NCBI GenBank assembly: GCA_965204735.1
Contig: OZ242008.1
Coordinates: forward strand, 224,001 to 288,000
Origin: Longimicrobiales bacterium
GTDB taxonomy: Bacteria; Gemmatimonadota; Gemmatimonadetes; Longimicrobiales; Gaopeijiaceae
Direction of reading: 5' to 3'
Length of the DNA stretch: 64,000 bases
Both the position numbers and the translations under genes were made by a program. Shown here in pieces: positions 1 through 64,000 of the stretch; position 1 is the first letter of the stretch; each line of letters begins with the position of its first letter. The notes under the pieces are model-generated. The model did not search any database and was not told where the DNA came from. It saw only the letters and a list, made by a program, of their open reading frames with translations.

Positions 1-1
1 G

Positions 2-457
2 GAGAAGGTCGGCGTCAGGGTCGGCGGCGCATTCGTCTCGAAGGGCGCCGAGGCCGACCTGGACGGAAACGTCACGGCGACCATGAAGATCAACTACGTC
101 GAGCTGTCGCCCTTGCTCGACGTTCGAGCGCCGATCGGCGAAGGCGGCGCCTCGCTGCACCTGCTCGCGGGACCCACGCTGTCCTTCAAGCGGTTCTGCG
201 AAGTCGAAGGCGGCCCTCCGGACGAAAGATTCAAGGGCCGCTGCGAGAACATCGATCTCGACGTTCGGACCGTGGACTTCGGCGCCACGGTGGGCGCGGG
301 AATCACGCTTCCCGTGATCCAAGATCCGGCTGCGGCGTTGTCGCTGGAAGCCCTGTACACGCTCGGGCTGACGGAGTTCGAGAACTTCGTCGCGGACAAC
401 CCCGCCAGGAGCCGGGCGCTCGTCGTTCAAGCCGGCTTGAGCTTCCCCGTCGGGTAG
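2..457 (+). CDS. Outer-membrane beta-barrel (porin/PorT-like) protein, 5' end outside window
   Basis: Frame open from base 2 (EKVGVRVGGAFVSKGA...MKINYVEL); alternating beta-strand pattern; ends VQAGLSFPVG. Confidence 0.65.
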   Translation, partial: EKVGVRVGGAFVSKGAEADLDGNVTATMKINYVELSPLLDVRAPIGEGGASLHLLAGPTLSFKRFCEVEGGPPDERFKGRCENIDLDVRTVDFGATVGAGITLPVIQDPAAALSLEALYTLGLTEFENFVADNPARSRALVVQAGLSFPVG

Positions 458-476
458 CCGCGAACGGAATCGCCTC

Positions 477-2819
477 GTGACCGTGCTCGCTCCCGTGGCC
501 CGCCCGGCGCTCGTGCTGGCCGTTTCCCTCGTCGCCCTCTGGCCTCCCGCGGCGTCGAACGCCCAGCAGGCGTCTGTTGCGGGTCGGGCAAGGGACCAAG
601 ACGGCGTGCCGGTCGCCGACGCCACGGTCCGCCTTCGTCTGGCGGCCGACTCGAGCGTCGCGCGGCTCACGGGAACGGACCGTCTGGGATTCTTCGTCTT
701 CCGCCGCGTGACCCCCGGCGACTACGTGCTGACCGTCGCCCGCATCGGCTTCGGGCCGCGAACCGAGGAAGTCGCGGTGTCGGCGGGCGCCGAGTCGCGC
801 GTCAACGTGGTGTTGTCCGTCCAGGCGGTGGAGCTGGAGGGGCTGGTGGTCGAGACCCGCCGGAGCCGGCGTCGGGAGTGGTTCGAAGAGTCCGCCGGCG
901 TCACGGTCGAGGAGCTGAACCGGGCCGAGATCAAGTCGATACCGGGCATCGCCGAAGCGGACCCGATGCGGGCCGTCGAAGTGCTTCCCGGCGTCGTCAC
1001 GGTGTCGGACTTCTCGGCGGCGTTCAACGTGCGCGGAGGCTCGGCCGACCAGAACCTCATCCTCCTCGACGGCGTTCCGATCATCAACCCCTTCCACCTG
1101 GCCGGGTTCTTCTCGGTGTTCAACGCGGACATGGTCGAGCGCGCCGAGCTTCAGTCCGGGGGCTTTCCGGCCGAGTACGGCGGCAGGGTGTCTTCGGTCC
1201 TGTCGGTCGAGACGGACCTGGGCGACGGCGAGTTCGGCGTCGATTCGGGGTGGAGCCTGCTGGCGGCCCGAGCGGCCGTCGGCGGCGACCTGCCGGCTGG
1301 CACGAAGGCGGCCGCCGGGCTCACCAGCGCGCGGTGGAAGGTGTCGGGACGGCGCAGCTACTTCGACCTCCTGCTGCCCGACATGCCCTACTACCTGATG
1401 GACTTCCAGGGCGCCTTCGAGGGATGGACGAACGGTGGCGACCGGTTCAAGCTCACGGCCTACTCGGGTCGGGACGTGCTGAACGTGCCCGGCAGCGACG
1501 AGGACTTCATGGGACTGGACTCCCGCTGGGGCAACGATGCCGTCGGCGGCTCGTGGACCCGCCCCATGGACGGCGGCGGCGCCTTGGACCTGCGCGCGTC
1601 GTTCTCACGGTTCCGAATGGACTTCGACTTCCTCGGGCAGTCCGACACCGACGCCGACAACGGCGTGACCGAGTCCGTGTTCGGGTTGAACCTGGAGCGC
1701 CGCCCGACTCCCCGCACGCGCTGGAAGTCGGGGTTGTCGACAAAGCGGACGACGGCGGACAACCTTACGAAGGCGAGCGGAGTGATCCTTCGCGCACAAC
1801 GCTTCGCCGGCTGGGAGTCCGCGGCGTACACGCAAATGCGATGGAACCCGAGCGCCCGCTGGCTGATCGAAGTCGGCGCGCGGGTGGACTACTGGGCGCC
1901 CAGCGAGGCCGACGGGATCGTTGCCGTGTCGCCCCGAGCCGCGGTGAAGCGCTTCGTCCGCGACGGAGATTGGGCCGTCCGCGTGGCCGGGGGCCGCTTC
2001 ACCCAGTTCCTGCACTCGCGCCGAGACGAGCGGCTGCCCTTCGGCATCGACGTCTGGATGTTGGCGAGCGAGGGCATCACCCACGTCGTTTCGGACCAGG
2101 TCCAGGCTGGCGTCGAGGGCTACTTCGGCGCAGACGACGAGTGGTCCGCGTTGCTGGAGGGCTACTACCGCACCTTCGACGGCGTGATCTCGCAGAACTT
2201 CGCCGACGACCCCAACGATCCGCTGGACGACATGACGCCCGGCGACGGCTTCTCGTACGGAGCGGACCTGATGCTGCGCAAGTCCGAGGGCGAGACCACG
2301 GGCTGGGTCTCGATCTCCGCCGTGAAGGCGATTCGGAGGTTCCCCGACACCTACGCCGGAGCCTTTCCGCCGCCGATAGTGGAGCATCCGCCGGTGTTCG
2401 ATCGGCGCCTCGAGGTGGACTTGGTGCTGCGGCGACCGCTGGGATGGGGCGTGGAGGGCGGTCTTCGCTGGAACTTCGGCACGGGCCTTCCGTACACCCT
2501 CTATCTGACTTCCTACGACTTGTACGACCAGCGAATGGCCGATCTGCTCGTGGAGCCGGGGTGCTGCCAGAAGGGCGTGCTTCTGGGACCGATCAACGGA
2601 GAACGCTACCCGGCCCGCCACAGGCTGGACGTCAGCCTTCGCAAGCCCATGGCCAAGCGGTGGGGCCGGATCGTTCCCTATCTGAGCGTGATCAACGTCT
2701 ACAACCGCGACAACATCCTCTTCTACGTCTTCGACTACAGCCGAGCGGGCTCCGTGGGCCGAAGGGGCATCTCCATGATCCCCATCCTGCCGACGGCGGG
2801 CGTGGAGGTGTCGTTTTGA
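477..2819 (+). CDS. TonB-dependent receptor with N-terminal carboxypeptidase-regulatory-like domain
   Basis: Signal peptide; plug motifs (NVRGGSADQNLILLDG, GGFPAEYGGRVSSV); C-terminal Phe. Confidence 0.9.
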   Translation: MTVLAPVARPALVLAVSLVALWPPAASNAQQASVAGRARDQDGVPVADATVRLRLAADSSVARLTGTDRLGFFVFRRVTPGDYVLTVARIGFGPRTEEVAVSAGAESRVNVVLSVQAVELEGLVVETRRSRRREWFEESAGVTVEELNRAEIKSIPGIAEADPMRAVEVLPGVVTVSDFSAAFNVRGGSADQNLILLDGVPIINPFHLAGFFSVFNADMVERAELQSGGFPAEYGGRVSSVLSVETDLGDGEFGVDSGWSLLAARAAVGGDLPAGTKAAAGLTSARWKVSGRRSYFDLLLPDMPYYLMDFQGAFEGWTNGGDRFKLTAYSGRDVLNVPGSDEDFMGLDSRWGNDAVGGSWTRPMDGGGALDLRASFSRFRMDFDFLGQSDTDADNGVTESVFGLNLERRPTPRTRWKSGLSTKRTTADNLTKASGVILRAQRFAGWESAAYTQMRWNPSARWLIEVGARVDYWAPSEADGIVAVSPRAAVKRFVRDGDWAVRVAGGRFTQFLHSRRDERLPFGIDVWMLASEGITHVVSDQVQAGVEGYFGADDEWSALLEGYYRTFDGVISQNFADDPNDPLDDMTPGDGFSYGADLMLRKSEGETTGWVSISAVKAIRRFPDTYAGAFPPPIVEHPPVFDRRLEVDLVLRRPLGWGVEGGLRWNFGTGLPYTLYLTSYDLYDQRMADLLVEPGCCQKGVLLGPINGERYPARHRLDVSLRKPMAKRWGRIVPYLSVINVYNRDNILFYVFDYSRAGSVGRRGISMIPILPTAGVEVSF

Positions 2820-3835
2820 GCCGGGCGGCCGGGCGCTTCGTCGCCGCGACGACGGTCGGCGCGTCGCTGATCTTGACCGGCTGCGACCCGACGGGCACGG
2901 AGGTCGCGCCGGAGGATGTGGTCGTAGCGGGCGTGTGGGTCGTAGTCACCATCGATCCCGACGACGCGGCCCGGACGGAGCTGCTCGCCACGGGCTGGCT
3001 CGACTGGACCCGCACGGGACGCGCGACGAGCGAAGTCTCCGGCGCCACGCTCCGCATCGCAGGCGAATCGGGCGCGTCGGTGGACCTGGTGGAGCAGCCG
3101 AACCAGGAGTCGTGCTTCAAGCTGGAACCGCTCCCGACCGGACACCATCCGCCCGTCTTCGGAACGTGCTACTTGGCGACCGCCTCGCCTTCGCCGTTCG
3201 CGCCGGGCGAGGGACTCTCGCTGACGATCGGGTCGCCGGAAGGCGGCACGGCGACGGGAATCAGCCGCTTGCCGGAGACCTTCGCCCCGTCCGGCGGCCT
3301 GGCGAGCGGGAACGGTCGCTGCCTGACGGAGCCCGATCAGAACCACCGCTTCTCGTGGAGCGCGGCGGAAGGGGCTTGGGCGTACCTCGGCGGCGCCCTG
3401 GTGGAAGGACTCGACCCGGCGCTGTGGCCGGGGGACGCGTCGCGCTACGCCGGCGAAGCCCTGCACCTGACGGGGTTGCCCTTTCGCCGCGACTCCACTG
3501 AAATGGTCTTCCCCCGGAACCTGGCGACCCTGACCGGCACCCAGCCCGTCGGCGTCGAGCTGAGCCGCGTCCTTCACGCGGGTCTCCCCGGCGGCGCGAC
3601 GGCCCAGGTGGCCGTGGGCGCGATCGACCGCAACTGGTACAATTGGATACGGCTGCCGACGTTCGAGACGGTCTTCGTGAACTCGGCCTTCGACACCGGC
3701 GAGATTCGCGTCCCCTCCATCTTCGGCCACGGCGTCGGCGTCTTCGGCGCCAGCGTGCGATGGACGGCCGAGGTGGAGTCCCGGGCGCGAACCGGCGCCG
3801 GCGACCCGCCACCGTGCGGACCCGTCGTGGGATAG
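2816..3835 (+). CDS. Lipoprotein partner of the TonB receptor (DUF4249-like)
   Basis: TTG at 2816 overlaps upstream stop; lipobox LILTGC; C-terminal GxGVFG; real 3' part of ORF 878..3835. Confidence 0.6.
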   Translation: MSRAAGRFVAATTVGASLILTGCDPTGTEVAPEDVVVAGVWVVVTIDPDDAARTELLATGWLDWTRTGRATSEVSGATLRIAGESGASVDLVEQPNQESCFKLEPLPTGHHPPVFGTCYLATASPSPFAPGEGLSLTIGSPEGGTATGISRLPETFAPSGGLASGNGRCLTEPDQNHRFSWSAAEGAWAYLGGALVEGLDPALWPGDASRYAGEALHLTGLPFRRDSTEMVFPRNLATLTGTQPVGVELSRVLHAGLPGGATAQVAVGAIDRNWYNWIRLPTFETVFVNSAFDTGEIRVPSIFGHGVGVFGASVRWTAEVESRARTGAGDPPPCGPVVG

Positions 3836-3884
3836 GGCTCCCCAACCGGCGTTCTACGGCGACAAGCGGATCACGGCGGAGTTC

Positions 3885-4922
3885 TTGGCCACGAAAGTCC
3901 TGGGCAAGGTCATCCCCGAAGAGATCGCTGCCCGTCTCGACCTGGACGGACTCTCGAAGGGACAGACGGAGTACGTGGACATGGAGTTCAGGAAGGTTCG
4001 CCACGCGGACTTGGTTTGGCGGGCGCCGTTTCGCGACTCGTGGCTGTACGTGGTGTTCCTGTTCGAGGCGCAGTCCACGCCGGACTGGCGGATGCCGGCA
4101 CGGATCTTGCTGGAGACGGCGTTGATCTACGACGATCTTCTGGCGCGGGACCCGGAGGTACAGAAGCGGCGCAAGCTGCCGCCGGTGCTGCCGATCGTGG
4201 TGTATGTGGGCGAGCAGCCGTGGCCCGGGGCGACACGGATGGAGGACCTGCTGGCGGGCGACGCGAGGGGGTTCCTGCCGTTCGCGTTGGGTCAGGAGTT
4301 CATGCTGGTATGGGAGATGGACGAGGCGAAGGCGCTGGCGTCGGCGGACACGCCGTGGGCGGCGGGGTTGAGGTTGCGCTACACGCGGGATCGTGCCGAG
4401 TTTGGGGAGGCGTACGCGAAGTTGCGGGAGCTGTTGCCGGAGGACGGTGCGGCGAGCCGTGCGCTGGCGACATGGGTTCGGAGCGCATTGATCGACGACG
4501 GAGCAAAGGAGGAGGAAGTGAAGCGTCTGCAGAAGTTGGGCGACCTGGAGCCGGTCGTACACACGTTCTGGGGAGCCGAGCGCTTGGCGGAGCGTCGGAA
4601 GGGCCGAGCGGAGGGTCGCAAGGAGGGTCGCAAGGAGGGTCGCAAGGAGGGTCGCAAGGAGGGTCGCCGGGAGGGTCGCCGAGAGGCGGCGCGGGCGCGA
4701 CGCGAACAGCGGGTCACGCTGGTGCGCCTAGCCGGGCGGAAGTTCGGTTCGGAGACGGCGGACGGGCTGGCGTCGCTGCTGGAGGGTGTTTCGGACCCGG
4801 AGCGGGTCGCCGAGATCGCGGACCTGATCATCGACTGCACGAGCGGCCGCGACTTCTTGGCGCAGGCGGCGAGGCGCGGGCAGTCGGAAGACGGCTCCAC
4901 GCCCAGCGTCATCAAGCCGTAG
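3885..4922 (+). CDS. Rpn family recombination-promoting nuclease / putative transposase (PD-(D/E)xK); start uncertain, possibly 5'-eroded
   Basis: ADLVWR, YVVFLFEAQSTPDWRMPAR, LPPVLPIVVYVG motifs; GRKE repeats; C-terminal RLAGRKFG. Confidence 0.85.
   Translation: MATKVLGKVIPEEIAARLDLDGLSKGQTEYVDMEFRKVRHADLVWRAPFRDSWLYVVFLFEAQSTPDWRMPARILLETALIYDDLLARDPEVQKRRKLPPVLPIVVYVGEQPWPGATRMEDLLAGDARGFLPFALGQEFMLVWEMDEAKALASADTPWAAGLRLRYTRDRAEFGEAYAKLRELLPEDGAASRALATWVRSALIDDGAKEEEVKRLQKLGDLEPVVHTFWGAERLAERRKGRAEGRKEGRKEGRKEGRKEGRREGRREAARARREQRVTLVRLAGRKFGSETADGLASLLEGVSDPERVAEIADLIIDCTSGRDFLAQAARRGQSEDGSTPSVIKP
4611..4685 (+). repeat. 12-bp in-frame tandem repeat (EGRK/EGRR) in Rpn
   Basis: GAGGGTCGCAAG x4, then GAGGGTCGCCGG and GAGGGTCGCCGA. 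Confidence 0.95.
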
Positions 4923-5089
4923 CGGATTGGCTCGCGAGTCGTCTCGCTCGGTAAAGAGGCGCTGCGGTCCAGAGGACTCCGGCTGACCCGCACTTGCCCC
5001 GCTCCCCCGCCGCAGGAACCTCGCGCAGTTCTGCCCGCAAGACTTTGAGAAGCGCCCGTAGTAGAACGACAGAGACGGACGGAGCTTCG

Positions 5090-6403
5090 GTGGCAAGAAC
5101 AAGGCACGGCAGGCTCTTTCACCGCACGTTGGCGCCGCTGTTCTTGCTGACCTGCTGTCCCCCGACGGCCTTGTTGGTGTGGGAGATCAACGTAGAACAC
5201 GGAGGATCGCTGGCGTCCTTTGTGGAACAGGTCCTCGCCGTCGGCTTCTTTAGTGAACTGGTGTCGATATGGAGGCCGGTGTTCTGGGGCACGGCGGCTG
5301 GCTGGAAGATCATTGGCGTGTTTGCCGCGGTGCAGTTGCTGCTGATGCGCTTGGTGCCGGGGCAATCGTTCAGCGGGCCGACCACGCCGAAGGGTCATGT
5401 GCCGGTGTACCGCGCCAACGGCGTGGCGTGCTTCTTGATTTCGTTGGGCTTGTTCGTCCTGGGCGGCTTTGTGTTCGACTGGTTCGCTCCGACCATCGTC
5501 TACGACAACTTCGCCGGCATCATCGGCGCCTTGAACATCTCCGGCTTGGCGTTCTGCTTGCTGCTGTACTTCAAGGGCCGGTTCTTCCCGTCTGGGCCGG
5601 ACGGAGGACTGAGCGGCAACTTCATCTCCGACTATTTCTGGGGAACGGAGCTGTACCCGCGCATATTGGGCTGGGACGTCAAGATGTTCACCAACTGCCG
5701 CTTCGGCTTGATGGGGTGGGCGATCATCGTGTTGTCGTTTGCGGCGAAGCAGGCCGAGCTGGGCGGCCTGAGCGATTCGATGGTGGTGGCCCTGGTCGTC
5801 ATGATGGCCTACCTGCTGAAGTTCTTCATCTGGGAAACCGGCTACCTCTGCTCAATCGACATCATGCACGACCGAGCCGGATTCATGATCTGCTGGGGCT
5901 GCTTGGTATGGGTGCCGGCGGTCTATACGTCGCCGATACTGTACCTGGTGCATCACCCGCATCATCTGGGCATGGCGTGGTCGGCGGTGATCGCGGTCGC
6001 GGGCGTGGCTGCGGTGACGATCAACTACCTTGCCGACCGGCAACGTCAGGTCGTCCGAGCAACGGGCGGCGAGTGCACGATCTGGGGCAAGAAGCCGCGA
6101 CTTGTCGTCGCCAAGTATCGCACCGAAGACGGCAAGAAGAAGGAGGCCGTCTTGCTGGCGTCTGGTTGGTGGGGAGTGGCGCGCCACTTTCATTACGTGC
6201 CGGAGATCGCGGCGGCCTTCCTTTGGACGACGCCGGCCCTGTTCTCGCACTTCTTGCCTTGGTTCTACGTGATCTGCTTGACGACCTTTCTGGTACATCG
6301 CGCCGGACGCGACGAGAAGCGCTGCCGGCAGAAGTACGGCGCGTACTGGGACGAGTATTGCCGCCTCGTCCCCGCCCGCATCCTTCCCGGACTGAAGCGC
6401 TAG
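5090..6403 (+). CDS. 7-dehydrocholesterol (sterol delta-7) reductase-like, ERG4/ERG24/DHCR7 family
   Basis: Multi-TM; DYFWGTELYPR, DVKMFTNCRFG, DIMHDRAGF, LLASGWWGVARHFHY, HRAGRDEKRCRQKYG; GTG at 5090 with GGAG at 5081. Confidence 0.9.
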   Translation: MARTRHGRLFHRTLAPLFLLTCCPPTALLVWEINVEHGGSLASFVEQVLAVGFFSELVSIWRPVFWGTAAGWKIIGVFAAVQLLLMRLVPGQSFSGPTTPKGHVPVYRANGVACFLISLGLFVLGGFVFDWFAPTIVYDNFAGIIGALNISGLAFCLLLYFKGRFFPSGPDGGLSGNFISDYFWGTELYPRILGWDVKMFTNCRFGLMGWAIIVLSFAAKQAELGGLSDSMVVALVVMMAYLLKFFIWETGYLCSIDIMHDRAGFMICWGCLVWVPAVYTSPILYLVHHPHHLGMAWSAVIAVAGVAAVTINYLADRQRQVVRATGGECTIWGKKPRLVVAKYRTEDGKKKEAVLLASGWWGVARHFHYVPEIAAAFLWTTPALFSHFLPWFYVICLTTFLVHRAGRDEKRCRQKYGAYWDEYCRLVPARILPGLKR

Positions 6404-6515
6404 CCCGAAGTTCCGCAGGAATTCGCCAGTTCTAGCGTCACAAGTCGTTGCAGTTGAAGGACTTGCGGGCTTTCTGCCTGCGTCATATGTACCCATGTAA
6501 TGATCTTGATTGGAG

Positions 6516-6544
6516 TTGACATGATTTCGTTCCGACGCTACGTT
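6516..6544 (+). promoter_or_regulatory. Sigma70-type promoter for the transposase, probably leaderless
   Basis: TTGACA-N17-TACGTT; ATG 6552 lies 7 nt after the -10. Confidence 0.6.
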
Positions 6545-6551
6545 CATGTCC

Positions 6552-8276
6552 ATGTACATCGAACGCGTGCCCAACCGGACCTCGCCGCCCGCCGTCTTGC
6601 TGCGGCGCTCCTACCGCGAAGGCGGCAAGGTGCGCAAGCAGACGCTGGCCAACCTTTCCCGCTGGCCCGACGAACTCGTCGAGGGGCTCCGCGTCCTGCT
6701 CAAGGGCGGCGTCGCGCTGCCGTCGATCGACGACGCCTTCCGCATCGAGCGCTCGCGTCCCCACGGCCACGTCGCAGCCGTCGTCGGCACCGCCCGCAAG
6801 CTGGGCTTCGAGCGGCTGCTGGACCGCAAGCCCTCGAGGAACCGGTCGCTGGCCGCCGCCATGGCGCTGGCGCGCATCCTGGACCCCGGCTCGAAGCTGG
6901 CGACGGCTCGGGGCTTGGGCCGCGAGACGCTGACCAGCACGCTGGCCGAGGAGTTGGATGTCGAGGACGCGGACGCCGACGAGCTGTACCGGGCGATGGA
7001 CTGGCTGCTGGCAAGGCAGGAGGGGATCGAGCGCGGACTGGCACGGAGGCACCTGCAGGACGGCTCGCTGGTGCTGTGCGACGTGACATCGTCGTACTTC
7101 GAGGGCCGTCGCTGTCCGCTGGCGAAGCGAGGGTATTCGCGCGACGGCAAGCGGGGCTCGCTGCAGATCGTCTTCGCGCTGCTGTGCGCGGTCGACGGCT
7201 GTCCGGTGGCGGTCGAGGTGTTCGAGGGGAACACGGCGGACCCGGGCGTGCTGGGCAGTCAGCTGAAGAAGCTGTGCGGTCGCTTCGGACTGACGAAGGT
7301 CGTGGTGGTGGGCGACCGCGGACTGCTGACGAGCGCCCGCATCCGAGAAGAGGTCAAGCCGGCCGGGCTGGACTGGATCACGGCGTTGCGAGCGCCCGAG
7401 GTGCAGAAGCTGGCAGCCGAGGGCTGCTTGCAGATGTCGCTGTTCGACGAGCAGGACCTGGCGGAGATCGAAGCGCCGGCGCTGTATCCGGGCGAGCGGC
7501 TGGTGGTGTGCAGGAACCCGTTGCTGGCCGAGGAGCGAGCGCGCAAGCGCAAGGAGCTGCTGGCCGACACGGAGGCGAAGCTCGCGCAGGTGGCGCAAGC
7601 CGTGCGGCGGGAGCGGCGGCCGCTGCGCGGCGAGGCGCAGATCGCCGTGCGGGCGGACCGCGCGCTGCGGTCGCGCAAGGTGGGCAAGCACTTCGAGGTG
7701 CGCGTGACGCACGACTCGTTCTCGTATGCCCGCAACGAAGCGCGGATCGCCCGGGAAGCAGCGCTGGACGGCGTGTACGTGCTGCGCACCAACGTGGCGA
7801 AGCGGAAGCTGGGCGCCGCCGACGCCGTGCGCGCCTACAAGGGCCTGGGGCGGATCGAGCGGGCGTTCCGCAGCTTCAAGACGGTGGACTTGAAGGTGCG
7901 ACCCGTCCACCACCGGCTCGCCGACCGCGTGCGCGCCCACGTGTTCCTGTGCATGCTCGCCTACTACGTCGAGTGGCACATGCGCCGCGCGCTGGCTCCC
8001 ATGCTCTTCGACGACCACGAAGCGGCGACCGCCGCCGAGGCGCGACCGTCTCCGGTGGCACTCGCGCGGTCGTCGCCCGCGGCCCGGGCCAAGGCCAGCG
8101 GTCGGAAGCGCACCTCCGACGGCTTGCCCGTCCACAGCTTCCAGACCCTGCTCAAGGACTTGGGCACGCTGGCCCGCAACCGCGTCCAGCCCAAGGGAGC
8201 CGTGGCCGTGGACGTGCTCACCGTTCCCACGCCGGTCCAGGACCGCGCCTTCCGCCTCCTCGGCGTCAAGCCATGA
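6552..8276 (+). CDS. IS1634 family DDE transposase
   Basis: MYIERVPNR..PPAVLLRRSYREGGKV; CDVTSSYFEG, VGDRG, IERAFRSFKT, VRAHVFLCMLAYY. Confidence 0.92.
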   Translation: MYIERVPNRTSPPAVLLRRSYREGGKVRKQTLANLSRWPDELVEGLRVLLKGGVALPSIDDAFRIERSRPHGHVAAVVGTARKLGFERLLDRKPSRNRSLAAAMALARILDPGSKLATARGLGRETLTSTLAEELDVEDADADELYRAMDWLLARQEGIERGLARRHLQDGSLVLCDVTSSYFEGRRCPLAKRGYSRDGKRGSLQIVFALLCAVDGCPVAVEVFEGNTADPGVLGSQLKKLCGRFGLTKVVVVGDRGLLTSARIREEVKPAGLDWITALRAPEVQKLAAEGCLQMSLFDEQDLAEIEAPALYPGERLVVCRNPLLAEERARKRKELLADTEAKLAQVAQAVRRERRPLRGEAQIAVRADRALRSRKVGKHFEVRVTHDSFSYARNEARIAREAALDGVYVLRTNVAKRKLGAADAVRAYKGLGRIERAFRSFKTVDLKVRPVHHRLADRVRAHVFLCMLAYYVEWHMRRALAPMLFDDHEAATAAEARPSPVALARSSPAARAKASGRKRTSDGLPVHSFQTLLKDLGTLARNRVQPKGAVAVDVLTVPTPVQDRAFRLLGVKP

Positions 8277-8432
8277 GCCGACGTACCCAGTAGCGTACAA
8301 CCGCCAGCATGATCTATCTCGCTACCACGCAACGACTTACGGCGTTATCGATTCCAGAACTTCGGGCTAGCCCGAAGCGGGCCGTCCCGTCGGCCGTTCG
8401 CCGGCACGCCTCACTCGTCCGAGTGGTCGACC

Positions 8433-8461
8433 TTGAGGGTCGCGTGTCGTCGTGTTATCAT
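8433..8461 (+). promoter_or_regulatory. Candidate promoter of the defence island
   Basis: TTGAGG-N17-TATCAT with TGn extension; ATG at 8467. Confidence 0.5.
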
Positions 8462-8466
8462 TTGAT

Positions 8467-11400
8467 ATGTGCCCCGTTCCTCTTCCCCGACCCGCCGCCG
8501 CTCGACCTGACCCAGGAGCAGCTTGCGGCACGGCTGCTGGTCACGCCGCTGACCGTCCACCGCTGGGAGGCCGGCCACTCCAAGCCCCGGCGGCTGGCCC
8601 TGGATCGCCTCCGCCAACTGGAAGAGGAGGTCTCCACGGCGCAGGCCGCTGCCGCTTCGGCCGACGCCCCTTGGTCCGGCGATTCGCCACTTCCCGGCCC
8701 GGACGGCCCCGGCGCCGCTCCGCCCCTCGACTTCAACGGGGACCCCGACGCCGTCTCGGCCGTGGCCGAAGCGCTGCGACTGGAGTACGGACACCAGTTC
8801 AACCCGGCGTTCGCCAGCGAGATCTCGCGGATCGACCCGTTGCCGCACCAGCGGATCGCGGTCTACGAGCACATGCTGCCGCAGGACCCGCTCCGCTTTC
8901 TTCTTGCCGACGACGCGGGGGCGGGGAAGACAATCATGACCGGACTGGTCGTGCGCGACATGCTCTCGCGCGGCCGCATCCGTCGCGTGCTGATCTCGCC
9001 CCCGGCAGGGCTGGTCGGCAACTGGGAGCGAGAGTTGCGGTCGCTCTTTCGCCTGCCGTTCAGGATCGTGAGCGGGCCGGACGTGACGGCGGCGACCCGG
9101 ACCGGCGCTGGCCGTCAACCCGGCAGCCCGTTCCAGGGAAGAGCGGGCGACTTGGCGATCGTCTCGATCGACACGCTGGCGGGCGAAGGCGTCTTCGCCG
9201 CGCTCCGCGACCCCGAAGTGGAACCCTACGACCTGATCGTCTTCGACGAAGCGCACAAGCTGGCGGCGTCCACCGACAACCGGCGCACGCGCAAGACATG
9301 GCGGTACCGGCTGGCGGAGGCGCTGGCCGGCTGCCCGTCCCCGCACGCCCGGTACTCGGGACTCGGCTGGTCCGCCCGCCATCTGTTGCTGCTCACGGCC
9401 ACGCCCCACATGGGCAAGGACTCGCCCTACCATCATCTGTGGCGGCTGCTGGACCCCCACGTCTTCGCGACCGGCGAAGCGTTCCGGCGCTTCCCGCAAC
9501 GCGAGCGGGGCCGCCACTTCCTCCGGCGAACCAAAGAGGAGACGCGCGACCTGGAGGGCCGCCCGCTCTACCGCAAGCGCTCCTGCGACACCTTCAGCTA
9601 CGAGCTCGCCCCCGGCCCCGACGGCGAGCAGGCCCTCTACGACGCCACGACCGACTACCTCCGTCACGTCTACGGCCAAGCGCCGGGCGGCGGCGCGGTC
9701 CGCTTGGCGATGGGCGTCTTTCAACGGCGGTTGGCCAGCTCGTCGTGGGCGCTGCTGCGCTCCTTCGAGCGACGGGCGGCCAAGCTGGCGGAGACGGCCG
9801 AGGGCCTGCGATCCGGCGTGCTCGCCCCCTCCGACGTGAACCGCAGCCGACGATACCTCGACCGCCGGTACCCGACCGACTACTTCGACGCCCACGGTGC
9901 CGACGAAGACGTGGCGGACGACGCCTCGGGCTCGACGGCGCTCGGCGGTCCCGCAGAAGGCCACGAGGACTTCGAGGCGGCCGTGCTGGGCGCGGTCGTC
10001 TCCGCCGACATCGAGGACCTGGAGCGCGAGATCGAGGTCGTGAACGAACTGGCCGCCCGGGCCAAGGCGGTCGTCGATTCCGGCCGCGAATCCAAGTTCG
10101 AGAAGTTGCGCGAGGTGCTGGAGGACCCCGCCCACGCCTCGGAGAAGTGGCTGATCTTCACCGAGCACCGGGACACGATGGACTACCTTGTGCGCCGCCT
10201 CGAAGGGCTGGGCCACGCGGGCCGGGTCGCGTGCGTCCACGGCGGCATGGCCTGGCCCGAGCGAGAGCGTCAAGTCGAGCACTTCCGCGACCCCGCGGGC
10301 GCCCGCTACCTGGTCGCCACCGACGCCGCCGGCGAGGGGATGAACCTCCAGTTCTGCGCCTTCATGGCGAACTACGACATCCCGTGGAACCCGGCGCGGC
10401 TGGAGCAGCGCATGGGCCGCATCCATCGCTACGGCCAGAAGCGCGACGTGCGCATCGTCAACTTGGTGGCGGGCAGCACGCGCGAAGGCCGGGTCCTGCA
10501 GGTGCTGCTCGAAAAGCTCGAAGCCGTGCGGCGGGAGCTGGCCTCCGAAAAGGTGTTCGACGTGATCGGGCGGCTCTTCGAGGACGCTTCGCTCAAGGAC
10601 TACATGATGGAGGCGATCGCCGACGCCGACGCCGACGCCGAGCAACAGGTGATCGAGCGGGTCGGCGCCGCCCTGGACGGCGGGCGGGTGCGGGCGGTGG
10701 CGGAGGCGGACGCGCGCACCTACGGTCCGCCGGGAGACGTGGCCGGCCGACTCGACGGCCTTCGGGACGACATGGAGCGGGAGCATTACCTGCGGCGGCT
10801 GCCCGCCTACGTCCGGTGCTTCGTGGAGAAGAGCGCGGCCCTGCTGGGCCTGGACGTGCAGGGCGACCTGGACGGCTGGTTCAGCTTGGCGCCCAAGCGT
10901 CCCGGGGCGCTCGATCCGCTGTTGCCGGCGCTGGACGGCTATCCGGTGGAGGCGCGCGCGCGGTTGAGCGTGCGTCGCGCAAAGTCCGACGCCGAGGACG
11001 GCATCTGGCTGCACCCCGGCGAGCCTGTCTTCGACGCCCTGCGCGAGCACGTCTTGCGCACCTTTGCCCCGGACGCCCTGCGCGGCGGCATCTTCATCGA
11101 CCCCCACGCGAAGGAGCCCTATCTATCTGGTCCATCTGGCCCTCGCGTCGGTGCAACTGGAGTCGCGTGGGAACGGCGACGGCTGTCCGTCCGATTCGCC
11201 GGTGCTCGAACGCCGCCTGCTGGCGGTGCGGCAAGAGGCGGACGGCCCGCCCATGGCAAGCGACGTCGACCAGCTCCTGCTGTTTCAGAGCGCCGGACAC
11301 GTGCCACCGGGATCTGTGCCTCTGGCGGCTCGCGGAATCGGAATGCGGGCCAACGCGGCGACCTACCTGGAGCATCTGACCCGGGACCGCTTGGTCGGCG

Positions 11401-12098
11401 ACCGACGGAAAGCCCTGGAGGGCGAGCTTCCCGAGCGCCGTCGTCGGGTGCGGGTGGGGTTCGACCTCCGCGCGGCCGACCTGGCGTCCCGCCGCATTCA
11501 GCTGGCCGCCAAGGAAGGCGCCGCCGACGATGTTGCGGCGGTCAAGCTCGCCCAGCGCGATCTCGTGGCGGAGAAGACGGAGGCGCTGGCGGAGCTCGAG
11601 GCCGCGCCAAGCCGGATCGCGGCCGGGGAGGTCCAGTTCGTCGTCCACGCGCTGGCCGTGCCCGCCACCAGCAGCGACGAGATCGACCAGTACGACGAGC
11701 GCGTCGAGCAGATCGCCGTGCGGACCGCTGTCGCGTGGGAGGAGGAGCGGGGCTCGGTCGTGCAGGACGTGAGCAAGCCCGCCCTTGCCCGCGCAGCCGG
11801 TCTTCCCGACTCCCCCGGCTTCGACCTCCTCGCCAGGATGCCGAACGGAGGGGCCCGACGCATCGAAGTGAAGGGCCGCCGGGACCGGGGCGGCGTGCAC
11901 GTAACCGGCAACGAATGGACCCAGGCGTGCCATCTGGCCGACAGCTACTGGCTCTATGTAGTTTGGAACTGCGCGACGCCCGAGCCGACCATGGTCCGCA
12001 TCCAGGACCCCTTCGCCAAGCTGCTCGCCAGCGAGCGTGCCTCGACCACCTACACGATCTCCCCCAAGTCCCTGCTGGACGCGGCGGAGCCAACCTGA
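8467..12098 (+). pseudogene. XRE-HTH / SNF2 helicase / DUF3883 nuclease fusion, frameshifted at ~11120 and probably also near the start
   Basis: LTQEQLAARLLVTPLTVHRWE (HTH); LLADDAGAGKT, DEAH, LLLTATPH, EQRMGRIHRYGQ; DUF3883-like GFDLL..IEVKGR..NEW..YWLYVV lies in the +1 frame (ORF 11064..12098); TATC duplication at 11120-11127. Confidence 0.8.
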
Positions 12099-12117
12099 AC
12101 AGGGAAGGAGAGGAAGC

Positions 12118-12534
12118 GTGGGAGCCGTTCATGTGGACGTGACGATCCGGAACCCAGCCGATCCGTCGAGGAGTTGGCGGAGCCGGTTCCTGGCGGGCAC
12201 GGGAGCGACGAACACGATGGTCCCTCCCGAGTGCATTGAGGCAGTCGGCCTAGCGTCCGACGGGCGGCGCGTGCATCTGCTGGCCGACGGTCGCCGGGTG
12301 GAAGCGGACGTCGCCGTGGCCAAGATCGAATTCCTGGACGAGTTCGTCGGCGGAACGGTCGTTACCGGCGAACCGGATTCGGAGCCCCTTCTCGGCCTAA
12401 CCGCCCTGCGATCCATGGGCGTGGAAGTGGACGCTGCCCGCCAGGAGTTGCGGAAGCTCCCGGCTGTGCCGTTGAAGCCCGTCCGTCGTCTACCGCGGAT
12501 CGCGGGCCCGGCTGGCTGTTCGCCGAAAAGGTAA
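12118..12534 (+). CDS. Clan AA (retropepsin-like) aspartic protease homologue with the catalytic Asp replaced
   Basis: GTG with AAGGAG RBS; FLAGTGAT at the FLVDTGA position; PLLGLTAL; GVEVD. Confidence 0.75.
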   Translation: MGAVHVDVTIRNPADPSRSWRSRFLAGTGATNTMVPPECIEAVGLASDGRRVHLLADGRRVEADVAVAKIEFLDEFVGGTVVTGEPDSEPLLGLTALRSMGVEVDAARQELRKLPAVPLKPVRRLPRIAGPAGCSPKR

Positions 12535-12538
12535 TCGC

Positions 12539-14650
12539 ATGGCCATCCACTACACTATGCCCATCTCCGCCTTCGTTGTGGACAAGCTTGGGGTGAAGCT
12601 CTACGACAAGGCCTCCGCGGTGATCGCCGAGTTGATCTCGAATTCATACGATGCCGACGCCCGCTCAGTCGTCGTCCGCGCGCCGATGGGCCAATACTTG
12701 GCATCACGTGCGGGGGGCGTTCTGACTGATAAAGGCTTCACCATCGAGGTTGATGACAATGGCACGGGGATGACGCCCGATCAGATGCAAGCCTTTTTCC
12801 TCCCCGTAGGCACCGAACGCCGAGATGATCCGCACCGTGGATCCACTTCTCCGATTTTCAAGAGAATGGTCATGGGTCGCAAGGGCGTTGGCAAGCTTGC
12901 CCCCTTCGGCATATGCAAGATTATTGAAGTGATCAGTGCCGGCGGCGAGGAGCGTAGCCGCAAGCTGCCCGACGGTACAGAATCAAGCGGCTACCTCACT
13001 TCGCATGTAATTTTGGACTATGATGAGATCAAGGCGTTAGGTATGCACCCGGAGCGTACCTATGAACCAACCCCCGGTGACCGGGACGGGACACTCTCTG
13101 ACGAGCCGGGCACCACAGTACGGCTTCGCAACTTCAGCTTCCGGCGAGTCCCGACCATTGACGTCCTGGCAAGCCAGATTGCGCAGCGATTTGGCATCCG
13201 CCGCCAGGATTGGCGAATCACGCTCCATGACACTGATGCGGATGTTGCCGAGCCGCAACGGGAAGTCGGCAAATTCGACGTGAAGGTGATGCCGGGCACG
13301 AGGGTGGTCTTTGATCCCAGCTCCACAGCCCGGAGCGCGGTCGGTCCAGACGGCAACGCACTTCCCCGCCTTCAAGCTGGCTTTGACCTTGACGGCGAAT
13401 TTTATGAAATCGATGGGTGGCTTGCCTACTCCAAGGCTCCATACAGAGACGATCTGATGGCTGGCATCCGAATCTACTGCCGTGGGAAGATCGCAGCGCA
13501 GACATCGGTATTCGATAGATCGGCCGGATTCACAGGAGAGCACAACGTACGGTCGTACTTGGTGGGCGAACTTCATGCAGACTGGTTGGACAGGGACGAC
13601 GACCTGATCCAAACCGACCGTCGCGACATTTTGTGGTCGGACCGTCTCGGGGAGAGGTTCCAGAAGTGGGGTCAAGAGGCTGTTGGATGCATGGGAAAGA
13701 TCGCTCGGGATCCTGCGAGAAAAGCGATTCTAGAATTGTTCTGGGCTACTGGCAATGTAGAGGAACACATTCTCAGTCACTTTCCGGGAGACCGTCAGGA
13801 GGCCATCAGGGACAACGCCGAGGAGCTTGCCAAGAGCTTCGGGCGCACGTTCAATCGAGCTGACGCGGAAGATCGAGCTGTAGTCCGGCGGTTCGTGAAC
13901 ATCAGCATCCTTCTTGCTCCTCATATCACCCTCGATCGCATGATGCAGGAGGCTGCGAGCAGAGCAGATGCACCAGTGGATGTCCTCAGTGGATTCTTGC
14001 GTACTGCCCGGATCGCGGAACTCTCCTCGTTTGGTCAAATAGCGGAAAACCGGATCAAGGTAATTCAACAACTTGACGCATCCAGGGCGGACTACGACGA
14101 CCACGAATCGACGTTGCAACAACTGATAGAGAACGCGCCTTGGCTGGTCAGACCTGACTGGGCCCCTGTGACTGCCAATCAGACGCTTGGTCGGCTGAAG
14201 AAGGAATTCGAGCGGTACTACAATGAACAGGAGAAGACGTCCGTAACTTTGCAGGACTTCGAAGAAACCGGCCGGAGACCGGACTTTGTGTTATTTGGCC
14301 AGGACAAGACGATTCAGATCATTGAGATCAAGCGGCCTGGACACGCTTTCACCAACAAGGAGATGGACAGGATTGCATCCTACTACCGCTGCATGCAAGC
14401 GTTCTTGAAGGAGCCCGGCAACGAAGGATTCGCCGATCGGTATGGTGACTTCCACATAACGTTGGTCTGTGACAAGCTGCGAATCGACGGGGTGCACGAA
14501 GACGCATTCGAAAGATATAGGGATCAACAGCGGCTGACACATCTGAATTGGAAGAGCTTTCTGGTGAGAACCGAAGACTTGCATCGCGACTTCCTTGACG
14601 AGGCGGAACGCCAGAAGCGTTTGGCCGTCGCCGATCAGGAGGCCGTATGA
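12539..14650 (+). CDS. MORC/GHKL ATPase with C-terminal PD-(D/E)xK nuclease-like domain
   Basis: ELISNSYDADA, DDNGTGM, GRKGVGK; RPDFVLFG...IIEIKRP. Confidence 0.8.
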   Translation: MAIHYTMPISAFVVDKLGVKLYDKASAVIAELISNSYDADARSVVVRAPMGQYLASRAGGVLTDKGFTIEVDDNGTGMTPDQMQAFFLPVGTERRDDPHRGSTSPIFKRMVMGRKGVGKLAPFGICKIIEVISAGGEERSRKLPDGTESSGYLTSHVILDYDEIKALGMHPERTYEPTPGDRDGTLSDEPGTTVRLRNFSFRRVPTIDVLASQIAQRFGIRRQDWRITLHDTDADVAEPQREVGKFDVKVMPGTRVVFDPSSTARSAVGPDGNALPRLQAGFDLDGEFYEIDGWLAYSKAPYRDDLMAGIRIYCRGKIAAQTSVFDRSAGFTGEHNVRSYLVGELHADWLDRDDDLIQTDRRDILWSDRLGERFQKWGQEAVGCMGKIARDPARKAILELFWATGNVEEHILSHFPGDRQEAIRDNAEELAKSFGRTFNRADAEDRAVVRRFVNISILLAPHITLDRMMQEAASRADAPVDVLSGFLRTARIAELSSFGQIAENRIKVIQQLDASRADYDDHESTLQQLIENAPWLVRPDWAPVTANQTLGRLKKEFERYYNEQEKTSVTLQDFEETGRRPDFVLFGQDKTIQIIEIKRPGHAFTNKEMDRIASYYRCMQAFLKEPGNEGFADRYGDFHITLVCDKLRIDGVHEDAFERYRDQQRLTHLNWKSFLVRTEDLHRDFLDEAERQKRLAVADQEAV

Positions 14651-15726
14651 GGACGACAGCCGTAGACCTGTTTTCCGGCGGAGGAGGGCTTACGCTTGGA
14701 ATGATGCGCGCAGGGTTCGACGTCGTGGCCGCCGTCGAGGTGGACAAGAGCGCATGTGCGACGTATGGGGCAAATCATCACGACGTATCTGCTTTGCAGG
14801 CCGACATTAGGACTCTAGACCAGCAAGACGTTGTTGGGCGGGTCGATGGAAGGCAGATAGACCTTCTTGCTGGATGTCCGCCGTGTCAGGGTTTCACGAG
14901 CCTTAGTGCTCGATACAAGAAAGACGATCCGCGGAATCAGCTGGTGCTCGAGTTGGCTCGGCTCGCAGAGGAGCTTCGACCTCGGGCGATCATGTTGGAG
15001 AACGTTCCGGGGCTTGCTGGGACTCAGATTTACCGGGAACTCTGGCGGCGACTCCATGCGGCGGGTTATCACCTTGCCGACCAAGTGCTCCAAGTAGCTG
15101 ACTATGGGGTGCCGCAGAGCCGTCGCCGTTTGGTGTTGCTGGGTGGGCGTGGTTTTGGAATCGCGATGCCGCAGCCGACACATTCTCGAAAAGCAGGTTG
15201 TGGAACGGCACATTGGCGAACCGTGAGGGATGCGATTGGTCACATGCCGCGGAATCCACCGACGCTGATTGAGGCGAGAAGTAGTGGAGGCGTTCGAGGG
15301 GCGAACTGGCACGTCGTGCGCTCGCTGTCACGGGCTAACGTTGCCAGAGTTCGAGCGGCGCGGCCGGGGAGGACGTGGCCGCACTTGCCGGAACAGTTGC
15401 GGCCGAAGTGTCATCGCGGGGACTATACGGGATACACGAACGTGTACGGTCGCATGGAGTGGGATCGGCCGTCGCCCACGATCACTGGCGGTTGCACCAC
15501 GCTGAGCAAGGGGAGGTTCGGGCATCCAGAGGAGGACCGCACGATTTCCGTCCGCGAGGCGGCGCTGCTTCAGACCTTTCCCGAGGACTACGTTTTTGAT
15601 ACGCCGTACATGGAACATGTCTGCAGCATTATTGGCAATGCGCTACCGTGCGACTTCGCCGAGGTGGTGGCACGACAGTGCTATGAAGCGTTGGACAGGC
15701 GCAGCGGCGGCAGCGTGGAGGCGTAA
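14647..15726 (+). CDS. dcm: DNA (cytosine-5)-methyltransferase
   Basis: DLFSGGGG, GCPPCQGF, ENVPG, PQSRRR, REAALLQTFP, IGNA; ATGA overlap with upstream gene. Confidence 0.93.
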   Translation: MRTTAVDLFSGGGGLTLGMMRAGFDVVAAVEVDKSACATYGANHHDVSALQADIRTLDQQDVVGRVDGRQIDLLAGCPPCQGFTSLSARYKKDDPRNQLVLELARLAEELRPRAIMLENVPGLAGTQIYRELWRRLHAAGYHLADQVLQVADYGVPQSRRRLVLLGGRGFGIAMPQPTHSRKAGCGTAHWRTVRDAIGHMPRNPPTLIEARSSGGVRGANWHVVRSLSRANVARVRAARPGRTWPHLPEQLRPKCHRGDYTGYTNVYGRMEWDRPSPTITGGCTTLSKGRFGHPEEDRTISVREAALLQTFPEDYVFDTPYMEHVCSIIGNALPCDFAEVVARQCYEALDRRSGGSVEA

Positions 15727-15736
15727 GAGGTAGTGG

Positions 15737-18700
15737 ATGCCGCCTGACCGCCGCCTGATCGAGGCTGCCTTCCCCGTCAAGCAGGTATCCCTCGACTCGG
15801 TTCACGAGAAGAACGTTCGGCACGGGCACATCTCGACGCTTCACATTTGGCCGGCGCGGCGGCCGCTGGCAGCCAGCCGGGCGGCGTTGCTGGCAACGTT
15901 GTTGCCGGAGCCGAAGGGGCGGAAGACAAGGTACGAGTTGCTCCGCCACATGGCAGGGACAGTTGTCGAGGTCACAAACTCGTCGGGGGAGGTGACGCGG
16001 GAGGAGACCAGGGACGGCATCTTTCGATGGGGAAGGGAGGGGCGCGTCCAGGCCGACGACAAGACGCTCGGGCGGATCGAGGCGTACCGGCGCGATGTGG
16101 AGGATGTCTTCGAAGGGCGGGCGCCTCGGGTGCTCGATCCGTTTGCCGGCGGCGGCGCGATCCCGCTGGAGGCGATGCGGCTGGGGTGCGATGCGGTGGC
16201 GGCGGACCTCAGCCCGGTGGCTTGGTTCATCTTGCGCTGCACGCTCCACTACCCGCGGTTGGTTGGCGGAGAGCAGCGGCCGTTTCCGGCGTTTGCGCTT
16301 CGCGACCGGGACTTTGCGGAGAAGTTCTTGAAGGCTCGGGGGCTGAAGAGCCGTGCAGCCCTCAAGGAAGGGCTCGCGACGCTCGGCGATGTCGAGGACC
16401 AGCCGGCAGAGTTGCTGGCGTCCGCAACCGACGTTTCGCCCGACATGCCGGCCAGCTTTGCTTGGCACCTCCGGGCATGGGGCGGCTGGGTGCTCGCCCG
16501 GGCGCGGAAGCGGCTTGCGTCCCGCTATCACACGTACGCGGAGTTCGAGCCCGTGCGTCGGAAGGGCAGGCGACGTGCCAACGCCGGACCGGAGAAGCGC
16601 TACAAGGCAAGGCCGGCGCAGCTGCTCAATCCCGACCATGAAGGCCGAGTGTCGCCCGATGCGCTCAACGCCGAGTTCGACTCGTACTACCTGAAGGACG
16701 AGGACAATCCGCGGTGGGTCGCCAAGCCGACGGTCGCGTACCTCTGGGCGCGGACGACGCGCTGCGCCTCTTGCCGGGCTGAGGTGCCGCTGCTCAAGAC
16801 GCGCTGGCTGTGCAAGAAGGCAAGAAAGCGCGTTCGGCTGACGATGACGGCGGGCGAAGACGGCGTGGTCTTCGGCGTTGAGAACGACGTCCCGGTCGGC
16901 CCCGGCACTCCGGCGCAGAAGCGTGCGCATGATCGGAACTTGGGCGCGGGAACGATGTCCAGCAGTGGCGTCACGTGTCCGTGCTGCGGCGTCATCGCGA
17001 CGATGTCCGACCTTCGGGTCGCCGGGCGTTCTGGACTGCTGGGCGAGCGCTTGACCGCCGTCGTCGTGGACGGCCAGCAGGGCAAGGAGTACCGAGCGCC
17101 AGCCGCCGACGAACTGCGAGCAGCGCATGTTGACGAGGCGGTGCTGGAATCGGCGTTTGCGGGCGTCCCGTTCGGCTTGCCGGACGAGCCGACGCCAAGC
17201 GAAGGCAGCTTGGGCATCCGAACTACCCGCTACGGCTTCGACACTTGGCGGAAGCTCTTCACGAACCGCCAGTTGCTGGCGTTGGGCACGCTGGTCCAGG
17301 AGATCCGCCGTTGCTCCGACGAGATGGCGGATCACTACCCGCTGGAATGGCGCGAAGCCCTGACCGCCTTCCTCGGCCTTACCCTGAGCAAGTTTACCGA
17401 CTACAGCAGCTCTTTATGTTCCTGGCACAATAGTGGCGAGAAACTAAGGAGCACCTTTGCCCGCTTTGCATTGCCGATGGTTTGGGACTACTGCGAAGTC
17501 AATCCCTTATCCAAGACAACCGGGGGCGTCAGTGCCATGACCGAGTGGGTCGCCCGCGTCGCCGAGCACCTGGACGACGCGACCGCTGGCGCGCCCATGC
17601 CCCAAGTGCTGTGCCAGTCCGCCATGGGGCCGCTCCCCGATTCCTTCGACGTCATCTGCACCGACCCGCCGTACTACGACGCCATCCCGTACTCGGACCT
17701 GATGGACTTCTTCCACGTGTGGCTGCGGCGGACGCTGCACGGACTCTCGCCCGAGACCGACGAAGCCTTCGCTGATCCGCTGGGTCCGAAGTGGGACGCG
17801 GAAGCGCAAGACGGCGAGCTGATTGACGATGCGGCCCGCTTCGGCGGCGACAAGAAGGCGTCCAAGCAGAACTACGAAGACGGCATGGCGAGGGCCTTCA
17901 AGAGGTTCTGGGAGGCTCTCCGGGATGACGGCAGATTGGTGATCGTCTTCGCCAACAAGCAGCCCGACGCCTGGGAGACGCTGGTGTCGGCGCTGATCCG
18001 CGCCGGGTTCGTGGTCGTCGGTTCGTGGCCAATCCAGACCGAAATGCAGAACCGCCAGCGGTCGCTTTCGTCGGCGGCCTTGTCGTCGTCGATATGGCTG
18101 GTGTGCAGGAAGCGCCTGCGAACCGCCCGCCCCGGCTGGGACGGCCCGGTGCTCAGCGAGATGAAGCAGAAGATCACGACCCGCCTCCGCGACTTCTGGG
18201 ACGCCGGCATCCGGGGTCCCGACTTCGTCTGGGCCGCCACTGGTCCCGCGTTGGAGGCGTTCAGCAAGCACCCCGTCATCAAGAAAACGGACACGCCCAA
18301 TGAGTTCTTGGCCGTCGCCGACTTCCTCCGGCATGTTCGCCGCATGGTCGTGGGCTTCGTGGTCAGCCGGCTGTTCGGCGAGGACGACGCCCCCGTGCAG
18401 GACCTGGACGACCCGACCACCTACTACCTCTTGCACCGCAGCGACTTCGGCATGGAACCGGCGCCGGCGGGCGCGTGCATCCTCTACGCCCTCTCTTGCA
18501 ACGTCTCCGACACGGACTTGGCCGGCCGCCACGACATCCTGCTCCGAGGCGGCGACCGCCGGAGCGCGCAGACCGAAGCCGACACCCCGGACTCACCCGC
18601 CGCCGGTTCCCCGGCCGTCTCCGGCAACCAAGCTCGGCTCAAGCCCTGGAACTGCCGCCGCTCCAAGACCCTGGGCGAACCGTCGTCCACGGGCACGCCC

Positions 18701-18943
18701 CCGCCCCTGATCGACTGCCTGCACAAGCTCATGCAGCTGTGGAAGACCGGCGAGCAGTCCCGCGTCGACGCCTACTTGGACATCCGCGGCCTCTGGCGTC
18801 ACGACCTCTTCGCCAAGCTCGTGCAGGCCCTCATCGAACTGGCCCCCGCCAACTCCGAGGAGCGTGCGACCATGGAGTACATCCAGAACCACCTCCGCAT
18901 GCGGGGTCCCGTCCCCGGCGCGTACCAACCGTCCCTCCTGTAG
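15737..18943 (+). CDS. DUF1156 adenine DNA methyltransferase with Zn ribbon
   Basis: LHIWPARRPLAASRA, DPFAGGG, CASC / CPCC, TDPPYYD. Confidence 0.9.
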   Translation: MPPDRRLIEAAFPVKQVSLDSVHEKNVRHGHISTLHIWPARRPLAASRAALLATLLPEPKGRKTRYELLRHMAGTVVEVTNSSGEVTREETRDGIFRWGREGRVQADDKTLGRIEAYRRDVEDVFEGRAPRVLDPFAGGGAIPLEAMRLGCDAVAADLSPVAWFILRCTLHYPRLVGGEQRPFPAFALRDRDFAEKFLKARGLKSRAALKEGLATLGDVEDQPAELLASATDVSPDMPASFAWHLRAWGGWVLARARKRLASRYHTYAEFEPVRRKGRRRANAGPEKRYKARPAQLLNPDHEGRVSPDALNAEFDSYYLKDEDNPRWVAKPTVAYLWARTTRCASCRAEVPLLKTRWLCKKARKRVRLTMTAGEDGVVFGVENDVPVGPGTPAQKRAHDRNLGAGTMSSSGVTCPCCGVIATMSDLRVAGRSGLLGERLTAVVVDGQQGKEYRAPAADELRAAHVDEAVLESAFAGVPFGLPDEPTPSEGSLGIRTTRYGFDTWRKLFTNRQLLALGTLVQEIRRCSDEMADHYPLEWREALTAFLGLTLSKFTDYSSSLCSWHNSGEKLRSTFARFALPMVWDYCEVNPLSKTTGGVSAMTEWVARVAEHLDDATAGAPMPQVLCQSAMGPLPDSFDVICTDPPYYDAIPYSDLMDFFHVWLRRTLHGLSPETDEAFADPLGPKWDAEAQDGELIDDAARFGGDKKASKQNYEDGMARAFKRFWEALRDDGRLVIVFANKQPDAWETLVSALIRAGFVVVGSWPIQTEMQNRQRSLSSAALSSSIWLVCRKRLRTARPGWDGPVLSEMKQKITTRLRDFWDAGIRGPDFVWAATGPALEAFSKHPVIKKTDTPNEFLAVADFLRHVRRMVVGFVVSRLFGEDDAPVQDLDDPTTYYLLHRSDFGMEPAPAGACILYALSCNVSDTDLAGRHDILLRGGDRRSAQTEADTPDSPAAGSPAVSGNQARLKPWNCRRSKTLGEPSSTGTPPPLIDCLHKLMQLWKTGEQSRVDAYLDIRGLWRHDLFAKLVQALIELAPANSEERATMEYIQNHLRMRGPVPGAYQPSLL

Positions 18944-18992
18944 GTCTCCTTGACATGCCCCGAACCCGATCGACATATTCTGGTCACAGAGC

Positions 18993-19127
18993 TTGTTCGT
19001 GAGCGTGCTGACGATGGGCGAGCTTCGCAGGGGCGCCGAGCACCTGAGCGGGCGGAGACGCCGCAACGTCGAGGACTTCGAACCGACGGGCCTCGACCTG
19101 CTGAACCCTTGGGTCCCGTCGTGCTAG
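18993..19127 (+). pseudogene. Internally deleted VapC/PIN toxin remnant
   Basis: Own translation: LFVSVLTMGELRRGAEHLSGRRRRNVEDFEPTGLDLLNPWVPSC*; matches VapC segments LSVLTLGELRKG and TRNVKDF..TG..LLNPW. Confidence 0.7.
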
Positions 19128-19176
19128 CCCGTCGTCACGCCGCCCCGGCCTGCGAGCATGGGGAGAGGGGCGGGCC

Positions 19177-20466
19177 ATGATCACTCGGATCCAAGCGCTA
19201 AACTACCGCTGTCTCCGTTATGTGGACGTGACGCTCGACCGCTTCCACGTTCTGGTCGGCCCCAATGCCAGCGGCAAGAGCACTCTGTTCGACGTCGTGT
19301 CGTTCATGAGCGACTTCGTTCGGGATGGGCTGGAAAAGGCGATCTCGAACCGCACGTACAACTTCCAGGACCTCGTGTGGGGCAGGCCGACGGAAGAGCT
19401 GAGCTTTGAGCTTGCCCTGGAAATCGCAGTTCCTGCAGACTTGCGAGGCCATGTTCCCACCAACCAGGAGTTCAATACGTATCGCTACGAGATCGCGGTT
19501 GGAGAGGTCGCCGAAAACATTCAGCACATCTACGACGAACGGGGAATACTGATCTCCAACCAATCGCCGCTGGCCGCGTCGCAAACTCCCCGACGCTCCT
19601 TCCCCGGGCCATCGCAGCCCCCCAAGACGATCTTGTCCGGAGTCCGGCACGACCACTCACTAGTGGTACTTGAGCGTGGTTTTGGTCAACTCACCTTCAG
19701 AGCCGAAGATCAGATTCCAGCAAGACTGAAGGACGAGGTGCCAGCCAGCACGGTACTTGGGCAACTGCCGACTGACCCCCTAATGTCCCATCTTCGACTC
19801 CTCGACGAGACTCGCTCTCCGGTCTCCAGGTACTTCTATTCCCTACTCTCTGCTGGCATAAACTCAGTATTCTTGGACAGCGGTACAATGCGAGCACCAA
19901 GCGGTTTCGCGTCCGGTCGAAACCCGTTGGCCTTGCGCGGTGCAAGACTGCCATGGACGGTGAAGGATGTTCTGGAGAATGACAGGGAGCTCTACAATGC
20001 TTGGATGAATCATGTCCAAGTAGAGATGGAAGACCTGGTCGGCGTCCGTGTCGTCCATCGCCCCGAAGATCGCACACATTACCTGATGCTGGAGTACAGC
20101 ACCGGCGTCGAGATTCCGTCGTGGATGGCATCCGATGGCACCTTGCGGTTCCTCGCCCTCATGTTGGCCGCGTACATGGCCGACAAGGATCAAGTGTACC
20201 TGCTGGACGAGCCAGAGAACGGCGTTCACCTCTCGGCGCTCGACGCCATCTATGACGCTACTTCCTCTGCCGGCGCCTCCCAGATTCTCGTTGCAACCCA
20301 TTCTCCCGCGTTTCTGTCCAAGGCCAGTCCCGAAGACGTAATTTGCTGTGCCAAAGACGCGGAAGGTGCCACGGACGTCGTCAGAGGCGACTGCCACCCC
20401 ATAGTCCATGAGTGGCAGGGGGCTGTAAACATGGACGTGTTCTTTGCCAAAGGAGTCGTCGAATGA
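19177..20466 (+). CDS. ABC-type (AAA_21-like) ATPase, MAD3-like
   Basis: GPNASGKS, ASDGTLRFL, LLDEPENG, VATHSP. Confidence 0.85.
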   Translation: MITRIQALNYRCLRYVDVTLDRFHVLVGPNASGKSTLFDVVSFMSDFVRDGLEKAISNRTYNFQDLVWGRPTEELSFELALEIAVPADLRGHVPTNQEFNTYRYEIAVGEVAENIQHIYDERGILISNQSPLAASQTPRRSFPGPSQPPKTILSGVRHDHSLVVLERGFGQLTFRAEDQIPARLKDEVPASTVLGQLPTDPLMSHLRLLDETRSPVSRYFYSLLSAGINSVFLDSGTMRAPSGFASGRNPLALRGARLPWTVKDVLENDRELYNAWMNHVQVEMEDLVGVRVVHRPEDRTHYLMLEYSTGVEIPSWMASDGTLRFLALMLAAYMADKDQVYLLDEPENGVHLSALDAIYDATSSAGASQILVATHSPAFLSKASPEDVICCAKDAEGATDVVRGDCHPIVHEWQGAVNMDVFFAKGVVE

Positions 20467-21116
20467 AGCCGACGCTTGGTATCGGCGATCTGATCGTACT
20501 GGTTGCCGACACCGACATGATGTGGACGATGAGAACATTGCTGACCCGCACGGAAGCACTCGGCGCAGCGTGTTTCGGATTCACCGTGGAGAAGCACCCC
20601 GGCCGAGATCCCGGGTGCCGAACCGACGCCGTGGAGTTCTTGCGTCGGCACTTGGGCAAGTACAGTCACTGTCTCGTGATCTTTGACCACCACGGTTGCG
20701 GAAGCAGGGATTCGAGAGATCGAATTCGGGCACGACTTGAAGCCGAACTCGCCCGCAATGGATGGAACAACCGGGCGGACGTGATTGTAATTCAACCAGA
20801 ACTCGAAGCATGGTTCTGGGGCGACCTGGCGGCATCCGCCAACATTCTCGGCTGGGCCGGAGACGCTCAGGAAATGCGTGCTTGTTTGGCGGCAAAGGGA
20901 TTGTGGCCAGATGGCCATGCCAAACCGCCGACGCCGAAGAAGGCGATGACAGAGGCCATACGCCGCGCTCCTTCCGGCCGGCCGCTCCGACGGAACGCTC
21001 GCATGTTTGAAGACATGGCGGCGGTTGCCGAAGTGGGCGAATGCCGGGATCCCGCCTTCCAGGAACTCCTCGCTACGCTGCGCCGCTGGTTCCCCAAACC
21101 CGAAACGCACCCATGA
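20463..21116 (+). CDS. MAD4-like (TOPRIM-like) partner of the ATPase
   Basis: DLIVLVAD, HPGRDPG, LVIFDHHG, VIQPELEAWFW; ATGA overlaps at both ends. Confidence 0.6.
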   Translation: MKPTLGIGDLIVLVADTDMMWTMRTLLTRTEALGAACFGFTVEKHPGRDPGCRTDAVEFLRRHLGKYSHCLVIFDHHGCGSRDSRDRIRARLEAELARNGWNNRADVIVIQPELEAWFWGDLAASANILGWAGDAQEMRACLAAKGLWPDGHAKPPTPKKAMTEAIRRAPSGRPLRRNARMFEDMAAVAEVGECRDPAFQELLATLRRWFPKPETHP

Positions 21117-24100
21117 AGCCCAAGCCCTGGACCGTCCTCGTCAGCCTCAAGGACGAACTCCGCAGCGGGGAACTCACGCTGGCCCAGTTCGCCGCCGATC
21201 TTCACGAGGTCGCGCTGGCGCGGGGAAAGCGTCCCATCTACGAGAACCCGGCCCAGTTCTTCGACCTCACCTTCCCGACGCCGCCGCTCCGCGAGCTGGT
21301 CAAGGACGTGGCGCTTCGCCTCTCCGGCAAGACCGACCGGGCGATCCGGCAGCTGGAGCTCACCTACGGCGGAGGCAAGACCCACACGCTGATCACGCTG
21401 TACCACCTCTTCCGCGACCCCGGGGCGTTGCCGGAGTCGCCCACGGCGACGGCGTTCCGCGAGCATGTGGGCGAGGACCTGCCGCAGGCGTTCGTCGCCA
21501 CGCTGTGCTTCGACAAGATCGACGCCGAGAAGGGCATCGAAGACGTGCGCGCACCGGACGGCGAGCGGCGCACCCTCAAGCATCCGTGGAGCGTGCTGGC
21601 CTTTCAGCTTGCAGGCGCCGACGGACTGCGCGCCGTCCACGCGGACGACAAGGACGAAGAACGAGAGACGCCGCCGGCCGAGCCGCTCCTCGTCAAGTTG
21701 CTCGAAGTTCCCGGCCGCGACGGCCTGGGCACGTTGATTTTGGTGGACGAAGTGCTGATGTACGCTCGCGAGAAGGCTGGACTCGATCCGGTCTGGCGCG
21801 ACCGCATCCGCGACTTCTTCCAGTACCTGAACCAGGCCGTCGCCAAGGTGGACCGGGCGGCGATCGTGGCGTCTCTTCTCGCCACCGACCCGTCGAAGGA
21901 ACAGGGCGACATGGGCGGCCTTCTCAAGAGCGACTTGTTCGCGGTCTTCCGGCGGCAGCGCGAGGAAGGCGTCCAGCCCGTGCGCAAGGAAGATGTGGCG
22001 GAGGTGCTGCGGCGACGCTTCTTCCAGGAGATGCCCGACGACGACGCGCGGCGCAACCAAGCCATCGCGGTCGTTCGCGGCTTGGCCAAGCTCGACGAGA
22101 CGATCGCGAAGGACAAGGCCGGGGCAGAGGACCGCTTCGTCCAGAGCTTCCCCTTCCACCCCGACATGACCGACGTCTTCTACAGCCGCTGGACCCAGCT
22201 GGACGACTTCCAGCGGACCCGCGGCATCCTGCGCACACTTGCGACGGCGCTCCGGGAGGCCGAGAAGTGGGACCGCAGCCCCGTCGTGGGAGCGTCGGCC
22301 CTCTTGGCGGCGCCCGGCGAGGAAAGCGTCTCGATGGCTCTGAGCGAGCTCGCCAACACCGCGAACTCGGCCACGGCGGGGAAGACCGCCGACTGGGGCA
22401 AGCTGCTGCAGGCCGAGTTCGACAAGGCGCGCCTGGTTCAGAGCGACCATCGGGACCTGGAGCGGAACCGCGAAGTCGAGCAGGCCGTCGTCTCGGTGTT
22501 CCTGCACTCGCCGCGCGGCGGCAAGGTCACGACGTTCGAGCTGCAACGGTTGGCGGGAACCTCGGGACCCGACGCCATCGAGTTCGAGAAGGGACTGCTC
22601 CGCTGGCGCGACGTCTCGTGGTTCCTGGACGACGAGGACTCGAACGACGACGAGCAGAGCCTCCCCAAGGAGTGGCGGTTGGGCACGCGCCCCAACCTGC
22701 GCAACATGCACGACGAAGCTTGTGCGCGGCGCGTCACCGACGCCGATGTGACGGAGCGCCTGCTGCAAACCGTGCGCAAGTGCCGGAGCAAGCTGGACGG
22801 GGGCGCGGCCGCGGCGGGCGCGAAGTGCCATCTGCTCCCCGCTTCGCCCGCCGATGTGGCCGACGACGGGGACTTTCACTACGTGATCCTCGGCCCCGAA
22901 GCGACATCGGATTCGGGGCGTCCCAGCGCCGCGGCCAAGCGCTGCATCGACGTCAAGTCCGACCGGGGCCAGCCGCGAGTCGCCCGTAACTCGCTCGTCT
23001 TGGCCGTCCCTTCGCGAAACGGGTTGGAAGCGGCCCGCATGCAAGTGCGTTCGCTGCTGGGTTGGGAGCATGTGGACGCCCAGCTGCGCAACACGAACGT
23101 GGACCCGCTGCGCGCCGAGCGTCTGCGCCGCCAACTTCGCGAAGCGCGCAACCGCGTTCCGGACGTCGTGCGCCAAGCGTACGGGGTCGTCGTGACGGTC
23201 AACGAGGAAAACGCGGTCCACGCCTTCAAGCTGCCGGCAAGCGCGGAGCCTCTGTTCCCCCAAATCAAGAACGACGAGCGCTCCCGCATCAAGGAAACGG
23301 CGGTGGACGCCGAAGCGCTGTTGCCCGGCGGACCCTACAACCTCTGGCGAGAAGACGAAGAGGCCAGGTTCGTGAAGGACTTGGCGGCCCCGTTCGCCCG
23401 CGACCCGCGCCTGCCCAAGCTCCTCGACACGCGGATACTGCTGAGCACGGTCCTGCAGGGCGTCGAGCGGGGGCTGCTTGTCGCTCGGCTGGTGCGGCCC
23501 GACGGGACTCGACGCACATGGTGGCGCGAACCCGTGGAATCGTCGGCGGCAGCGGACCCGGCGCTGGAAGCCGTCCTGCCGGAGAAGGCGCAACTGGAGA
23601 GCCTGCACGTGCATCTCCTGGCCCCCGGCCGCTTGCCCGGCCTCTGGCCTTCCGACGCCGAGTCGGCCGCCGAGCGGCGTCTTCCCGTCCGCGACCTGCT
23701 CGCCTGCTTCGCCGGCGGACACGTTGTCCAAGTGGCCAAGCAAGGCTACGACGACGTGCTCGCGGTTCCCGCTTGCTCTCCCGACATCGTTCTCGAAGCG
23801 GTCCGCGAAGCCGTGGAGGCGGGCGCGCTCTGGCTCGTCAACGGCCCGAGTTCCTGCTGGAAGGACGACATACCCGTGGGCGTGCTGGACAAGGACGCGG
23901 TGCTCCGGCCCCCGCCCGCCCTGGTCCCCGTGCAGGAGTTCACCGAAGAGGCGCTGCCCGGCGCATGGAAGGACGGCGAGACGAACGGCGCCGCCATCGG
24001 GCGCGCCCTGTCCCACCAGCGCGGCGAGCCCGTGCCCTGGGGTCTTGTGCGCGAGAGCATCTCGGAGGCGGTCAACAGCCGGTGGCTGGACGTGGTGAGC

Positions 24101-24412
24101 GGGGGAGCGGCAGGCGGCTACGTGACCGCCGGTGCATGGCGGTTGACGCAGCCGAAGGCCCGGCCCTCGTCCTCTGGGGCCGGCCCGGCGCCGGAGTCGC
24201 CCGCGACGCCGACCACAGCCATGGACGTATCGCAGCTCCTCGACCTGGCCCAGGTCGCCCCGAAGCTTCTGGAGGCCAGCGCGGGCCACGGCCTTTGCTT
24301 CCACGTGGGCGTCTCGCTGGACGCCGACGCGCCCGCCGGCCCGCGCAAGGCGGTGGACGGCCTGCTGGAAGAGGTGGCGCCCGGCTTCAGGAGCGGCTCG
24401 GAACCGGCCTAG
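21113..24412 (+). CDS. DUF499 AAA+ ATPase
   Basis: FAADL, YGGGKTH, LILVDEV, EVLRRRFF, FPFHP, FQRTRGILR. Confidence 0.9.
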   Translation: MKPKPWTVLVSLKDELRSGELTLAQFAADLHEVALARGKRPIYENPAQFFDLTFPTPPLRELVKDVALRLSGKTDRAIRQLELTYGGGKTHTLITLYHLFRDPGALPESPTATAFREHVGEDLPQAFVATLCFDKIDAEKGIEDVRAPDGERRTLKHPWSVLAFQLAGADGLRAVHADDKDEERETPPAEPLLVKLLEVPGRDGLGTLILVDEVLMYAREKAGLDPVWRDRIRDFFQYLNQAVAKVDRAAIVASLLATDPSKEQGDMGGLLKSDLFAVFRRQREEGVQPVRKEDVAEVLRRRFFQEMPDDDARRNQAIAVVRGLAKLDETIAKDKAGAEDRFVQSFPFHPDMTDVFYSRWTQLDDFQRTRGILRTLATALREAEKWDRSPVVGASALLAAPGEESVSMALSELANTANSATAGKTADWGKLLQAEFDKARLVQSDHRDLERNREVEQAVVSVFLHSPRGGKVTTFELQRLAGTSGPDAIEFEKGLLRWRDVSWFLDDEDSNDDEQSLPKEWRLGTRPNLRNMHDEACARRVTDADVTERLLQTVRKCRSKLDGGAAAAGAKCHLLPASPADVADDGDFHYVILGPEATSDSGRPSAAAKRCIDVKSDRGQPRVARNSLVLAVPSRNGLEAARMQVRSLLGWEHVDAQLRNTNVDPLRAERLRRQLREARNRVPDVVRQAYGVVVTVNEENAVHAFKLPASAEPLFPQIKNDERSRIKETAVDAEALLPGGPYNLWREDEEARFVKDLAAPFARDPRLPKLLDTRILLSTVLQGVERGLLVARLVRPDGTRRTWWREPVESSAAADPALEAVLPEKAQLESLHVHLLAPGRLPGLWPSDAESAAERRLPVRDLLACFAGGHVVQVAKQGYDDVLAVPACSPDIVLEAVREAVEAGALWLVNGPSSCWKDDIPVGVLDKDAVLRPPPALVPVQEFTEEALPGAWKDGETNGAAIGRALSHQRGEPVPWGLVRESISEAVNSRWLDVVSGGAAGGYVTAGAWRLTQPKARPSSSGAGPAPESPATPTTAMDVSQLLDLAQVAPKLLEASAGHGLCFHVGVSLDADAPAGPRKAVDGLLEEVAPGFRSGSEPA

Positions 24413-24505
24413 CGGAGCGGACTGGGGGCCGGCACGAGCGCGGGCGCAACGCTCGCGTGGCCGGTCCCGCTGCCGGGGCCGGGTTGCCCTCGCCGTCCGG
24501 GACGC

Positions 24506-24514
24506 TGTTATATT
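24506..24514 (+). promoter_or_regulatory. Candidate extended -10 promoter for susC1
   Basis: TGnTATATT in an otherwise very GC-rich intergenic region. Confidence 0.4.
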
Positions 24515-24655
24515 CCGAGCTTGCGGAGATTCACCGAGCCGCAAGACCACGCCGACCGACTTGCTCCGGGGCGCGCGCCGCGCCGGAGGCGGGGCAGCGG
24601 GGATCCTCCCGGCGCCCGCCGGATCGGCTGTCCACCAGGGTACAGGAGCCCCGAG

Positions 24656-27600
24656 ATGACCCCACACTTCGTCAGAAGCCGCCTTCCACTTGAGACGAGG
24701 GGCCGAACCGCCGCCCTTCTTCTCGCAGCCGCCTTGGCCCTGCCCGGCGGCGTCCAAGCCCAGACCGGTACGATCACCGGCACGGTGACCGACGCCGCCA
24801 GCCAGCGGCCCATGAGCTCGGTCCAGGTCCACGTGGTGGGCACCGGACTTGGCACCATCACTCGGGACAACGGCCGCTACATCATCCTCAACGTCCCGGC
24901 GGGCGCCCACGTCGTTCGCGCCGTGAGCATCGGCTACGGCCAGACCGACCTCGAGGTCACCGTGTCCGCGGACGGCACGGTCCAGCAGGACTTCGCCCTC
25001 CGCGCCCAGGCCCTCGGCCTCGACGAGATCGTCGTGACCGGCACCGCCGGCGCAGCCCGTCGGCGCGAGGTGGGCAACACCGTGTCGCAGCTCAACGTGG
25101 CCCAGGACGTGGTGGAGCCCCCGACCAACGTGGACGCCCTCCTCCAGGCCAGGGTGCCCGGGATGTCGATCACCCAGAGCTCGGCCAGCGCCGGAGGCGG
25201 CGCCATGATTCGCCTGCGGGGCAACGTCTCTATGACCCAGTCGAACCAGCCCCTGATCTACGTGGACGGGGTTCGGGTCCGAAGCGAAGGCTTCGCCAAG
25301 AACGTGCCGCCGGTCGGGTACTCGGGACGCAGCAACAACGACGTGTCCAGCCCCCTCAACAGCATCAACCCGCAGGACATCGAGCGGGTCGAGGTCATCA
25401 AGGGCGCGGCGGCCACCACCCTCTACGGCACCGAAGCCTCGGCCGGGGTCATCCAGATCTTCACAAGGCGCGGCGCCGTCGGCGATGCGCGGTGGAACGC
25501 CCAGATCGAGCAGGGCGTGGCCCGCAACCTCACCTTCGGCCCCGACCCGTCGCTTCGCCCGCCGTCGGAGAACCCGACCTCGCTCTCGGGCGGACGCTCC
25601 GACTTCCTCTTCATCAACCCGTGGCTCCGCGGCCACCGGCCCAAGTGCGACGACGCCGTCGTCGTGGACGGCCAGCCCTGCGACTCCGGGCTCTTCAGCG
25701 ACATCGGCGCCCACCAGCAGAAGTACGCCGTCAACGTGGGCGGCGGCGCCGAGAACATTCAGTACTTCGTCTCCGGTTCCTACGAGAACGACGACGGCGT
25801 GCTGGTCAACGACAACGAAAAGAAGGTCATCCTCCGGGGCAACTTCACCTTCAGCCCTAGGGACAACCTGCAGTTCCAGTGGAACACGTCGTACACCAAC
25901 GACCAGCTTGCCCACACCGCGGCCGGGAACAACGCCCACGGCATGACGCTCAACACCTTCCGGCGCGACAGAAACTACCTCAACGACGAGTCGTTCAACG
26001 CCATCAACCCCTTCCTCAACCAAGAGATCACGACCCAGATCGACCACTTGATCACTGGGTTTACGGCCACTTGGTCGCCCTTCGCGAACTTCAACAACCG
26101 CATCAGCTTCGGCTACGACCTGGCCCAGCAGGACAACCGCAACTTGCGTCCCTTCGGCTTCATTCGGGCGCCCGGCGGCATTCTTTCCACGTCGCGCTAC
26201 GAGTTCAACACCCTCACGGTGGACTACGTGGCCTCGCTGGACCTGGAGCTGACCAGCGACATCCGCTCGGCCCTCTCCTTCGGCGGCCAGAGCGTCACCA
26301 CCCGCCGCGAAGTCACCACCGCGTACGGCGAGAACTTCCCGGGCCCCGGCGAGCCGGACGTGGACAACGCAGGGAGCACGCTGGGCTTCGAGGACCGGGA
26401 GAGGATCGTCAACGCCGGCTTCTTCGTTCAGAACATCTTCGACCTGTACAACAAGTACTTCATCACCGCCGGCGTGCGCGTGGACGGCAACTCGGCGTTC
26501 GGCTCCGACTTCGGCCTTCAGGCGTACCCGAAAGTGTCCGCTTCCTACGTGATCTCCGACGAAGATTTCTGGAACGCCGGCTGGGGCACGATGAAGCTCC
26601 GCACGGCCTGGGGCCAGGCCGGCCGGGCGCCGGGCGCCTTCGACGCGGTGCGGACCTTCTCGGCGGCGGGCTTCGGCAACTCCCCGGCGTTCCTGCCCAG
26701 CAACGTCGGGAACCCGGACATCGGTCCAGAGACCACCTCCGAGCTGGAGTTCGGCATGGAAGGCTCGTTCGTCGACGACCGTTTGTCGATGGACGTGACC
26801 TACTTCATGCAGAATACGTCCCAGGCCCTCTTCAGCGTCCGGCAGATACCGTCTCTCGGCTTCACCGCTTCGCAGCTGGCCAACGTGGGCGAGCTCAAGA
26901 ACAACGGGCTGGAGATGGGCGTCAACTACACCATCGTGCGCAACGACCGGTGGACGTGGGACGTGGGCACCAACCTCTCCCTCACCGACTCCGAGATCGT
27001 GTCGTTGGGAGGCAGCCCCGCGTTCAGCATCGGCGGCTCCGGATGGGTCATTGAAGGCCATCCGGCGCCCGTCATTCGGTCGGACCGCATCGCCAACCCG
27101 AACGAGCGCGCCGAGCCGATCATCGTGCAGGACAGCGTCCACGGACCCAACCAGCCCACGACGATCGCTGGGTTCAGCACCAGCGTCGGACTGCCCGGCG
27201 GCCTTCTGGTCACGGCCCGGGGCGAGTACCAGGGCGGCGCCTACATGCGCAACGGTCCCCAGGCGGCAGCGACTCGGCGCTCGGTGCGCTGGGCCGGCTG
27301 CTTCGAGGCGTACAACACGTGGGAGACCCAGGGATACGAGGCCCTCACAGCCGAAGAGCGGGGGCGTTGCGACATCAGGCTGTACCAGTCGGACTTCGCC
27401 GTGCAGCCGGCCGACTTCTTCAAGATTCGGGAGCTGAGCTTGCAAGCGCCCTTGCCCGACGGCTGGGCGAGCACAATGGGCGCTTCCCGAGCCACGGTGA
27501 CCCTCTCCGGCCGGAACTTCTTCCGGTGGGTGAGTCCCCTCATGCGGACGCTGGACCCAGAGGTCGGAGGCAACGTCGGCTTCAACACGCGCGTGCGCAG

Positions 27601-27661
27601 CATGACCGAGCACGTGCCGCCGCCGGCGTACTACACCATGTCCCTCCAGGTCGTCTTCTAG
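24656..27661 (+). CDS. SusC/RagA family TonB-linked receptor (1)
   Basis: AGGAG RBS; LDEIVVTG; PLIYVDG; INPQDIERVEVIKGAAATTLYG; C-terminal F. Confidence 0.92.
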   Translation: MTPHFVRSRLPLETRGRTAALLLAAALALPGGVQAQTGTITGTVTDAASQRPMSSVQVHVVGTGLGTITRDNGRYIILNVPAGAHVVRAVSIGYGQTDLEVTVSADGTVQQDFALRAQALGLDEIVVTGTAGAARRREVGNTVSQLNVAQDVVEPPTNVDALLQARVPGMSITQSSASAGGGAMIRLRGNVSMTQSNQPLIYVDGVRVRSEGFAKNVPPVGYSGRSNNDVSSPLNSINPQDIERVEVIKGAAATTLYGTEASAGVIQIFTRRGAVGDARWNAQIEQGVARNLTFGPDPSLRPPSENPTSLSGGRSDFLFINPWLRGHRPKCDDAVVVDGQPCDSGLFSDIGAHQQKYAVNVGGGAENIQYFVSGSYENDDGVLVNDNEKKVILRGNFTFSPRDNLQFQWNTSYTNDQLAHTAAGNNAHGMTLNTFRRDRNYLNDESFNAINPFLNQEITTQIDHLITGFTATWSPFANFNNRISFGYDLAQQDNRNLRPFGFIRAPGGILSTSRYEFNTLTVDYVASLDLELTSDIRSALSFGGQSVTTRREVTTAYGENFPGPGEPDVDNAGSTLGFEDRERIVNAGFFVQNIFDLYNKYFITAGVRVDGNSAFGSDFGLQAYPKVSASYVISDEDFWNAGWGTMKLRTAWGQAGRAPGAFDAVRTFSAAGFGNSPAFLPSNVGNPDIGPETTSELEFGMEGSFVDDRLSMDVTYFMQNTSQALFSVRQIPSLGFTASQLANVGELKNNGLEMGVNYTIVRNDRWTWDVGTNLSLTDSEIVSLGGSPAFSIGGSGWVIEGHPAPVIRSDRIANPNERAEPIIVQDSVHGPNQPTTIAGFSTSVGLPGGLLVTARGEYQGGAYMRNGPQAAATRRSVRWAGCFEAYNTWETQGYEALTAEERGRCDIRLYQSDFAVQPADFFKIRELSLQAPLPDGWASTMGASRATVTLSGRNFFRWVSPLMRTLDPEVGGNVGFNTRVRSMTEHVPPPAYYTMSLQVVF

Positions 27662-27674
27662 GAGGCCGCGACGA

Positions 27675-28970
27675 ATGAAAGGAAGAGCGATGCACACGAC
27701 TTCGGGACGGCTGGCCGGCGTCCTCGCCGTGGTCGCCGGCGGCCTGCTGGCGGCCTGCGACACCGAGGTGATCAACCCCGGACGGGTCCAGGAGCCGTTC
27801 CTCTTGGAGACGGAGGCTCAAGACGCCATCGTCAAGGGGATGGCGCGGGGCGTGGCCGAGGCCCACAACTGGATCGGCTACACCGGGGCCGCCATCACCA
27901 GGGAAATCCACCCCTCCGGCTCCACCGGCAGCTTCGGCATCCAGGTGGAGTGGCAGAACGGAGAGCTGGACTACGAGACGGTCAACACCCACTGGAACCT
28001 TGCCCAGCAGGCGCGCTGGTGGGGCAACGACGGAATCGCGAAGATCCAGGAGACCGGCCCCGAGAGCCAGGCCCTGCTGGCGGAGGCCTACCTTTGGGCC
28101 GGTTACGCCCACCGGCTGAACGGCGAGAACTTCTGTCTGTCGGTGATCGACGGCGGCTCGGCGGGGTCCCGCGGCGTCTACCTGGAGGGAGCCTTGGCCC
28201 ACTTCGACCAGGCGGCCTCACAGGGCACAGGAGACATGGCAATGGCGGCTCGCGCGGCCCGGGCGTCGGTGAAGGCGTTCCTCAACGACTGGGACGGCGC
28301 GGTTGCCGACGCCGCAGGCGTGCCGGACGACTTCGTCTGGATGCTGCCCTACTACCCGGACAAGGGCGACGCCACCAAGAACCGCATTCAGTGGGCCAGC
28401 CAAGCCGAGCCCTACAAGGCTCACACTCTGAAGTTCACCAAGTACGAAGAGACGGGCTTGAGCGAGAACAACCCGGACGGCGACCCCAGGGTGCCGTTCC
28501 GGGTTACCGACGAGACCGGCGATGCCGCCGTCCAGTGCTGCGGCCAAGTTCCGTGGTGGCCCCAGACCAAGTACGACGAGCCGGGCGCCGACATCCCGCT
28601 GTCGAAGGGCGCGGAGATGCGGCTGATCGAAGCCGAGGCCATGCTGAACAGCGGCGACTGGCAAGGAGCGCTGGCCAAGATCAACGCCGTGCGGACCGCT
28701 GCCGGCGTAGCGCCCAAGGACTTGGACAACATCACGGACGTGTGGACGGCGCTGAAGCACGAACGGGGCGTGGCCCTGTGGCTGGAAGGCCGTCGCCTGG
28801 GCGATTTCTTCCGATGGGACGCGGGCGGCACGCCGGGCGAGCTTCACGCCCTCGAAACACCTTCGGGCGACGCGAACATGGGTTCCCACCTGATCCAGCA
28901 GGACCTGTGCTTCCCCATCGCGAGAAGCGAGGTCGACACGAACCCCAACATCAGCGGGGCGACGGGCTGA
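27675..28970 (+). CDS. SusD/RagB family lipoprotein (1)
   Basis: Lipobox LLAAC; EMRLIEAEA; ERGVALWLEGRRLGD. Confidence 0.9.
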   Translation: MKGRAMHTTSGRLAGVLAVVAGGLLAACDTEVINPGRVQEPFLLETEAQDAIVKGMARGVAEAHNWIGYTGAAITREIHPSGSTGSFGIQVEWQNGELDYETVNTHWNLAQQARWWGNDGIAKIQETGPESQALLAEAYLWAGYAHRLNGENFCLSVIDGGSAGSRGVYLEGALAHFDQAASQGTGDMAMAARAARASVKAFLNDWDGAVADAAGVPDDFVWMLPYYPDKGDATKNRIQWASQAEPYKAHTLKFTKYEETGLSENNPDGDPRVPFRVTDETGDAAVQCCGQVPWWPQTKYDEPGADIPLSKGAEMRLIEAEAMLNSGDWQGALAKINAVRTAAGVAPKDLDNITDVWTALKHERGVALWLEGRRLGDFFRWDAGGTPGELHALETPSGDANMGSHLIQQDLCFPIARSEVDTNPNISGATG

Positions 28971-28995
28971 TCCAGGGTCCCCTTCGGCAGCAGAC

Positions 28996-29037
28996 CACGA
29001 GCCCGGGTCGGTCGCGAGAGGCCGACCCGGGCTCGTG
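28996..29037. terminator. 17-bp stem hairpin after susD1
   Basis: CACGAGCCCGGGTCGGT / GCCGACCCGGGCTCGTG; only a weak T tract follows. Confidence 0.65.
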
Positions 29038-29111
29038 CGCTTTCCGGGTGCTCGGCCCGATTACGGTAATCGCATTTGCCATTTGGTCGTCCATATGTAA
29101 AAAATGCAGCT

Positions 29112-29760
29112 ATGATTCCGCGCCCTCTTTGGCTTGACCGCATCCAGCGCGCCTGGTCGGCCGGAAGGCGTCGGTTCACCTGTGTCCCGTCTTGTGGGAG
29201 GAGTGCGCCGGAGGCTTCGGCGCCGGTCGAGGGGGCGCAGGCGAGGAAGGCCGCGCGACCGCCGCCGACAACTCCCCGTCGGTGGTCGCCCTCGACCGAC
29301 GCCTCCTCCACGGCGGGCTGCCCGAAGTGCTCTTGGCCGAGCACCGTCCTTCGAGTCCTTCAGCGAGTGGATCGACAGCTTCTACGCACGCGACATCCTG
29401 GAGCTCTTCGCCATCCGCAACCGGCAAGGCTTCCTCGCCCTCCTTCGACTGCTTCTGCGTCGCAGCGGCGGCCAGCTCAGCTACGGTCACTTGGCCAGCC
29501 TGACGAAGACGAGCCGCCCCACGATCAAGTCCTACCTCGACGCGCTGGAAGTTGCCCACGCGGTGCACCGCCTGCGCCCCTTCAGCGGCGGAGGCTCCCG
29601 GGAAATCGTTCGGCGCCCCAAGTGCTACGCCTTCGACACCGGATTCGTCGCCTTCGAACGGGGCTGGCGCAACATCCGTCCCGACGACCGGGGCGTGCTG
29701 TGGGAGCATCTGGTCCTGGACACGCTTCGAGTCCGCCACTTGGACGAGAACGTTTGCTGC
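29112..29760 (+). pseudogene. Fragmented AAA_14/DUF4143 ATPase
   Basis: MIPRPLWLDRIQRAW, LLHGGLPE and SFYARDI...RPKCYAFDTG...WEHLVL are in three different frames; no Walker A present. Confidence 0.75.
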
Positions 29761-29932
29761 CGAACCCTACCAGCTGCGCCGAGGCGGCCTCGTCTTCACG
29801 GCGTGCGTCCCCAGCGCCGTCCCCGGCGACCCGTCGGTGGTGGCGAGCCCTGCCGCGTCCCGGGTTCTCCAGGGCGAATGACGGGGGCGCGCGTCCGACG
29901 AGCGGCGCCGCCGCGGCCGCCGCCGGCGCCGG

Positions 29933-30325
29933 TCACACGGTGCTCTGGAACACTCCTCGACCAATCGCCAAGATTCCCATCGCCATGAACGCCAGCGCCA
30001 AGAGCGCCCCGACCAAGTGGGGTCCGTAGCTCTTGGCCTCCGGCGGGCGCCGCTTGACCACCGAGCTGGTGACCTGGGCCACCGCCGCCGCGGCCAGCAT
30101 CGCGAAGAAGTGGCCCACGAGCTGGGTGTGGAACGGCCGGGTGAAGAGGACGGCCGCGCCGATCAGAATCTGCAGGTGGATCAGCCCCGCAAAGACGGAG
30201 GCCAGCCGGGCCACCGCCTGGGAGTACTCCCGCTTGCCCAGCACTCCGACGGCGGCGTAGAGAACCACGAAGAGCCCTCCCGCGAGGACCAGGAAGCGGA
30301 GGCCGGAGTGGGCTGCGAAGAGCAT
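29933..30325 (-). CDS. Small 4-TM membrane protein
   Basis: Four hydrophobic segments with His residues (AHSGLR, IHLQ, GHF). Confidence 0.7.
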   Translation of the reverse strand: MLFAAHSGLRFLVLAGGLFVVLYAAVGVLGKREYSQAVARLASVFAGLIHLQILIGAAVLFTRPFHTQLVGHFFAMLAAAAVAQVTSSVVKRRPPEAKSYGPHLVGALLALAFMAMGILAIGRGVFQSTV

Positions 30326-30374
30326 GGCGGATGGATTCCGATGAAGGCGAGGGACCGACGGGGCCGCCCCAAAG

Positions 30375-31697
30375 CTAACCCCTGTCGCATACCTCCCGGC
30401 GACTTCCGATGTGCTCGATCAGGGCTTCCGCCGCCCAGCGGTGGCCGTCGGCGTTCCAATGCCCGTCGTGAGCCCACTGGGCGTCCTCGAGCGCGGCCCC
30501 CTGCCGAAGGACGTAGTCGGCTTGGTCCACCACCGGGACGTCGACCGCCGCGGCGATCTCGCTCACCCGCGCGAACACCTTGCCGCCCATCTGCCGAACC
30601 GCGTGCGAGGCCAGGAGAACCAGCTCGGTGCCGTCCCGGTCGGCCCGCGCCTTGAACTCCTCCAGCGCGAACGACGTGTACTCCAAGGCGTCCAGGAAGA
30701 CCTCCGGCAACTCCTCCTGGGCGAACGTCTTCTCGATCTCCAGCCATCCCGTGGGGCGCCATCCTGCGAGCAGCTCGGCGTAGCGAGGGTCCTCCCGCAG
30801 CAGCTCGCCGCGCGCCTGGGAGCCTGGGAACCACTCGGAGGGTCCGGCGAAGTGCTCCGACGGCGGACGCCACGGATTCCTTCGGGCAAGCCAGCGCGCC
30901 GAGTACGAGAACCGACCAGCTTGCCAAGCGCGACCGATCCAAGAACTCGACGCGGAAGGCACGCGCAGCCGGCGTCGCCTGTGATCGGAACTCGGCGGCC
31001 GCAGCGTCAGTTCTCCGTCCGGTGTTCTCGTCGCGCCCAAGTCCCGAAGGTGTTCCGGGTCGTCCGCCGTGCGCATCGACCGGAAGAGTGGGTAGTTGTT
31101 CGAGAAGTCGTTGGGCACGAACACCAGCACCACCAGCTTGGGCCGCAAGTGCCGAGCGTACTCGTCGTAGTAGGCCAGCTGCTGGAGTTGGCCGGTAGCC
31201 GAGTACCCGAACGCCGAGGTGGTGATCCCCAGGCGGGGCAGCGCATGGGACGCCATTTCCTCCAAGCGGACCTGCAGCTTGTCGGCGATGGCCACCTCTC
31301 GGGCTTCCACGAAGGAATCGCCGATCACCGCGACGTGGCAGGCGGTGGAAGCGGCCGCCGGGCTCGGGGGCTCGCGGTCGATGAACCCGAGGCTGTTGGT
31401 GCGGGAAACGACCCAGTAGTCGAAGCCGTTCGTGTAGCGAACCTCTTCGCTGGGAACGTAGAGCGGCCCCACCCCCGGAACGTGGCGCCGTGGCGGCAAG
31501 ACGGATTCCAGGAACGGCGCTCGCGCCCGCAGGACCACTTCTGCCGCCGCCGCCGTCAGCGCCGCTCCCGCGACGACAAGCACACCGTTCCACGCCAGCA
31601 CGCGGGCCCACGTCAGCGCGCGCCGCCGACGCAAAGAAGGCTCTTCCGCCCCGCGAGGGCGGCGGCGGAAGCGGAGACCCGACCGAGCGAAGGGCAT
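30375..31697 (-). CDS. SGNH/GDSL hydrolase-like membrane-anchored protein (start uncertain)
   Basis: N-terminal TM; TNSLGFID, IGDSFVE, PND, DGHWNADGH. Confidence 0.75.
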   Translation of the reverse strand: MPFARSGLRFRRRPRGAEEPSLRRRRALTWARVLAWNGVLVVAGAALTAAAAEVVLRARAPFLESVLPPRRHVPGVGPLYVPSEEVRYTNGFDYWVVSRTNSLGFIDREPPSPAAASTACHVAVIGDSFVEAREVAIADKLQVRLEEMASHALPRLGITTSAFGYSATGQLQQLAYYDEYARHLRPKLVVLVFVPNDFSNNYPLFRSMRTADDPEHLRDLGATRTPDGELTLRPPSSDHRRRRLRVPSASSSWIGRAWQAGRFSYSARWLARRNPWRPPSEHFAGPSEWFPGSQARGELLREDPRYAELLAGWRPTGWLEIEKTFAQEELPEVFLDALEYTSFALEEFKARADRDGTELVLLASHAVRQMGGKVFARVSEIAAAVDVPVVDQADYVLRQGAALEDAQWAHDGHWNADGHRWAAEALIEHIGSRREVCDRG

Positions 31698-31969
31698 GGG
31701 CGTAAGGGGGTTCGCGAGCGACGCGGTAAACGAGGCAGAGGCACGCAACGGCTGCTGCCCGTTAGCTTGCGGCTCCTGGAAAGCTGGGGCAAATCGTTCG
31801 CGGACGCCGGCGGCTCGGGACATTCTTACCGAGATCGAGCCGCTGTAAGGGCGTCGGCGGCGGGCCGGGGCCCCTCCTCGGGAAGGCCGTTCGCGCTCTC
31901 GGCCGGCTGCGACGCGGCCCAAGGTCCTTCGCCTTGCTCCCCCTCGGCCCTCCGCCGTACCCTCTTGCC

Positions 31970-33052
31970 ATGTTCAAGACCGGCTACATCCTCAGCCCCA
32001 GGGCCGATTCCGTCTGGTTTCTGGGGCTGCCGTTCGCGGCGGTGGCGCTGGCCCTGGGCTTCCAGGCGTGGCTTCCCTACGTGGCCGTCGCGTCGATCAA
32101 CCTGTGGGTGACCACGCCCCACCACTACGCCACGTGGGTTCGCAGCTACGGGATGCCGGAAGTGTGGGAGCGCTTCAGGACGCGGCTGATCGTCGGGCCC
32201 GTGGCGATCTTCTCCCTGACCGCCGCGGGGCTCGTCTGGGCGCCGATCACTCTTCTCCTGCTCGTGTCGGCGTGGGACCACCAGCACAGCATCATGCAGC
32301 AGCACGGCTTCAGCCGGGTCTACGACTTCAAGGCCGGCACCGGCTTGGCCAGCACCCGCCGCTACGACTTGGCCCTTCACTGGATCCTCTACGGCAACAT
32401 GTTCCTCCAGGCGCCCATGTTCCGCTTCCTGTGGATCCGCGAGCTCCACCGGATGCACGTTCCCATCTCGGCGGGGTTCGTGGAGGGAGTGCTGGTGGCA
32501 AGCTGGGTGGTCGTCGCGGCGTACGCCGTCGTGTACCTGCTGCACGTCCGCAGGACCCTGCGCTCCGGCGGCTCGATCAACCCGGTCAAGTACGCCTTCA
32601 TCGCGGCCAGCTACTTCCTCTGGTACTACGTGGCGTGGCACACCAACTCGATCCTGCTCTACGCCGTGGCCCATCGGGTTATGCACGGAGTCCAGTACAT
32701 GGTCATGGTGTACGCCTTCATGCGACGCTCGGCGGCCACGGGCGCCTCCCGGCCCGGACTCTGGAGCCGGCTCGTCGGTTCCGGCCGACTCCGTTGGTTC
32801 CTGATCCTGGGAGGCGCCTACGCCGTCGCCTTCCAGCTTCTCATCAACCGTCCGCTGGACGAATTCGGCTTCGGCGTGGTCAACTTCGCGCCCTACCCCG
32901 CCATCCCCCAGTTCAACATCCCGGCCTTGGACTACGCCGGCGGCTACGAGCTCTGGTCCCAGATGATGCTCTACGCCTACGCCCTCCTGCACTACTACGT
33001 GGACTCGTTCATCTGGAAAGTGCGGGACAAGCAGGTGCAAGAGGGGCTGTAG
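31970..33052 (+). CDS. Multi-pass membrane protein with His clusters, function unknown
   Basis: PHHYATW, DHQHSIMQ, HRVMHGVQY, LHYYVDSFIW. Confidence 0.8.
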   Translation: MFKTGYILSPRADSVWFLGLPFAAVALALGFQAWLPYVAVASINLWVTTPHHYATWVRSYGMPEVWERFRTRLIVGPVAIFSLTAAGLVWAPITLLLLVSAWDHQHSIMQQHGFSRVYDFKAGTGLASTRRYDLALHWILYGNMFLQAPMFRFLWIRELHRMHVPISAGFVEGVLVASWVVVAAYAVVYLLHVRRTLRSGGSINPVKYAFIAASYFLWYYVAWHTNSILLYAVAHRVMHGVQYMVMVYAFMRRSAATGASRPGLWSRLVGSGRLRWFLILGGAYAVAFQLLINRPLDEFGFGVVNFAPYPAIPQFNIPALDYAGGYELWSQMMLYAYALLHYYVDSFIWKVRDKQVQEGL

Positions 33053-33056
33053 CAGG

Positions 33057-33743
33057 ATGACCGTCCGTCGCTTGCGCGCCGTCTTCCAGCGCTACCGCAT
33101 CCTCTTCGTGATCTACGGCGTCGGGACGGTCGTCGGGTTGCGGGAGTGCTACTTGGCCCGAGCCGGCGAGTCCGTGGAGTGGGGCAGCGAGCGGTGGACC
33201 GAGATGACCGCAGTCGTCTCCCAACTCAACCCCGCCGACCCCGACACCGATTTCCTGGAAGGCGTCCAGTCGATGGTCGAGGGGGACGGGCAGGGGCTGG
33301 TCGCCCACTTCGAGGACGCCCTGGAGTCCGGGGCGAAGCACAACGAGTTCCTGTTGCGGGACTACGCCCAGCACCTCTTGGAGACGGGCGCGGGGTGGCG
33401 GAAGGTGAACGCCGCGGCCAACCGGTGGCGACGGAACCACCCGTTCTCCGACGAAGTCCTCTCGCTCTCGCTGGGGGCCGGTCCGCGCACGCAGGGCGAC
33501 GTCTCGACGCTGCACCGGGAGCTGCGGGCGGTGCCCTGGATCGGCGGCGCCCGGTTGGAGCAGTACGAGGACGCCGGCCGTCGGCGGTGGCGCGTCCACC
33601 TTTCCTTCCGCCCGCCCCGGACGGTGGACGTGCGGGAGGCAGTGGCGGCGGTGTCGATCCTGGCGGTGCCGGAAGGCGACCGGGCGACGCACCGGGTCGC
33701 GTGCCGGACGCTGACCGAGTGCACGGTGTCGCGACGGCAGTAG
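33057..33743 (+). CDS. Hypothetical membrane-anchored protein
   Basis: Starts 4 nt after upstream stop; N-terminal hydrophobic segment; GC3-rich codons. Confidence 0.7.
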   Translation: MTVRRLRAVFQRYRILFVIYGVGTVVGLRECYLARAGESVEWGSERWTEMTAVVSQLNPADPDTDFLEGVQSMVEGDGQGLVAHFEDALESGAKHNEFLLRDYAQHLLETGAGWRKVNAAANRWRRNHPFSDEVLSLSLGAGPRTQGDVSTLHRELRAVPWIGGARLEQYEDAGRRRWRVHLSFRPPRTVDVREAVAAVSILAVPEGDRATHRVACRTLTECTVSRRQ

Positions 33744-33774
33744 GCGCAGAGGCGGCCTCGTGCTCTCGGGCCCG

Positions 33775-35634
33775 TGTCGTACCAATTTAGAAATGTCCGG
33801 TCTTACCAAGATAGAAATGTCCTCTTTCGGGCGATGTTCGGCGGGAGTCGAACTCGTGCCCGGGAGAGGAGCGAATGGAGTTGAGCTTGAAGGAGCGGGA
33901 CCGGATCTCGGTGTTGAGGCAGGTGAGCGAAGGCGTGCTGGCGGCGGCCGACGGCGCGGCGCGCTTCGGGGTGACGGAGCGTCACTTCCGGCGCGTGCGC
34001 CGCCGGTTCGAGGCGGCGGGCGACGAGGTGGTCGTGCACGGGCTCCGGGGTCGGAGGTCGAACCGGTCGCTGCCGTCGGAGACGCGGGAGCAGGTGCTGG
34101 TCATGGCCAGGGACCCCGACTACGCCGACTTCGGCGCCACGTTTCTGGCGGAGCACGTCGAGCGGGAGCTGGGCGTGCGCGTCAGCGCGGAGACGCTGCG
34201 GGCATGGCGGAAGGGCGCGGGCTTGTGGCAGCGCAAGCGCAAGCGGGCGAAGCACCGGCGCCGACGGCCGCGTCGCGCCGCGCGGGGCGAGCTGCTCCAG
34301 TGGGACAGCTCGGTTCACGCCTGGCTTGAAGACCGGGGGCCGCCCGACCTCGTGCTGATCGCGCTGCACGACGACGCGACGAGCGGGTTCATGCACGGTC
34401 GCTTCGTCGAGCGCGACACGGGCGCCGCGAATCGGCGAGCGATCGTCGAGTGCCTCGAACGCCACGGCCGTCCGAGGGCGGTGTACGTGGACCACGCGGG
34501 CCACTTCGGGCAGCGCCTCGGCCCGGAGGGCAAGCGGACCCGGACGATCATCGGCACGGCGCTGGAGAAGCTGGGCGTCGAGGTGGTCCTGGCGAACTCG
34601 CCGCAGGCGAAGGGCCGGGTCGAGCGGACGTTCGGCACGGCGCAGGACCGGCTGGTCAAAGAGATGCGCTTGGCGCGAGTCACCACGCTCGAGGCGGCGA
34701 ACCGCTACTTGGAGGAGCGGTGGGTTCCGTTCTGGAACGAACGCTTCACGGTGGCGCCGGCCGATCCCCTCGACGCCCATCGCCCGCTGCCTCAGGACAT
34801 CGATCTGGAAGCCCTCTTCGCCGAGACGGACACGCGGGTCGTGGCCCGCGACTTCACCGTGCGCTTCGAGAACCGCTTCTGGCAGGTCACGGCCCGCGAC
34901 GCCGAGGCGGCCGGCGTCGCGCCGGGCTCCCCCGTCGTCGTCGAACGGCGCCTCTCGGGCGAGCTGCGCTTCCGGCATCGCGGCTGCTACCTGACGCCCA
35001 AGGCCTTGGGGGCGGTCCGGTCGGCGACGCCCAAGCCGGCGCCGGCGCCCGCGACGGCCAAGCCCAGGCCCAAGCCGCCGAAGCCGGGAAGGGATCACCC
35101 GTGGCGCAAGCACTTCAGCGCCAGCGTGGCCCAGGCCGTGGCCAAGCGGGAACACCGCGCCGCCCACTCCAACGGGACCGGTCCCGAGCGGTGCAGGACC
35201 TCGTCCTGAGCCTGCAGGCGGGGACGGCAGCTCGCACTCCCCTTCCCGCAAAGGTCGGACGCGACCGCAGTGTCGGCATCCGTGCCTCCGAGGCTTGCCG
35301 GCGCTGCGCAGGTCGCTCGGCGCACCACGACCGTCCGAGCTGGCAGGCTCAGTGCGAACTGCGAGCCATCGGGGCAGCAGTGTCCGGACCCGTCCGCGTT
35401 GGCGTCCACCCGGCCAGAGCTTGGCCACGGCGACGACCTCGACTCGCCCGGCCGCCACTGGCCTTGAAGCGCCTGGAACAGGGCGCCCGGCGCCGTCCAG
35501 CCCAGGCTTGCTGGATCCGCGTGTCCTGCGCCCGACACCTGGCCCCCGGCCTCAGGAAGAACCCACCGTCCACACCATCAGGGGGGACATTTCTACTTTG
35601 GCCAACTACCGGACATTTCTACTTTGGCTTGACA
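33775..35634 (+). mobile_element. IS1202-family (ISNCY) insertion sequence with 17-bp target duplication
   Basis: TGT...ACA ends; TAGAAATGTCC at 33788 and 33812, inverted GGACATTTCTA at 35585 and 35611; DR TCGTGCTCTCGGGCCCG at 33758-33774 and 35635-35651. Confidence 0.92.
33875..35209 (+). CDS. ISNCY/IS1202 family DDE transposase
   Basis: HGLRGRRSN, GELLQWDSS, HDDATS, YVDH, ANSPQAKGRVERTFGTAQDRL. Confidence 0.92.
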   Translation: MELSLKERDRISVLRQVSEGVLAAADGAARFGVTERHFRRVRRRFEAAGDEVVVHGLRGRRSNRSLPSETREQVLVMARDPDYADFGATFLAEHVERELGVRVSAETLRAWRKGAGLWQRKRKRAKHRRRRPRRAARGELLQWDSSVHAWLEDRGPPDLVLIALHDDATSGFMHGRFVERDTGAANRRAIVECLERHGRPRAVYVDHAGHFGQRLGPEGKRTRTIIGTALEKLGVEVVLANSPQAKGRVERTFGTAQDRLVKEMRLARVTTLEAANRYLEERWVPFWNERFTVAPADPLDAHRPLPQDIDLEALFAETDTRVVARDFTVRFENRFWQVTARDAEAAGVAPGSPVVVERRLSGELRFRHRGCYLTPKALGAVRSATPKPAPAPATAKPRPKPPKPGRDHPWRKHFSASVAQAVAKREHRAAHSNGTGPERCRTSS

Positions 35635-35780
35635 TCGTGCTCTCGGGCCCGACTTGCGCCCCTGCCCTCTGGTCCCCACTGTGTCCAGCGACGGCCGACG
35701 GTCAAGTTGCCGCTCGGAAGAGCCGGGCGGCATTGCAGCACTTGGAAGGCCAGCTGCCTTCCGCAGCAATAGGAGGACCC

Positions 35781-38690
35781 ATGCGACGACTAGGGTTCGG
35801 AAGCGCCCCGCTCGCGACGGGGCTCTGCGCGACGCTCGTTCTCGTCCTTGCCGGGACGGGCGGAGCCGCGGCCCAGGCGGGCACGGTGACCGGAAGCGTC
35901 CGCGACGCCGTCAGCCTCGCTCCACTTCCCGGCGCTCAGATGTCCGTCGTGGGCACGGAGCTCGGAGGACTGGCCAACAACGTCGGCCGGTACCTGATCC
36001 TCAACGTGCCCGCCGGCCAGCACACGGTGCGCGTGGACATCATCGGCTACGGGAGCCGGGAGATCACCGTCACCGTTCCGGCCGGGGGCGCCGCCACGGC
36101 GGACTTCGACATCCGGGAAGAGGCGCTGGCCCTGGAAGGCGTGGTCGTGACCGGCACGGCAGGCTCGGCACGGCGCCGAGAAGTCGGCAACGCCATCAGC
36201 GGGATCGACGCCACCGACATCGAGCTCACCGCCATCACCGACATGGGCGACGTGCTCCAGGGGCGCGCGACCGGCATCCAGGTCAACGACCACAGCGGCC
36301 AAGTGGGGGCCGCCAGCCAGATCCGCCTCCGGGGCAACAACTCCATGACCCAGGGCAACAACCCGCTGATCTACGTGGACGGTGTCAGGATCGAAGGCAG
36401 TCCCATCGGCGCCGACGACGAAGGCGCCCAGACTCCCGGCGCGCTGGACATGATCAACCCGGCGGACATCGAGCGCATGGAGGTGATCAAGGGACCGGCC
36501 GCAACCACCCTCTACGGCACCGAGGCGTCGGGCGGGGTGATCCAGATCTTCACCAAGCGCGGCGTGCCCGGAGCGCCTGCGTGGCGGTTCTCGGTGGAGC
36601 AGGGAGTGAGCGTAATGCCCCACCAAGGGCCGTCGGCGGACGTGAACCCGTCTGGGCTCTTCCTCAACACCTGCCGGGATCCGGGCATCCTCAACCACCA
36701 GACCGGCGAGACGGGAGTGGACGAGCCGGGCTGTCCCGCCAACAACAGCTGGTTCCGCAACGCCCACCACCAAGTCTACAACCTCAGCGTTCGCGGCGGC
36801 GGCGAGACGGCCACGTACTTCGTCTCGGGACAGTACGGCGACCGGCAGGGCGTGGTGGCGCCGCAGGGGGCCACCAACTACAGCATCCGCGCCAACGTTT
36901 CGTTCCAGCCCATGGACGGCTTGGACATCCGCCTCAACAGTCATTACGCCCGCCGGAACATCACGTGGATCCCCAACGGCAACAACGCATCGGGCCTGTA
37001 CCTCAACGTGCTTAGGGGGACCCGCGGCTACACGCCCGGCAACGACGACTCGCTGGTCCTGGAGAACGACATCTTCACCCACATCGACCAGTACATCACC
37101 GGCTTGGCCGTCAACTGGTCGCCTACTCCCGACTTTTCGCACCGGCTGAACGTAGGAGTCGACTACACGTCCTCCGACTTCATCGACTTCAAGGGCTGGG
37201 GCTTCTACGAGGAAGCCACCGGCGACCGCGAGATCGATCAGCAGTTCGACCGAAACCTGACCTTCGACTACAGCGGCACGTACAGCTACAGCCCGTTCGA
37301 GCAGTTCTCTTCCAGCTTGTCGTGGGGCGGACAGGTCTACGAAGAGTTCGGCTACGTGCTCAACGGCTTCGACGAACTCTTTGCAGGACCCGGGGAACAG
37401 GTGCTGGGCGACGGCAACAATCCGCGCGTGTTCGAGGGTCGGGTCACGGTCCGCAGCGGCGGCTTCTTTCTTCAAGAGGTTGTCGGATTCCAGGACAAGT
37501 TCTTCCTGACCGGCGGCGTGCGCTGGGACGGCTTCAGCACCTTCGGCGAGGGCTTCGGTCTGGCCGCGTACCCAAAGCTGCAGGGATCGTACCTGCTCTC
37601 CGACGAGAGCTTCTTCGCCTTCGATTGGGTCGATTCCTTCAAGCTTCGAGCGGCTTGGGGACGATCGGGGAAGGCCCCGGGAGCCTTTGCCGCCAAGCGC
37701 ACCTACGAGGCGACTTCCGCCGACGAGCAGGTGCCGGCCGTGATCATCTCCAACTTGGGGAACGCCGACTTGGGCCCGGAGATCTCCGAAGAGCTGGAGT
37801 TCGGAGCCGACGCGTCCTTCCTCGACGGCAGGGTGTCGGTCGAGTTCACGGTGTTCGACCAAACCACCAAGGAAGCGCTGATCAACGTTCAGGAAGCGCC
37901 GTCGAACGGCACCGAAGAAGCGACTTGGTACAACCTTGGCGAGGTGCAGAACTGGGGAACCGAGGCCGTTCTGCACTTCGTTCCAGTCCGCACGGACGAC
38001 ATCGAGTGGGACGTGGCGTTCAACTACACGACCAACGACAGCGAGATCACCGACCTGGGTCCCCTTGAGGACCTGGGCACGACGCGGCAGAGGGGCTTGC
38101 CCCTGTGGATTCAGTGGGACGACATCCTCCAGAACCCGGACGCCGTGGGCGAGTTGCCCGAATACGAGAAGGGCTACATCGGCAACCTCTTCCCGACTTC
38201 GACCCTGGGCATCAACACGCGGCTGACCTTGTGGCACGACCTGACGCTGGACGTGGTGGGCGAAGGGCAATACGGGATGGTGAGGCCGATCGGGATCGCC
38301 TACCAGAACGTTCGCCGCCGGGTCTGGCCCGGCGACGGGTGCCCCGGCATTCAGGACGTCTGGTACGGAGGCGGCGATCGTGGGACCCTTACCGCCGCCG
38401 AAGTGGCTCGTTGCGTCGGGCCGTACTCGGATCAAGGAGTCTGGACCGACCCGGCCGACTTCTTCAAGATCCGGTCGGCGTCGCTCACCTACAGGCTCCC
38501 GGAGGGGTTGGTGCCTGGCACCAGAAGCGCCCAGATCGGGATATCCGGAAAGAACCTCCTTACGTTCACGGACTACAGGGGACTCGACCCGGAGGCCAAC
38601 GACAACGGCTACGGGGATTCGACGCCGAACGAGTACTACAACATGGCCCCGCCGCGCGTGTTCATCCTCAACTTCGCCTTTAACTTCTGA
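35781..38690 (+). CDS. SusC/RagA family TonB-linked receptor (2)
   Basis: AGGAGG RBS then ATG 35781; plug motifs; C-terminal F. Confidence 0.92.
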   Translation: MRRLGFGSAPLATGLCATLVLVLAGTGGAAAQAGTVTGSVRDAVSLAPLPGAQMSVVGTELGGLANNVGRYLILNVPAGQHTVRVDIIGYGSREITVTVPAGGAATADFDIREEALALEGVVVTGTAGSARRREVGNAISGIDATDIELTAITDMGDVLQGRATGIQVNDHSGQVGAASQIRLRGNNSMTQGNNPLIYVDGVRIEGSPIGADDEGAQTPGALDMINPADIERMEVIKGPAATTLYGTEASGGVIQIFTKRGVPGAPAWRFSVEQGVSVMPHQGPSADVNPSGLFLNTCRDPGILNHQTGETGVDEPGCPANNSWFRNAHHQVYNLSVRGGGETATYFVSGQYGDRQGVVAPQGATNYSIRANVSFQPMDGLDIRLNSHYARRNITWIPNGNNASGLYLNVLRGTRGYTPGNDDSLVLENDIFTHIDQYITGLAVNWSPTPDFSHRLNVGVDYTSSDFIDFKGWGFYEEATGDREIDQQFDRNLTFDYSGTYSYSPFEQFSSSLSWGGQVYEEFGYVLNGFDELFAGPGEQVLGDGNNPRVFEGRVTVRSGGFFLQEVVGFQDKFFLTGGVRWDGFSTFGEGFGLAAYPKLQGSYLLSDESFFAFDWVDSFKLRAAWGRSGKAPGAFAAKRTYEATSADEQVPAVIISNLGNADLGPEISEELEFGADASFLDGRVSVEFTVFDQTTKEALINVQEAPSNGTEEATWYNLGEVQNWGTEAVLHFVPVRTDDIEWDVAFNYTTNDSEITDLGPLEDLGTTRQRGLPLWIQWDDILQNPDAVGELPEYEKGYIGNLFPTSTLGINTRLTLWHDLTLDVVGEGQYGMVRPIGIAYQNVRRRVWPGDGCPGIQDVWYGGGDRGTLTAAEVARCVGPYSDQGVWTDPADFFKIRSASLTYRLPEGLVPGTRSAQIGISGKNLLTFTDYRGLDPEANDNGYGDSTPNEYYNMAPPRVFILNFAFNF

Positions 38691-38704
38691 TGAGGAGGAT
38701 GAAG

Positions 38705-40057
38705 ATGACAACGACGAACCGGAAGAAGGGACTCGGCTTGGCGTCCGTCGCCGCGGCGCTGGGCGCCCTCCTCCTCTCCGCCTGCGACTTGGAGGTTCTG
38801 AACCCCGGTCGCATCCTGGACGAGGACCTGAACACCCGCGAGCTGATGCCGATCGTCGTGTCCGGCGCGTCGGCCGAGTTCAACGACGTCGTGGACGACT
38901 ACGCCTTCGAGGTCGCCCGTCTCACCGACGACTTGGCCGGCACCGGCAGCTACTTCACGACGGGCAAGTTCCGACGAGGCGTCATGGACGCCGACGACAA
39001 CGACGTGGAGACCGCCTGGGAGCAGGTCCACGAGGCCGCATGGGCGGCCGGCGGCGCCTGGGAGCGGCTTCAGAACGTGCTGGAGGGCGAAGCCAGCTCC
39101 TTCGACGGCGCGGCTCGGCTCTTCGTGCTCATGGGGCTGGCCCACAGAATGCTGGGCGAGAACTTCTGCGACGTGACGTACGACATCGGTCCGTTGCAGC
39201 CGAGGACGGCAGCGTTCGACAGCGCCATCGTCGCCTTCAACCAGGCCGTGACGATCGGAGCCGCGTCGGGCGCCGCGGATTTCGTGACCGCCGCTCACGG
39301 CGGAATCGCCCAGGCGCAGGCTGCGCTCGGCAACTGGAGCGCGGCGGCCCAGGCCGCGTCGATGGTCCCCACGGACTTCGTCCACAGCGCCATCTACCAC
39401 CTTACGGCCAACAGCAACGTGATCTGGAACGAGTCCTGGGGCCGGGCGGAGGTGGGCGTGTGGGCGACGCCGGCCCAGACGGTCTACGACGGCGACCCCA
39501 GGGCGCCGTACACGGTCTGCGGCGAGTGGAACGACACGAACCGGCCTCCCAACCCGGACATGGGGGTCACGCGCACAGGCACCTGCACAGGGCAGGGAAG
39601 CGGCGCTCACCAGGGCGCCGACGGCCTCACGGCGCACTACCGGCAGGACAAGTACGACGAGGCCGGCTCCGACATCCCCGTCGTCACGGGAACGGAGATG
39701 CGCCTCATCGAGGCCGAAGCGGCCCTGACGAGCAACGACCTGGCGACCTTCACCGCCAAGATCAACGAGCTGCGCGCCCACTACGAGCTCGACCCCATTG
39801 AGCAGCCCGCCGCCGCCGGGGCGCTCGAGTTCCCGAACGCCCTGGACGACGCTTGGTCGATCCTGGACCGGGAACGCTACCTGACCCTGTGGATGCAGGC
39901 GCGACGGCTGTGGGACCTGGACCGCTGGGACCACCCCTTCCTCAACGGCGGAACCCTGATCGGCCCAGGCGCCACGCCGCGCGTATCCTGCATGCCGATC
40001 CCCGAGATCGAGTGCACCCTCAACCCGGAGATCCAGAACTCGTCGGTCTGCACCTAG
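38705..40057 (+). CDS. SusD/RagB family lipoprotein (2)
   Basis: GAGGAGG RBS; lipobox LSAC; EMRLIEAEA; ERYLTLWMQARRLWD. Confidence 0.9.
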   Translation: MTTTNRKKGLGLASVAAALGALLLSACDLEVLNPGRILDEDLNTRELMPIVVSGASAEFNDVVDDYAFEVARLTDDLAGTGSYFTTGKFRRGVMDADDNDVETAWEQVHEAAWAAGGAWERLQNVLEGEASSFDGAARLFVLMGLAHRMLGENFCDVTYDIGPLQPRTAAFDSAIVAFNQAVTIGAASGAADFVTAAHGGIAQAQAALGNWSAAAQAASMVPTDFVHSAIYHLTANSNVIWNESWGRAEVGVWATPAQTVYDGDPRAPYTVCGEWNDTNRPPNPDMGVTRTGTCTGQGSGAHQGADGLTAHYRQDKYDEAGSDIPVVTGTEMRLIEAEAALTSNDLATFTAKINELRAHYELDPIEQPAAAGALEFPNALDDAWSILDRERYLTLWMQARRLWDLDRWDHPFLNGGTLIGPGATPRVSCMPIPEIECTLNPEIQNSSVCT

Positions 40058-40167
40058 CACGCCGGCAGAGCGCGCAGGCCGTGCGGCCGTCTCGCGCCAA
40101 CCCGAAACAGTGCGCCCCCGCCGGAGTTCGGCCCCGGCGGGGGCGTTCGCCACGAGGAGGAACGCCA

Positions 40168-40623
40168 TTGCTCCGCGCCGCCCCCGTTGTTGTGCTCGTC
40201 GCGGTCCTGTCGGGCGCCGGCTGCGCCACCTACCGGCCCGCGGTCGTCGAGGAGCTGGCGCCCGAACAGCGGGTCCGGGTGCGCGTGGAGCCCGAGGTCC
40301 TGGCCGATCTGGTGGCCTTCGCGGAAGGAGCCCAAGGCCAGCTGGGCGGTCGTTTCGCGGAGCTGCGGGGAGATTCGGTGGAGTTCCGGTTCGAGACCCC
40401 GTCCAGCTACCGGCAGGTCGTGCTGCATCGCAGCGCGATCCTGGGAGTGCAGCGGCGGGAGACCAGCCCGGCTCGGAGCATCGCATTCTCCGCGGCGGTG
40501 GTGGGCGGGATCGGGGTCCTGGCCTACCTGGGGTTCGAAGGCCAGGAGAGCGGCGACGACTCGCTGCCGCCGGACACGGAGGCGCTGGTCCCGCTCCTCG
40601 TCTTCACCGCGTGGCCCCGGTAG
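40168..40623 (+). CDS. Small putative lipoprotein
   Basis: GAGGAGG then TTG; VLSGAGC lipobox-like; C-terminal hydrophobic segment. Confidence 0.6.
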   Translation: MLRAAPVVVLVAVLSGAGCATYRPAVVEELAPEQRVRVRVEPEVLADLVAFAEGAQGQLGGRFAELRGDSVEFRFETPSSYRQVVLHRSAILGVQRRETSPARSIAFSAAVVGGIGVLAYLGFEGQESGDDSLPPDTEALVPLLVFTAWPR

Positions 40624-40640
40624 CCGCGCGACGCCGCCCT

Positions 40641-40668
40641 TTGACCGGCCGGCCGGCCATTGTATCTT
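40641..40668 (+). promoter_or_regulatory. Candidate promoter for susC3
   Basis: TTGACC-N16-TATCTT. Confidence 0.45.
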
Positions 40669-40776
40669 TGGGTTCCAGTCGGCTGGCCAGCCGGCTCGAG
40701 CTGCGGTAATGCTGTACGACTGTTGAATCGCGGGGACGCTTGCCCCCAACTCAATCACCCTGGACAGGAAGAGGAA

Positions 40777-43700
40777 ATGTCCAAACCAAGTGTTCGCACC
40801 CGGGCGCGCTTCGGCGCCTCTGCCCTCGTCGGCGCCGTCCTGGCGGCGTCGCTGATGGTCGGAGGAGCGCCGTCGCTGGATGCCCAGACCGGCACGGTCA
40901 CCGGAACCGTGCGGAACGCCACCAACGGCTCGGCCATCGCCGGAGCCCAGATCAGCATCGCCGAACTCAACACCGGCATCCTGACCAACAACGTGGGCCG
41001 CTACGTGCTGGTGGGCATCCCGGCCGGGACCCACACCGTCGAGGTCCGCTACATCGGCTACACTGCCGAGAGCGTGGAGGTCACGGTCCCGGAGGGCGGC
41101 GCTGCGACGGCCGACTTCGAGCTTCGCTCCGACGCCATCAGCCTGGAGGGCGTAGTGGTCACCGGCACTGCCGGCGCGGCCCGCCGTCGGGAGATCGGCA
41201 ACTCGATCTCCTCGATCAGCGGAGAGGTGTTCGAGAGCCAGCCGATTGCCCGGGTCGCCGACGCCCTGCAGGGCCGCACCTTGGGCGCCACGATCCTCAA
41301 CAACGGCGGACAGGTCGGTGCAGGGACGACGATCAAGCTGCGCGGCAACAACTCCGTGTCGTTCAGCAACTCGCCCCTGGTCTACGTGGACGGCGTGCGA
41401 ATCCGCGAGAGGGGCCTGATTCACGCCGTGGAGGCAAACCAGCAGACCAACCCCTTCGACGACATCAATCCGGCCGACATCGAGCGGATCGAGGTCATCA
41501 AGGGTGCTTCGGCCACGACGCTGTACGGCACGGAGGCTTCGGGCGGCGTGATCCAGATCTTCACCAAGCGCGGAGCGGTGGGCGCCCCGGCGTGGTCCCT
41601 CACCATCGACCAGGGGCTCAACACGCTGGGCCACGTCGGTCCGAGCGCCGACGTGAACCCGACCGGGCTCGGCATGAACAACTGCAACTTCACCGGCAAC
41701 GGCGCCTTTCCCGGCGGCGACTCCCAGTTCCCGGCCGACCCGTCGTGCCCGGCCAACGGCTCCTGGCTGAAGAACGGCTACGTCCAGAACTACAACCTCT
41801 CCGTTCGAGGCGGCGCCGAGCGCATGAACTACTTTGTTTCCGCCAAGTGGGGGAACGAAGGAGGCGTGTTCAACACTGGCACGAACGAGCTCGGCGGTGC
41901 ACGGCCCGATCAGGGGCAGGAAGTCTGGAGCCTGCGCGGCAACTTCTCCTTCGCGCCCGCCGAAGGCGTGGACATCAGGCTCAACAACTACTTCACGCAC
42001 AAGGATGTTACCTGGGTCCCGGACGGCAACAACGCCGAAGGACTTCTCCTCAACGTGTTCCGAGGCGGCAGCGACTACACCAACGACGAAGACGGCAAGC
42101 TGCTGGACATGGACATCGCGACCGTCGGCGACAACTTCACAAGCGGCATAAACCTCATTTGGGACGGCGACCACGGAATCAGCCACAGGTTCAACACTGG
42201 CGTCAGCTTTGTCCGCCATACCTACTCCGAAGAAAAGCCGTGGGGCTACTTCTACGTGCAGCAGGGCGAACGCGAGACCAGGGAGCGGACCCGCCGGACG
42301 ATGACCTTCGACTACAACGGGTCGTGGAACACGGACGTCTTTGGAGTGTCGTCCACTTTCTCGTGGGGCGGACAGATGTACAACGACTTCCTGACCGGCA
42401 CCACTGGGAATGGTCGCGACTTTGCTGGCCCCGGCGACAAGGTGCTTCAATCCGGAGCCATCACGACCGCTTCGGAAGCGAACAGCACGATCACCAGCGG
42501 CGGCTTCTTCTTCCAGGAAATGATCGGAATCGCCGACAAGCTCTTCCTGACCGGCGGCGTGCGGATCGACGGGCACTCGACCTTCGGATCGGACTTCGGA
42601 CTCCAGCCTTATCCCAAGGCGTCGGTGTCCTACGTGATCTCCGACGAGAGCTTCTGGCCCCAATCCATCGGCACCATGAAGTTCCGGGGCGCCTACGGAG
42701 CATCCGGCAAGGCTCCCGGCATCTTTGCGGCGGCAAGGACATGGAACGCCGTTGCCGGCGACGGCGGAAGACCGGGCGTGACGCCCGACAACCTTGGAAA
42801 CCCCGAGCTGGGCCCGGAGCGGACTCTCGAGTGGGAAGTGGGCTTGGAGGGCACTGCCTTCGACGACCGGATCTCCTTCGAGTACCAGTACTACAACCAG
42901 GCCACCGTAGACGCGCTGATCGAAGTGACTCAGCTTCCCTCCGCTGGGTTCGTGGGCGTGCAGCTGGAAAACGTGGGCGAGCTGGAGACCACGGGCCACG
43001 AAGTCCTCGTCAACGCCAACGTCTTCGCGGCCGAGAACTTCAGCTGGGACGTGGGCGCCAGCCTCTCGACGAACCGGAGCAGAGTGCTCGACCTGGGCGG
43101 CCTCACGAACATCAACCTGGGATGGCGCAACTACGTCTACGCGCCCCAGGAATGCACTGCCGAGCTCGCCAACGGCGCGTCGTTCGACGGCAACGGCTTC
43201 ATCGGCCAAGGGTGCACCCCCGGCGAGATGGTCTACTTCCCGCTTCCGGCGTTCTGCCACGATCGCGTGCAGAACCCGGACGAAGTGGCCGCGCCCAATT
43301 ACGAAGACCAGTGCGTCGGCTCCACTACGCCGACGCGCACGATCGGCCTCAACACTGCGATCACGCTGGCCAACCGCGTCACGATGGACATGGTGTGGGA
43401 AGGACAGGGCGGCCACTGGCTTTCGTCGGGAACGGCGTACCAGAACACGCGACGCAGCGTTTGGCCGCTGTGCCGGGACACCTACGAGACGATCGCCGCC
43501 GGCGGACGCAACACGCTGACGGCCAGGGAAAGGGCCCTTTGCGACCCCTCGGTCACCCGCTACGGCATGTGGACGCAGCCTGCCGACTTCTTCAAGCTGC
43601 GTTCTGCGTCGATCAACTTCCGGATCCCCGAGGAATGGCTGCCGGGCCAGCTTCGGGCCGCCACCCTCAGGTTGCAGGGCCGAAACCTCCTCACGTTCAC

Positions 43701-43824
43701 GGAGTTCGAGGGCGTGGATCCCGAGGCGTTCGAGGATGGTTCCGCCGAGGTGCTCTTCCGCCAAGAGTACTACAACCTGCCGCCGATCCGGAGCTTCCTG
43801 ATGTCGCTCAAGGTCGACTTCTAG
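40777..43824 (+). CDS. SusC/RagA family TonB-linked receptor (3)
   Basis: Signal peptide; LEGVVVTG; INPADIERIEVIKG; C-terminal F. Confidence 0.92.
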   Translation: MSKPSVRTRARFGASALVGAVLAASLMVGGAPSLDAQTGTVTGTVRNATNGSAIAGAQISIAELNTGILTNNVGRYVLVGIPAGTHTVEVRYIGYTAESVEVTVPEGGAATADFELRSDAISLEGVVVTGTAGAARRREIGNSISSISGEVFESQPIARVADALQGRTLGATILNNGGQVGAGTTIKLRGNNSVSFSNSPLVYVDGVRIRERGLIHAVEANQQTNPFDDINPADIERIEVIKGASATTLYGTEASGGVIQIFTKRGAVGAPAWSLTIDQGLNTLGHVGPSADVNPTGLGMNNCNFTGNGAFPGGDSQFPADPSCPANGSWLKNGYVQNYNLSVRGGAERMNYFVSAKWGNEGGVFNTGTNELGGARPDQGQEVWSLRGNFSFAPAEGVDIRLNNYFTHKDVTWVPDGNNAEGLLLNVFRGGSDYTNDEDGKLLDMDIATVGDNFTSGINLIWDGDHGISHRFNTGVSFVRHTYSEEKPWGYFYVQQGERETRERTRRTMTFDYNGSWNTDVFGVSSTFSWGGQMYNDFLTGTTGNGRDFAGPGDKVLQSGAITTASEANSTITSGGFFFQEMIGIADKLFLTGGVRIDGHSTFGSDFGLQPYPKASVSYVISDESFWPQSIGTMKFRGAYGASGKAPGIFAAARTWNAVAGDGGRPGVTPDNLGNPELGPERTLEWEVGLEGTAFDDRISFEYQYYNQATVDALIEVTQLPSAGFVGVQLENVGELETTGHEVLVNANVFAAENFSWDVGASLSTNRSRVLDLGGLTNINLGWRNYVYAPQECTAELANGASFDGNGFIGQGCTPGEMVYFPLPAFCHDRVQNPDEVAAPNYEDQCVGSTTPTRTIGLNTAITLANRVTMDMVWEGQGGHWLSSGTAYQNTRRSVWPLCRDTYETIAAGGRNTLTARERALCDPSVTRYGMWTQPADFFKLRSASINFRIPEEWLPGQLRAATLRLQGRNLLTFTEFEGVDPEAFEDGSAEVLFRQEYYNLPPIRSFLMSLKVDF

Positions 43825-43840
43825 GAGAAAGGGACGAGAC

Positions 43841-45208
43841 ATGAACACCAGCAAAGCGACAGCGACGCGTCTGCGCGCCTTTCTCGCGACCTTCATGGCC
43901 GCCTTCGCCCTGGTCGGGTGCGAGGACGGCCTCTTCGAGGTGAGGAACCCCGGCAGGATCCTCGACGACGACCTCAACACCGTGCCGGGAGTCAACTCCC
44001 TGGTGACGGGGATGTCGTCGGACTTCTCGGTCGCCTACGACAACCTCTCCTTCACCACGGCGATCCTTTCCGACGAGATCGTGGGCTCGGGGAGCTACTT
44101 CTCGACCGGCCGCTACCGCCGGGGCCTTTTCGACTCCGACGACGCCAACGGCTTCTGGGGAGGCGTGCAGCGCGCCCGGTGGGTGGCCGAAGCCGGGCTG
44201 CTCCGCATGAGGGGGATCGACGACTACCAGTTCGACGGGAACCACAACACGGCCCGGGCCTGGCTCTTTGCTGGGCTGGCCAACCGCTGGTTCGGCGAGA
44301 ACTTCTGCGGCGTCGTCTTCAGCACGCCGTACACGAGCGACACTCCTGGGCCGGGCGGCGAAGTGGACACCGGCGAGTACGTGGATCGGGACCAGGCGTT
44401 CTCACGGGCGATAGCCGCGCTCAACGAGGCCGCGCGGCACGGCGGCTCGGCGGGCCGGCAGGACATCGTCAACGCCGCGGAGGGCGCACTGGCCCAAGTG
44501 AACGTCGGCCTCGGCAACTGGAGCGCCGTGGCGACCCACGCGGCCAAGGTGCCCACCGACTTCGTGTACTCCGCCAACTACTCGTCCAACTCGACACGCG
44601 AGACGAGCCAGATCTGGAACGAGACCCACGGGCGCCACGAAGTGTCGGCCTTCATGACCGTGGCGGGGATCTACGGCGCCGGCGACCCGAGGACGCCGTG
44701 GACGGACTGCTCCGATTCGGCGTCCGGCTGTCCGAGCGGCAACGGCGCCGACGGCCAGACGATTCACTACCGCCAGGAGAAGTACCCGACCAGGGAGGAC
44801 GACATTCCCTTGGTCAAGGGGACCGACATGCGCCTGCTGGAAGCCGAGAAGGCGCTGCGGGAAGGCGACCTTGCGATGGCGATGGCCAAGATCAACGCGG
44901 TTCGGGAGTTTCATGGACTCGATCCGGTCGAGTCCGACGGAAACATCGGTTCCCTGACGGGCGGGGAGGGCGGAAGCGCAAGTTTGACCTCCATGTCCGG
45001 GTGGGACATCCTGGACCGGGAACGCCACCTGACGATGTGGCTGGAAGGTCGGCGGCTGTGGGACCTGCATCGCTGGGACCACCCCCATCTGGACGGCGGC
45101 GGCGTGCTCTACGAAGCGACGGTGGCGCGGCGCGCCTCGTGCATGCCGGTCTCCGACGACGAGTGCCAGGTCAACGAAAAGGTGAGAGACCGCTGCTTCA
45201 CGATGTAG
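43841..45208 (+). CDS. SusD/RagB family lipoprotein (3)
   Basis: Lipobox LVGC; DMRLLEAE; ERHLTMWLEGRRLWD. Confidence 0.9.
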   Translation: MNTSKATATRLRAFLATFMAAFALVGCEDGLFEVRNPGRILDDDLNTVPGVNSLVTGMSSDFSVAYDNLSFTTAILSDEIVGSGSYFSTGRYRRGLFDSDDANGFWGGVQRARWVAEAGLLRMRGIDDYQFDGNHNTARAWLFAGLANRWFGENFCGVVFSTPYTSDTPGPGGEVDTGEYVDRDQAFSRAIAALNEAARHGGSAGRQDIVNAAEGALAQVNVGLGNWSAVATHAAKVPTDFVYSANYSSNSTRETSQIWNETHGRHEVSAFMTVAGIYGAGDPRTPWTDCSDSASGCPSGNGADGQTIHYRQEKYPTREDDIPLVKGTDMRLLEAEKALREGDLAMAMAKINAVREFHGLDPVESDGNIGSLTGGEGGSASLTSMSGWDILDRERHLTMWLEGRRLWDLHRWDHPHLDGGGVLYEATVARRASCMPVSDDECQVNEKVRDRCFTM

Positions 45209-45257
45209 GCCGGCGTCTCGACCGGTGAAGGACCCGCCTGACCAGCGGCAGCAGAGC

Positions 45258-45295
45258 AACCGCCCTCCGGCCCCGTGCGGGTCGGGGGGCGGTTT
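45258..45295 (+). terminator. Hairpin after susD3
   Basis: AACCGCCCTCCGGCCC / GGGTCGGGGGGCGGTT followed by T. Confidence 0.55.
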
Positions 45296-45310
45296 CCGTA
45301 TCTTGGCGTC

Positions 45311-46177
45311 ATGACTTCCCGGCGACGCCCCGGCCGCTTCGCGCTCCTTCTCGCGACCGCGCTTGCCCGGGCCCTCGCTCCCGTGGGCGCCGACGCCCAG
45401 GACGCCGACGCCCGCCCGCCCGTCCTCCCCAAGGTCGAGGGCGAGGTGCTGGACGACGTGAGCGGCCTGCCGGTGGCCGACGTCGTCGTGCTCCTGCCGA
45501 AGCTGGGAATGGCGCAGCTGAGCGACGAGTTCGGCTACTTCGCCTTCGAGTCCGTCCCTGCGGGCGTCCACGACTTCACGGCCTTTCACCTGGCGTACGT
45601 GGCCTTCGAGGCGCAGGCGCCCGTCGCCCCCGACGAAGTGCTGGTGCTGCGGCTCTCGCCGAATCCGATACCGCTGCCGGGAGTGGACGTGGAGGCTCTC
45701 TCGGACGATCAGCGGACGGCGTGGAGGTCGGGCCGCGCTTCCGACGTGATCTCGCGCCACGACGTGGCGGAGGCCGGGGAGCGCACCAGTCAGCTGCTGG
45801 AGGTGATCCGCACCAAGGCCCCGCCCCGCCTGCAGATCCGGCAACAGGGAGGCCGCGGCGGGATCGCCTTCTGCATCCAGTCGTCCCGACGCGCGCCTTC
45901 GGTCCAGGAGCTGCGCGACCTGGGCGTCGGATGCCGACCGGCGCTGGTGGCCATGGACGGCGTGGTCGTCTACACGCCCCCGCTGGGAAGCGAGATGGCC
46001 TCTACCGAGACCGCCAGCATGCCCGAAGACGTGGCCCAGATGATCCTCCGCCAGAACCCCAACGAGATCGAGAGCATTCGCATCCTGTCGCCCGCGGACG
46101 GGTTCTTTCGATACGGCGAGGGCGGACGTCTGGGCGCAGTGGAGATCACGACGCGACACCCTCGTCGCCGACGCTGA
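45311..46177 (+). CDS. Exported protein with carboxypeptidase-regulatory-like and TonB plug-like domains, no barrel
   Basis: GEVLDDVSGLP, SDEFGYF, FHLAY; EIESIRIL...YG...GAVEITTR. Confidence 0.7.
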   Translation: MTSRRRPGRFALLLATALARALAPVGADAQDADARPPVLPKVEGEVLDDVSGLPVADVVVLLPKLGMAQLSDEFGYFAFESVPAGVHDFTAFHLAYVAFEAQAPVAPDEVLVLRLSPNPIPLPGVDVEALSDDQRTAWRSGRASDVISRHDVAEAGERTSQLLEVIRTKAPPRLQIRQQGGRGGIAFCIQSSRRAPSVQELRDLGVGCRPALVAMDGVVVYTPPLGSEMASTETASMPEDVAQMILRQNPNEIESIRILSPADGFFRYGEGGRLGAVEITTRHPRRRR

Positions 46178-46185
46178 TCCCTTCC

Positions 46186-47802
46186 ATGCGCCCTCTCGCC
46201 TTGCCCGCGGGGCTCTCGCTGGTCCTGGCCGCCTACCTGCTGGACCCGCTGGTCAGAGGCACGCCGGGCCTGTTCTGGTCGTTCGCGGTCGCGTCCGCGG
46301 GAGTGCTGGCGTGGACGACGGTCCTGTACGCCAGGCGCCGGCAGCGCGTCGGCGACGACGGCTCGCCGGTCGGGGGGCCGGGGACCGGACTGACCTTGGA
46401 GCTGGCAATCCGCCGGCCACACTGGATTCAGCTTCTTGCCCAGGGCTCGGTTCTGGCGTGGTGGGGCTGGCACGTTCGGGCCGTGTACGAGTTCGCGCCG
46501 TTCATCTTGGCCCAGCTGGTCCTGGCGGTCGCCGTCGAAAGCTTGTTCGGCCTCGCGCGGCGCGGGCGCTGCACGTTGGGCTTCGGACCGGTGCCGGTCG
46601 TGTTCAGCCTGAACCTCTTCCTCTGGTTCCACCTTCCGTGGTTCTTCTTCCAGTTCGCCATGGTCGTGCTGGTGTACGTGGGCAAGGAGTTCGTGCGGCG
46701 GCAGGTGGAGGGCCGTTCCCGACACATCTTCAACCCGTCGGCGTTCGCTCTGGCGATTGCGTCCCTGGCGTTGATCGTCACGGGCCAGACGGAGATCACG
46801 CAGGGCGTCGAGATCGCCCAAAGCCAGTACGTGCCGCCGCACGTCTTCTTGGTGATCTTCCTGGCGGCGCTCCCCGGGCAGCTGCTCTTCGGGGTGGCGA
46901 CGATGACGATGCCCGCCGTGCTGGTCATCTACGGCTTCAGCGCCGCCTACCACGCGGCGACCGGGATCTTCTTCTTCCACGACGCCTACGTTCCCATCGC
47001 CGTCTTCCTGGGGCTGCACCTCCTCTTCACCGACCCGGCCACGTCGCCCCGCTCCGAGATGGGGCGCGTCGTCTTCGGCGTACTGTACGGGGCCGGGGTC
47101 GTCGCCAGCGTCTTCCTGCTGAACGCGGTCGGCGCGCCGCCCTTCTACGACAAGCTGCTCCCGGTGCCGATCCTGAACGTGCTGGCGCCCCGGCTGGACC
47201 GCTTGGCCCGTGCCGTCGCCGGCCGGCTCCGCGTCGGGTGGGCCGCGGTTCCCGGCGCCGCGCCCGCGCGTCGCCGCTTGTTGACGGCCGGCACCTGGGC
47301 CGCCGTCTTCGCGACGCTGAGCTTGAGCGGCGCCCTCGGCGACGACCATCCCGGCCAGTACTACCCCTTCTGGCGAGATGCCTGCGAGGCGGGAAACGGC
47401 GCCGCCGGCACGGGAGAAGGCCGGCTAGCCGGCGGCGCCAGGGCGCAAGCGCGCGCCTGCGACTACATGGGGTTCATGCAGCAGAACTTCTGCGATCGGG
47501 GATCGGGATGGGCGTGCAACGAGTTCGGCGTTTTTCTGGCCCAGGCGGACCGCGACTACCGGGGCGCGGCGCGGGAGTTCGATCAAGCGTGCGCCCGCGG
47601 CTTCGACCCGGGATGCGCCAACCTTCGCGCACTCGTGAACGGCGGCGCCCCCGGCGACGACGCCTTCGTCCGCGCACGACCGCCGCCCAGCGAGATGCCC
47701 CTGGTTCTGCGAGGCAGCAAGGGGCCGGTGGCAGAGCGCGAGTTCGATGCGCTGGTCGCCCTGGCCTGCCATCGCGGCTGGCGAGAGTGGGAGTGCCGCT
47801 GA
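46186..47802 (+). CDS. RnfD/NqrB-like membrane protein with C-terminal Cys-rich Sel1-like repeats
   Basis: HIFNPSAFAL and FTDPATSP motifs; ACEAG..AC, FCDRGSGWAC, ACARGFDPGC, ACHRGWREWEC. Confidence 0.7.
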   Translation: MRPLALPAGLSLVLAAYLLDPLVRGTPGLFWSFAVASAGVLAWTTVLYARRRQRVGDDGSPVGGPGTGLTLELAIRRPHWIQLLAQGSVLAWWGWHVRAVYEFAPFILAQLVLAVAVESLFGLARRGRCTLGFGPVPVVFSLNLFLWFHLPWFFFQFAMVVLVYVGKEFVRRQVEGRSRHIFNPSAFALAIASLALIVTGQTEITQGVEIAQSQYVPPHVFLVIFLAALPGQLLFGVATMTMPAVLVIYGFSAAYHAATGIFFFHDAYVPIAVFLGLHLLFTDPATSPRSEMGRVVFGVLYGAGVVASVFLLNAVGAPPFYDKLLPVPILNVLAPRLDRLARAVAGRLRVGWAAVPGAAPARRRLLTAGTWAAVFATLSLSGALGDDHPGQYYPFWRDACEAGNGAAGTGEGRLAGGARAQARACDYMGFMQQNFCDRGSGWACNEFGVFLAQADRDYRGAAREFDQACARGFDPGCANLRALVNGGAPGDDAFVRARPPPSEMPLVLRGSKGPVAEREFDALVALACHRGWREWECR

Positions 47803-47981
47803 CCGGACTCGGCGGTGGGCCCCTGCACGGACACTGCGGGCCCGTAGCAAGGCGGGCCGTACTCGGCCGCCTCCGACCACGGATCCGGGCCGATCCGCTC
47901 CAGGGAGCCGGCGTAGTGGGCCTGCTTGGCGACGCCCGTAGCAGGCCTCGTCGGCCGTCGATCGACTGTCGTGGAGCGGGA

Positions 47982-49640
47982 TCAGCTCCCGTCCGAAACC
48001 GCCTCGGCCTTGGCCTTGCGCACCATCTCGCGCACGTCTGCCAAGAGGCGTTGGGCGTCGTAGACGATCCCGTCCTTGATCGTGTACTTGATCCCGCCGA
48101 CGCGCTCCACCTCGCCAGTGTCGTCGTTGAGCTTTACGGCGCCGTTGCCGTAAAGGACCTTCAGGTTCTGCAAGGGGTTCTCGTCCACTACGACCATGTC
48201 GGCCTTGAGCCCCGCCCGAAGGATGCCGAAGTCGATCTCGGCGCCCTTGGGGTCGTGGAGCTCCTCGGCGCCGTGCAGCGTGGCGGCCCGAATCACCTCG
48301 ATGGGATGAAAGCCCGCCTCCCGCAGAAGCTCCAGCTCCCTGATGTAGTCGAACCCGTAGAGCTTGTAGATGAAGCCGGAGTCGGAGCCGGTGGTCACGC
48401 GCCCGCCCGCGTTCTTGTAGTCGTTGAGGAAGTGCATCCACTTCTGATAGAACTTCTTCCAGTGGTACTCGTCTTCGCTGGTCCAGTAGAACCAGTAGGA
48501 ACCGTGGGCGCGACGGGAAGGCTGGTAGAACTCCCACTGGCTGGGCAGCGTGTACTCGTCGTGATAGTCGGCCTCGCGAGCACGCATGACGTCGCGGCTG
48601 GCCTCGTAGATCGTCATCGTCGGGTCGATCCCGAAGCCCAGTTCCAGAAACCGGTCGATCAGGTCGTTCCACTGCTCCGAGCCGGGCTCGGCCGCTTGGT
48701 ACCAAAGCCTGCCGACGTTGCCGAAGCGGTGCTGTTCGTCCTGGTAGTTGTAGTCGAGCGGCCAGGCCTGAACGCTGTACTCCGTCAACATGGACTCGAA
48801 GAGGCCGTAGTAGTGGGTCATCATGTCGAGGCCGACTTCGGCCGCGTCCAGCGCCGTCATCCGCGCCACGCCGGTCTGGGCCAGGTGGGCGACCGTGCCC
48901 AAGCCGTGCTTGTGGGCCTCGTCGATGACCGCCGCCATGATCATCGGGTCCATGGCAGTGAGCTTGAGCCCGTCGATCTTGGCGCCCTCGACTTCCACGT
49001 CGGCTGCCCAGCGCACCCATTCCCGCGCCTTGTCGGGCGAGTCCACCGGACCCTGGTCCCATCCTTGGCCGGGCCGCGCGTAGGTGAACATGCGTGGCGC
49101 GACGATTTCGTTCCGGGCTGCCGCCGCCTTCTCTTCAAGCGACCACATCATGGGTCCGTGGCCCACGCCCCGCGACGTGGTGATCCCGTGGCCCATCCAC
49201 AGCTTGTAGGTGTACTCGGGCTGGGGCGCCTTCCCCGCCCCGCCGGTGTGGGCGTGCATGTCCACGAACCCGGGCATGACGAACATGCCGGTCATGTCCA
49301 TCTCCTTCGTCGCGTCCGACGGCCTCCGGTCCTCGTCGATCGGCACGCCCGGGTAGCCCACGGTCCGAATCTGGGCGATCCGATCCCCTTCGATCACGAT
49401 GTCCACGGGTCCCATCGGCGGAGCGCCGGTGCCGTCGATGATCGTGGCGCCGCGCAAGATGAGCCGCTCGTGTGGGCCGTCGCCTTCGTCGGCGCCCCGG
49501 GGGGTGGTCGGCTCCATCTGCGCCGAGGCCGGAGCGGAAAGGGTCGCCGCCGCCGTCAGAAGGACGGTCGCCAGGAGAGCGGCGCGACGCGTTGCGCCGA
49601 CAAGCAGAGCCGAAGCGGGAGTGCGGGTGGAATCGGTCAC
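47982..49640 (-). CDS. Secreted amidohydrolase family protein
   Basis: Signal peptide; PGFVDMHAH; TTGSDSG; GLKADMVVVDENPL. Confidence 0.88.
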   Translation of the reverse strand: MTDSTRTPASALLVGATRRAALLATVLLTAAATLSAPASAQMEPTTPRGADEGDGPHERLILRGATIIDGTGAPPMGPVDIVIEGDRIAQIRTVGYPGVPIDEDRRPSDATKEMDMTGMFVMPGFVDMHAHTGGAGKAPQPEYTYKLWMGHGITTSRGVGHGPMMWSLEEKAAAARNEIVAPRMFTYARPGQGWDQGPVDSPDKAREWVRWAADVEVEGAKIDGLKLTAMDPMIMAAVIDEAHKHGLGTVAHLAQTGVARMTALDAAEVGLDMMTHYYGLFESMLTEYSVQAWPLDYNYQDEQHRFGNVGRLWYQAAEPGSEQWNDLIDRFLELGFGIDPTMTIYEASRDVMRAREADYHDEYTLPSQWEFYQPSRRAHGSYWFYWTSEDEYHWKKFYQKWMHFLNDYKNAGGRVTTGSDSGFIYKLYGFDYIRELELLREAGFHPIEVIRAATLHGAEELHDPKGAEIDFGILRAGLKADMVVVDENPLQNLKVLYGNGAVKLNDDTGEVERVGGIKYTIKDGIVYDAQRLLADVREMVRKAKAEAVSDGS

Positions 49641-49734
49641 GATCGAAGGAACTCCTGCACTTGCGGGAAGATGGACGTGCCCCTCGCCGGCATGGACATG
49701 CCCGTCGAGGGGGCGTCTCCCAAGCTACGCCACG

Positions 49735-49809
49735 CTTCGGGCTGGTCAAGGCTGGTCTGGTCAAGCCTTCGGGCTGGTCGAGCCCCCGGCTCTTCGGACT
49801 GGTCAAGCC
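49735..49809. repeat. Imperfect intergenic direct repeats CTTCGG(G/A)CTGGTC(A/G)AG
   Basis: Copies at 49735, 49767, 49792; core CTGGTC at 49742, 49752, 49757, 49774, 49799. Confidence 0.8.
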
Positions 49810-49820
49810 CTTGGCCGTAG

Positions 49821-53219
<3,399 letters not shown>

Positions 53220-53230
<11 letters not shown>

Positions 53231-54533
53231 GGACCTTGCCGCCCGCCTGAAGCGGGTCGAGTCCCGGAACGTGACCTACCTGGGGCGTCGCGTGCCTTTC
53301 TGGACCGACGCCCAGGGGGTCCGGGTGCGGGACGCCACGGGCAGGAGCTTCCTGGACTTGACGGGGGCGTTCGGGGTCGCCTTCGCCGGGCATCGACATC
53401 CGCGCATCATGGACCGGATCGCCCGACAGGCGGAGCGACTGGTCCACGGGATGGGCGACGTGCATCCTCCGGCGGCAAAGGTGGCGTTCCTGGAAGCGCT
53501 GGCGGCCCGGATGCCTTGGCCGGAGACGCGGATCGTCCTGGGGCTGACCGGCTCCGACGCCGTGGAAGCCGCCTTCAAGACGGCCCACCTGGCGACGGGC
53601 CGGGCCGGGATCGTTGCCTTCGAGGGGAGCTACCACGGGCTCTCGCTGGGCGCGCTTGCCGCCACGCACCGAGACCACTTCCGCCGTCCCTTCGTGGAGA
53701 GGCTGACGCACCACGTGCGGTTCCTGCCCTTTCCGACCAGCGCCCACGAGGCGGAGCGGGTGCTGGAGCGGCTGGCCTGCGCGCTGGCGGGCGAGTCGGC
53801 CCTCGGCGACGGCGGCCGGCCTGCAACGGCCGACGGCCCGACGCCATCTCCCGTCGGCGCCGTGATCCTGGAGCCGATTCAGGGCCGCGCCGGGGTGCGG
53901 ACGCCTCCGGCGGGGTTTGCGCGGAGCGTCGCGGAGCGAACCAGAGCGGCGGGGGCGCTTCTGATTGCCGACGAGGTCTTCACGGGGATGGGACGAACGG
54001 GCGACTTGCTGGCGTGTGGAGGCGAGGCCGCGCCGGACCTTCTCTGCTTGGGCAAGCCTCTCGGCGGCGGCCTCCCCCTGTCGGCGTGCTGCGGACCGGC
54101 GGAGGTGATGGACGCCTGGCCGCCCTCGTCCGGCGAGGCCGTGCACACCAGCACCTTCCTGGGCCACCCGCTGGCGTGCGCGGCGGGGCTCGGGTTCCTT
54201 GAGACGCTGGACGCCGAAGGACTGGCCGCGCGTGCGGCGCGCCTCGGGAAGTGGACCGCCGAGTGCCTGAGGAATGCGCTGGCCGGATGCGGCTCGGTGA
54301 AGGAGGTGCGGGGCCGGGGACTCTTGCTGGGGGTCGAGCTGGACGGCCTCGCGGGGATTGCCGCGCGGGTCGCCGAGCGCGGAGTGGACCAGGGAGTGAT
54401 CGTGCTGCCGGCGGGGAAGGACGGTCGAGTCGTGCAAGTGACGCCGCCCGCTACGATCCGGAAGGAGGAGTTGGAAGAAGGCGTGGAGGCTCTGGCGGCC
54501 GCGGTGCGCTCCGTCAGCGGGTCAGCGGGCTGA
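53220..54533 (+). CDS. Class III PLP-dependent aminotransferase
   Basis: GSDAVE, SYHG, EPIQG, ADEVFTGMGRTG, LGKPLGGG. Confidence 0.9.
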
Positions 54534-54812
54534 AGTGGCGAAGTCGATCCGTTCGGCCAGCTTCAAGTCCTTCTCGGTGACGCCGCCGGCGTCGTGGGTC
54601 GAGAGGGTGAGCCGCACCTTGTCGTACCGCACGTCGATGTCCGGGTGGTGATCGTGCTCGTCCGCCAGGGTCGCCACCCGGTTGACGAAGACGATCGAGG
54701 CACGGAACGACGGGAAGGCGAAACGCTTCCTGATGGCGTTCTCCCGAACCTTCCAGCCTTCACGAGCGTCCACCCAGCTCGCCACCTCCCCCTGGGAAAG
54801 TCTCTCGGCCAT
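54522..54812 (-). CDS. phhB: 4a-hydroxytetrahydrobiopterin dehydratase
   Basis: HDHHPDI, LSTHDAGGVTEKD; GAGGAG RBS upstream of ATG 54812. Confidence 0.9.
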   Translation of the reverse strand: MAERLSQGEVASWVDAREGWKVRENAIRKRFAFPSFRASIVFVNRVATLADEHDHHPDIDVRYDKVRLTLSTHDAGGVTEKDLKLAERIDFATSAR

Positions 54813-54846
54813 CGCGTGGTGCTCCTCTCGGATCGGGTCGGGGGAC

Positions 54847-54996
54847 GTGCCCCCACGCATCCGAAGGTAACCCGGCAGGGCCGACCTGCAACCCGGCGCG
54901 TTCCGCCCGACCCTGCGCGACCGTGGAGGAACCCGTGTGCGTGCCCACCTCCTCGACCCCCGACGGACCCGACCCTGCGCGACCGTGGAGGAACCG
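54847..54996 (+). repeat. Two identical 28-bp direct repeats plus one degenerate copy at 61-62 bp period (CRISPR-resembling)
   Basis: CCCGACCCTGCGCGACCGTGGAGGAACC at 54906-54933 and 54968-54995; GTGCCCCCACGCATCCGAAGGTAACCC at 54847-54873. The repeat is certain; CRISPR identity is not. Confidence 0.6.
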
Positions 54997-55082
54997 GCCC
55001 GTTCCGATGGCATGGTCCTGCCCGTGGGGCTTCGGTGGCGCGGTCCCCTCGGGCCATCCGCTGGGCGGTCCCCTCGGGGGGG

Positions 55083-55111
55083 TTGACGCCCCTCCCAACT
55101 TTTCCCATCTT
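55083..55111 (+). promoter_or_regulatory. Candidate promoter of the tRNA cluster
   Basis: TTGACG-N17-CATCTT, 11 nt before tRNA-fMet. Confidence 0.6.
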
Positions 55112-55122
55112 CAAGTTCTCGT

Positions 55123-55196
<74 letters not shown>

Positions 55197-55352
55197 TGAC
55201 TCCAGCGAACACGACGCCAAAGGGCGCTTCGGGCCGTCGCCTTCGGGCGGCGATGTCCTGCGCACGCCGGCCAGGCCGTCGGCAGGGGACCTCCGGGTCC
55301 GTTGCCGGATCGGACCGGTCGGTTTTTTGTCGGCGGGTCCCACGGAGCCCGA

Positions 55353-55425
55353 GGCCAGGTAGCTCAGTTGGTAGAGCACGCGACTGAAAATCGCGGTGTC
55401 GGCGGTTCAATTCCGCCCCTGGCCA
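55353..55425 (+). tRNA. tRNA-Phe (GAA)
   Basis: Cloverleaf, anticodon loop CTGAAAA. Confidence 0.95.
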
Positions 55426-55437
55426 TTCCGAAGCCAC

Positions 55438-55511
55438 AGGTCCGTAGCTCAATTTGGTAGAGCACCGGTCTCCAAAACCGGCGGTTGGGGGTTCGAGTCC
55501 CTCCGGGCCTG
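55438..55511 (+). tRNA. tRNA-Trp (CCA)
   Basis: Cloverleaf, loop CTCCAAA. Confidence 0.95.
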
Positions 55512-55559
55512 CTGTCGCCACAGGGGCGACGGTCGCGAGACACGAGACACAAAGGAGAC

Positions 55560-55631
55560 GCCCTCATCGTCTAACGGTCAGGACACCACTCTTTCAAGGT
55601 GGAGATCGGGGTTCGATTCCCCGTGAGGGTA
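55560..55631 (+). tRNA. tRNA-Glu (TTC)
   Basis: Cloverleaf, loop CTTTCAA. Confidence 0.93.
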
Positions 55632-55663
55632 TGGGGTCGCCGGTCGGACCCCCGGCTGGTCCA

Positions 55664-55738
55664 GGGGCTGTAGCTCAGTTTGGTTAGAGTGCCGGTCTGT
55701 CACACCGGAGGCCGCGGGTTCGAGTCCCGTCAGCCCCG
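55664..55738 (+). tRNA. tRNA-Asp (GTC)
   Basis: Cloverleaf, loop CTGTCAC. Confidence 0.95.
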
Positions 55739-55795
55739 CTGCTGGACTTTGACAATCAGGGTCGTGGAGCACTTCCGGCTCACGTTCGCAACGCT

Positions 55796-55868
55796 GGGGC
55801 CGTAGCTCAGTTGGGAGAGCGCCTGAATGGCATTCAGGAGGTCAGGGGTTCGACTCCCCTCGGCTCCA
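55796..55868 (+). tRNA. tRNA-Ala (GGC)
   Basis: G3:U70 pair; loop ATGGCAT. Confidence 0.95.
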
Positions 55869-55894
55869 CTGCGACTGGCCGGTACGCCGGCCGA

Positions 55895-55978
<84 letters not shown>

Positions 55979-55999
55979 TTGCGAGCCGGACGGCAACTT

Positions 56000-56083
56000 G
56001 CCCACGTGCTGGAATTGGTAGACAGGCTGGTTTGAGGGACCAGTGTTCGAAAGGACGTACAGGTTCGAGTCCTGTCGTGGGCA
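56000..56083 (+). tRNA. tRNA-Leu (GAG)
   Basis: Long variable arm; loop TTGAGGG. Confidence 0.95.
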
Positions 56084-56090
56084 TCGGAGC

Positions 56091-56164
56091 GCGCCCGTAG
56101 CTCAATTGGATAGAGTACCTGACTACGGATCAGGGGGTTGGGGGTTCGAGTCCTCCCGGGCGCA
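56091..56164 (+). tRNA. tRNA-Arg (ACG)
   Basis: Cloverleaf, loop CTACGGA. Confidence 0.95.
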
Positions 56165-56211
56165 CTTATGGGGAATCGGGGCGACGAAGCGGGAAGCGGG
56201 AGTTCTCGGCC

Positions 56212-56285
56212 GGGCGCGTAGCTCAGTTGGTTAGAGTGCCACGTTGACATCGTGGAGGTCACAGGTTCGAGTCCTGTCGCGCCCA
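56212..56285 (+). tRNA. tRNA-Val (GAC)
   Basis: Cloverleaf, loop TTGACAT. Confidence 0.95.
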
Positions 56286-56298
56286 CTGTCCTTGAGTC

Positions 56299-56371
56299 GG
56301 GGCCGTAGCTCAGTTGGGAGAGCGCAGCGTTCGCAACGCTGAGGTCAGGGGTTCGACTCCCCTCGGCTCCA
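56299..56371 (+). tRNA. tRNA-Ala (CGC)
   Basis: G3:U70 pair; loop TTCGCAA. Confidence 0.95.
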
Positions 56372-56452
56372 TTGTTCGTCCTCAAGTCCGACTTGGCGGG
56401 CGATGGAGGGTTGTGCCGATCCGCCCGCCTCTGGCGGACCGAAGGAAAGATT

Positions 56453-56525
56453 GCCACCGTAGCTCAGCTGGTAGAGCACGTCACTCGTAATGACGGGGTC
56501 GTCGGTTCGAGTCCGACCGGTGGCT
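56453..56525 (+). tRNA. tRNA-Thr (CGT)
   Basis: Cloverleaf, loop CTCGTAA. Confidence 0.95.
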
Positions 56526-56541
56526 CTGGAGCAGGTTTGCT

Positions 56542-56614
56542 AGCCCCGTGGTGTAACTGGCAACACGTCTGACTCTGGATCAGAAGAGTCCTGGTTCGAG
56601 CCCAGGCGGGGCTA
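56542..56614 (+). tRNA. tRNA-Gln (CTG)
   Basis: Cloverleaf, loop CTCTGGA. Confidence 0.92.
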
Positions 56615-56617
56615 CTC

Positions 56618-56702
56618 GGAGGGATGGCTGAGCGGCTAAAAGCGGCGCCCTGCTAAGGCGTTGGTCCATTGGGCCACGTGGGTTCGAATCCCACTCCCTC
56701 CG
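56618..56702 (+). tRNA. tRNA-Ser (GCT)
   Basis: Long variable arm; loop CTGCTAA. Confidence 0.93.
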
Positions 56703-56828
56703 CTGGAGCGAAGCGAAGCGGTGGGCGTGGGGTTCGAGGTTCGAGCCGAAGGGGGTCGGGCCGGAGGGCCGAGCCCCGGAGACGGTCGGCGGGAGCCGGC
56801 CCATCCCACTCCCTCCGCTGGAGCGAAG
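56688..56828 (+). repeat. 26-bp direct repeat duplicating the 3' end of tRNA-Ser(GCT)
   Basis: ATCCCACTCCCTCCGCTGGAGCGAAG at 56688-56713 and 56803-56828. Confidence 0.9.
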
Positions 56829-56912
56829 GACGGGTGGCCGAGCGGCTTAAGGCGCACGACTGGAAATCGTGTGGGCATCTTGCCCGCGTGGGTTCGAATC
56901 CCACCCCGTCCG
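56828..56912 (+). tRNA. tRNA-Ser (GGA)
   Basis: Long variable arm; loop CTGGAAA. Confidence 0.93.
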
Positions 56913-56923
56913 TCGAAAATCAG

Positions 56924-56997
56924 CGGGGCGTGGCTCAGTCCGGTAGAGCGCTGCGTTCGGGTCGCAGAGGTCCCCGGTTCGAATCCGGGCGCCCCGA
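56924..56997 (+). tRNA. tRNA-Pro (CGG)
   Basis: Cloverleaf, loop TTCGGGT. Confidence 0.95.
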
Positions 56998-57023
56998 TTC
57001 TGATTCTGCATCCACGACACCTG

Positions 57024-57107
57024 GGAGGCGTAGTCCTAACTGGTAAGGCACCGCACTCGAAATGCGGCGTGCGCAAGCACTTGGGGGTTCGAGTCCCTCC
57101 GCCTCCG
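57024..57107 (+). tRNA. tRNA-Ser (CGA)
   Basis: Long variable arm; loop CTCGAAA. Confidence 0.9.
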
Positions 57108-57145
57108 TTCAACCCCGCCTTCTCCTCCGCGAGGGCCCGGGCCTC

Positions 57146-59365
57146 TTGAAGCAAGTCCTCCAGTCCTACCGGACCGGCGAGCTGTGGGTCGCCGACGTGC
57201 CGGCCCCCAAGTGCTCGCCGGACGGGGTCCTCGTTCGCACCCGGTACAGCCTGATCTCGGCCGGCACGGAACGGACGATGACGGAGCTGGCGAGGAAGAA
57301 CCTCGTGGCCAAGGCCCGGGCGCGGCCCGACCTGGTCCGCCGAGTCGTGACCAAGGCTCGGTCGGAAGGGATCAAGCCGACGGTCGAGAAGGTCTTCGCC
57401 AAGCTGGACGAACCCGTCGCACTCGGGTACTCGGCAGCCGGCGAAGTGGTCGAAGCAGGTCCCGACGCCGGCGTTCTCAAGCCTGGCGACCGAGTGGCCG
57501 CGGCGGGAGGCGGCTACGCCAGCCACGCCGAGTTCAACTCCGTCCCCCGCAACCTCTGCGTCCGGATCCCCGACGGCGTATCCACCGCCGACGCCGCTTT
57601 CACGACACTGGGAGCGATTGCCCTGCAGGGAGTCCGCCAAGCGAACCCGCTGCTGGGCGAGCGGGTGGTGGTCGTGGGTCTGGGGCTGGTGGGACTGCTC
57701 ACGGTCCAGATGCTCAAGGCCAACGGGTGCGCGGTGCTGGGCGTCGACCTGAACGAAGCCCGCGCCCGCCTTGCCGAAGCGTTGGGCGCCGACATGGCGG
57801 CGACCGGCGACGTGGAAGAGGCCTGCGAAGCATTCACCGGCGGACGCGGCGCCGACGCCGTGATCATTGCCGCCGCCACGTCCGGAAACGGCCCCATCGA
57901 GGTTGCGGCCGACGTGTCGCGCCAGAAGGGCCGCGTCGTGGCCGTCGGATCCGTGGGGCTGAACGTCCCTCGGGACGCCTTCTACCGGAAGGAGCTGGAT
58001 CTGCGGCTTTCCATGTCCTACGGCCCCGGGCGGTACGACGCGAGCTACGAGGAGGGCGGGACCGACTACCCGTTCCCGTACGTTCGCTTTACCGAGCAGC
58101 GCAACATGGAGAGCTTCCTGTACCTCGTGCAGCAGGGAAGGGCGACTCCCGAGGCGCTGGTCACCCACACGCTCCCCTTCGAGAACGCGCTGGAGGGGTA
58201 CGCGCTGCTGGAGAAGACCGCCGAGGGCTCCGACGTGCGCAGCCCCGGTCCTCTGGGAGTCCTCCTGAAGTACGGGGAGGCAGCCGACTCCGCGGCTTCG
58301 GTCAGCCTTGCCGGCACGGCGTCCGATCAGCAACGGCACCGGACTTCGGCGACAGCGTCCTCCCGGTCCGTCGGCGCACGCACGATCGGCGTAGGCTTCC
58401 TCGGCGCCGGCGCCTTTGCCCGCAGCGTGCTGCTGCCCCGGCTGGCCAGAACGAAGCGCGCCGCTCTGACCAGCGTGTGCACGGCCACGGGCCGGAGCGC
58501 CCGTCAAGCAGGCGAGCGGTTCGGCTTCGCGACCGCCGCCACCGACATGAACGCGGTCCTGAACGACCCCGACACCGACGCCGTGTTCGTGGCCACCCGC
58601 CACGACTCTCACGCTTCCCTGGCGGCGGCAGCGCTGCGGGCCGGCAAGCACGTCTTCGTGGAGAAGCCCCTGTGCATCCGAGAAGCTGAACTGGAGGAAG
58701 TCGCGTCGGCGCTGGAGGACGCTCGGGCCGCCGGCCTTCGGCCCTGCCTGACGGTCGGCTTCAACCGCCGCTTTTCGCCTCACGCCCTGGCGCTGCGCGC
58801 GGCCTTCGCCGAAAGGCGCGCACCGCTCGCGGTCAGCTATCGGGTCAACGCGGGCGCCGTGCCGGCCGACCACTGGGTTCTCGATCCTGCCGTCGGGGGC
58901 GGCCGTCTGATCGGGGAGGCGTGCCACTTCGTGGACTTCTGCAACGCGCTGATCGCGAGCGAGCCCGTCTCGGTGGCAGCTGCCGCCCTGTCCGAGGACC
59001 GCCCGGGAACCGCGCCGCCGGACTCGGTGGCCCTGACCATCGAGTACGCCGACGGCTCGCTGGCAGCGATCCAGTACTTGGCCGGAGGTCACAGGCAAAT
59101 GCCGAAGGAGCGCTGCGAGGTCTTCGCGGGGGGTCGGAGCGCGGTGTTGGCCGACTTCAGGTCCACGACCTTCTACGGGGGAGGCCGGGGCGTGCGGGGC
59201 AAGCAGGACAAGGGGTTCGACGGAGAGTTGCGAGCTTTCCTGGACGCATGCCGGGATCGGGGCCCGTGGCCGATTCGGTGGGACGAGATCGCGGCAACTC
59301 ATCGCGTGTGCTTCGCCGCGATGCGGAGCTTGGGGAACGGCCGGCGGATTCCGCTGGGGCCGTGA
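57146..59365 (+). CDS. Bi-domain oxidoreductase (MDR/Zn-ADH-like plus Gfo/Idh/MocA), polysaccharide-locus type
   Basis: TTG start (LKQVLQSYRTG); ISAGTE, GLGLVG, SYGPGRYD, GAGAFA, VEKP, GFNRRF. Confidence 0.88.
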   Translation: MKQVLQSYRTGELWVADVPAPKCSPDGVLVRTRYSLISAGTERTMTELARKNLVAKARARPDLVRRVVTKARSEGIKPTVEKVFAKLDEPVALGYSAAGEVVEAGPDAGVLKPGDRVAAAGGGYASHAEFNSVPRNLCVRIPDGVSTADAAFTTLGAIALQGVRQANPLLGERVVVVGLGLVGLLTVQMLKANGCAVLGVDLNEARARLAEALGADMAATGDVEEACEAFTGGRGADAVIIAAATSGNGPIEVAADVSRQKGRVVAVGSVGLNVPRDAFYRKELDLRLSMSYGPGRYDASYEEGGTDYPFPYVRFTEQRNMESFLYLVQQGRATPEALVTHTLPFENALEGYALLEKTAEGSDVRSPGPLGVLLKYGEAADSAASVSLAGTASDQQRHRTSATASSRSVGARTIGVGFLGAGAFARSVLLPRLARTKRAALTSVCTATGRSARQAGERFGFATAATDMNAVLNDPDTDAVFVATRHDSHASLAAAALRAGKHVFVEKPLCIREAELEEVASALEDARAAGLRPCLTVGFNRRFSPHALALRAAFAERRAPLAVSYRVNAGAVPADHWVLDPAVGGGRLIGEACHFVDFCNALIASEPVSVAAAALSEDRPGTAPPDSVALTIEYADGSLAAIQYLAGGHRQMPKERCEVFAGGRSAVLADFRSTTFYGGGRGVRGKQDKGFDGELRAFLDACRDRGPWPIRWDEIAATHRVCFAAMRSLGNGRRIPLGP

Positions 59366-60528
59366 GCAACCCACAGCGCCGACGGGCGACTTCGCTTCAG
59401 GCCGTCCGCGGCCGCCTTCGGGTCCTCAGCGTCGTGGGGGCGAGGCCCAACTTCGTGAAGGCCGCGTCGCTGGTGGCCGCGTACCGGGGCTGCGAATGGA
59501 TCGATCCCGTGCTGGTCCATACGGGACAGCACTACGACGAGGCCATGAGCGCCAGCTTCTTTCGGGACTTGGAGCTGCCCCGGCCCGCCGTGGACCTGGG
59601 AGTGGGATCGGGGAGCCACGCCACGCAAACCGCCGAGATCATGAAGACCTTCGAAGCGGCGGCGCTGGAGCTCCGGCCCGACGTCGTCCTGGTGTTCGGG
59701 GACGTGAACAGCACGATCGCCTGCGGATTGGTGGCCGCGAAGCGCGGGATCCCGCTGGCGCACGTCGAGGCGGGGTTGCGGAGCGGAGATCGGACGATGC
59801 CCGAGGAGATCAATCGCGTCCTCACCGACGCCATCAGCGACCTTCTCTTCTGCACCGAGCATGCCGGCGTGGAGAACTTGGCCCGGGAAGGGGTCGCCGG
59901 CGACCGTGTCTTCCTGGTGGGCAACACAATGGTCGACACGCTGCTGCGTTGCCGCGACCGGTCCAGGGCTTCGGGCGTGCTGGAGGAGCTGGGCCTGCCG
60001 GCCGCGGGCGAGGACGGCGACGGATACGCGGTGGCGACGCTTCATCGACCCTCGAACGTGGACGACCGGCGAACGCTCGCTGGGATTCTCGACGCCTTCG
60101 AGGAGTTGCGGGCCGACCTGCCGATCGTCCTGCCCCTCCACCCCCGTCTTCGGAAGACGCTGGCCCGCTTCGGCCTGGAGCGGCGGGTCGCGGCGACCCG
60201 TGTGCGCACCACGGAACCGTTGGGCTACTTGGACTTTCTCAAGCTGGTGGACAACGCCCGGGTCGTGCTCACCGACTCGGGGGGGCTGCAAGAAGAGACC
60301 ACGGCGCTGGGCGTGCCCTGCGTCACCCTCCGGGAGAACACGGAACGCCCAGTCACCGTCGAAGCGGGCACCAACCGGCTGGCCGGGACGAGTCCGGGCC
60401 GAATTGTGACGGCTTGCCGCGACGCGCTGGCCGAGTCGGTCGGGAGCGAAGCACGCTCGTCGCCGCCGCTGTGGGACGGACGGGCCGGCGAAAGGATCGT
60501 GGCGGTGCTGAAGGAAAGGCTGGCCTAG
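59362..60528 (+). CDS. wecB: UDP-N-acetylglucosamine 2-epimerase (non-hydrolysing)
   Basis: GARPNFVK, HTGQHYD, HVEAGLRS, PEEINR, TDSGGLQEE, RENTERP. Confidence 0.93.
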   Translation: MSNPQRRRATSLQAVRGRLRVLSVVGARPNFVKAASLVAAYRGCEWIDPVLVHTGQHYDEAMSASFFRDLELPRPAVDLGVGSGSHATQTAEIMKTFEAAALELRPDVVLVFGDVNSTIACGLVAAKRGIPLAHVEAGLRSGDRTMPEEINRVLTDAISDLLFCTEHAGVENLAREGVAGDRVFLVGNTMVDTLLRCRDRSRASGVLEELGLPAAGEDGDGYAVATLHRPSNVDDRRTLAGILDAFEELRADLPIVLPLHPRLRKTLARFGLERRVAATRVRTTEPLGYLDFLKLVDNARVVLTDSGGLQEETTALGVPCVTLRENTERPVTVEAGTNRLAGTSPGRIVTACRDALAESVGSEARSSPPLWDGRAGERIVAVLKERLA

Positions 60529-60559
60529 CTGCAAGGGTGGCGGGCCGGGCGCCGCCGGC

Positions 60560-63500
60560 TCAGCGGATCGTCGCCCGGGCGCCCAGCTGGACCCGCCACC
60601 GGGAGAACGCCCCCGGGTCGGGCATGAACGTCTTGGCGGGCGCGGTGAATTCGAACACCGGCTCGCCTTCCGCGTCGAACTCCACCAAGCGCAAGGGCGA
60701 GGTCGCCGACGGGTTGGCGGTCTTGCGAACTCCCCACGCGCTGTTGACAAGGTTGCCGACGTTCATGGCGTCCACGCTCAGCTGCAAGGTCCGACCGCCG
60801 AACGCGATGTCCTGCAAGATGCGGACGTCCACGCCGGTGAACCACGGTGCCAGCGCGCCCATCCGCTCCGAGATGCGGCCCCGGTTGCGGCTCAAGTACG
60901 GGTCTTGCTCGATGAAGGCGTTCAGCGCCGCCCACTGCGACGGGTCCGCCAACTTGATCTCGCTCTGGTCGCGGGGCACGTAGATCAGGTCGTTGCCGGC
61001 GTATCCGTCGCCGTTCACGTCGCCAGCGTAGACGAAGGAAAAGCGGTTGCCGCCCGCAGCCGTGAAGCGCCCGCCTTGGGCCGCTTCCGCAAACACGCCG
61101 ACGTGCGTGGCGAACCGCTCGGACCAAGTGCGCGTGTACGTCGCCGTGGCCAGCACGCGGTGCCTGGGGCCGAACTCGGACCACGAAAGGCGCGGGTTGT
61201 TGGGGTCGCCCTGAGAGGGCATGTTCTGCCACATGAGCGACGCGATTTCCGTCGTCTTCATGTTGTTCTTGGCCTGGGTGAAGGCGTAGGCGAGAGACGC
61301 GGCGCCGGAGGCGAAAGTCCTGCGCAGCTCCCCCGTTGCACTGACGTTGTAGCCTTCGCTGGTGTTGTCCAGGATGTAGATGCCGGCTCCGCCGTCGTCG
61401 TTGAGTTCGCTGGCGCCGGGCCCGCCGTAGTAGGGCCGTCCGTCCCTCAGCGTTCGAGCGGGCCTGGCCAAGTCGGCATTGCGGACGACCACGGCGTTGA
61501 CGTCGTTGCCGTAGACCAGCTCGACGGTGGCCTCGAGTCCTTCGGCGATCTCGTGGTCCACGGCGATGTCGGTCACCCACACCTGCGGCCACTTGAAGTC
61601 CGGGTCCAAGGCGTTCAGGTCGAACGACTGCTGCAGGACCGTGTTCTCGCTGATCTCGACCTGGGGCACGTCGGTTCCCGGCGCCCAGATGTTGGGGTTG
61701 GCGCCCGGGTTGGAAACGACGTTGCCGAACCAAACGAAGGGAATGCGGCCGGTAAAGAGTCCGGTTCCGCCCCGCAGGCGAGTCGATCCGTCGCCGCGCG
61801 CGTCCCAGTTGAAGCCGAGGCGTGGAGAGAGGAGCGGCGCGGCGCCGGGAAGTGCGCTCTGGTCCACGGTCTCCGGGTCTCCGTGCTGGTCGATGGCGAC
61901 GAGAGACCGAGAGTAGGGGTTGTCCACGGGCTCGGTGAAGTACATGGGCACGTCCACCCGAACCCCCGCCGTCAGGTGAAGGTTGGCGCCGACGGGAAAC
62001 TCGTCCTGGGCGTAGAACGACAGCTGGCCGACCTCGGTCTTCTCTCCCTTGTACGGGCCGGTTCCGATCATGCTTCCGAAGTCCTTGGCGGCGTCTTCCG
62101 TGGCGGAAAAGAACTCGTCCACCGAAGAGAAAGTGGAGCCGATGGGCAGGAAATAGGGCAGGAAGAAGAGGCCGTGGCGGAAGAGGTTGAACGAGTTGAG
62201 GAAGCCGAAGTACTCGAAGTTGACCCCAGCCGTCAGAGCGTGCCTTCCCCTGTAGTAGGTCAGGTTGTTGGTGAGTTGATAGACGTTCTGGTCGACCACG
62301 TTGCGAATCGAGAAGGGCTCGTGGCCCAGGGTCGTGTAGCCGATTCCGTCCTCGCCGATCTCGATTGTCGGGTAGTCTTCGCTGAAGGGTTCGCGGAAGT
62401 CGCGGAACCGGTTGTAGCTCGCAAAGAAGCGGTTGGCGTAGCTGTCGCCCCGGCTGTTGAGTTCCACGGCGAGGGAGTGGAGGTTGTTGTTGATCGCGTA
62501 GCCGGAGTTCCGAAACGGAAGGGACGCAGCGTTGGGGCCGCGACCCGCGTTGTTGTAGGCGAGAGCGAAAGCATGCGGGCCCTGTTCTCGACGGGCGTCC
62601 AAGTAGCTGTAGCGGACGGTCAGGTGCTGCCGGTCGCTGGCGTTCCAGTCGACCTTGGCCAGCAGCTTGTTGTTGTCGGTTGCGTGGACGTAGTCTTCGT
62701 AGGGGCCGGGGTCGTAGCCGTAGGCGGCGATCATCCGGTCGCGGATGGCGTCCATGACGTCGGCCCGCACTCGCGACTCGCCCAACTCCAGGACGCCGTC
62801 CCTGTCGGCCACGAAGTCGGAACCCGGATCGTCTCGCCGCTCGATCTCGGCGTTGGCGAAGAAGAGCAGCTTGTTGCGGACCAAGGGTCCCGAAAACGTG
62901 ATTCCCGACTGGTTGAACGCCAAGTCCGGGCGTGCCGAAACCGTGACGCCCTCGATCTTGTTGCCGATCAGAGACTCGTTGCGCGTGAACGTGTAGACGG
63001 AAGCGCGGAACTCGTTGGTGCCGCTCTTGGTGACGGTGTTCACGTTGGCGCCGGTGAATCCTCCTTCCCGCACGTCGAAGGGCGCGACCGACACGTGCAC
63101 CTGCTCGATCGCGTCGAAGGGGACGGGTTCGGCGTTGGCTTGGCCGCCGGGCGCCGGGTCGTCGAGTCCAAAGGGGTTGCTGAAGTACGAGCCGTCCAAG
63201 GAGACGTTGTTGAAGAGCCAGTTGCGGCCGGCGAAGGCCAAGTTGCCGTCGTTGCGGGGATCCGTGCGAATCAGGTCGCGCACGGTGCGCTTGACGGAAG
63301 GCAGAACGGCCACCTGCACCGGATCGACCGACGTGGCGGCTCCCGTGCGTCCCGCCTCTGCAAGGTCCTTTGCCGTGACCACGACCTCGATGCCCTGGAG
63401 CTGCACGGCCTGGGCCGTCAGCCGGAAGTCGATCCGCAAGGTCTGCCCCAGAACGACGAAGACGCCTTCTTCCGACTGGGCGCCGAAACCGATGAACTCG

Positions 63501-63799
63501 ACCGTGACCGTGTACGGTCCGCCTACGCGCAGGTTGGGGAGCCCGAAGGCGCCGCCCTCCCTGCTGACGGCAGAGTAGCGGGCGCCGGACTCCACGTGCA
63601 CGGCGACAACGGACGCGCCGGACAGCGGCCGACCGTCGGAGTCGTGGACGAATCCGGCGACGGCCCCCGTGGTGACGCCTTGGGCGGACACGCCGACGGG
63701 AAGCGTCGGCACGGCGGCCGCCGCAAGGGCAAGGGCGAGCGCCGCCGGGCGGCAGACGGCGAGGATCGCGGATGGCGACGACGAACGAACGAGCTTCAT
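60560..63799 (-). CDS. Oar-like TonB-dependent receptor
   Basis: Carboxypeptidase-regulatory-like N-terminus; APFDVREGGFTGANVNTVTKSGTN; SPRLGFNWD. Confidence 0.9.
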   Translation of the reverse strand: MKLVRSSSPSAILAVCRPAALALALAAAAVPTLPVGVSAQGVTTGAVAGFVHDSDGRPLSGASVVAVHVESGARYSAVSREGGAFGLPNLRVGGPYTVTVEFIGFGAQSEEGVFVVLGQTLRIDFRLTAQAVQLQGIEVVVTAKDLAEAGRTGAATSVDPVQVAVLPSVKRTVRDLIRTDPRNDGNLAFAGRNWLFNNVSLDGSYFSNPFGLDDPAPGGQANAEPVPFDAIEQVHVSVAPFDVREGGFTGANVNTVTKSGTNEFRASVYTFTRNESLIGNKIEGVTVSARPDLAFNQSGITFSGPLVRNKLLFFANAEIERRDDPGSDFVADRDGVLELGESRVRADVMDAIRDRMIAAYGYDPGPYEDYVHATDNNKLLAKVDWNASDRQHLTVRYSYLDARREQGPHAFALAYNNAGRGPNAASLPFRNSGYAINNNLHSLAVELNSRGDSYANRFFASYNRFRDFREPFSEDYPTIEIGEDGIGYTTLGHEPFSIRNVVDQNVYQLTNNLTYYRGRHALTAGVNFEYFGFLNSFNLFRHGLFFLPYFLPIGSTFSSVDEFFSATEDAAKDFGSMIGTGPYKGEKTEVGQLSFYAQDEFPVGANLHLTAGVRVDVPMYFTEPVDNPYSRSLVAIDQHGDPETVDQSALPGAAPLLSPRLGFNWDARGDGSTRLRGGTGLFTGRIPFVWFGNVVSNPGANPNIWAPGTDVPQVEISENTVLQQSFDLNALDPDFKWPQVWVTDIAVDHEIAEGLEATVELVYGNDVNAVVVRNADLARPARTLRDGRPYYGGPGASELNDDGGAGIYILDNTSEGYNVSATGELRRTFASGAASLAYAFTQAKNNMKTTEIASLMWQNMPSQGDPNNPRLSWSEFGPRHRVLATATYTRTWSERFATHVGVFAEAAQGGRFTAAGGNRFSFVYAGDVNGDGYAGNDLIYVPRDQSEIKLADPSQWAALNAFIEQDPYLSRNRGRISERMGALAPWFTGVDVRILQDIAFGGRTLQLSVDAMNVGNLVNSAWGVRKTANPSATSPLRLVEFDAEGEPVFEFTAPAKTFMPDPGAFSRWRVQLGARATIR

Positions 63800-64000
63800 G
63801 GCTGGCGTGGGGTGCGGGGACCGCTCCAAAGGCGCCGGCGAGCCAGGGCCGAGGCGATCTCGGAGACGATGCTCCTCTTTTGGCCGTCGGCCTGCACATG
63901 CACCTGAAACGTCTGCATGGTTCCGTTGTCGGCCATGTCGTAGAGCTTGCCGTCCAGGACGAACGGCGTCGGCGACGCTTCCACGACCGCCCCGGGCGAG
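63796..64000 (-). CDS. 3' end of a gene continuing beyond the window
   Basis: Frame open to the window edge; stop overlaps ATG 63799; SPTPFVLDGKLY resembles a beta-propeller strand. Confidence 0.4.
   Translation of the reverse strand, partial: SPGAVVEASPTPFVLDGKLYDMADNGTMQTFQVHVQADGQKRSIVSEIASALARRRLWSGPRTPRQP

What the first reader, a model, noticed from the sequence alone, without database searches (positions are those of the whole stretch)
8433..24412. Nested multi-layer defence island on a SNF2/DUF1156/DUF499 backbone
Seen: nine co-oriented units: HTH-SNF2-DUF3883, retropepsin-like, MORC-nuclease, C5 methyltransferase, DUF1156 adenine methyltransferase, VapC remnant, ABC ATPase, MAD4-like, DUF499. 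ATGA overlaps occur at 14647, 20463 and 21113, and 4-19 bp gaps join the helicase through DUF1156 genes. Known: DUF499 + DUF1156 + SNF2 helicase-nuclease is a restriction-like antiphage module related to BREX; the tested version has DUF3780 and a PLD nuclease, neither recognised here. Inference: the gaps between backbone genes are slots for exchangeable cassettes, giving one unit with two methylation chemistries and up to three nucleases. I do not recognise this combination as a named system; it is the best candidate for an undescribed one.
Basis: partly seen in the sequence, partly recalled or inferred. Interest (0 to 1): 0.82.

Follow-up and report, generated by a model that had tools for sequence, protein, structure and literature searches.

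The report
Hma defence operon with passenger cassettes
This is a known kind of three-gene anti-phage system (Hma) that carries two intact passenger defence modules between its genes; its own helicase-nuclease gene is broken in this strain, and a conserved palindrome at the start of that gene is likely the site where the helicase's own DNA-binding domain regulates the whole array.

Summary
The nine co-oriented units, the three ATGA overlaps and the 4-19 bp gaps are real. But the array is not an undescribed system. The backbone is Hma (PADLOC HmaA/B/C 485/373/243 bits; Type-1 BREX-related), and cargo between hma genes is published: 931 of 1,485 systems (Payne 2024). Slot 1 holds an inactive-looking aspartic protease and a type II-like RM pair (GHKL-PD-(D/E)xK nuclease plus C5 methylase). 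Slot 2 holds a vapC remnant and a MAD3/MAD4 (HEC-01-like) ABC ATPase-TOPRIM pair. In 68 related loci every one has cargo, and the cargo varies (Gabija, Dsr2, short Argonaute, Menshen); the two cassettes occur together in 6. hmaA is broken twice (62-bp deletion at 8507, 4-bp duplication at 11119); near-identical strains have it whole, and this genome has a second intact Hma. The freshest detail is a 12-bp palindrome over the predicted -10 box. It precedes HTH-fused hmaA (46 of 54; held-out 8 of 10) and almost never HTH-less hmaA (1 of 9; held-out 0 of 44), which suggests autoregulation. Verdict: new member of a known kind; interest 0.3.

The parts
6404..8366 (+). IS1634-family insertion sequence between the sterol-reductase gene and the hma promoter; 10-bp terminal inverted repeats, CTAG duplicated on both sides; transposase 6546-8276
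   Evidence: NCBIfam NF033559 336 bits, cut-off 100; ends and CTAG from the sequence; the closest relative L043 has no IS here
8433..8461 (+). Predicted sigma-70-type promoter (TTGAGG, 17 nt, extended -10 TATCAT)
   Evidence: Consensus scan, 9 of 12 matches; 4 sites found in the region against 1.2 +/- 1.3 in shuffles; untested
8456..8467 (.). Palindrome TATCA-TT-TGATA, likely operator of the HmaA N-terminal HTH; overlaps the -10 box and the first base of the hmaA ATG
8467..12098 (+). hmaA pseudogene: XRE HTH - SNF2 helicase - NOV_C (DUF3883) PD-(D/E)xK nuclease; 62-bp deletion at about 8507 (first HTH helix lost, frame broken) and 4-bp duplication at 11119-11122
   Evidence: PADLOC HmaA 485 bits; Pfam HTH_3, Helicase_C, NOV_C; lesions in contigs of X1/X2 without difference, absent from X4, X5, X7; whole 1227-aa relative P0207 at 97-98%
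12118..12534 (+). Clan AA (retropepsin-like) aspartic protease, catalytic Asp replaced by Gly, likely inactive
   Evidence: TIGR03698 56.5 bits, cut-off 57.35; 22 of 23 covered copies in relatives keep Asp, only L043 shares Gly
12539..14650 (+). GHKL (MORC/MutL-like) ATPase fused to a helical linker and a C-terminal PD-(D/E)xK nuclease; distant relative of BbrUII/HgiDII restriction enzymes; motifs intact
   Evidence: Pfam HATPase_c_3 53 bits, SduA_C weak; PADLOC REase_II 103 bits; NF050001 215 bits, cut-off 550; N, G1, G2 boxes and PD..EIK invariant in 56 homologues; model matches Hsp90/MORC/GyrB GHKL folds
14647..15726 (+). C5 cytosine DNA methyltransferase, cognate of the GHKL nuclease; motifs intact; target unknown
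   Evidence: Pfam DNA_methylase 190 bits; TIGR00675 152 bits above cut-off; motifs
15737..18943 (+). hmaB, DUF1156 amino (N6-adenine type) methyltransferase, intact
   Evidence: PADLOC HmaB 373 bits; DPFAGGG and DPPY motifs
18954..19127 (+). Remnant of a vapC (PIN) gene with an internal deletion; its antitoxin gene is gone
   Evidence: No Pfam hit itself; 88-92% DNA match to two pieces of the vapC in L043, which has a Phd/YefM antitoxin; the L032 copy hits PIN above cut-off
19177..20466 (+). ABC (OLD-type) ATPase, MAD3-like / HEC-01A-like, intact
   Evidence: NCBIfam MAD3 353 bits, cut-off 420; PADLOC HEC-01A 120 bits; Walker A, signature, D-loop, H-loop
20463..21116 (+). TOPRIM-fold nuclease, MAD4 family (HEC-01B-like), intact
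   Evidence: NCBIfam MAD4 199 bits, above cut-off 160; model pLDDT 90, best match OLD TOPRIM 6nk8 Z 9.4, rmsd 4.5, 175 aligned; D16, D49, D75, E113, E115, K154 invariant in 18 homologues
21113..24412 (+). hmaC, DUF499 AAA+ (STAND/ORC-type) ATPase without N-terminal HEPN, intact
   Evidence: PADLOC HmaC 243 bits; Pfam DUF499 62 bits; Walker A and B

Best explanation
This is an Hma (Type-1 BREX-related) operon whose two gaps hold separately acquired passengers, likely each working as its own defence layer, while the backbone's helicase-nuclease gene is broken in this strain. In the intact form, HmaB would methylate host DNA, HmaC would scaffold recognition and HmaA would nick foreign DNA (HmaA activity shown in Halomonas; the HmaB/HmaC roles are published inference). 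The GHKL nuclease and C5 methylase are predicted to form a type II-like restriction-modification pair with its own target. The MAD3/MAD4 pair is predicted to form an ATPase-TOPRIM nuclease complex acting as a back-up. All genes likely share one promoter at 8433-8461, which the HTH at the front of HmaA likely binds at the overlapping palindrome and represses. In this strain HmaA cannot be made in frame, so the locus likely survives as a carrier for its passengers, with a second intact Hma elsewhere in the genome relaxing selection.
For: Shown: best PADLOC hits are HmaA, HmaB, HmaC in the canonical order. All 68 complete relatives have cargo in at least one slot, 62 in slot 1 and 55 in slot 2; slot lengths run from 33 bp to 9.5 kb; cargo includes GajA/B, Dsr2, Sir2-APAZ Argonaute partners, Menshen, Ppl and PDC systems. 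The closest relative L043 (HmaB 88%) has a different RM pair in the same slot (GHKL 27%, C5 53%) between the same neighbours. Passengers have lower GC3 (0.65-0.69) than the backbone (0.85-0.91). GHKL-C5 relatives at 39% lie without hma genes within about 8 kb in G225 and G466. Both hmaA lesions stand in short-read contigs without difference (X2) and are absent from close strains of two other studies; 11 of 15 members of the P0207 cluster are full length. A second Hma with open frames lies at G000:C1:647230-677128. Palindrome: 46 of 54 HTH-hmaA against 1 of 9 HTH-less, 28 of 1,580 random windows, 0 of 77 hmaB and 1 of 73 hmaC starts; held-out loci 8 of 10 against 0 of 44. Published: embedding in 931 of 1,485 Hma systems, HmaA nuclease needed for defence, MAD3-MAD4 a 2:2 ATPase-DNase.
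Against: No activity, transcript or methylome was tested. The GHKL protein (215 of 550 bits) and MAD3 (353 of 420) are below the curated cut-offs. HEC-01 gave no defence when tested alone and HmaB gave no methylation phenotype in Halomonas, so stand-alone function of each layer is not shown. The two cassettes co-occur more than chance (6 of 7 against 10 of 61, Fisher p 4e-4), which could mean coupling, although the tree-aware test is not significant. A second promoter-like site at 18950-18979 (10 of 12) could drive slot 2 separately. In many relatives the palindrome lies 120-200 bp before the HTH codons, apparently upstream of the promoter, so repression is not the only possible sign; 8 of 54 HTH loci lack it at one mismatch.
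Confidence: 0.8

Rival explanations
1. The GHKL-C5 pair and MAD3/MAD4 are functionally coupled inside Hma: MAD3/MAD4 would guard the methylation-based layers and fire when a phage inhibits them, as PrrC and PARIS do, so this layout would be a selected composite.
For: 6 of 7 loci with this RM pair also have MAD3/MAD4 in slot 2, against 10 of 61 others, in records titled Gemmatimonadota, Pseudomonadota and Acidobacteriota. In MADS, mad3-4 sit beside an N6 methylase and are needed for defence; mad5 could be deleted only with mad2 or mad3.
Against: 10 of 16 slot-2 MAD3/MAD4 loci lack this RM pair; the tree-aware test has 6 independent pairs, median p 0.5; shared ancestry of whole arrays explains the excess; L048 has a partly deleted MAD4.
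Confidence: 0.15
2. The whole array is one new obligate machine with two methylation chemistries and three nucleases.
For: Tight spacing and three ATGA overlaps; the same order including the protease recurs in L034 and L104.
Against: Only 2 of 68 relatives have the full order; 51 of 68 have neither cassette in these slots; the sister locus L043 swapped the RM pair; hmaA, the protease and vapC are broken while the rest is intact.
Confidence: 0.03
3. The locus is a silent, decaying sink: loss of hmaA plus the IS upstream shut it down and the passengers are merely not yet decayed.
For: Three broken units and an adjacent IS; hmaA is also deleted in L043 and L031; several other Hma-like loci in the genome.
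Against: The IS ends about 66 bp before the predicted -35 and leaves promoter and palindrome intact; six genes keep open frames and all catalytic motifs; the protease and vapC damage is older than the hmaA lesions (shared or paralleled in L043).
Confidence: 0.2
4. The palindrome is only a conserved -10 promoter element or a host-factor site, not an HmaA operator.
For: Its left half is the predicted -10 hexamer here.
Against: It is absent before HTH-less hmaA (0 of 44 held-out); both halves change together with the HTH type; it is rare in whole genomes, 1-4 sites against 7-19 for the reversed control.
Confidence: 0.15

Closest known systems
Hma system with embedded genes (Payne 2021 PMC8565338; Payne 2024 10.1101/2024.01.29.577857; Liu 2024 PMC11232893) = Type-1 DUF499-centred BREX-related system (PMC12839542)
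   Same: hmaA-hmaB-hmaC order; SNF2 + NOV_C, DUF1156 methylase, DUF499 ATPase; co-oriented cargo in both gaps; ABC ATPase pair between hmaB and hmaC
   Different: HmaA has an N-terminal XRE HTH (listed in rows of Liu's Table S6, not discussed in the main texts searched) with a matching palindrome; hmaA is a pseudogene here; HmaC has no HEPN
MAD3-MAD4 module of MADS (PMC13662399; 10.1101/2023.03.30.534895) and HEC-01
   Same: ABC ATPase followed by a TOPRIM protein; MAD4 model passed; six of the seven pocket residues named for MAD4 have invariant counterparts by motif order
   Different: No MAD5-MAD8 in the locus, so not a MADS; MAD3 below cut-off; the position of MAD4 E83 is His here and varies among homologues; embedded in Hma
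BbrUII/HgiDII-type GHKL restriction enzymes with a C5 methylase; MORC/paraMORC RM operons (PMC2292703)
   Same: GHKL ATPase + restriction-fold nuclease beside a cytosine methylase
   Different: 215 bits against a cut-off of 550; order is nuclease then methylase, the reverse of the closer HgiDII-like pairs in L037/L038; target unknown
Type-2 BR / DUF3780-PLD restriction-like system
   Same: DUF499, DUF1156 and SNF2 core
   Different: No DUF3780, no PLD/HKD; scores far below Hma models and NCBIfam cut-offs
Self-regulating RM proteins: M.SsoII (PMC3978073); RptR (PMC12255303)
   Same: A defence operon regulated from its first gene through a palindrome in its promoter; M.SsoII carries the regulatory domain as an N-terminal fusion
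   Different: Here the HTH is fused to the helicase-nuclease; the site is 12 bp, not RptR's 6-bp TAGCTA; binding untested

Membership tests
Hma / Type-1 BR | hmaA, hmaB, hmaC on one strand in this order, with at most three genes in each gap | tested here: met
   Best PADLOC hits 485/373/243 bits; three units in each gap
Hma / Type-1 BR | Helicase with C-terminal PD-(D/E)xK (NOV_C) nuclease | tested here: met
   NOV_C 54.6 bits, cut-off 22; D, ExK and E motifs present, but out of frame in this strain
Hma / Type-1 BR | No DUF3780 and no HKD/PLD nuclease (excludes Type-2) | tested here: met
   No such Pfam or PADLOC hit on any gene of the locus
Hma / Type-1 BR | Intact core genes | tested here: not met
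   hmaA broken twice; a degraded member of the family
Hma / Type-1 BR | Anti-phage activity; DNA methylation by HmaB | not testable with these tools
   No assay or methylome
MAD3-MAD4 module | MAD4 family membership and TOPRIM fold with acidic pocket | tested here: met
   NF047734 199 bits, cut-off 160; fold match to OLD TOPRIM; invariant acids
MAD3-MAD4 module | MAD3 family membership | tested here: inconclusive
   353 bits over the full model, cut-off 420
MADS system | MAD6, MAD7, MAD8 present (mandatory in the authors' model) | tested here: not met
   No such PADLOC or NCBIfam hit among the genes of the locus and its flanks
HEC-01 | ABC ATPase + TOPRIM pair embedded in Hma | tested here: inconclusive
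   Architecture fits; HEC-01A 120 bits, HEC-01B only E 4.6e-5; MAD3/MAD4 models fit better
BbrUII/HgiDII family REase | NF050001 above cut-off | tested here: not met
   215 bits against 550, full-length match: works like it, not a member
Type II RM pair | Adjacent methylase and nuclease with intact motifs | tested here: met
Type II RM pair | Shared recognition sequence and restriction activity | not testable with these tools
   Word-avoidance scan was not attributable
Clan AA aspartic protease | D-[TS]-G catalytic motif | tested here: not met
   G-T-G here and in L043; Asp in 22 of 23 covered copies
Autoregulatory HTH-operator pair | Palindrome that co-occurs with the HTH | tested here: met
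Autoregulatory HTH-operator pair | Binding and effect on transcription | not testable with these tools
   Needs EMSA and reporter

The most novel reading that the evidence does not exclude
A large Hma subfamily uses its helicase-nuclease effector as its own transcription factor: the N-terminal XRE HTH binds a co-evolving 12-bp palindrome and sets expression of the backbone and of every cassette that lands in its slots. The recurring GHKL-C5 plus MAD3/MAD4 cargo would be a guard pair, and strains that lose HmaA, as here, would turn the operon into a de-repressed carrier of the passengers.
Probability: 0.25. Interest if true: 0.58.

Novelty: new member of a known kind. Interest (0 to 1): 0.3.

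Why it matters
The array itself is one more example of a published pattern. Two details could be useful. First, the HTH-palindrome pair gives a direct, cheap test of how Hma and its embedded systems are co-regulated, a question Payne 2024 leaves open. Second, the locus shows the host system decaying while its passengers stay intact, with whole alleles in near-identical strains, which bears on whether embedding benefits host system or passenger. The GHKL nuclease family (1,905 proteins among 7,998 scored) has no solved sequence relative and no known target.

Tried and rejected
Assembly error for the hmaA breaks: rejected, short-read contigs of X1/X2 carry them with no difference (these runs may be the source sample, so they show the letters are real, not that they are widespread). 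Compensation between the two breaks: rejected, -62 and +4 do not restore the frame. Type-2 BR and MADS membership: rejected (membership table). Druantia II: the C5 methylase scores 313 bits on DruM2, but no other Dru gene was hit. Target of the C5 methylase from word avoidance: many palindromes are avoided, none attributable. Metagenome scan for the GHKL gene gave two fragment hits only. Phylum search found the GHKL gene in 3 of 401 genomes at E 1e-60. No RNA holder listed. No PDB sequence relative for MAD4 or the GHKL protein; the whole-chain fold search tested only the GHKL part, so the nuclease call rests on motifs and weak Pfam hits. Slot ORF clustering (333 ORFs, 115 clusters) is crude: the largest cluster is chained and some ORFs are false, so it is not used as a count of cassette types. 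The first threshold for MAD3/MAD4 missed L057 and L058 and was replaced. RptR was checked as a possible match for the palindrome and is unrelated. No complex prediction was run. The supplements of Payne 2024 and PMC12839542 could not be read and may list this cassette pair or the HTH fusion.
Full report
Observation. The window holds, on the + strand, a helicase region (8467-12098), a small protease gene (12118-12534), a GHKL-nuclease (12539-14650), a C5 methylase (14647-15726), a DUF1156 methylase (15737-18943), a 57-codon vapC remnant, an ABC ATPase (19177-20466), a TOPRIM protein (20463-21116) and a DUF499 ATPase (21113-24412). The three ATGA overlaps and the short gaps are as reported. The genome is one 4.14-Mb contig of 69% GC. 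The closest related locus, L043, is in a record titled Longimicrobiales (Gemmatimonadota) and has the same flanking genes; sponge and marine metagenomes are among the listed holders.

Backbone. Hma was named in PMC8565338 (passages) and is the Type-1 BREX-related system of PMC12839542 (passages, section 29 and part 1 of section 35). Payne 2024 (parts 1-4 of 5 of the text) found embedded genes in 931 of 1,485 Hma systems, 376 cassettes, most often ABC ATPases with TOPRIM, NERD or PIN partners; their HEC-01 (ATPase + TOPRIM) gave no defence in their panel. Liu 2024 (abstract, part of Results, section 18, passages, supplement rows) showed that HmaA alone restricts T4 through its NOV_C nickase, found insertions in 66.5% of loci, and saw no effect of HmaB on phage. 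Their Table S7 already lists a HATPase_c_3 gene followed by a C5 methylase near hmaA in a Gemmatimonadetes bin.

Slots in relatives. A scan with HmaB gave 138 relatives, of which the best 79 loci were held. Eleven were dropped (one duplicate, ten without all three gene ends), leaving 68. All 68 have cargo in at least one slot, 62 in slot 1, 55 in slot 2, 49 in both. A scan of 33 chosen cargo proteins hit GajA/GajB, Dsr2, Sir2-APAZ Argonaute partners, Menshen, Ppl, type IIG RM and several PDC systems; 11 had no hit. This window's RM pair is in 7 of 68 (one truncated), MAD3/MAD4 in slot 2 in 16 and in slot 1 in 2, the protease in 21. The full order with the protease recurs in L034 and L104. The two cassettes co-occur in 6 of 7 against 10 of 61 (Fisher p 4e-4), but on the 64-row HmaB tree there are only 6 independent pairs and the sign test has median p 0.5, so coupling is neither shown nor excluded. 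L043 has a different RM pair in the same slot and a second one in slot 2. Passengers have GC3 of 0.65-0.69 against 0.85-0.91 for the backbone. The script flagged a repeat touching a core gene in 11 of 69 loci; by hand, 7 (L043, L050, L051, L054, L057, L063, L096) have a copy of a core-gene end inside a slot, which suggests cassettes arrive by recombination with pieces of their former flanks; this window has none.

Slot 1. The protease misses TIGR03698 by one bit and has Gly for the catalytic Asp, as does L043; 22 of 23 covered copies keep Asp. The GHKL protein keeps its N, G1 and G2 boxes and a PD..EIK motif, invariant in 56 homologues; its model (pLDDT 78) matches Hsp90, MORC and GyrB GHKL domains. 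It is a distant full-length relative of BbrUII/HgiDII enzymes (215 bits, cut-off 550), whose methylases are C5 enzymes, M.HgiDII on GTCGAC (PMC5867850, passages); GHKL proteins in RM operons with cytosine methylases were described in PMC2292703 (passages). Relatives at 39% lie beside a C5 methylase without hma genes in G225 and G466. I read it as a type II-like RM pair of unknown target (inferred).

Slot 2. The remnant matches two pieces of a vapC that follows a Phd/YefM antitoxin in L043. The TOPRIM gene passes the MAD4 model (199 bits, cut-off 160) and the ATPase nearly passes MAD3 (353 of 420). Its model best matches the OLD TOPRIM domain (Z 9.4). MAD3-MAD4 of Pseudomonas is a 2:2 ATPase-DNase complex (PMC13662399, abstract and sections 4, 28, 29) and is needed for MADS defence (10.1101/2023.03.30.534895, passages). 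MAD6-8 are not in this locus, so this is the module, not MADS.

hmaA is broken. A 4-bp duplication at 11119 separates helicase from nuclease. It is in a contig of X2 without difference and is absent from contigs of X4, X5 and X7. A contig of X7 has about 62 more bases at 8507, and the 98%-identical whole protein P0207 begins with the residues that ATG 8467 encodes and has 34 codons where the window has 40 bases: a 62-bp deletion that removes the first HTH helix and breaks the frame. Eleven of 15 members of that cluster are full length. An IS1634 ends about 66 bp before the predicted -35. The genome has a second Hma with open frames and an HTH and three more distant Hma-like loci. In the survey hmaA was whole in 53 of 61, hmaB in 74 of 79, hmaC in 65 of 71 (crude test); hmaA is also deleted in two close loci, L043 and L031.

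Palindrome. TATCA-TT-TGATA at 8456-8467 overlaps the predicted -10 box and the start codon. With the pattern TA.CA..TG.TA at up to one mismatch within 280 bp, it precedes 46 of 54 HTH-bearing hmaA genes (this count includes the window, its second locus and three near-identical copies) and 1 of 9 without HTH, that one being the deleted allele L043; controls were 28 of 1,580 random windows, 0 of 77 hmaB and 1 of 73 hmaC starts. The pattern was drawn from that set, so the real test is the held-out set from three genome searches: 8 of 10 new HTH loci against 0 of 44 without (raw 8 of 11 and 0 of 43, L157 moved by hand because it has no HTH). In five whole genomes a stricter form occurs 1-4 times against 7-19 for the reversed control; in this genome 2 of 4 exact sites precede the two HTH-hmaA genes. 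The box type follows the HTH type: helices ending N-R-W-E have TAG/TAA-type halves in 10 of 11 boxes, the others TAT halves on both sides in 27 of 31; this is one deep split in the tree, so one contrast only. The N-terminal 160 residues find 2,124 proteins among 7,998 scored. The fusion is listed in rows of Liu's Table S6 but the main texts of Liu and PMC12839542 do not discuss it, and searches found no paper on an Hma operator. Analogues are M.SsoII (abstract) and RptR (abstract and passages). Earlier notes of this scan report the same self-regulation idea and the gene-end scars; I saw them after my own tests and do not count them as support.

Mechanism and verdict. Shown: identity of the parts, exchangeable cargo, the lesions, the palindrome's link to the HTH. 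Inferred: one transcript, independent action of the layers, repression by HmaA, survival of the locus as a carrier. The finding is a new member of a known kind. Interest 0.3; the autoregulation and guard-pair reading has probability about 0.25 and would deserve about 0.58.

Noticed in passing
window 55122-57107: Cluster of 17 co-oriented tRNA genes in 2 kb, a third of the 50 in the genome, including its only Phe, Trp and Asp tRNAs, so likely a core cluster and not mobile cargo
   Followed up: partly
window 4994-6403: ERG4/ERG24 sterol reductase gene (Pfam 243 bits), directly before the IS; also in L043 at 92%
   Followed up: no
window 3885-4922: Rpn/YhgA-like nuclease gene; about 30 related stretches across the genome, some in tandem arrays
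   Followed up: no
window 33875-35209: ISNCY-family transposase above cut-off
   Followed up: no
window 24521-28970, 35781-45208: SusC/SusD-type TonB receptor pair after hmaC (Pfam) and two more similar-looking pairs by sequence
   Followed up: no
G000:C1:647230-677128 (L110, L111): Second, intact HTH-Hma with a 16-kb slot 1 holding a protease, a C5 methylase, a GHKL protein and two near-duplicate 980-aa genes
   Followed up: partly
L043:13200-19212: Slot 2 stacks vapBC, a C5-GHKL pair, a 51-bp copy of the hmaC start and a copy of the vapC end before MAD3/MAD4: a record of stepwise cassette gain
   Followed up: partly
window 8452-11379: The shifted frame entered from ATG 8467 stays open for about 970 codons, so the broken hmaA may still be translated in the wrong frame, which would limit polarity on downstream genes; untested
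   Followed up: no
window 8467: The hmaA ATG lies 6 bases after the predicted -10 box with no room for a ribosome-binding site, which would make the message leaderless (inference)
   Followed up: no
survey loci, slot 1: A clan AA aspartic protease lies in slot 1 in 21 of 68 loci, often 15-60 bp after hmaA, mostly with an intact motif; no PADLOC model matches it and its role is unexplained
   Followed up: partly
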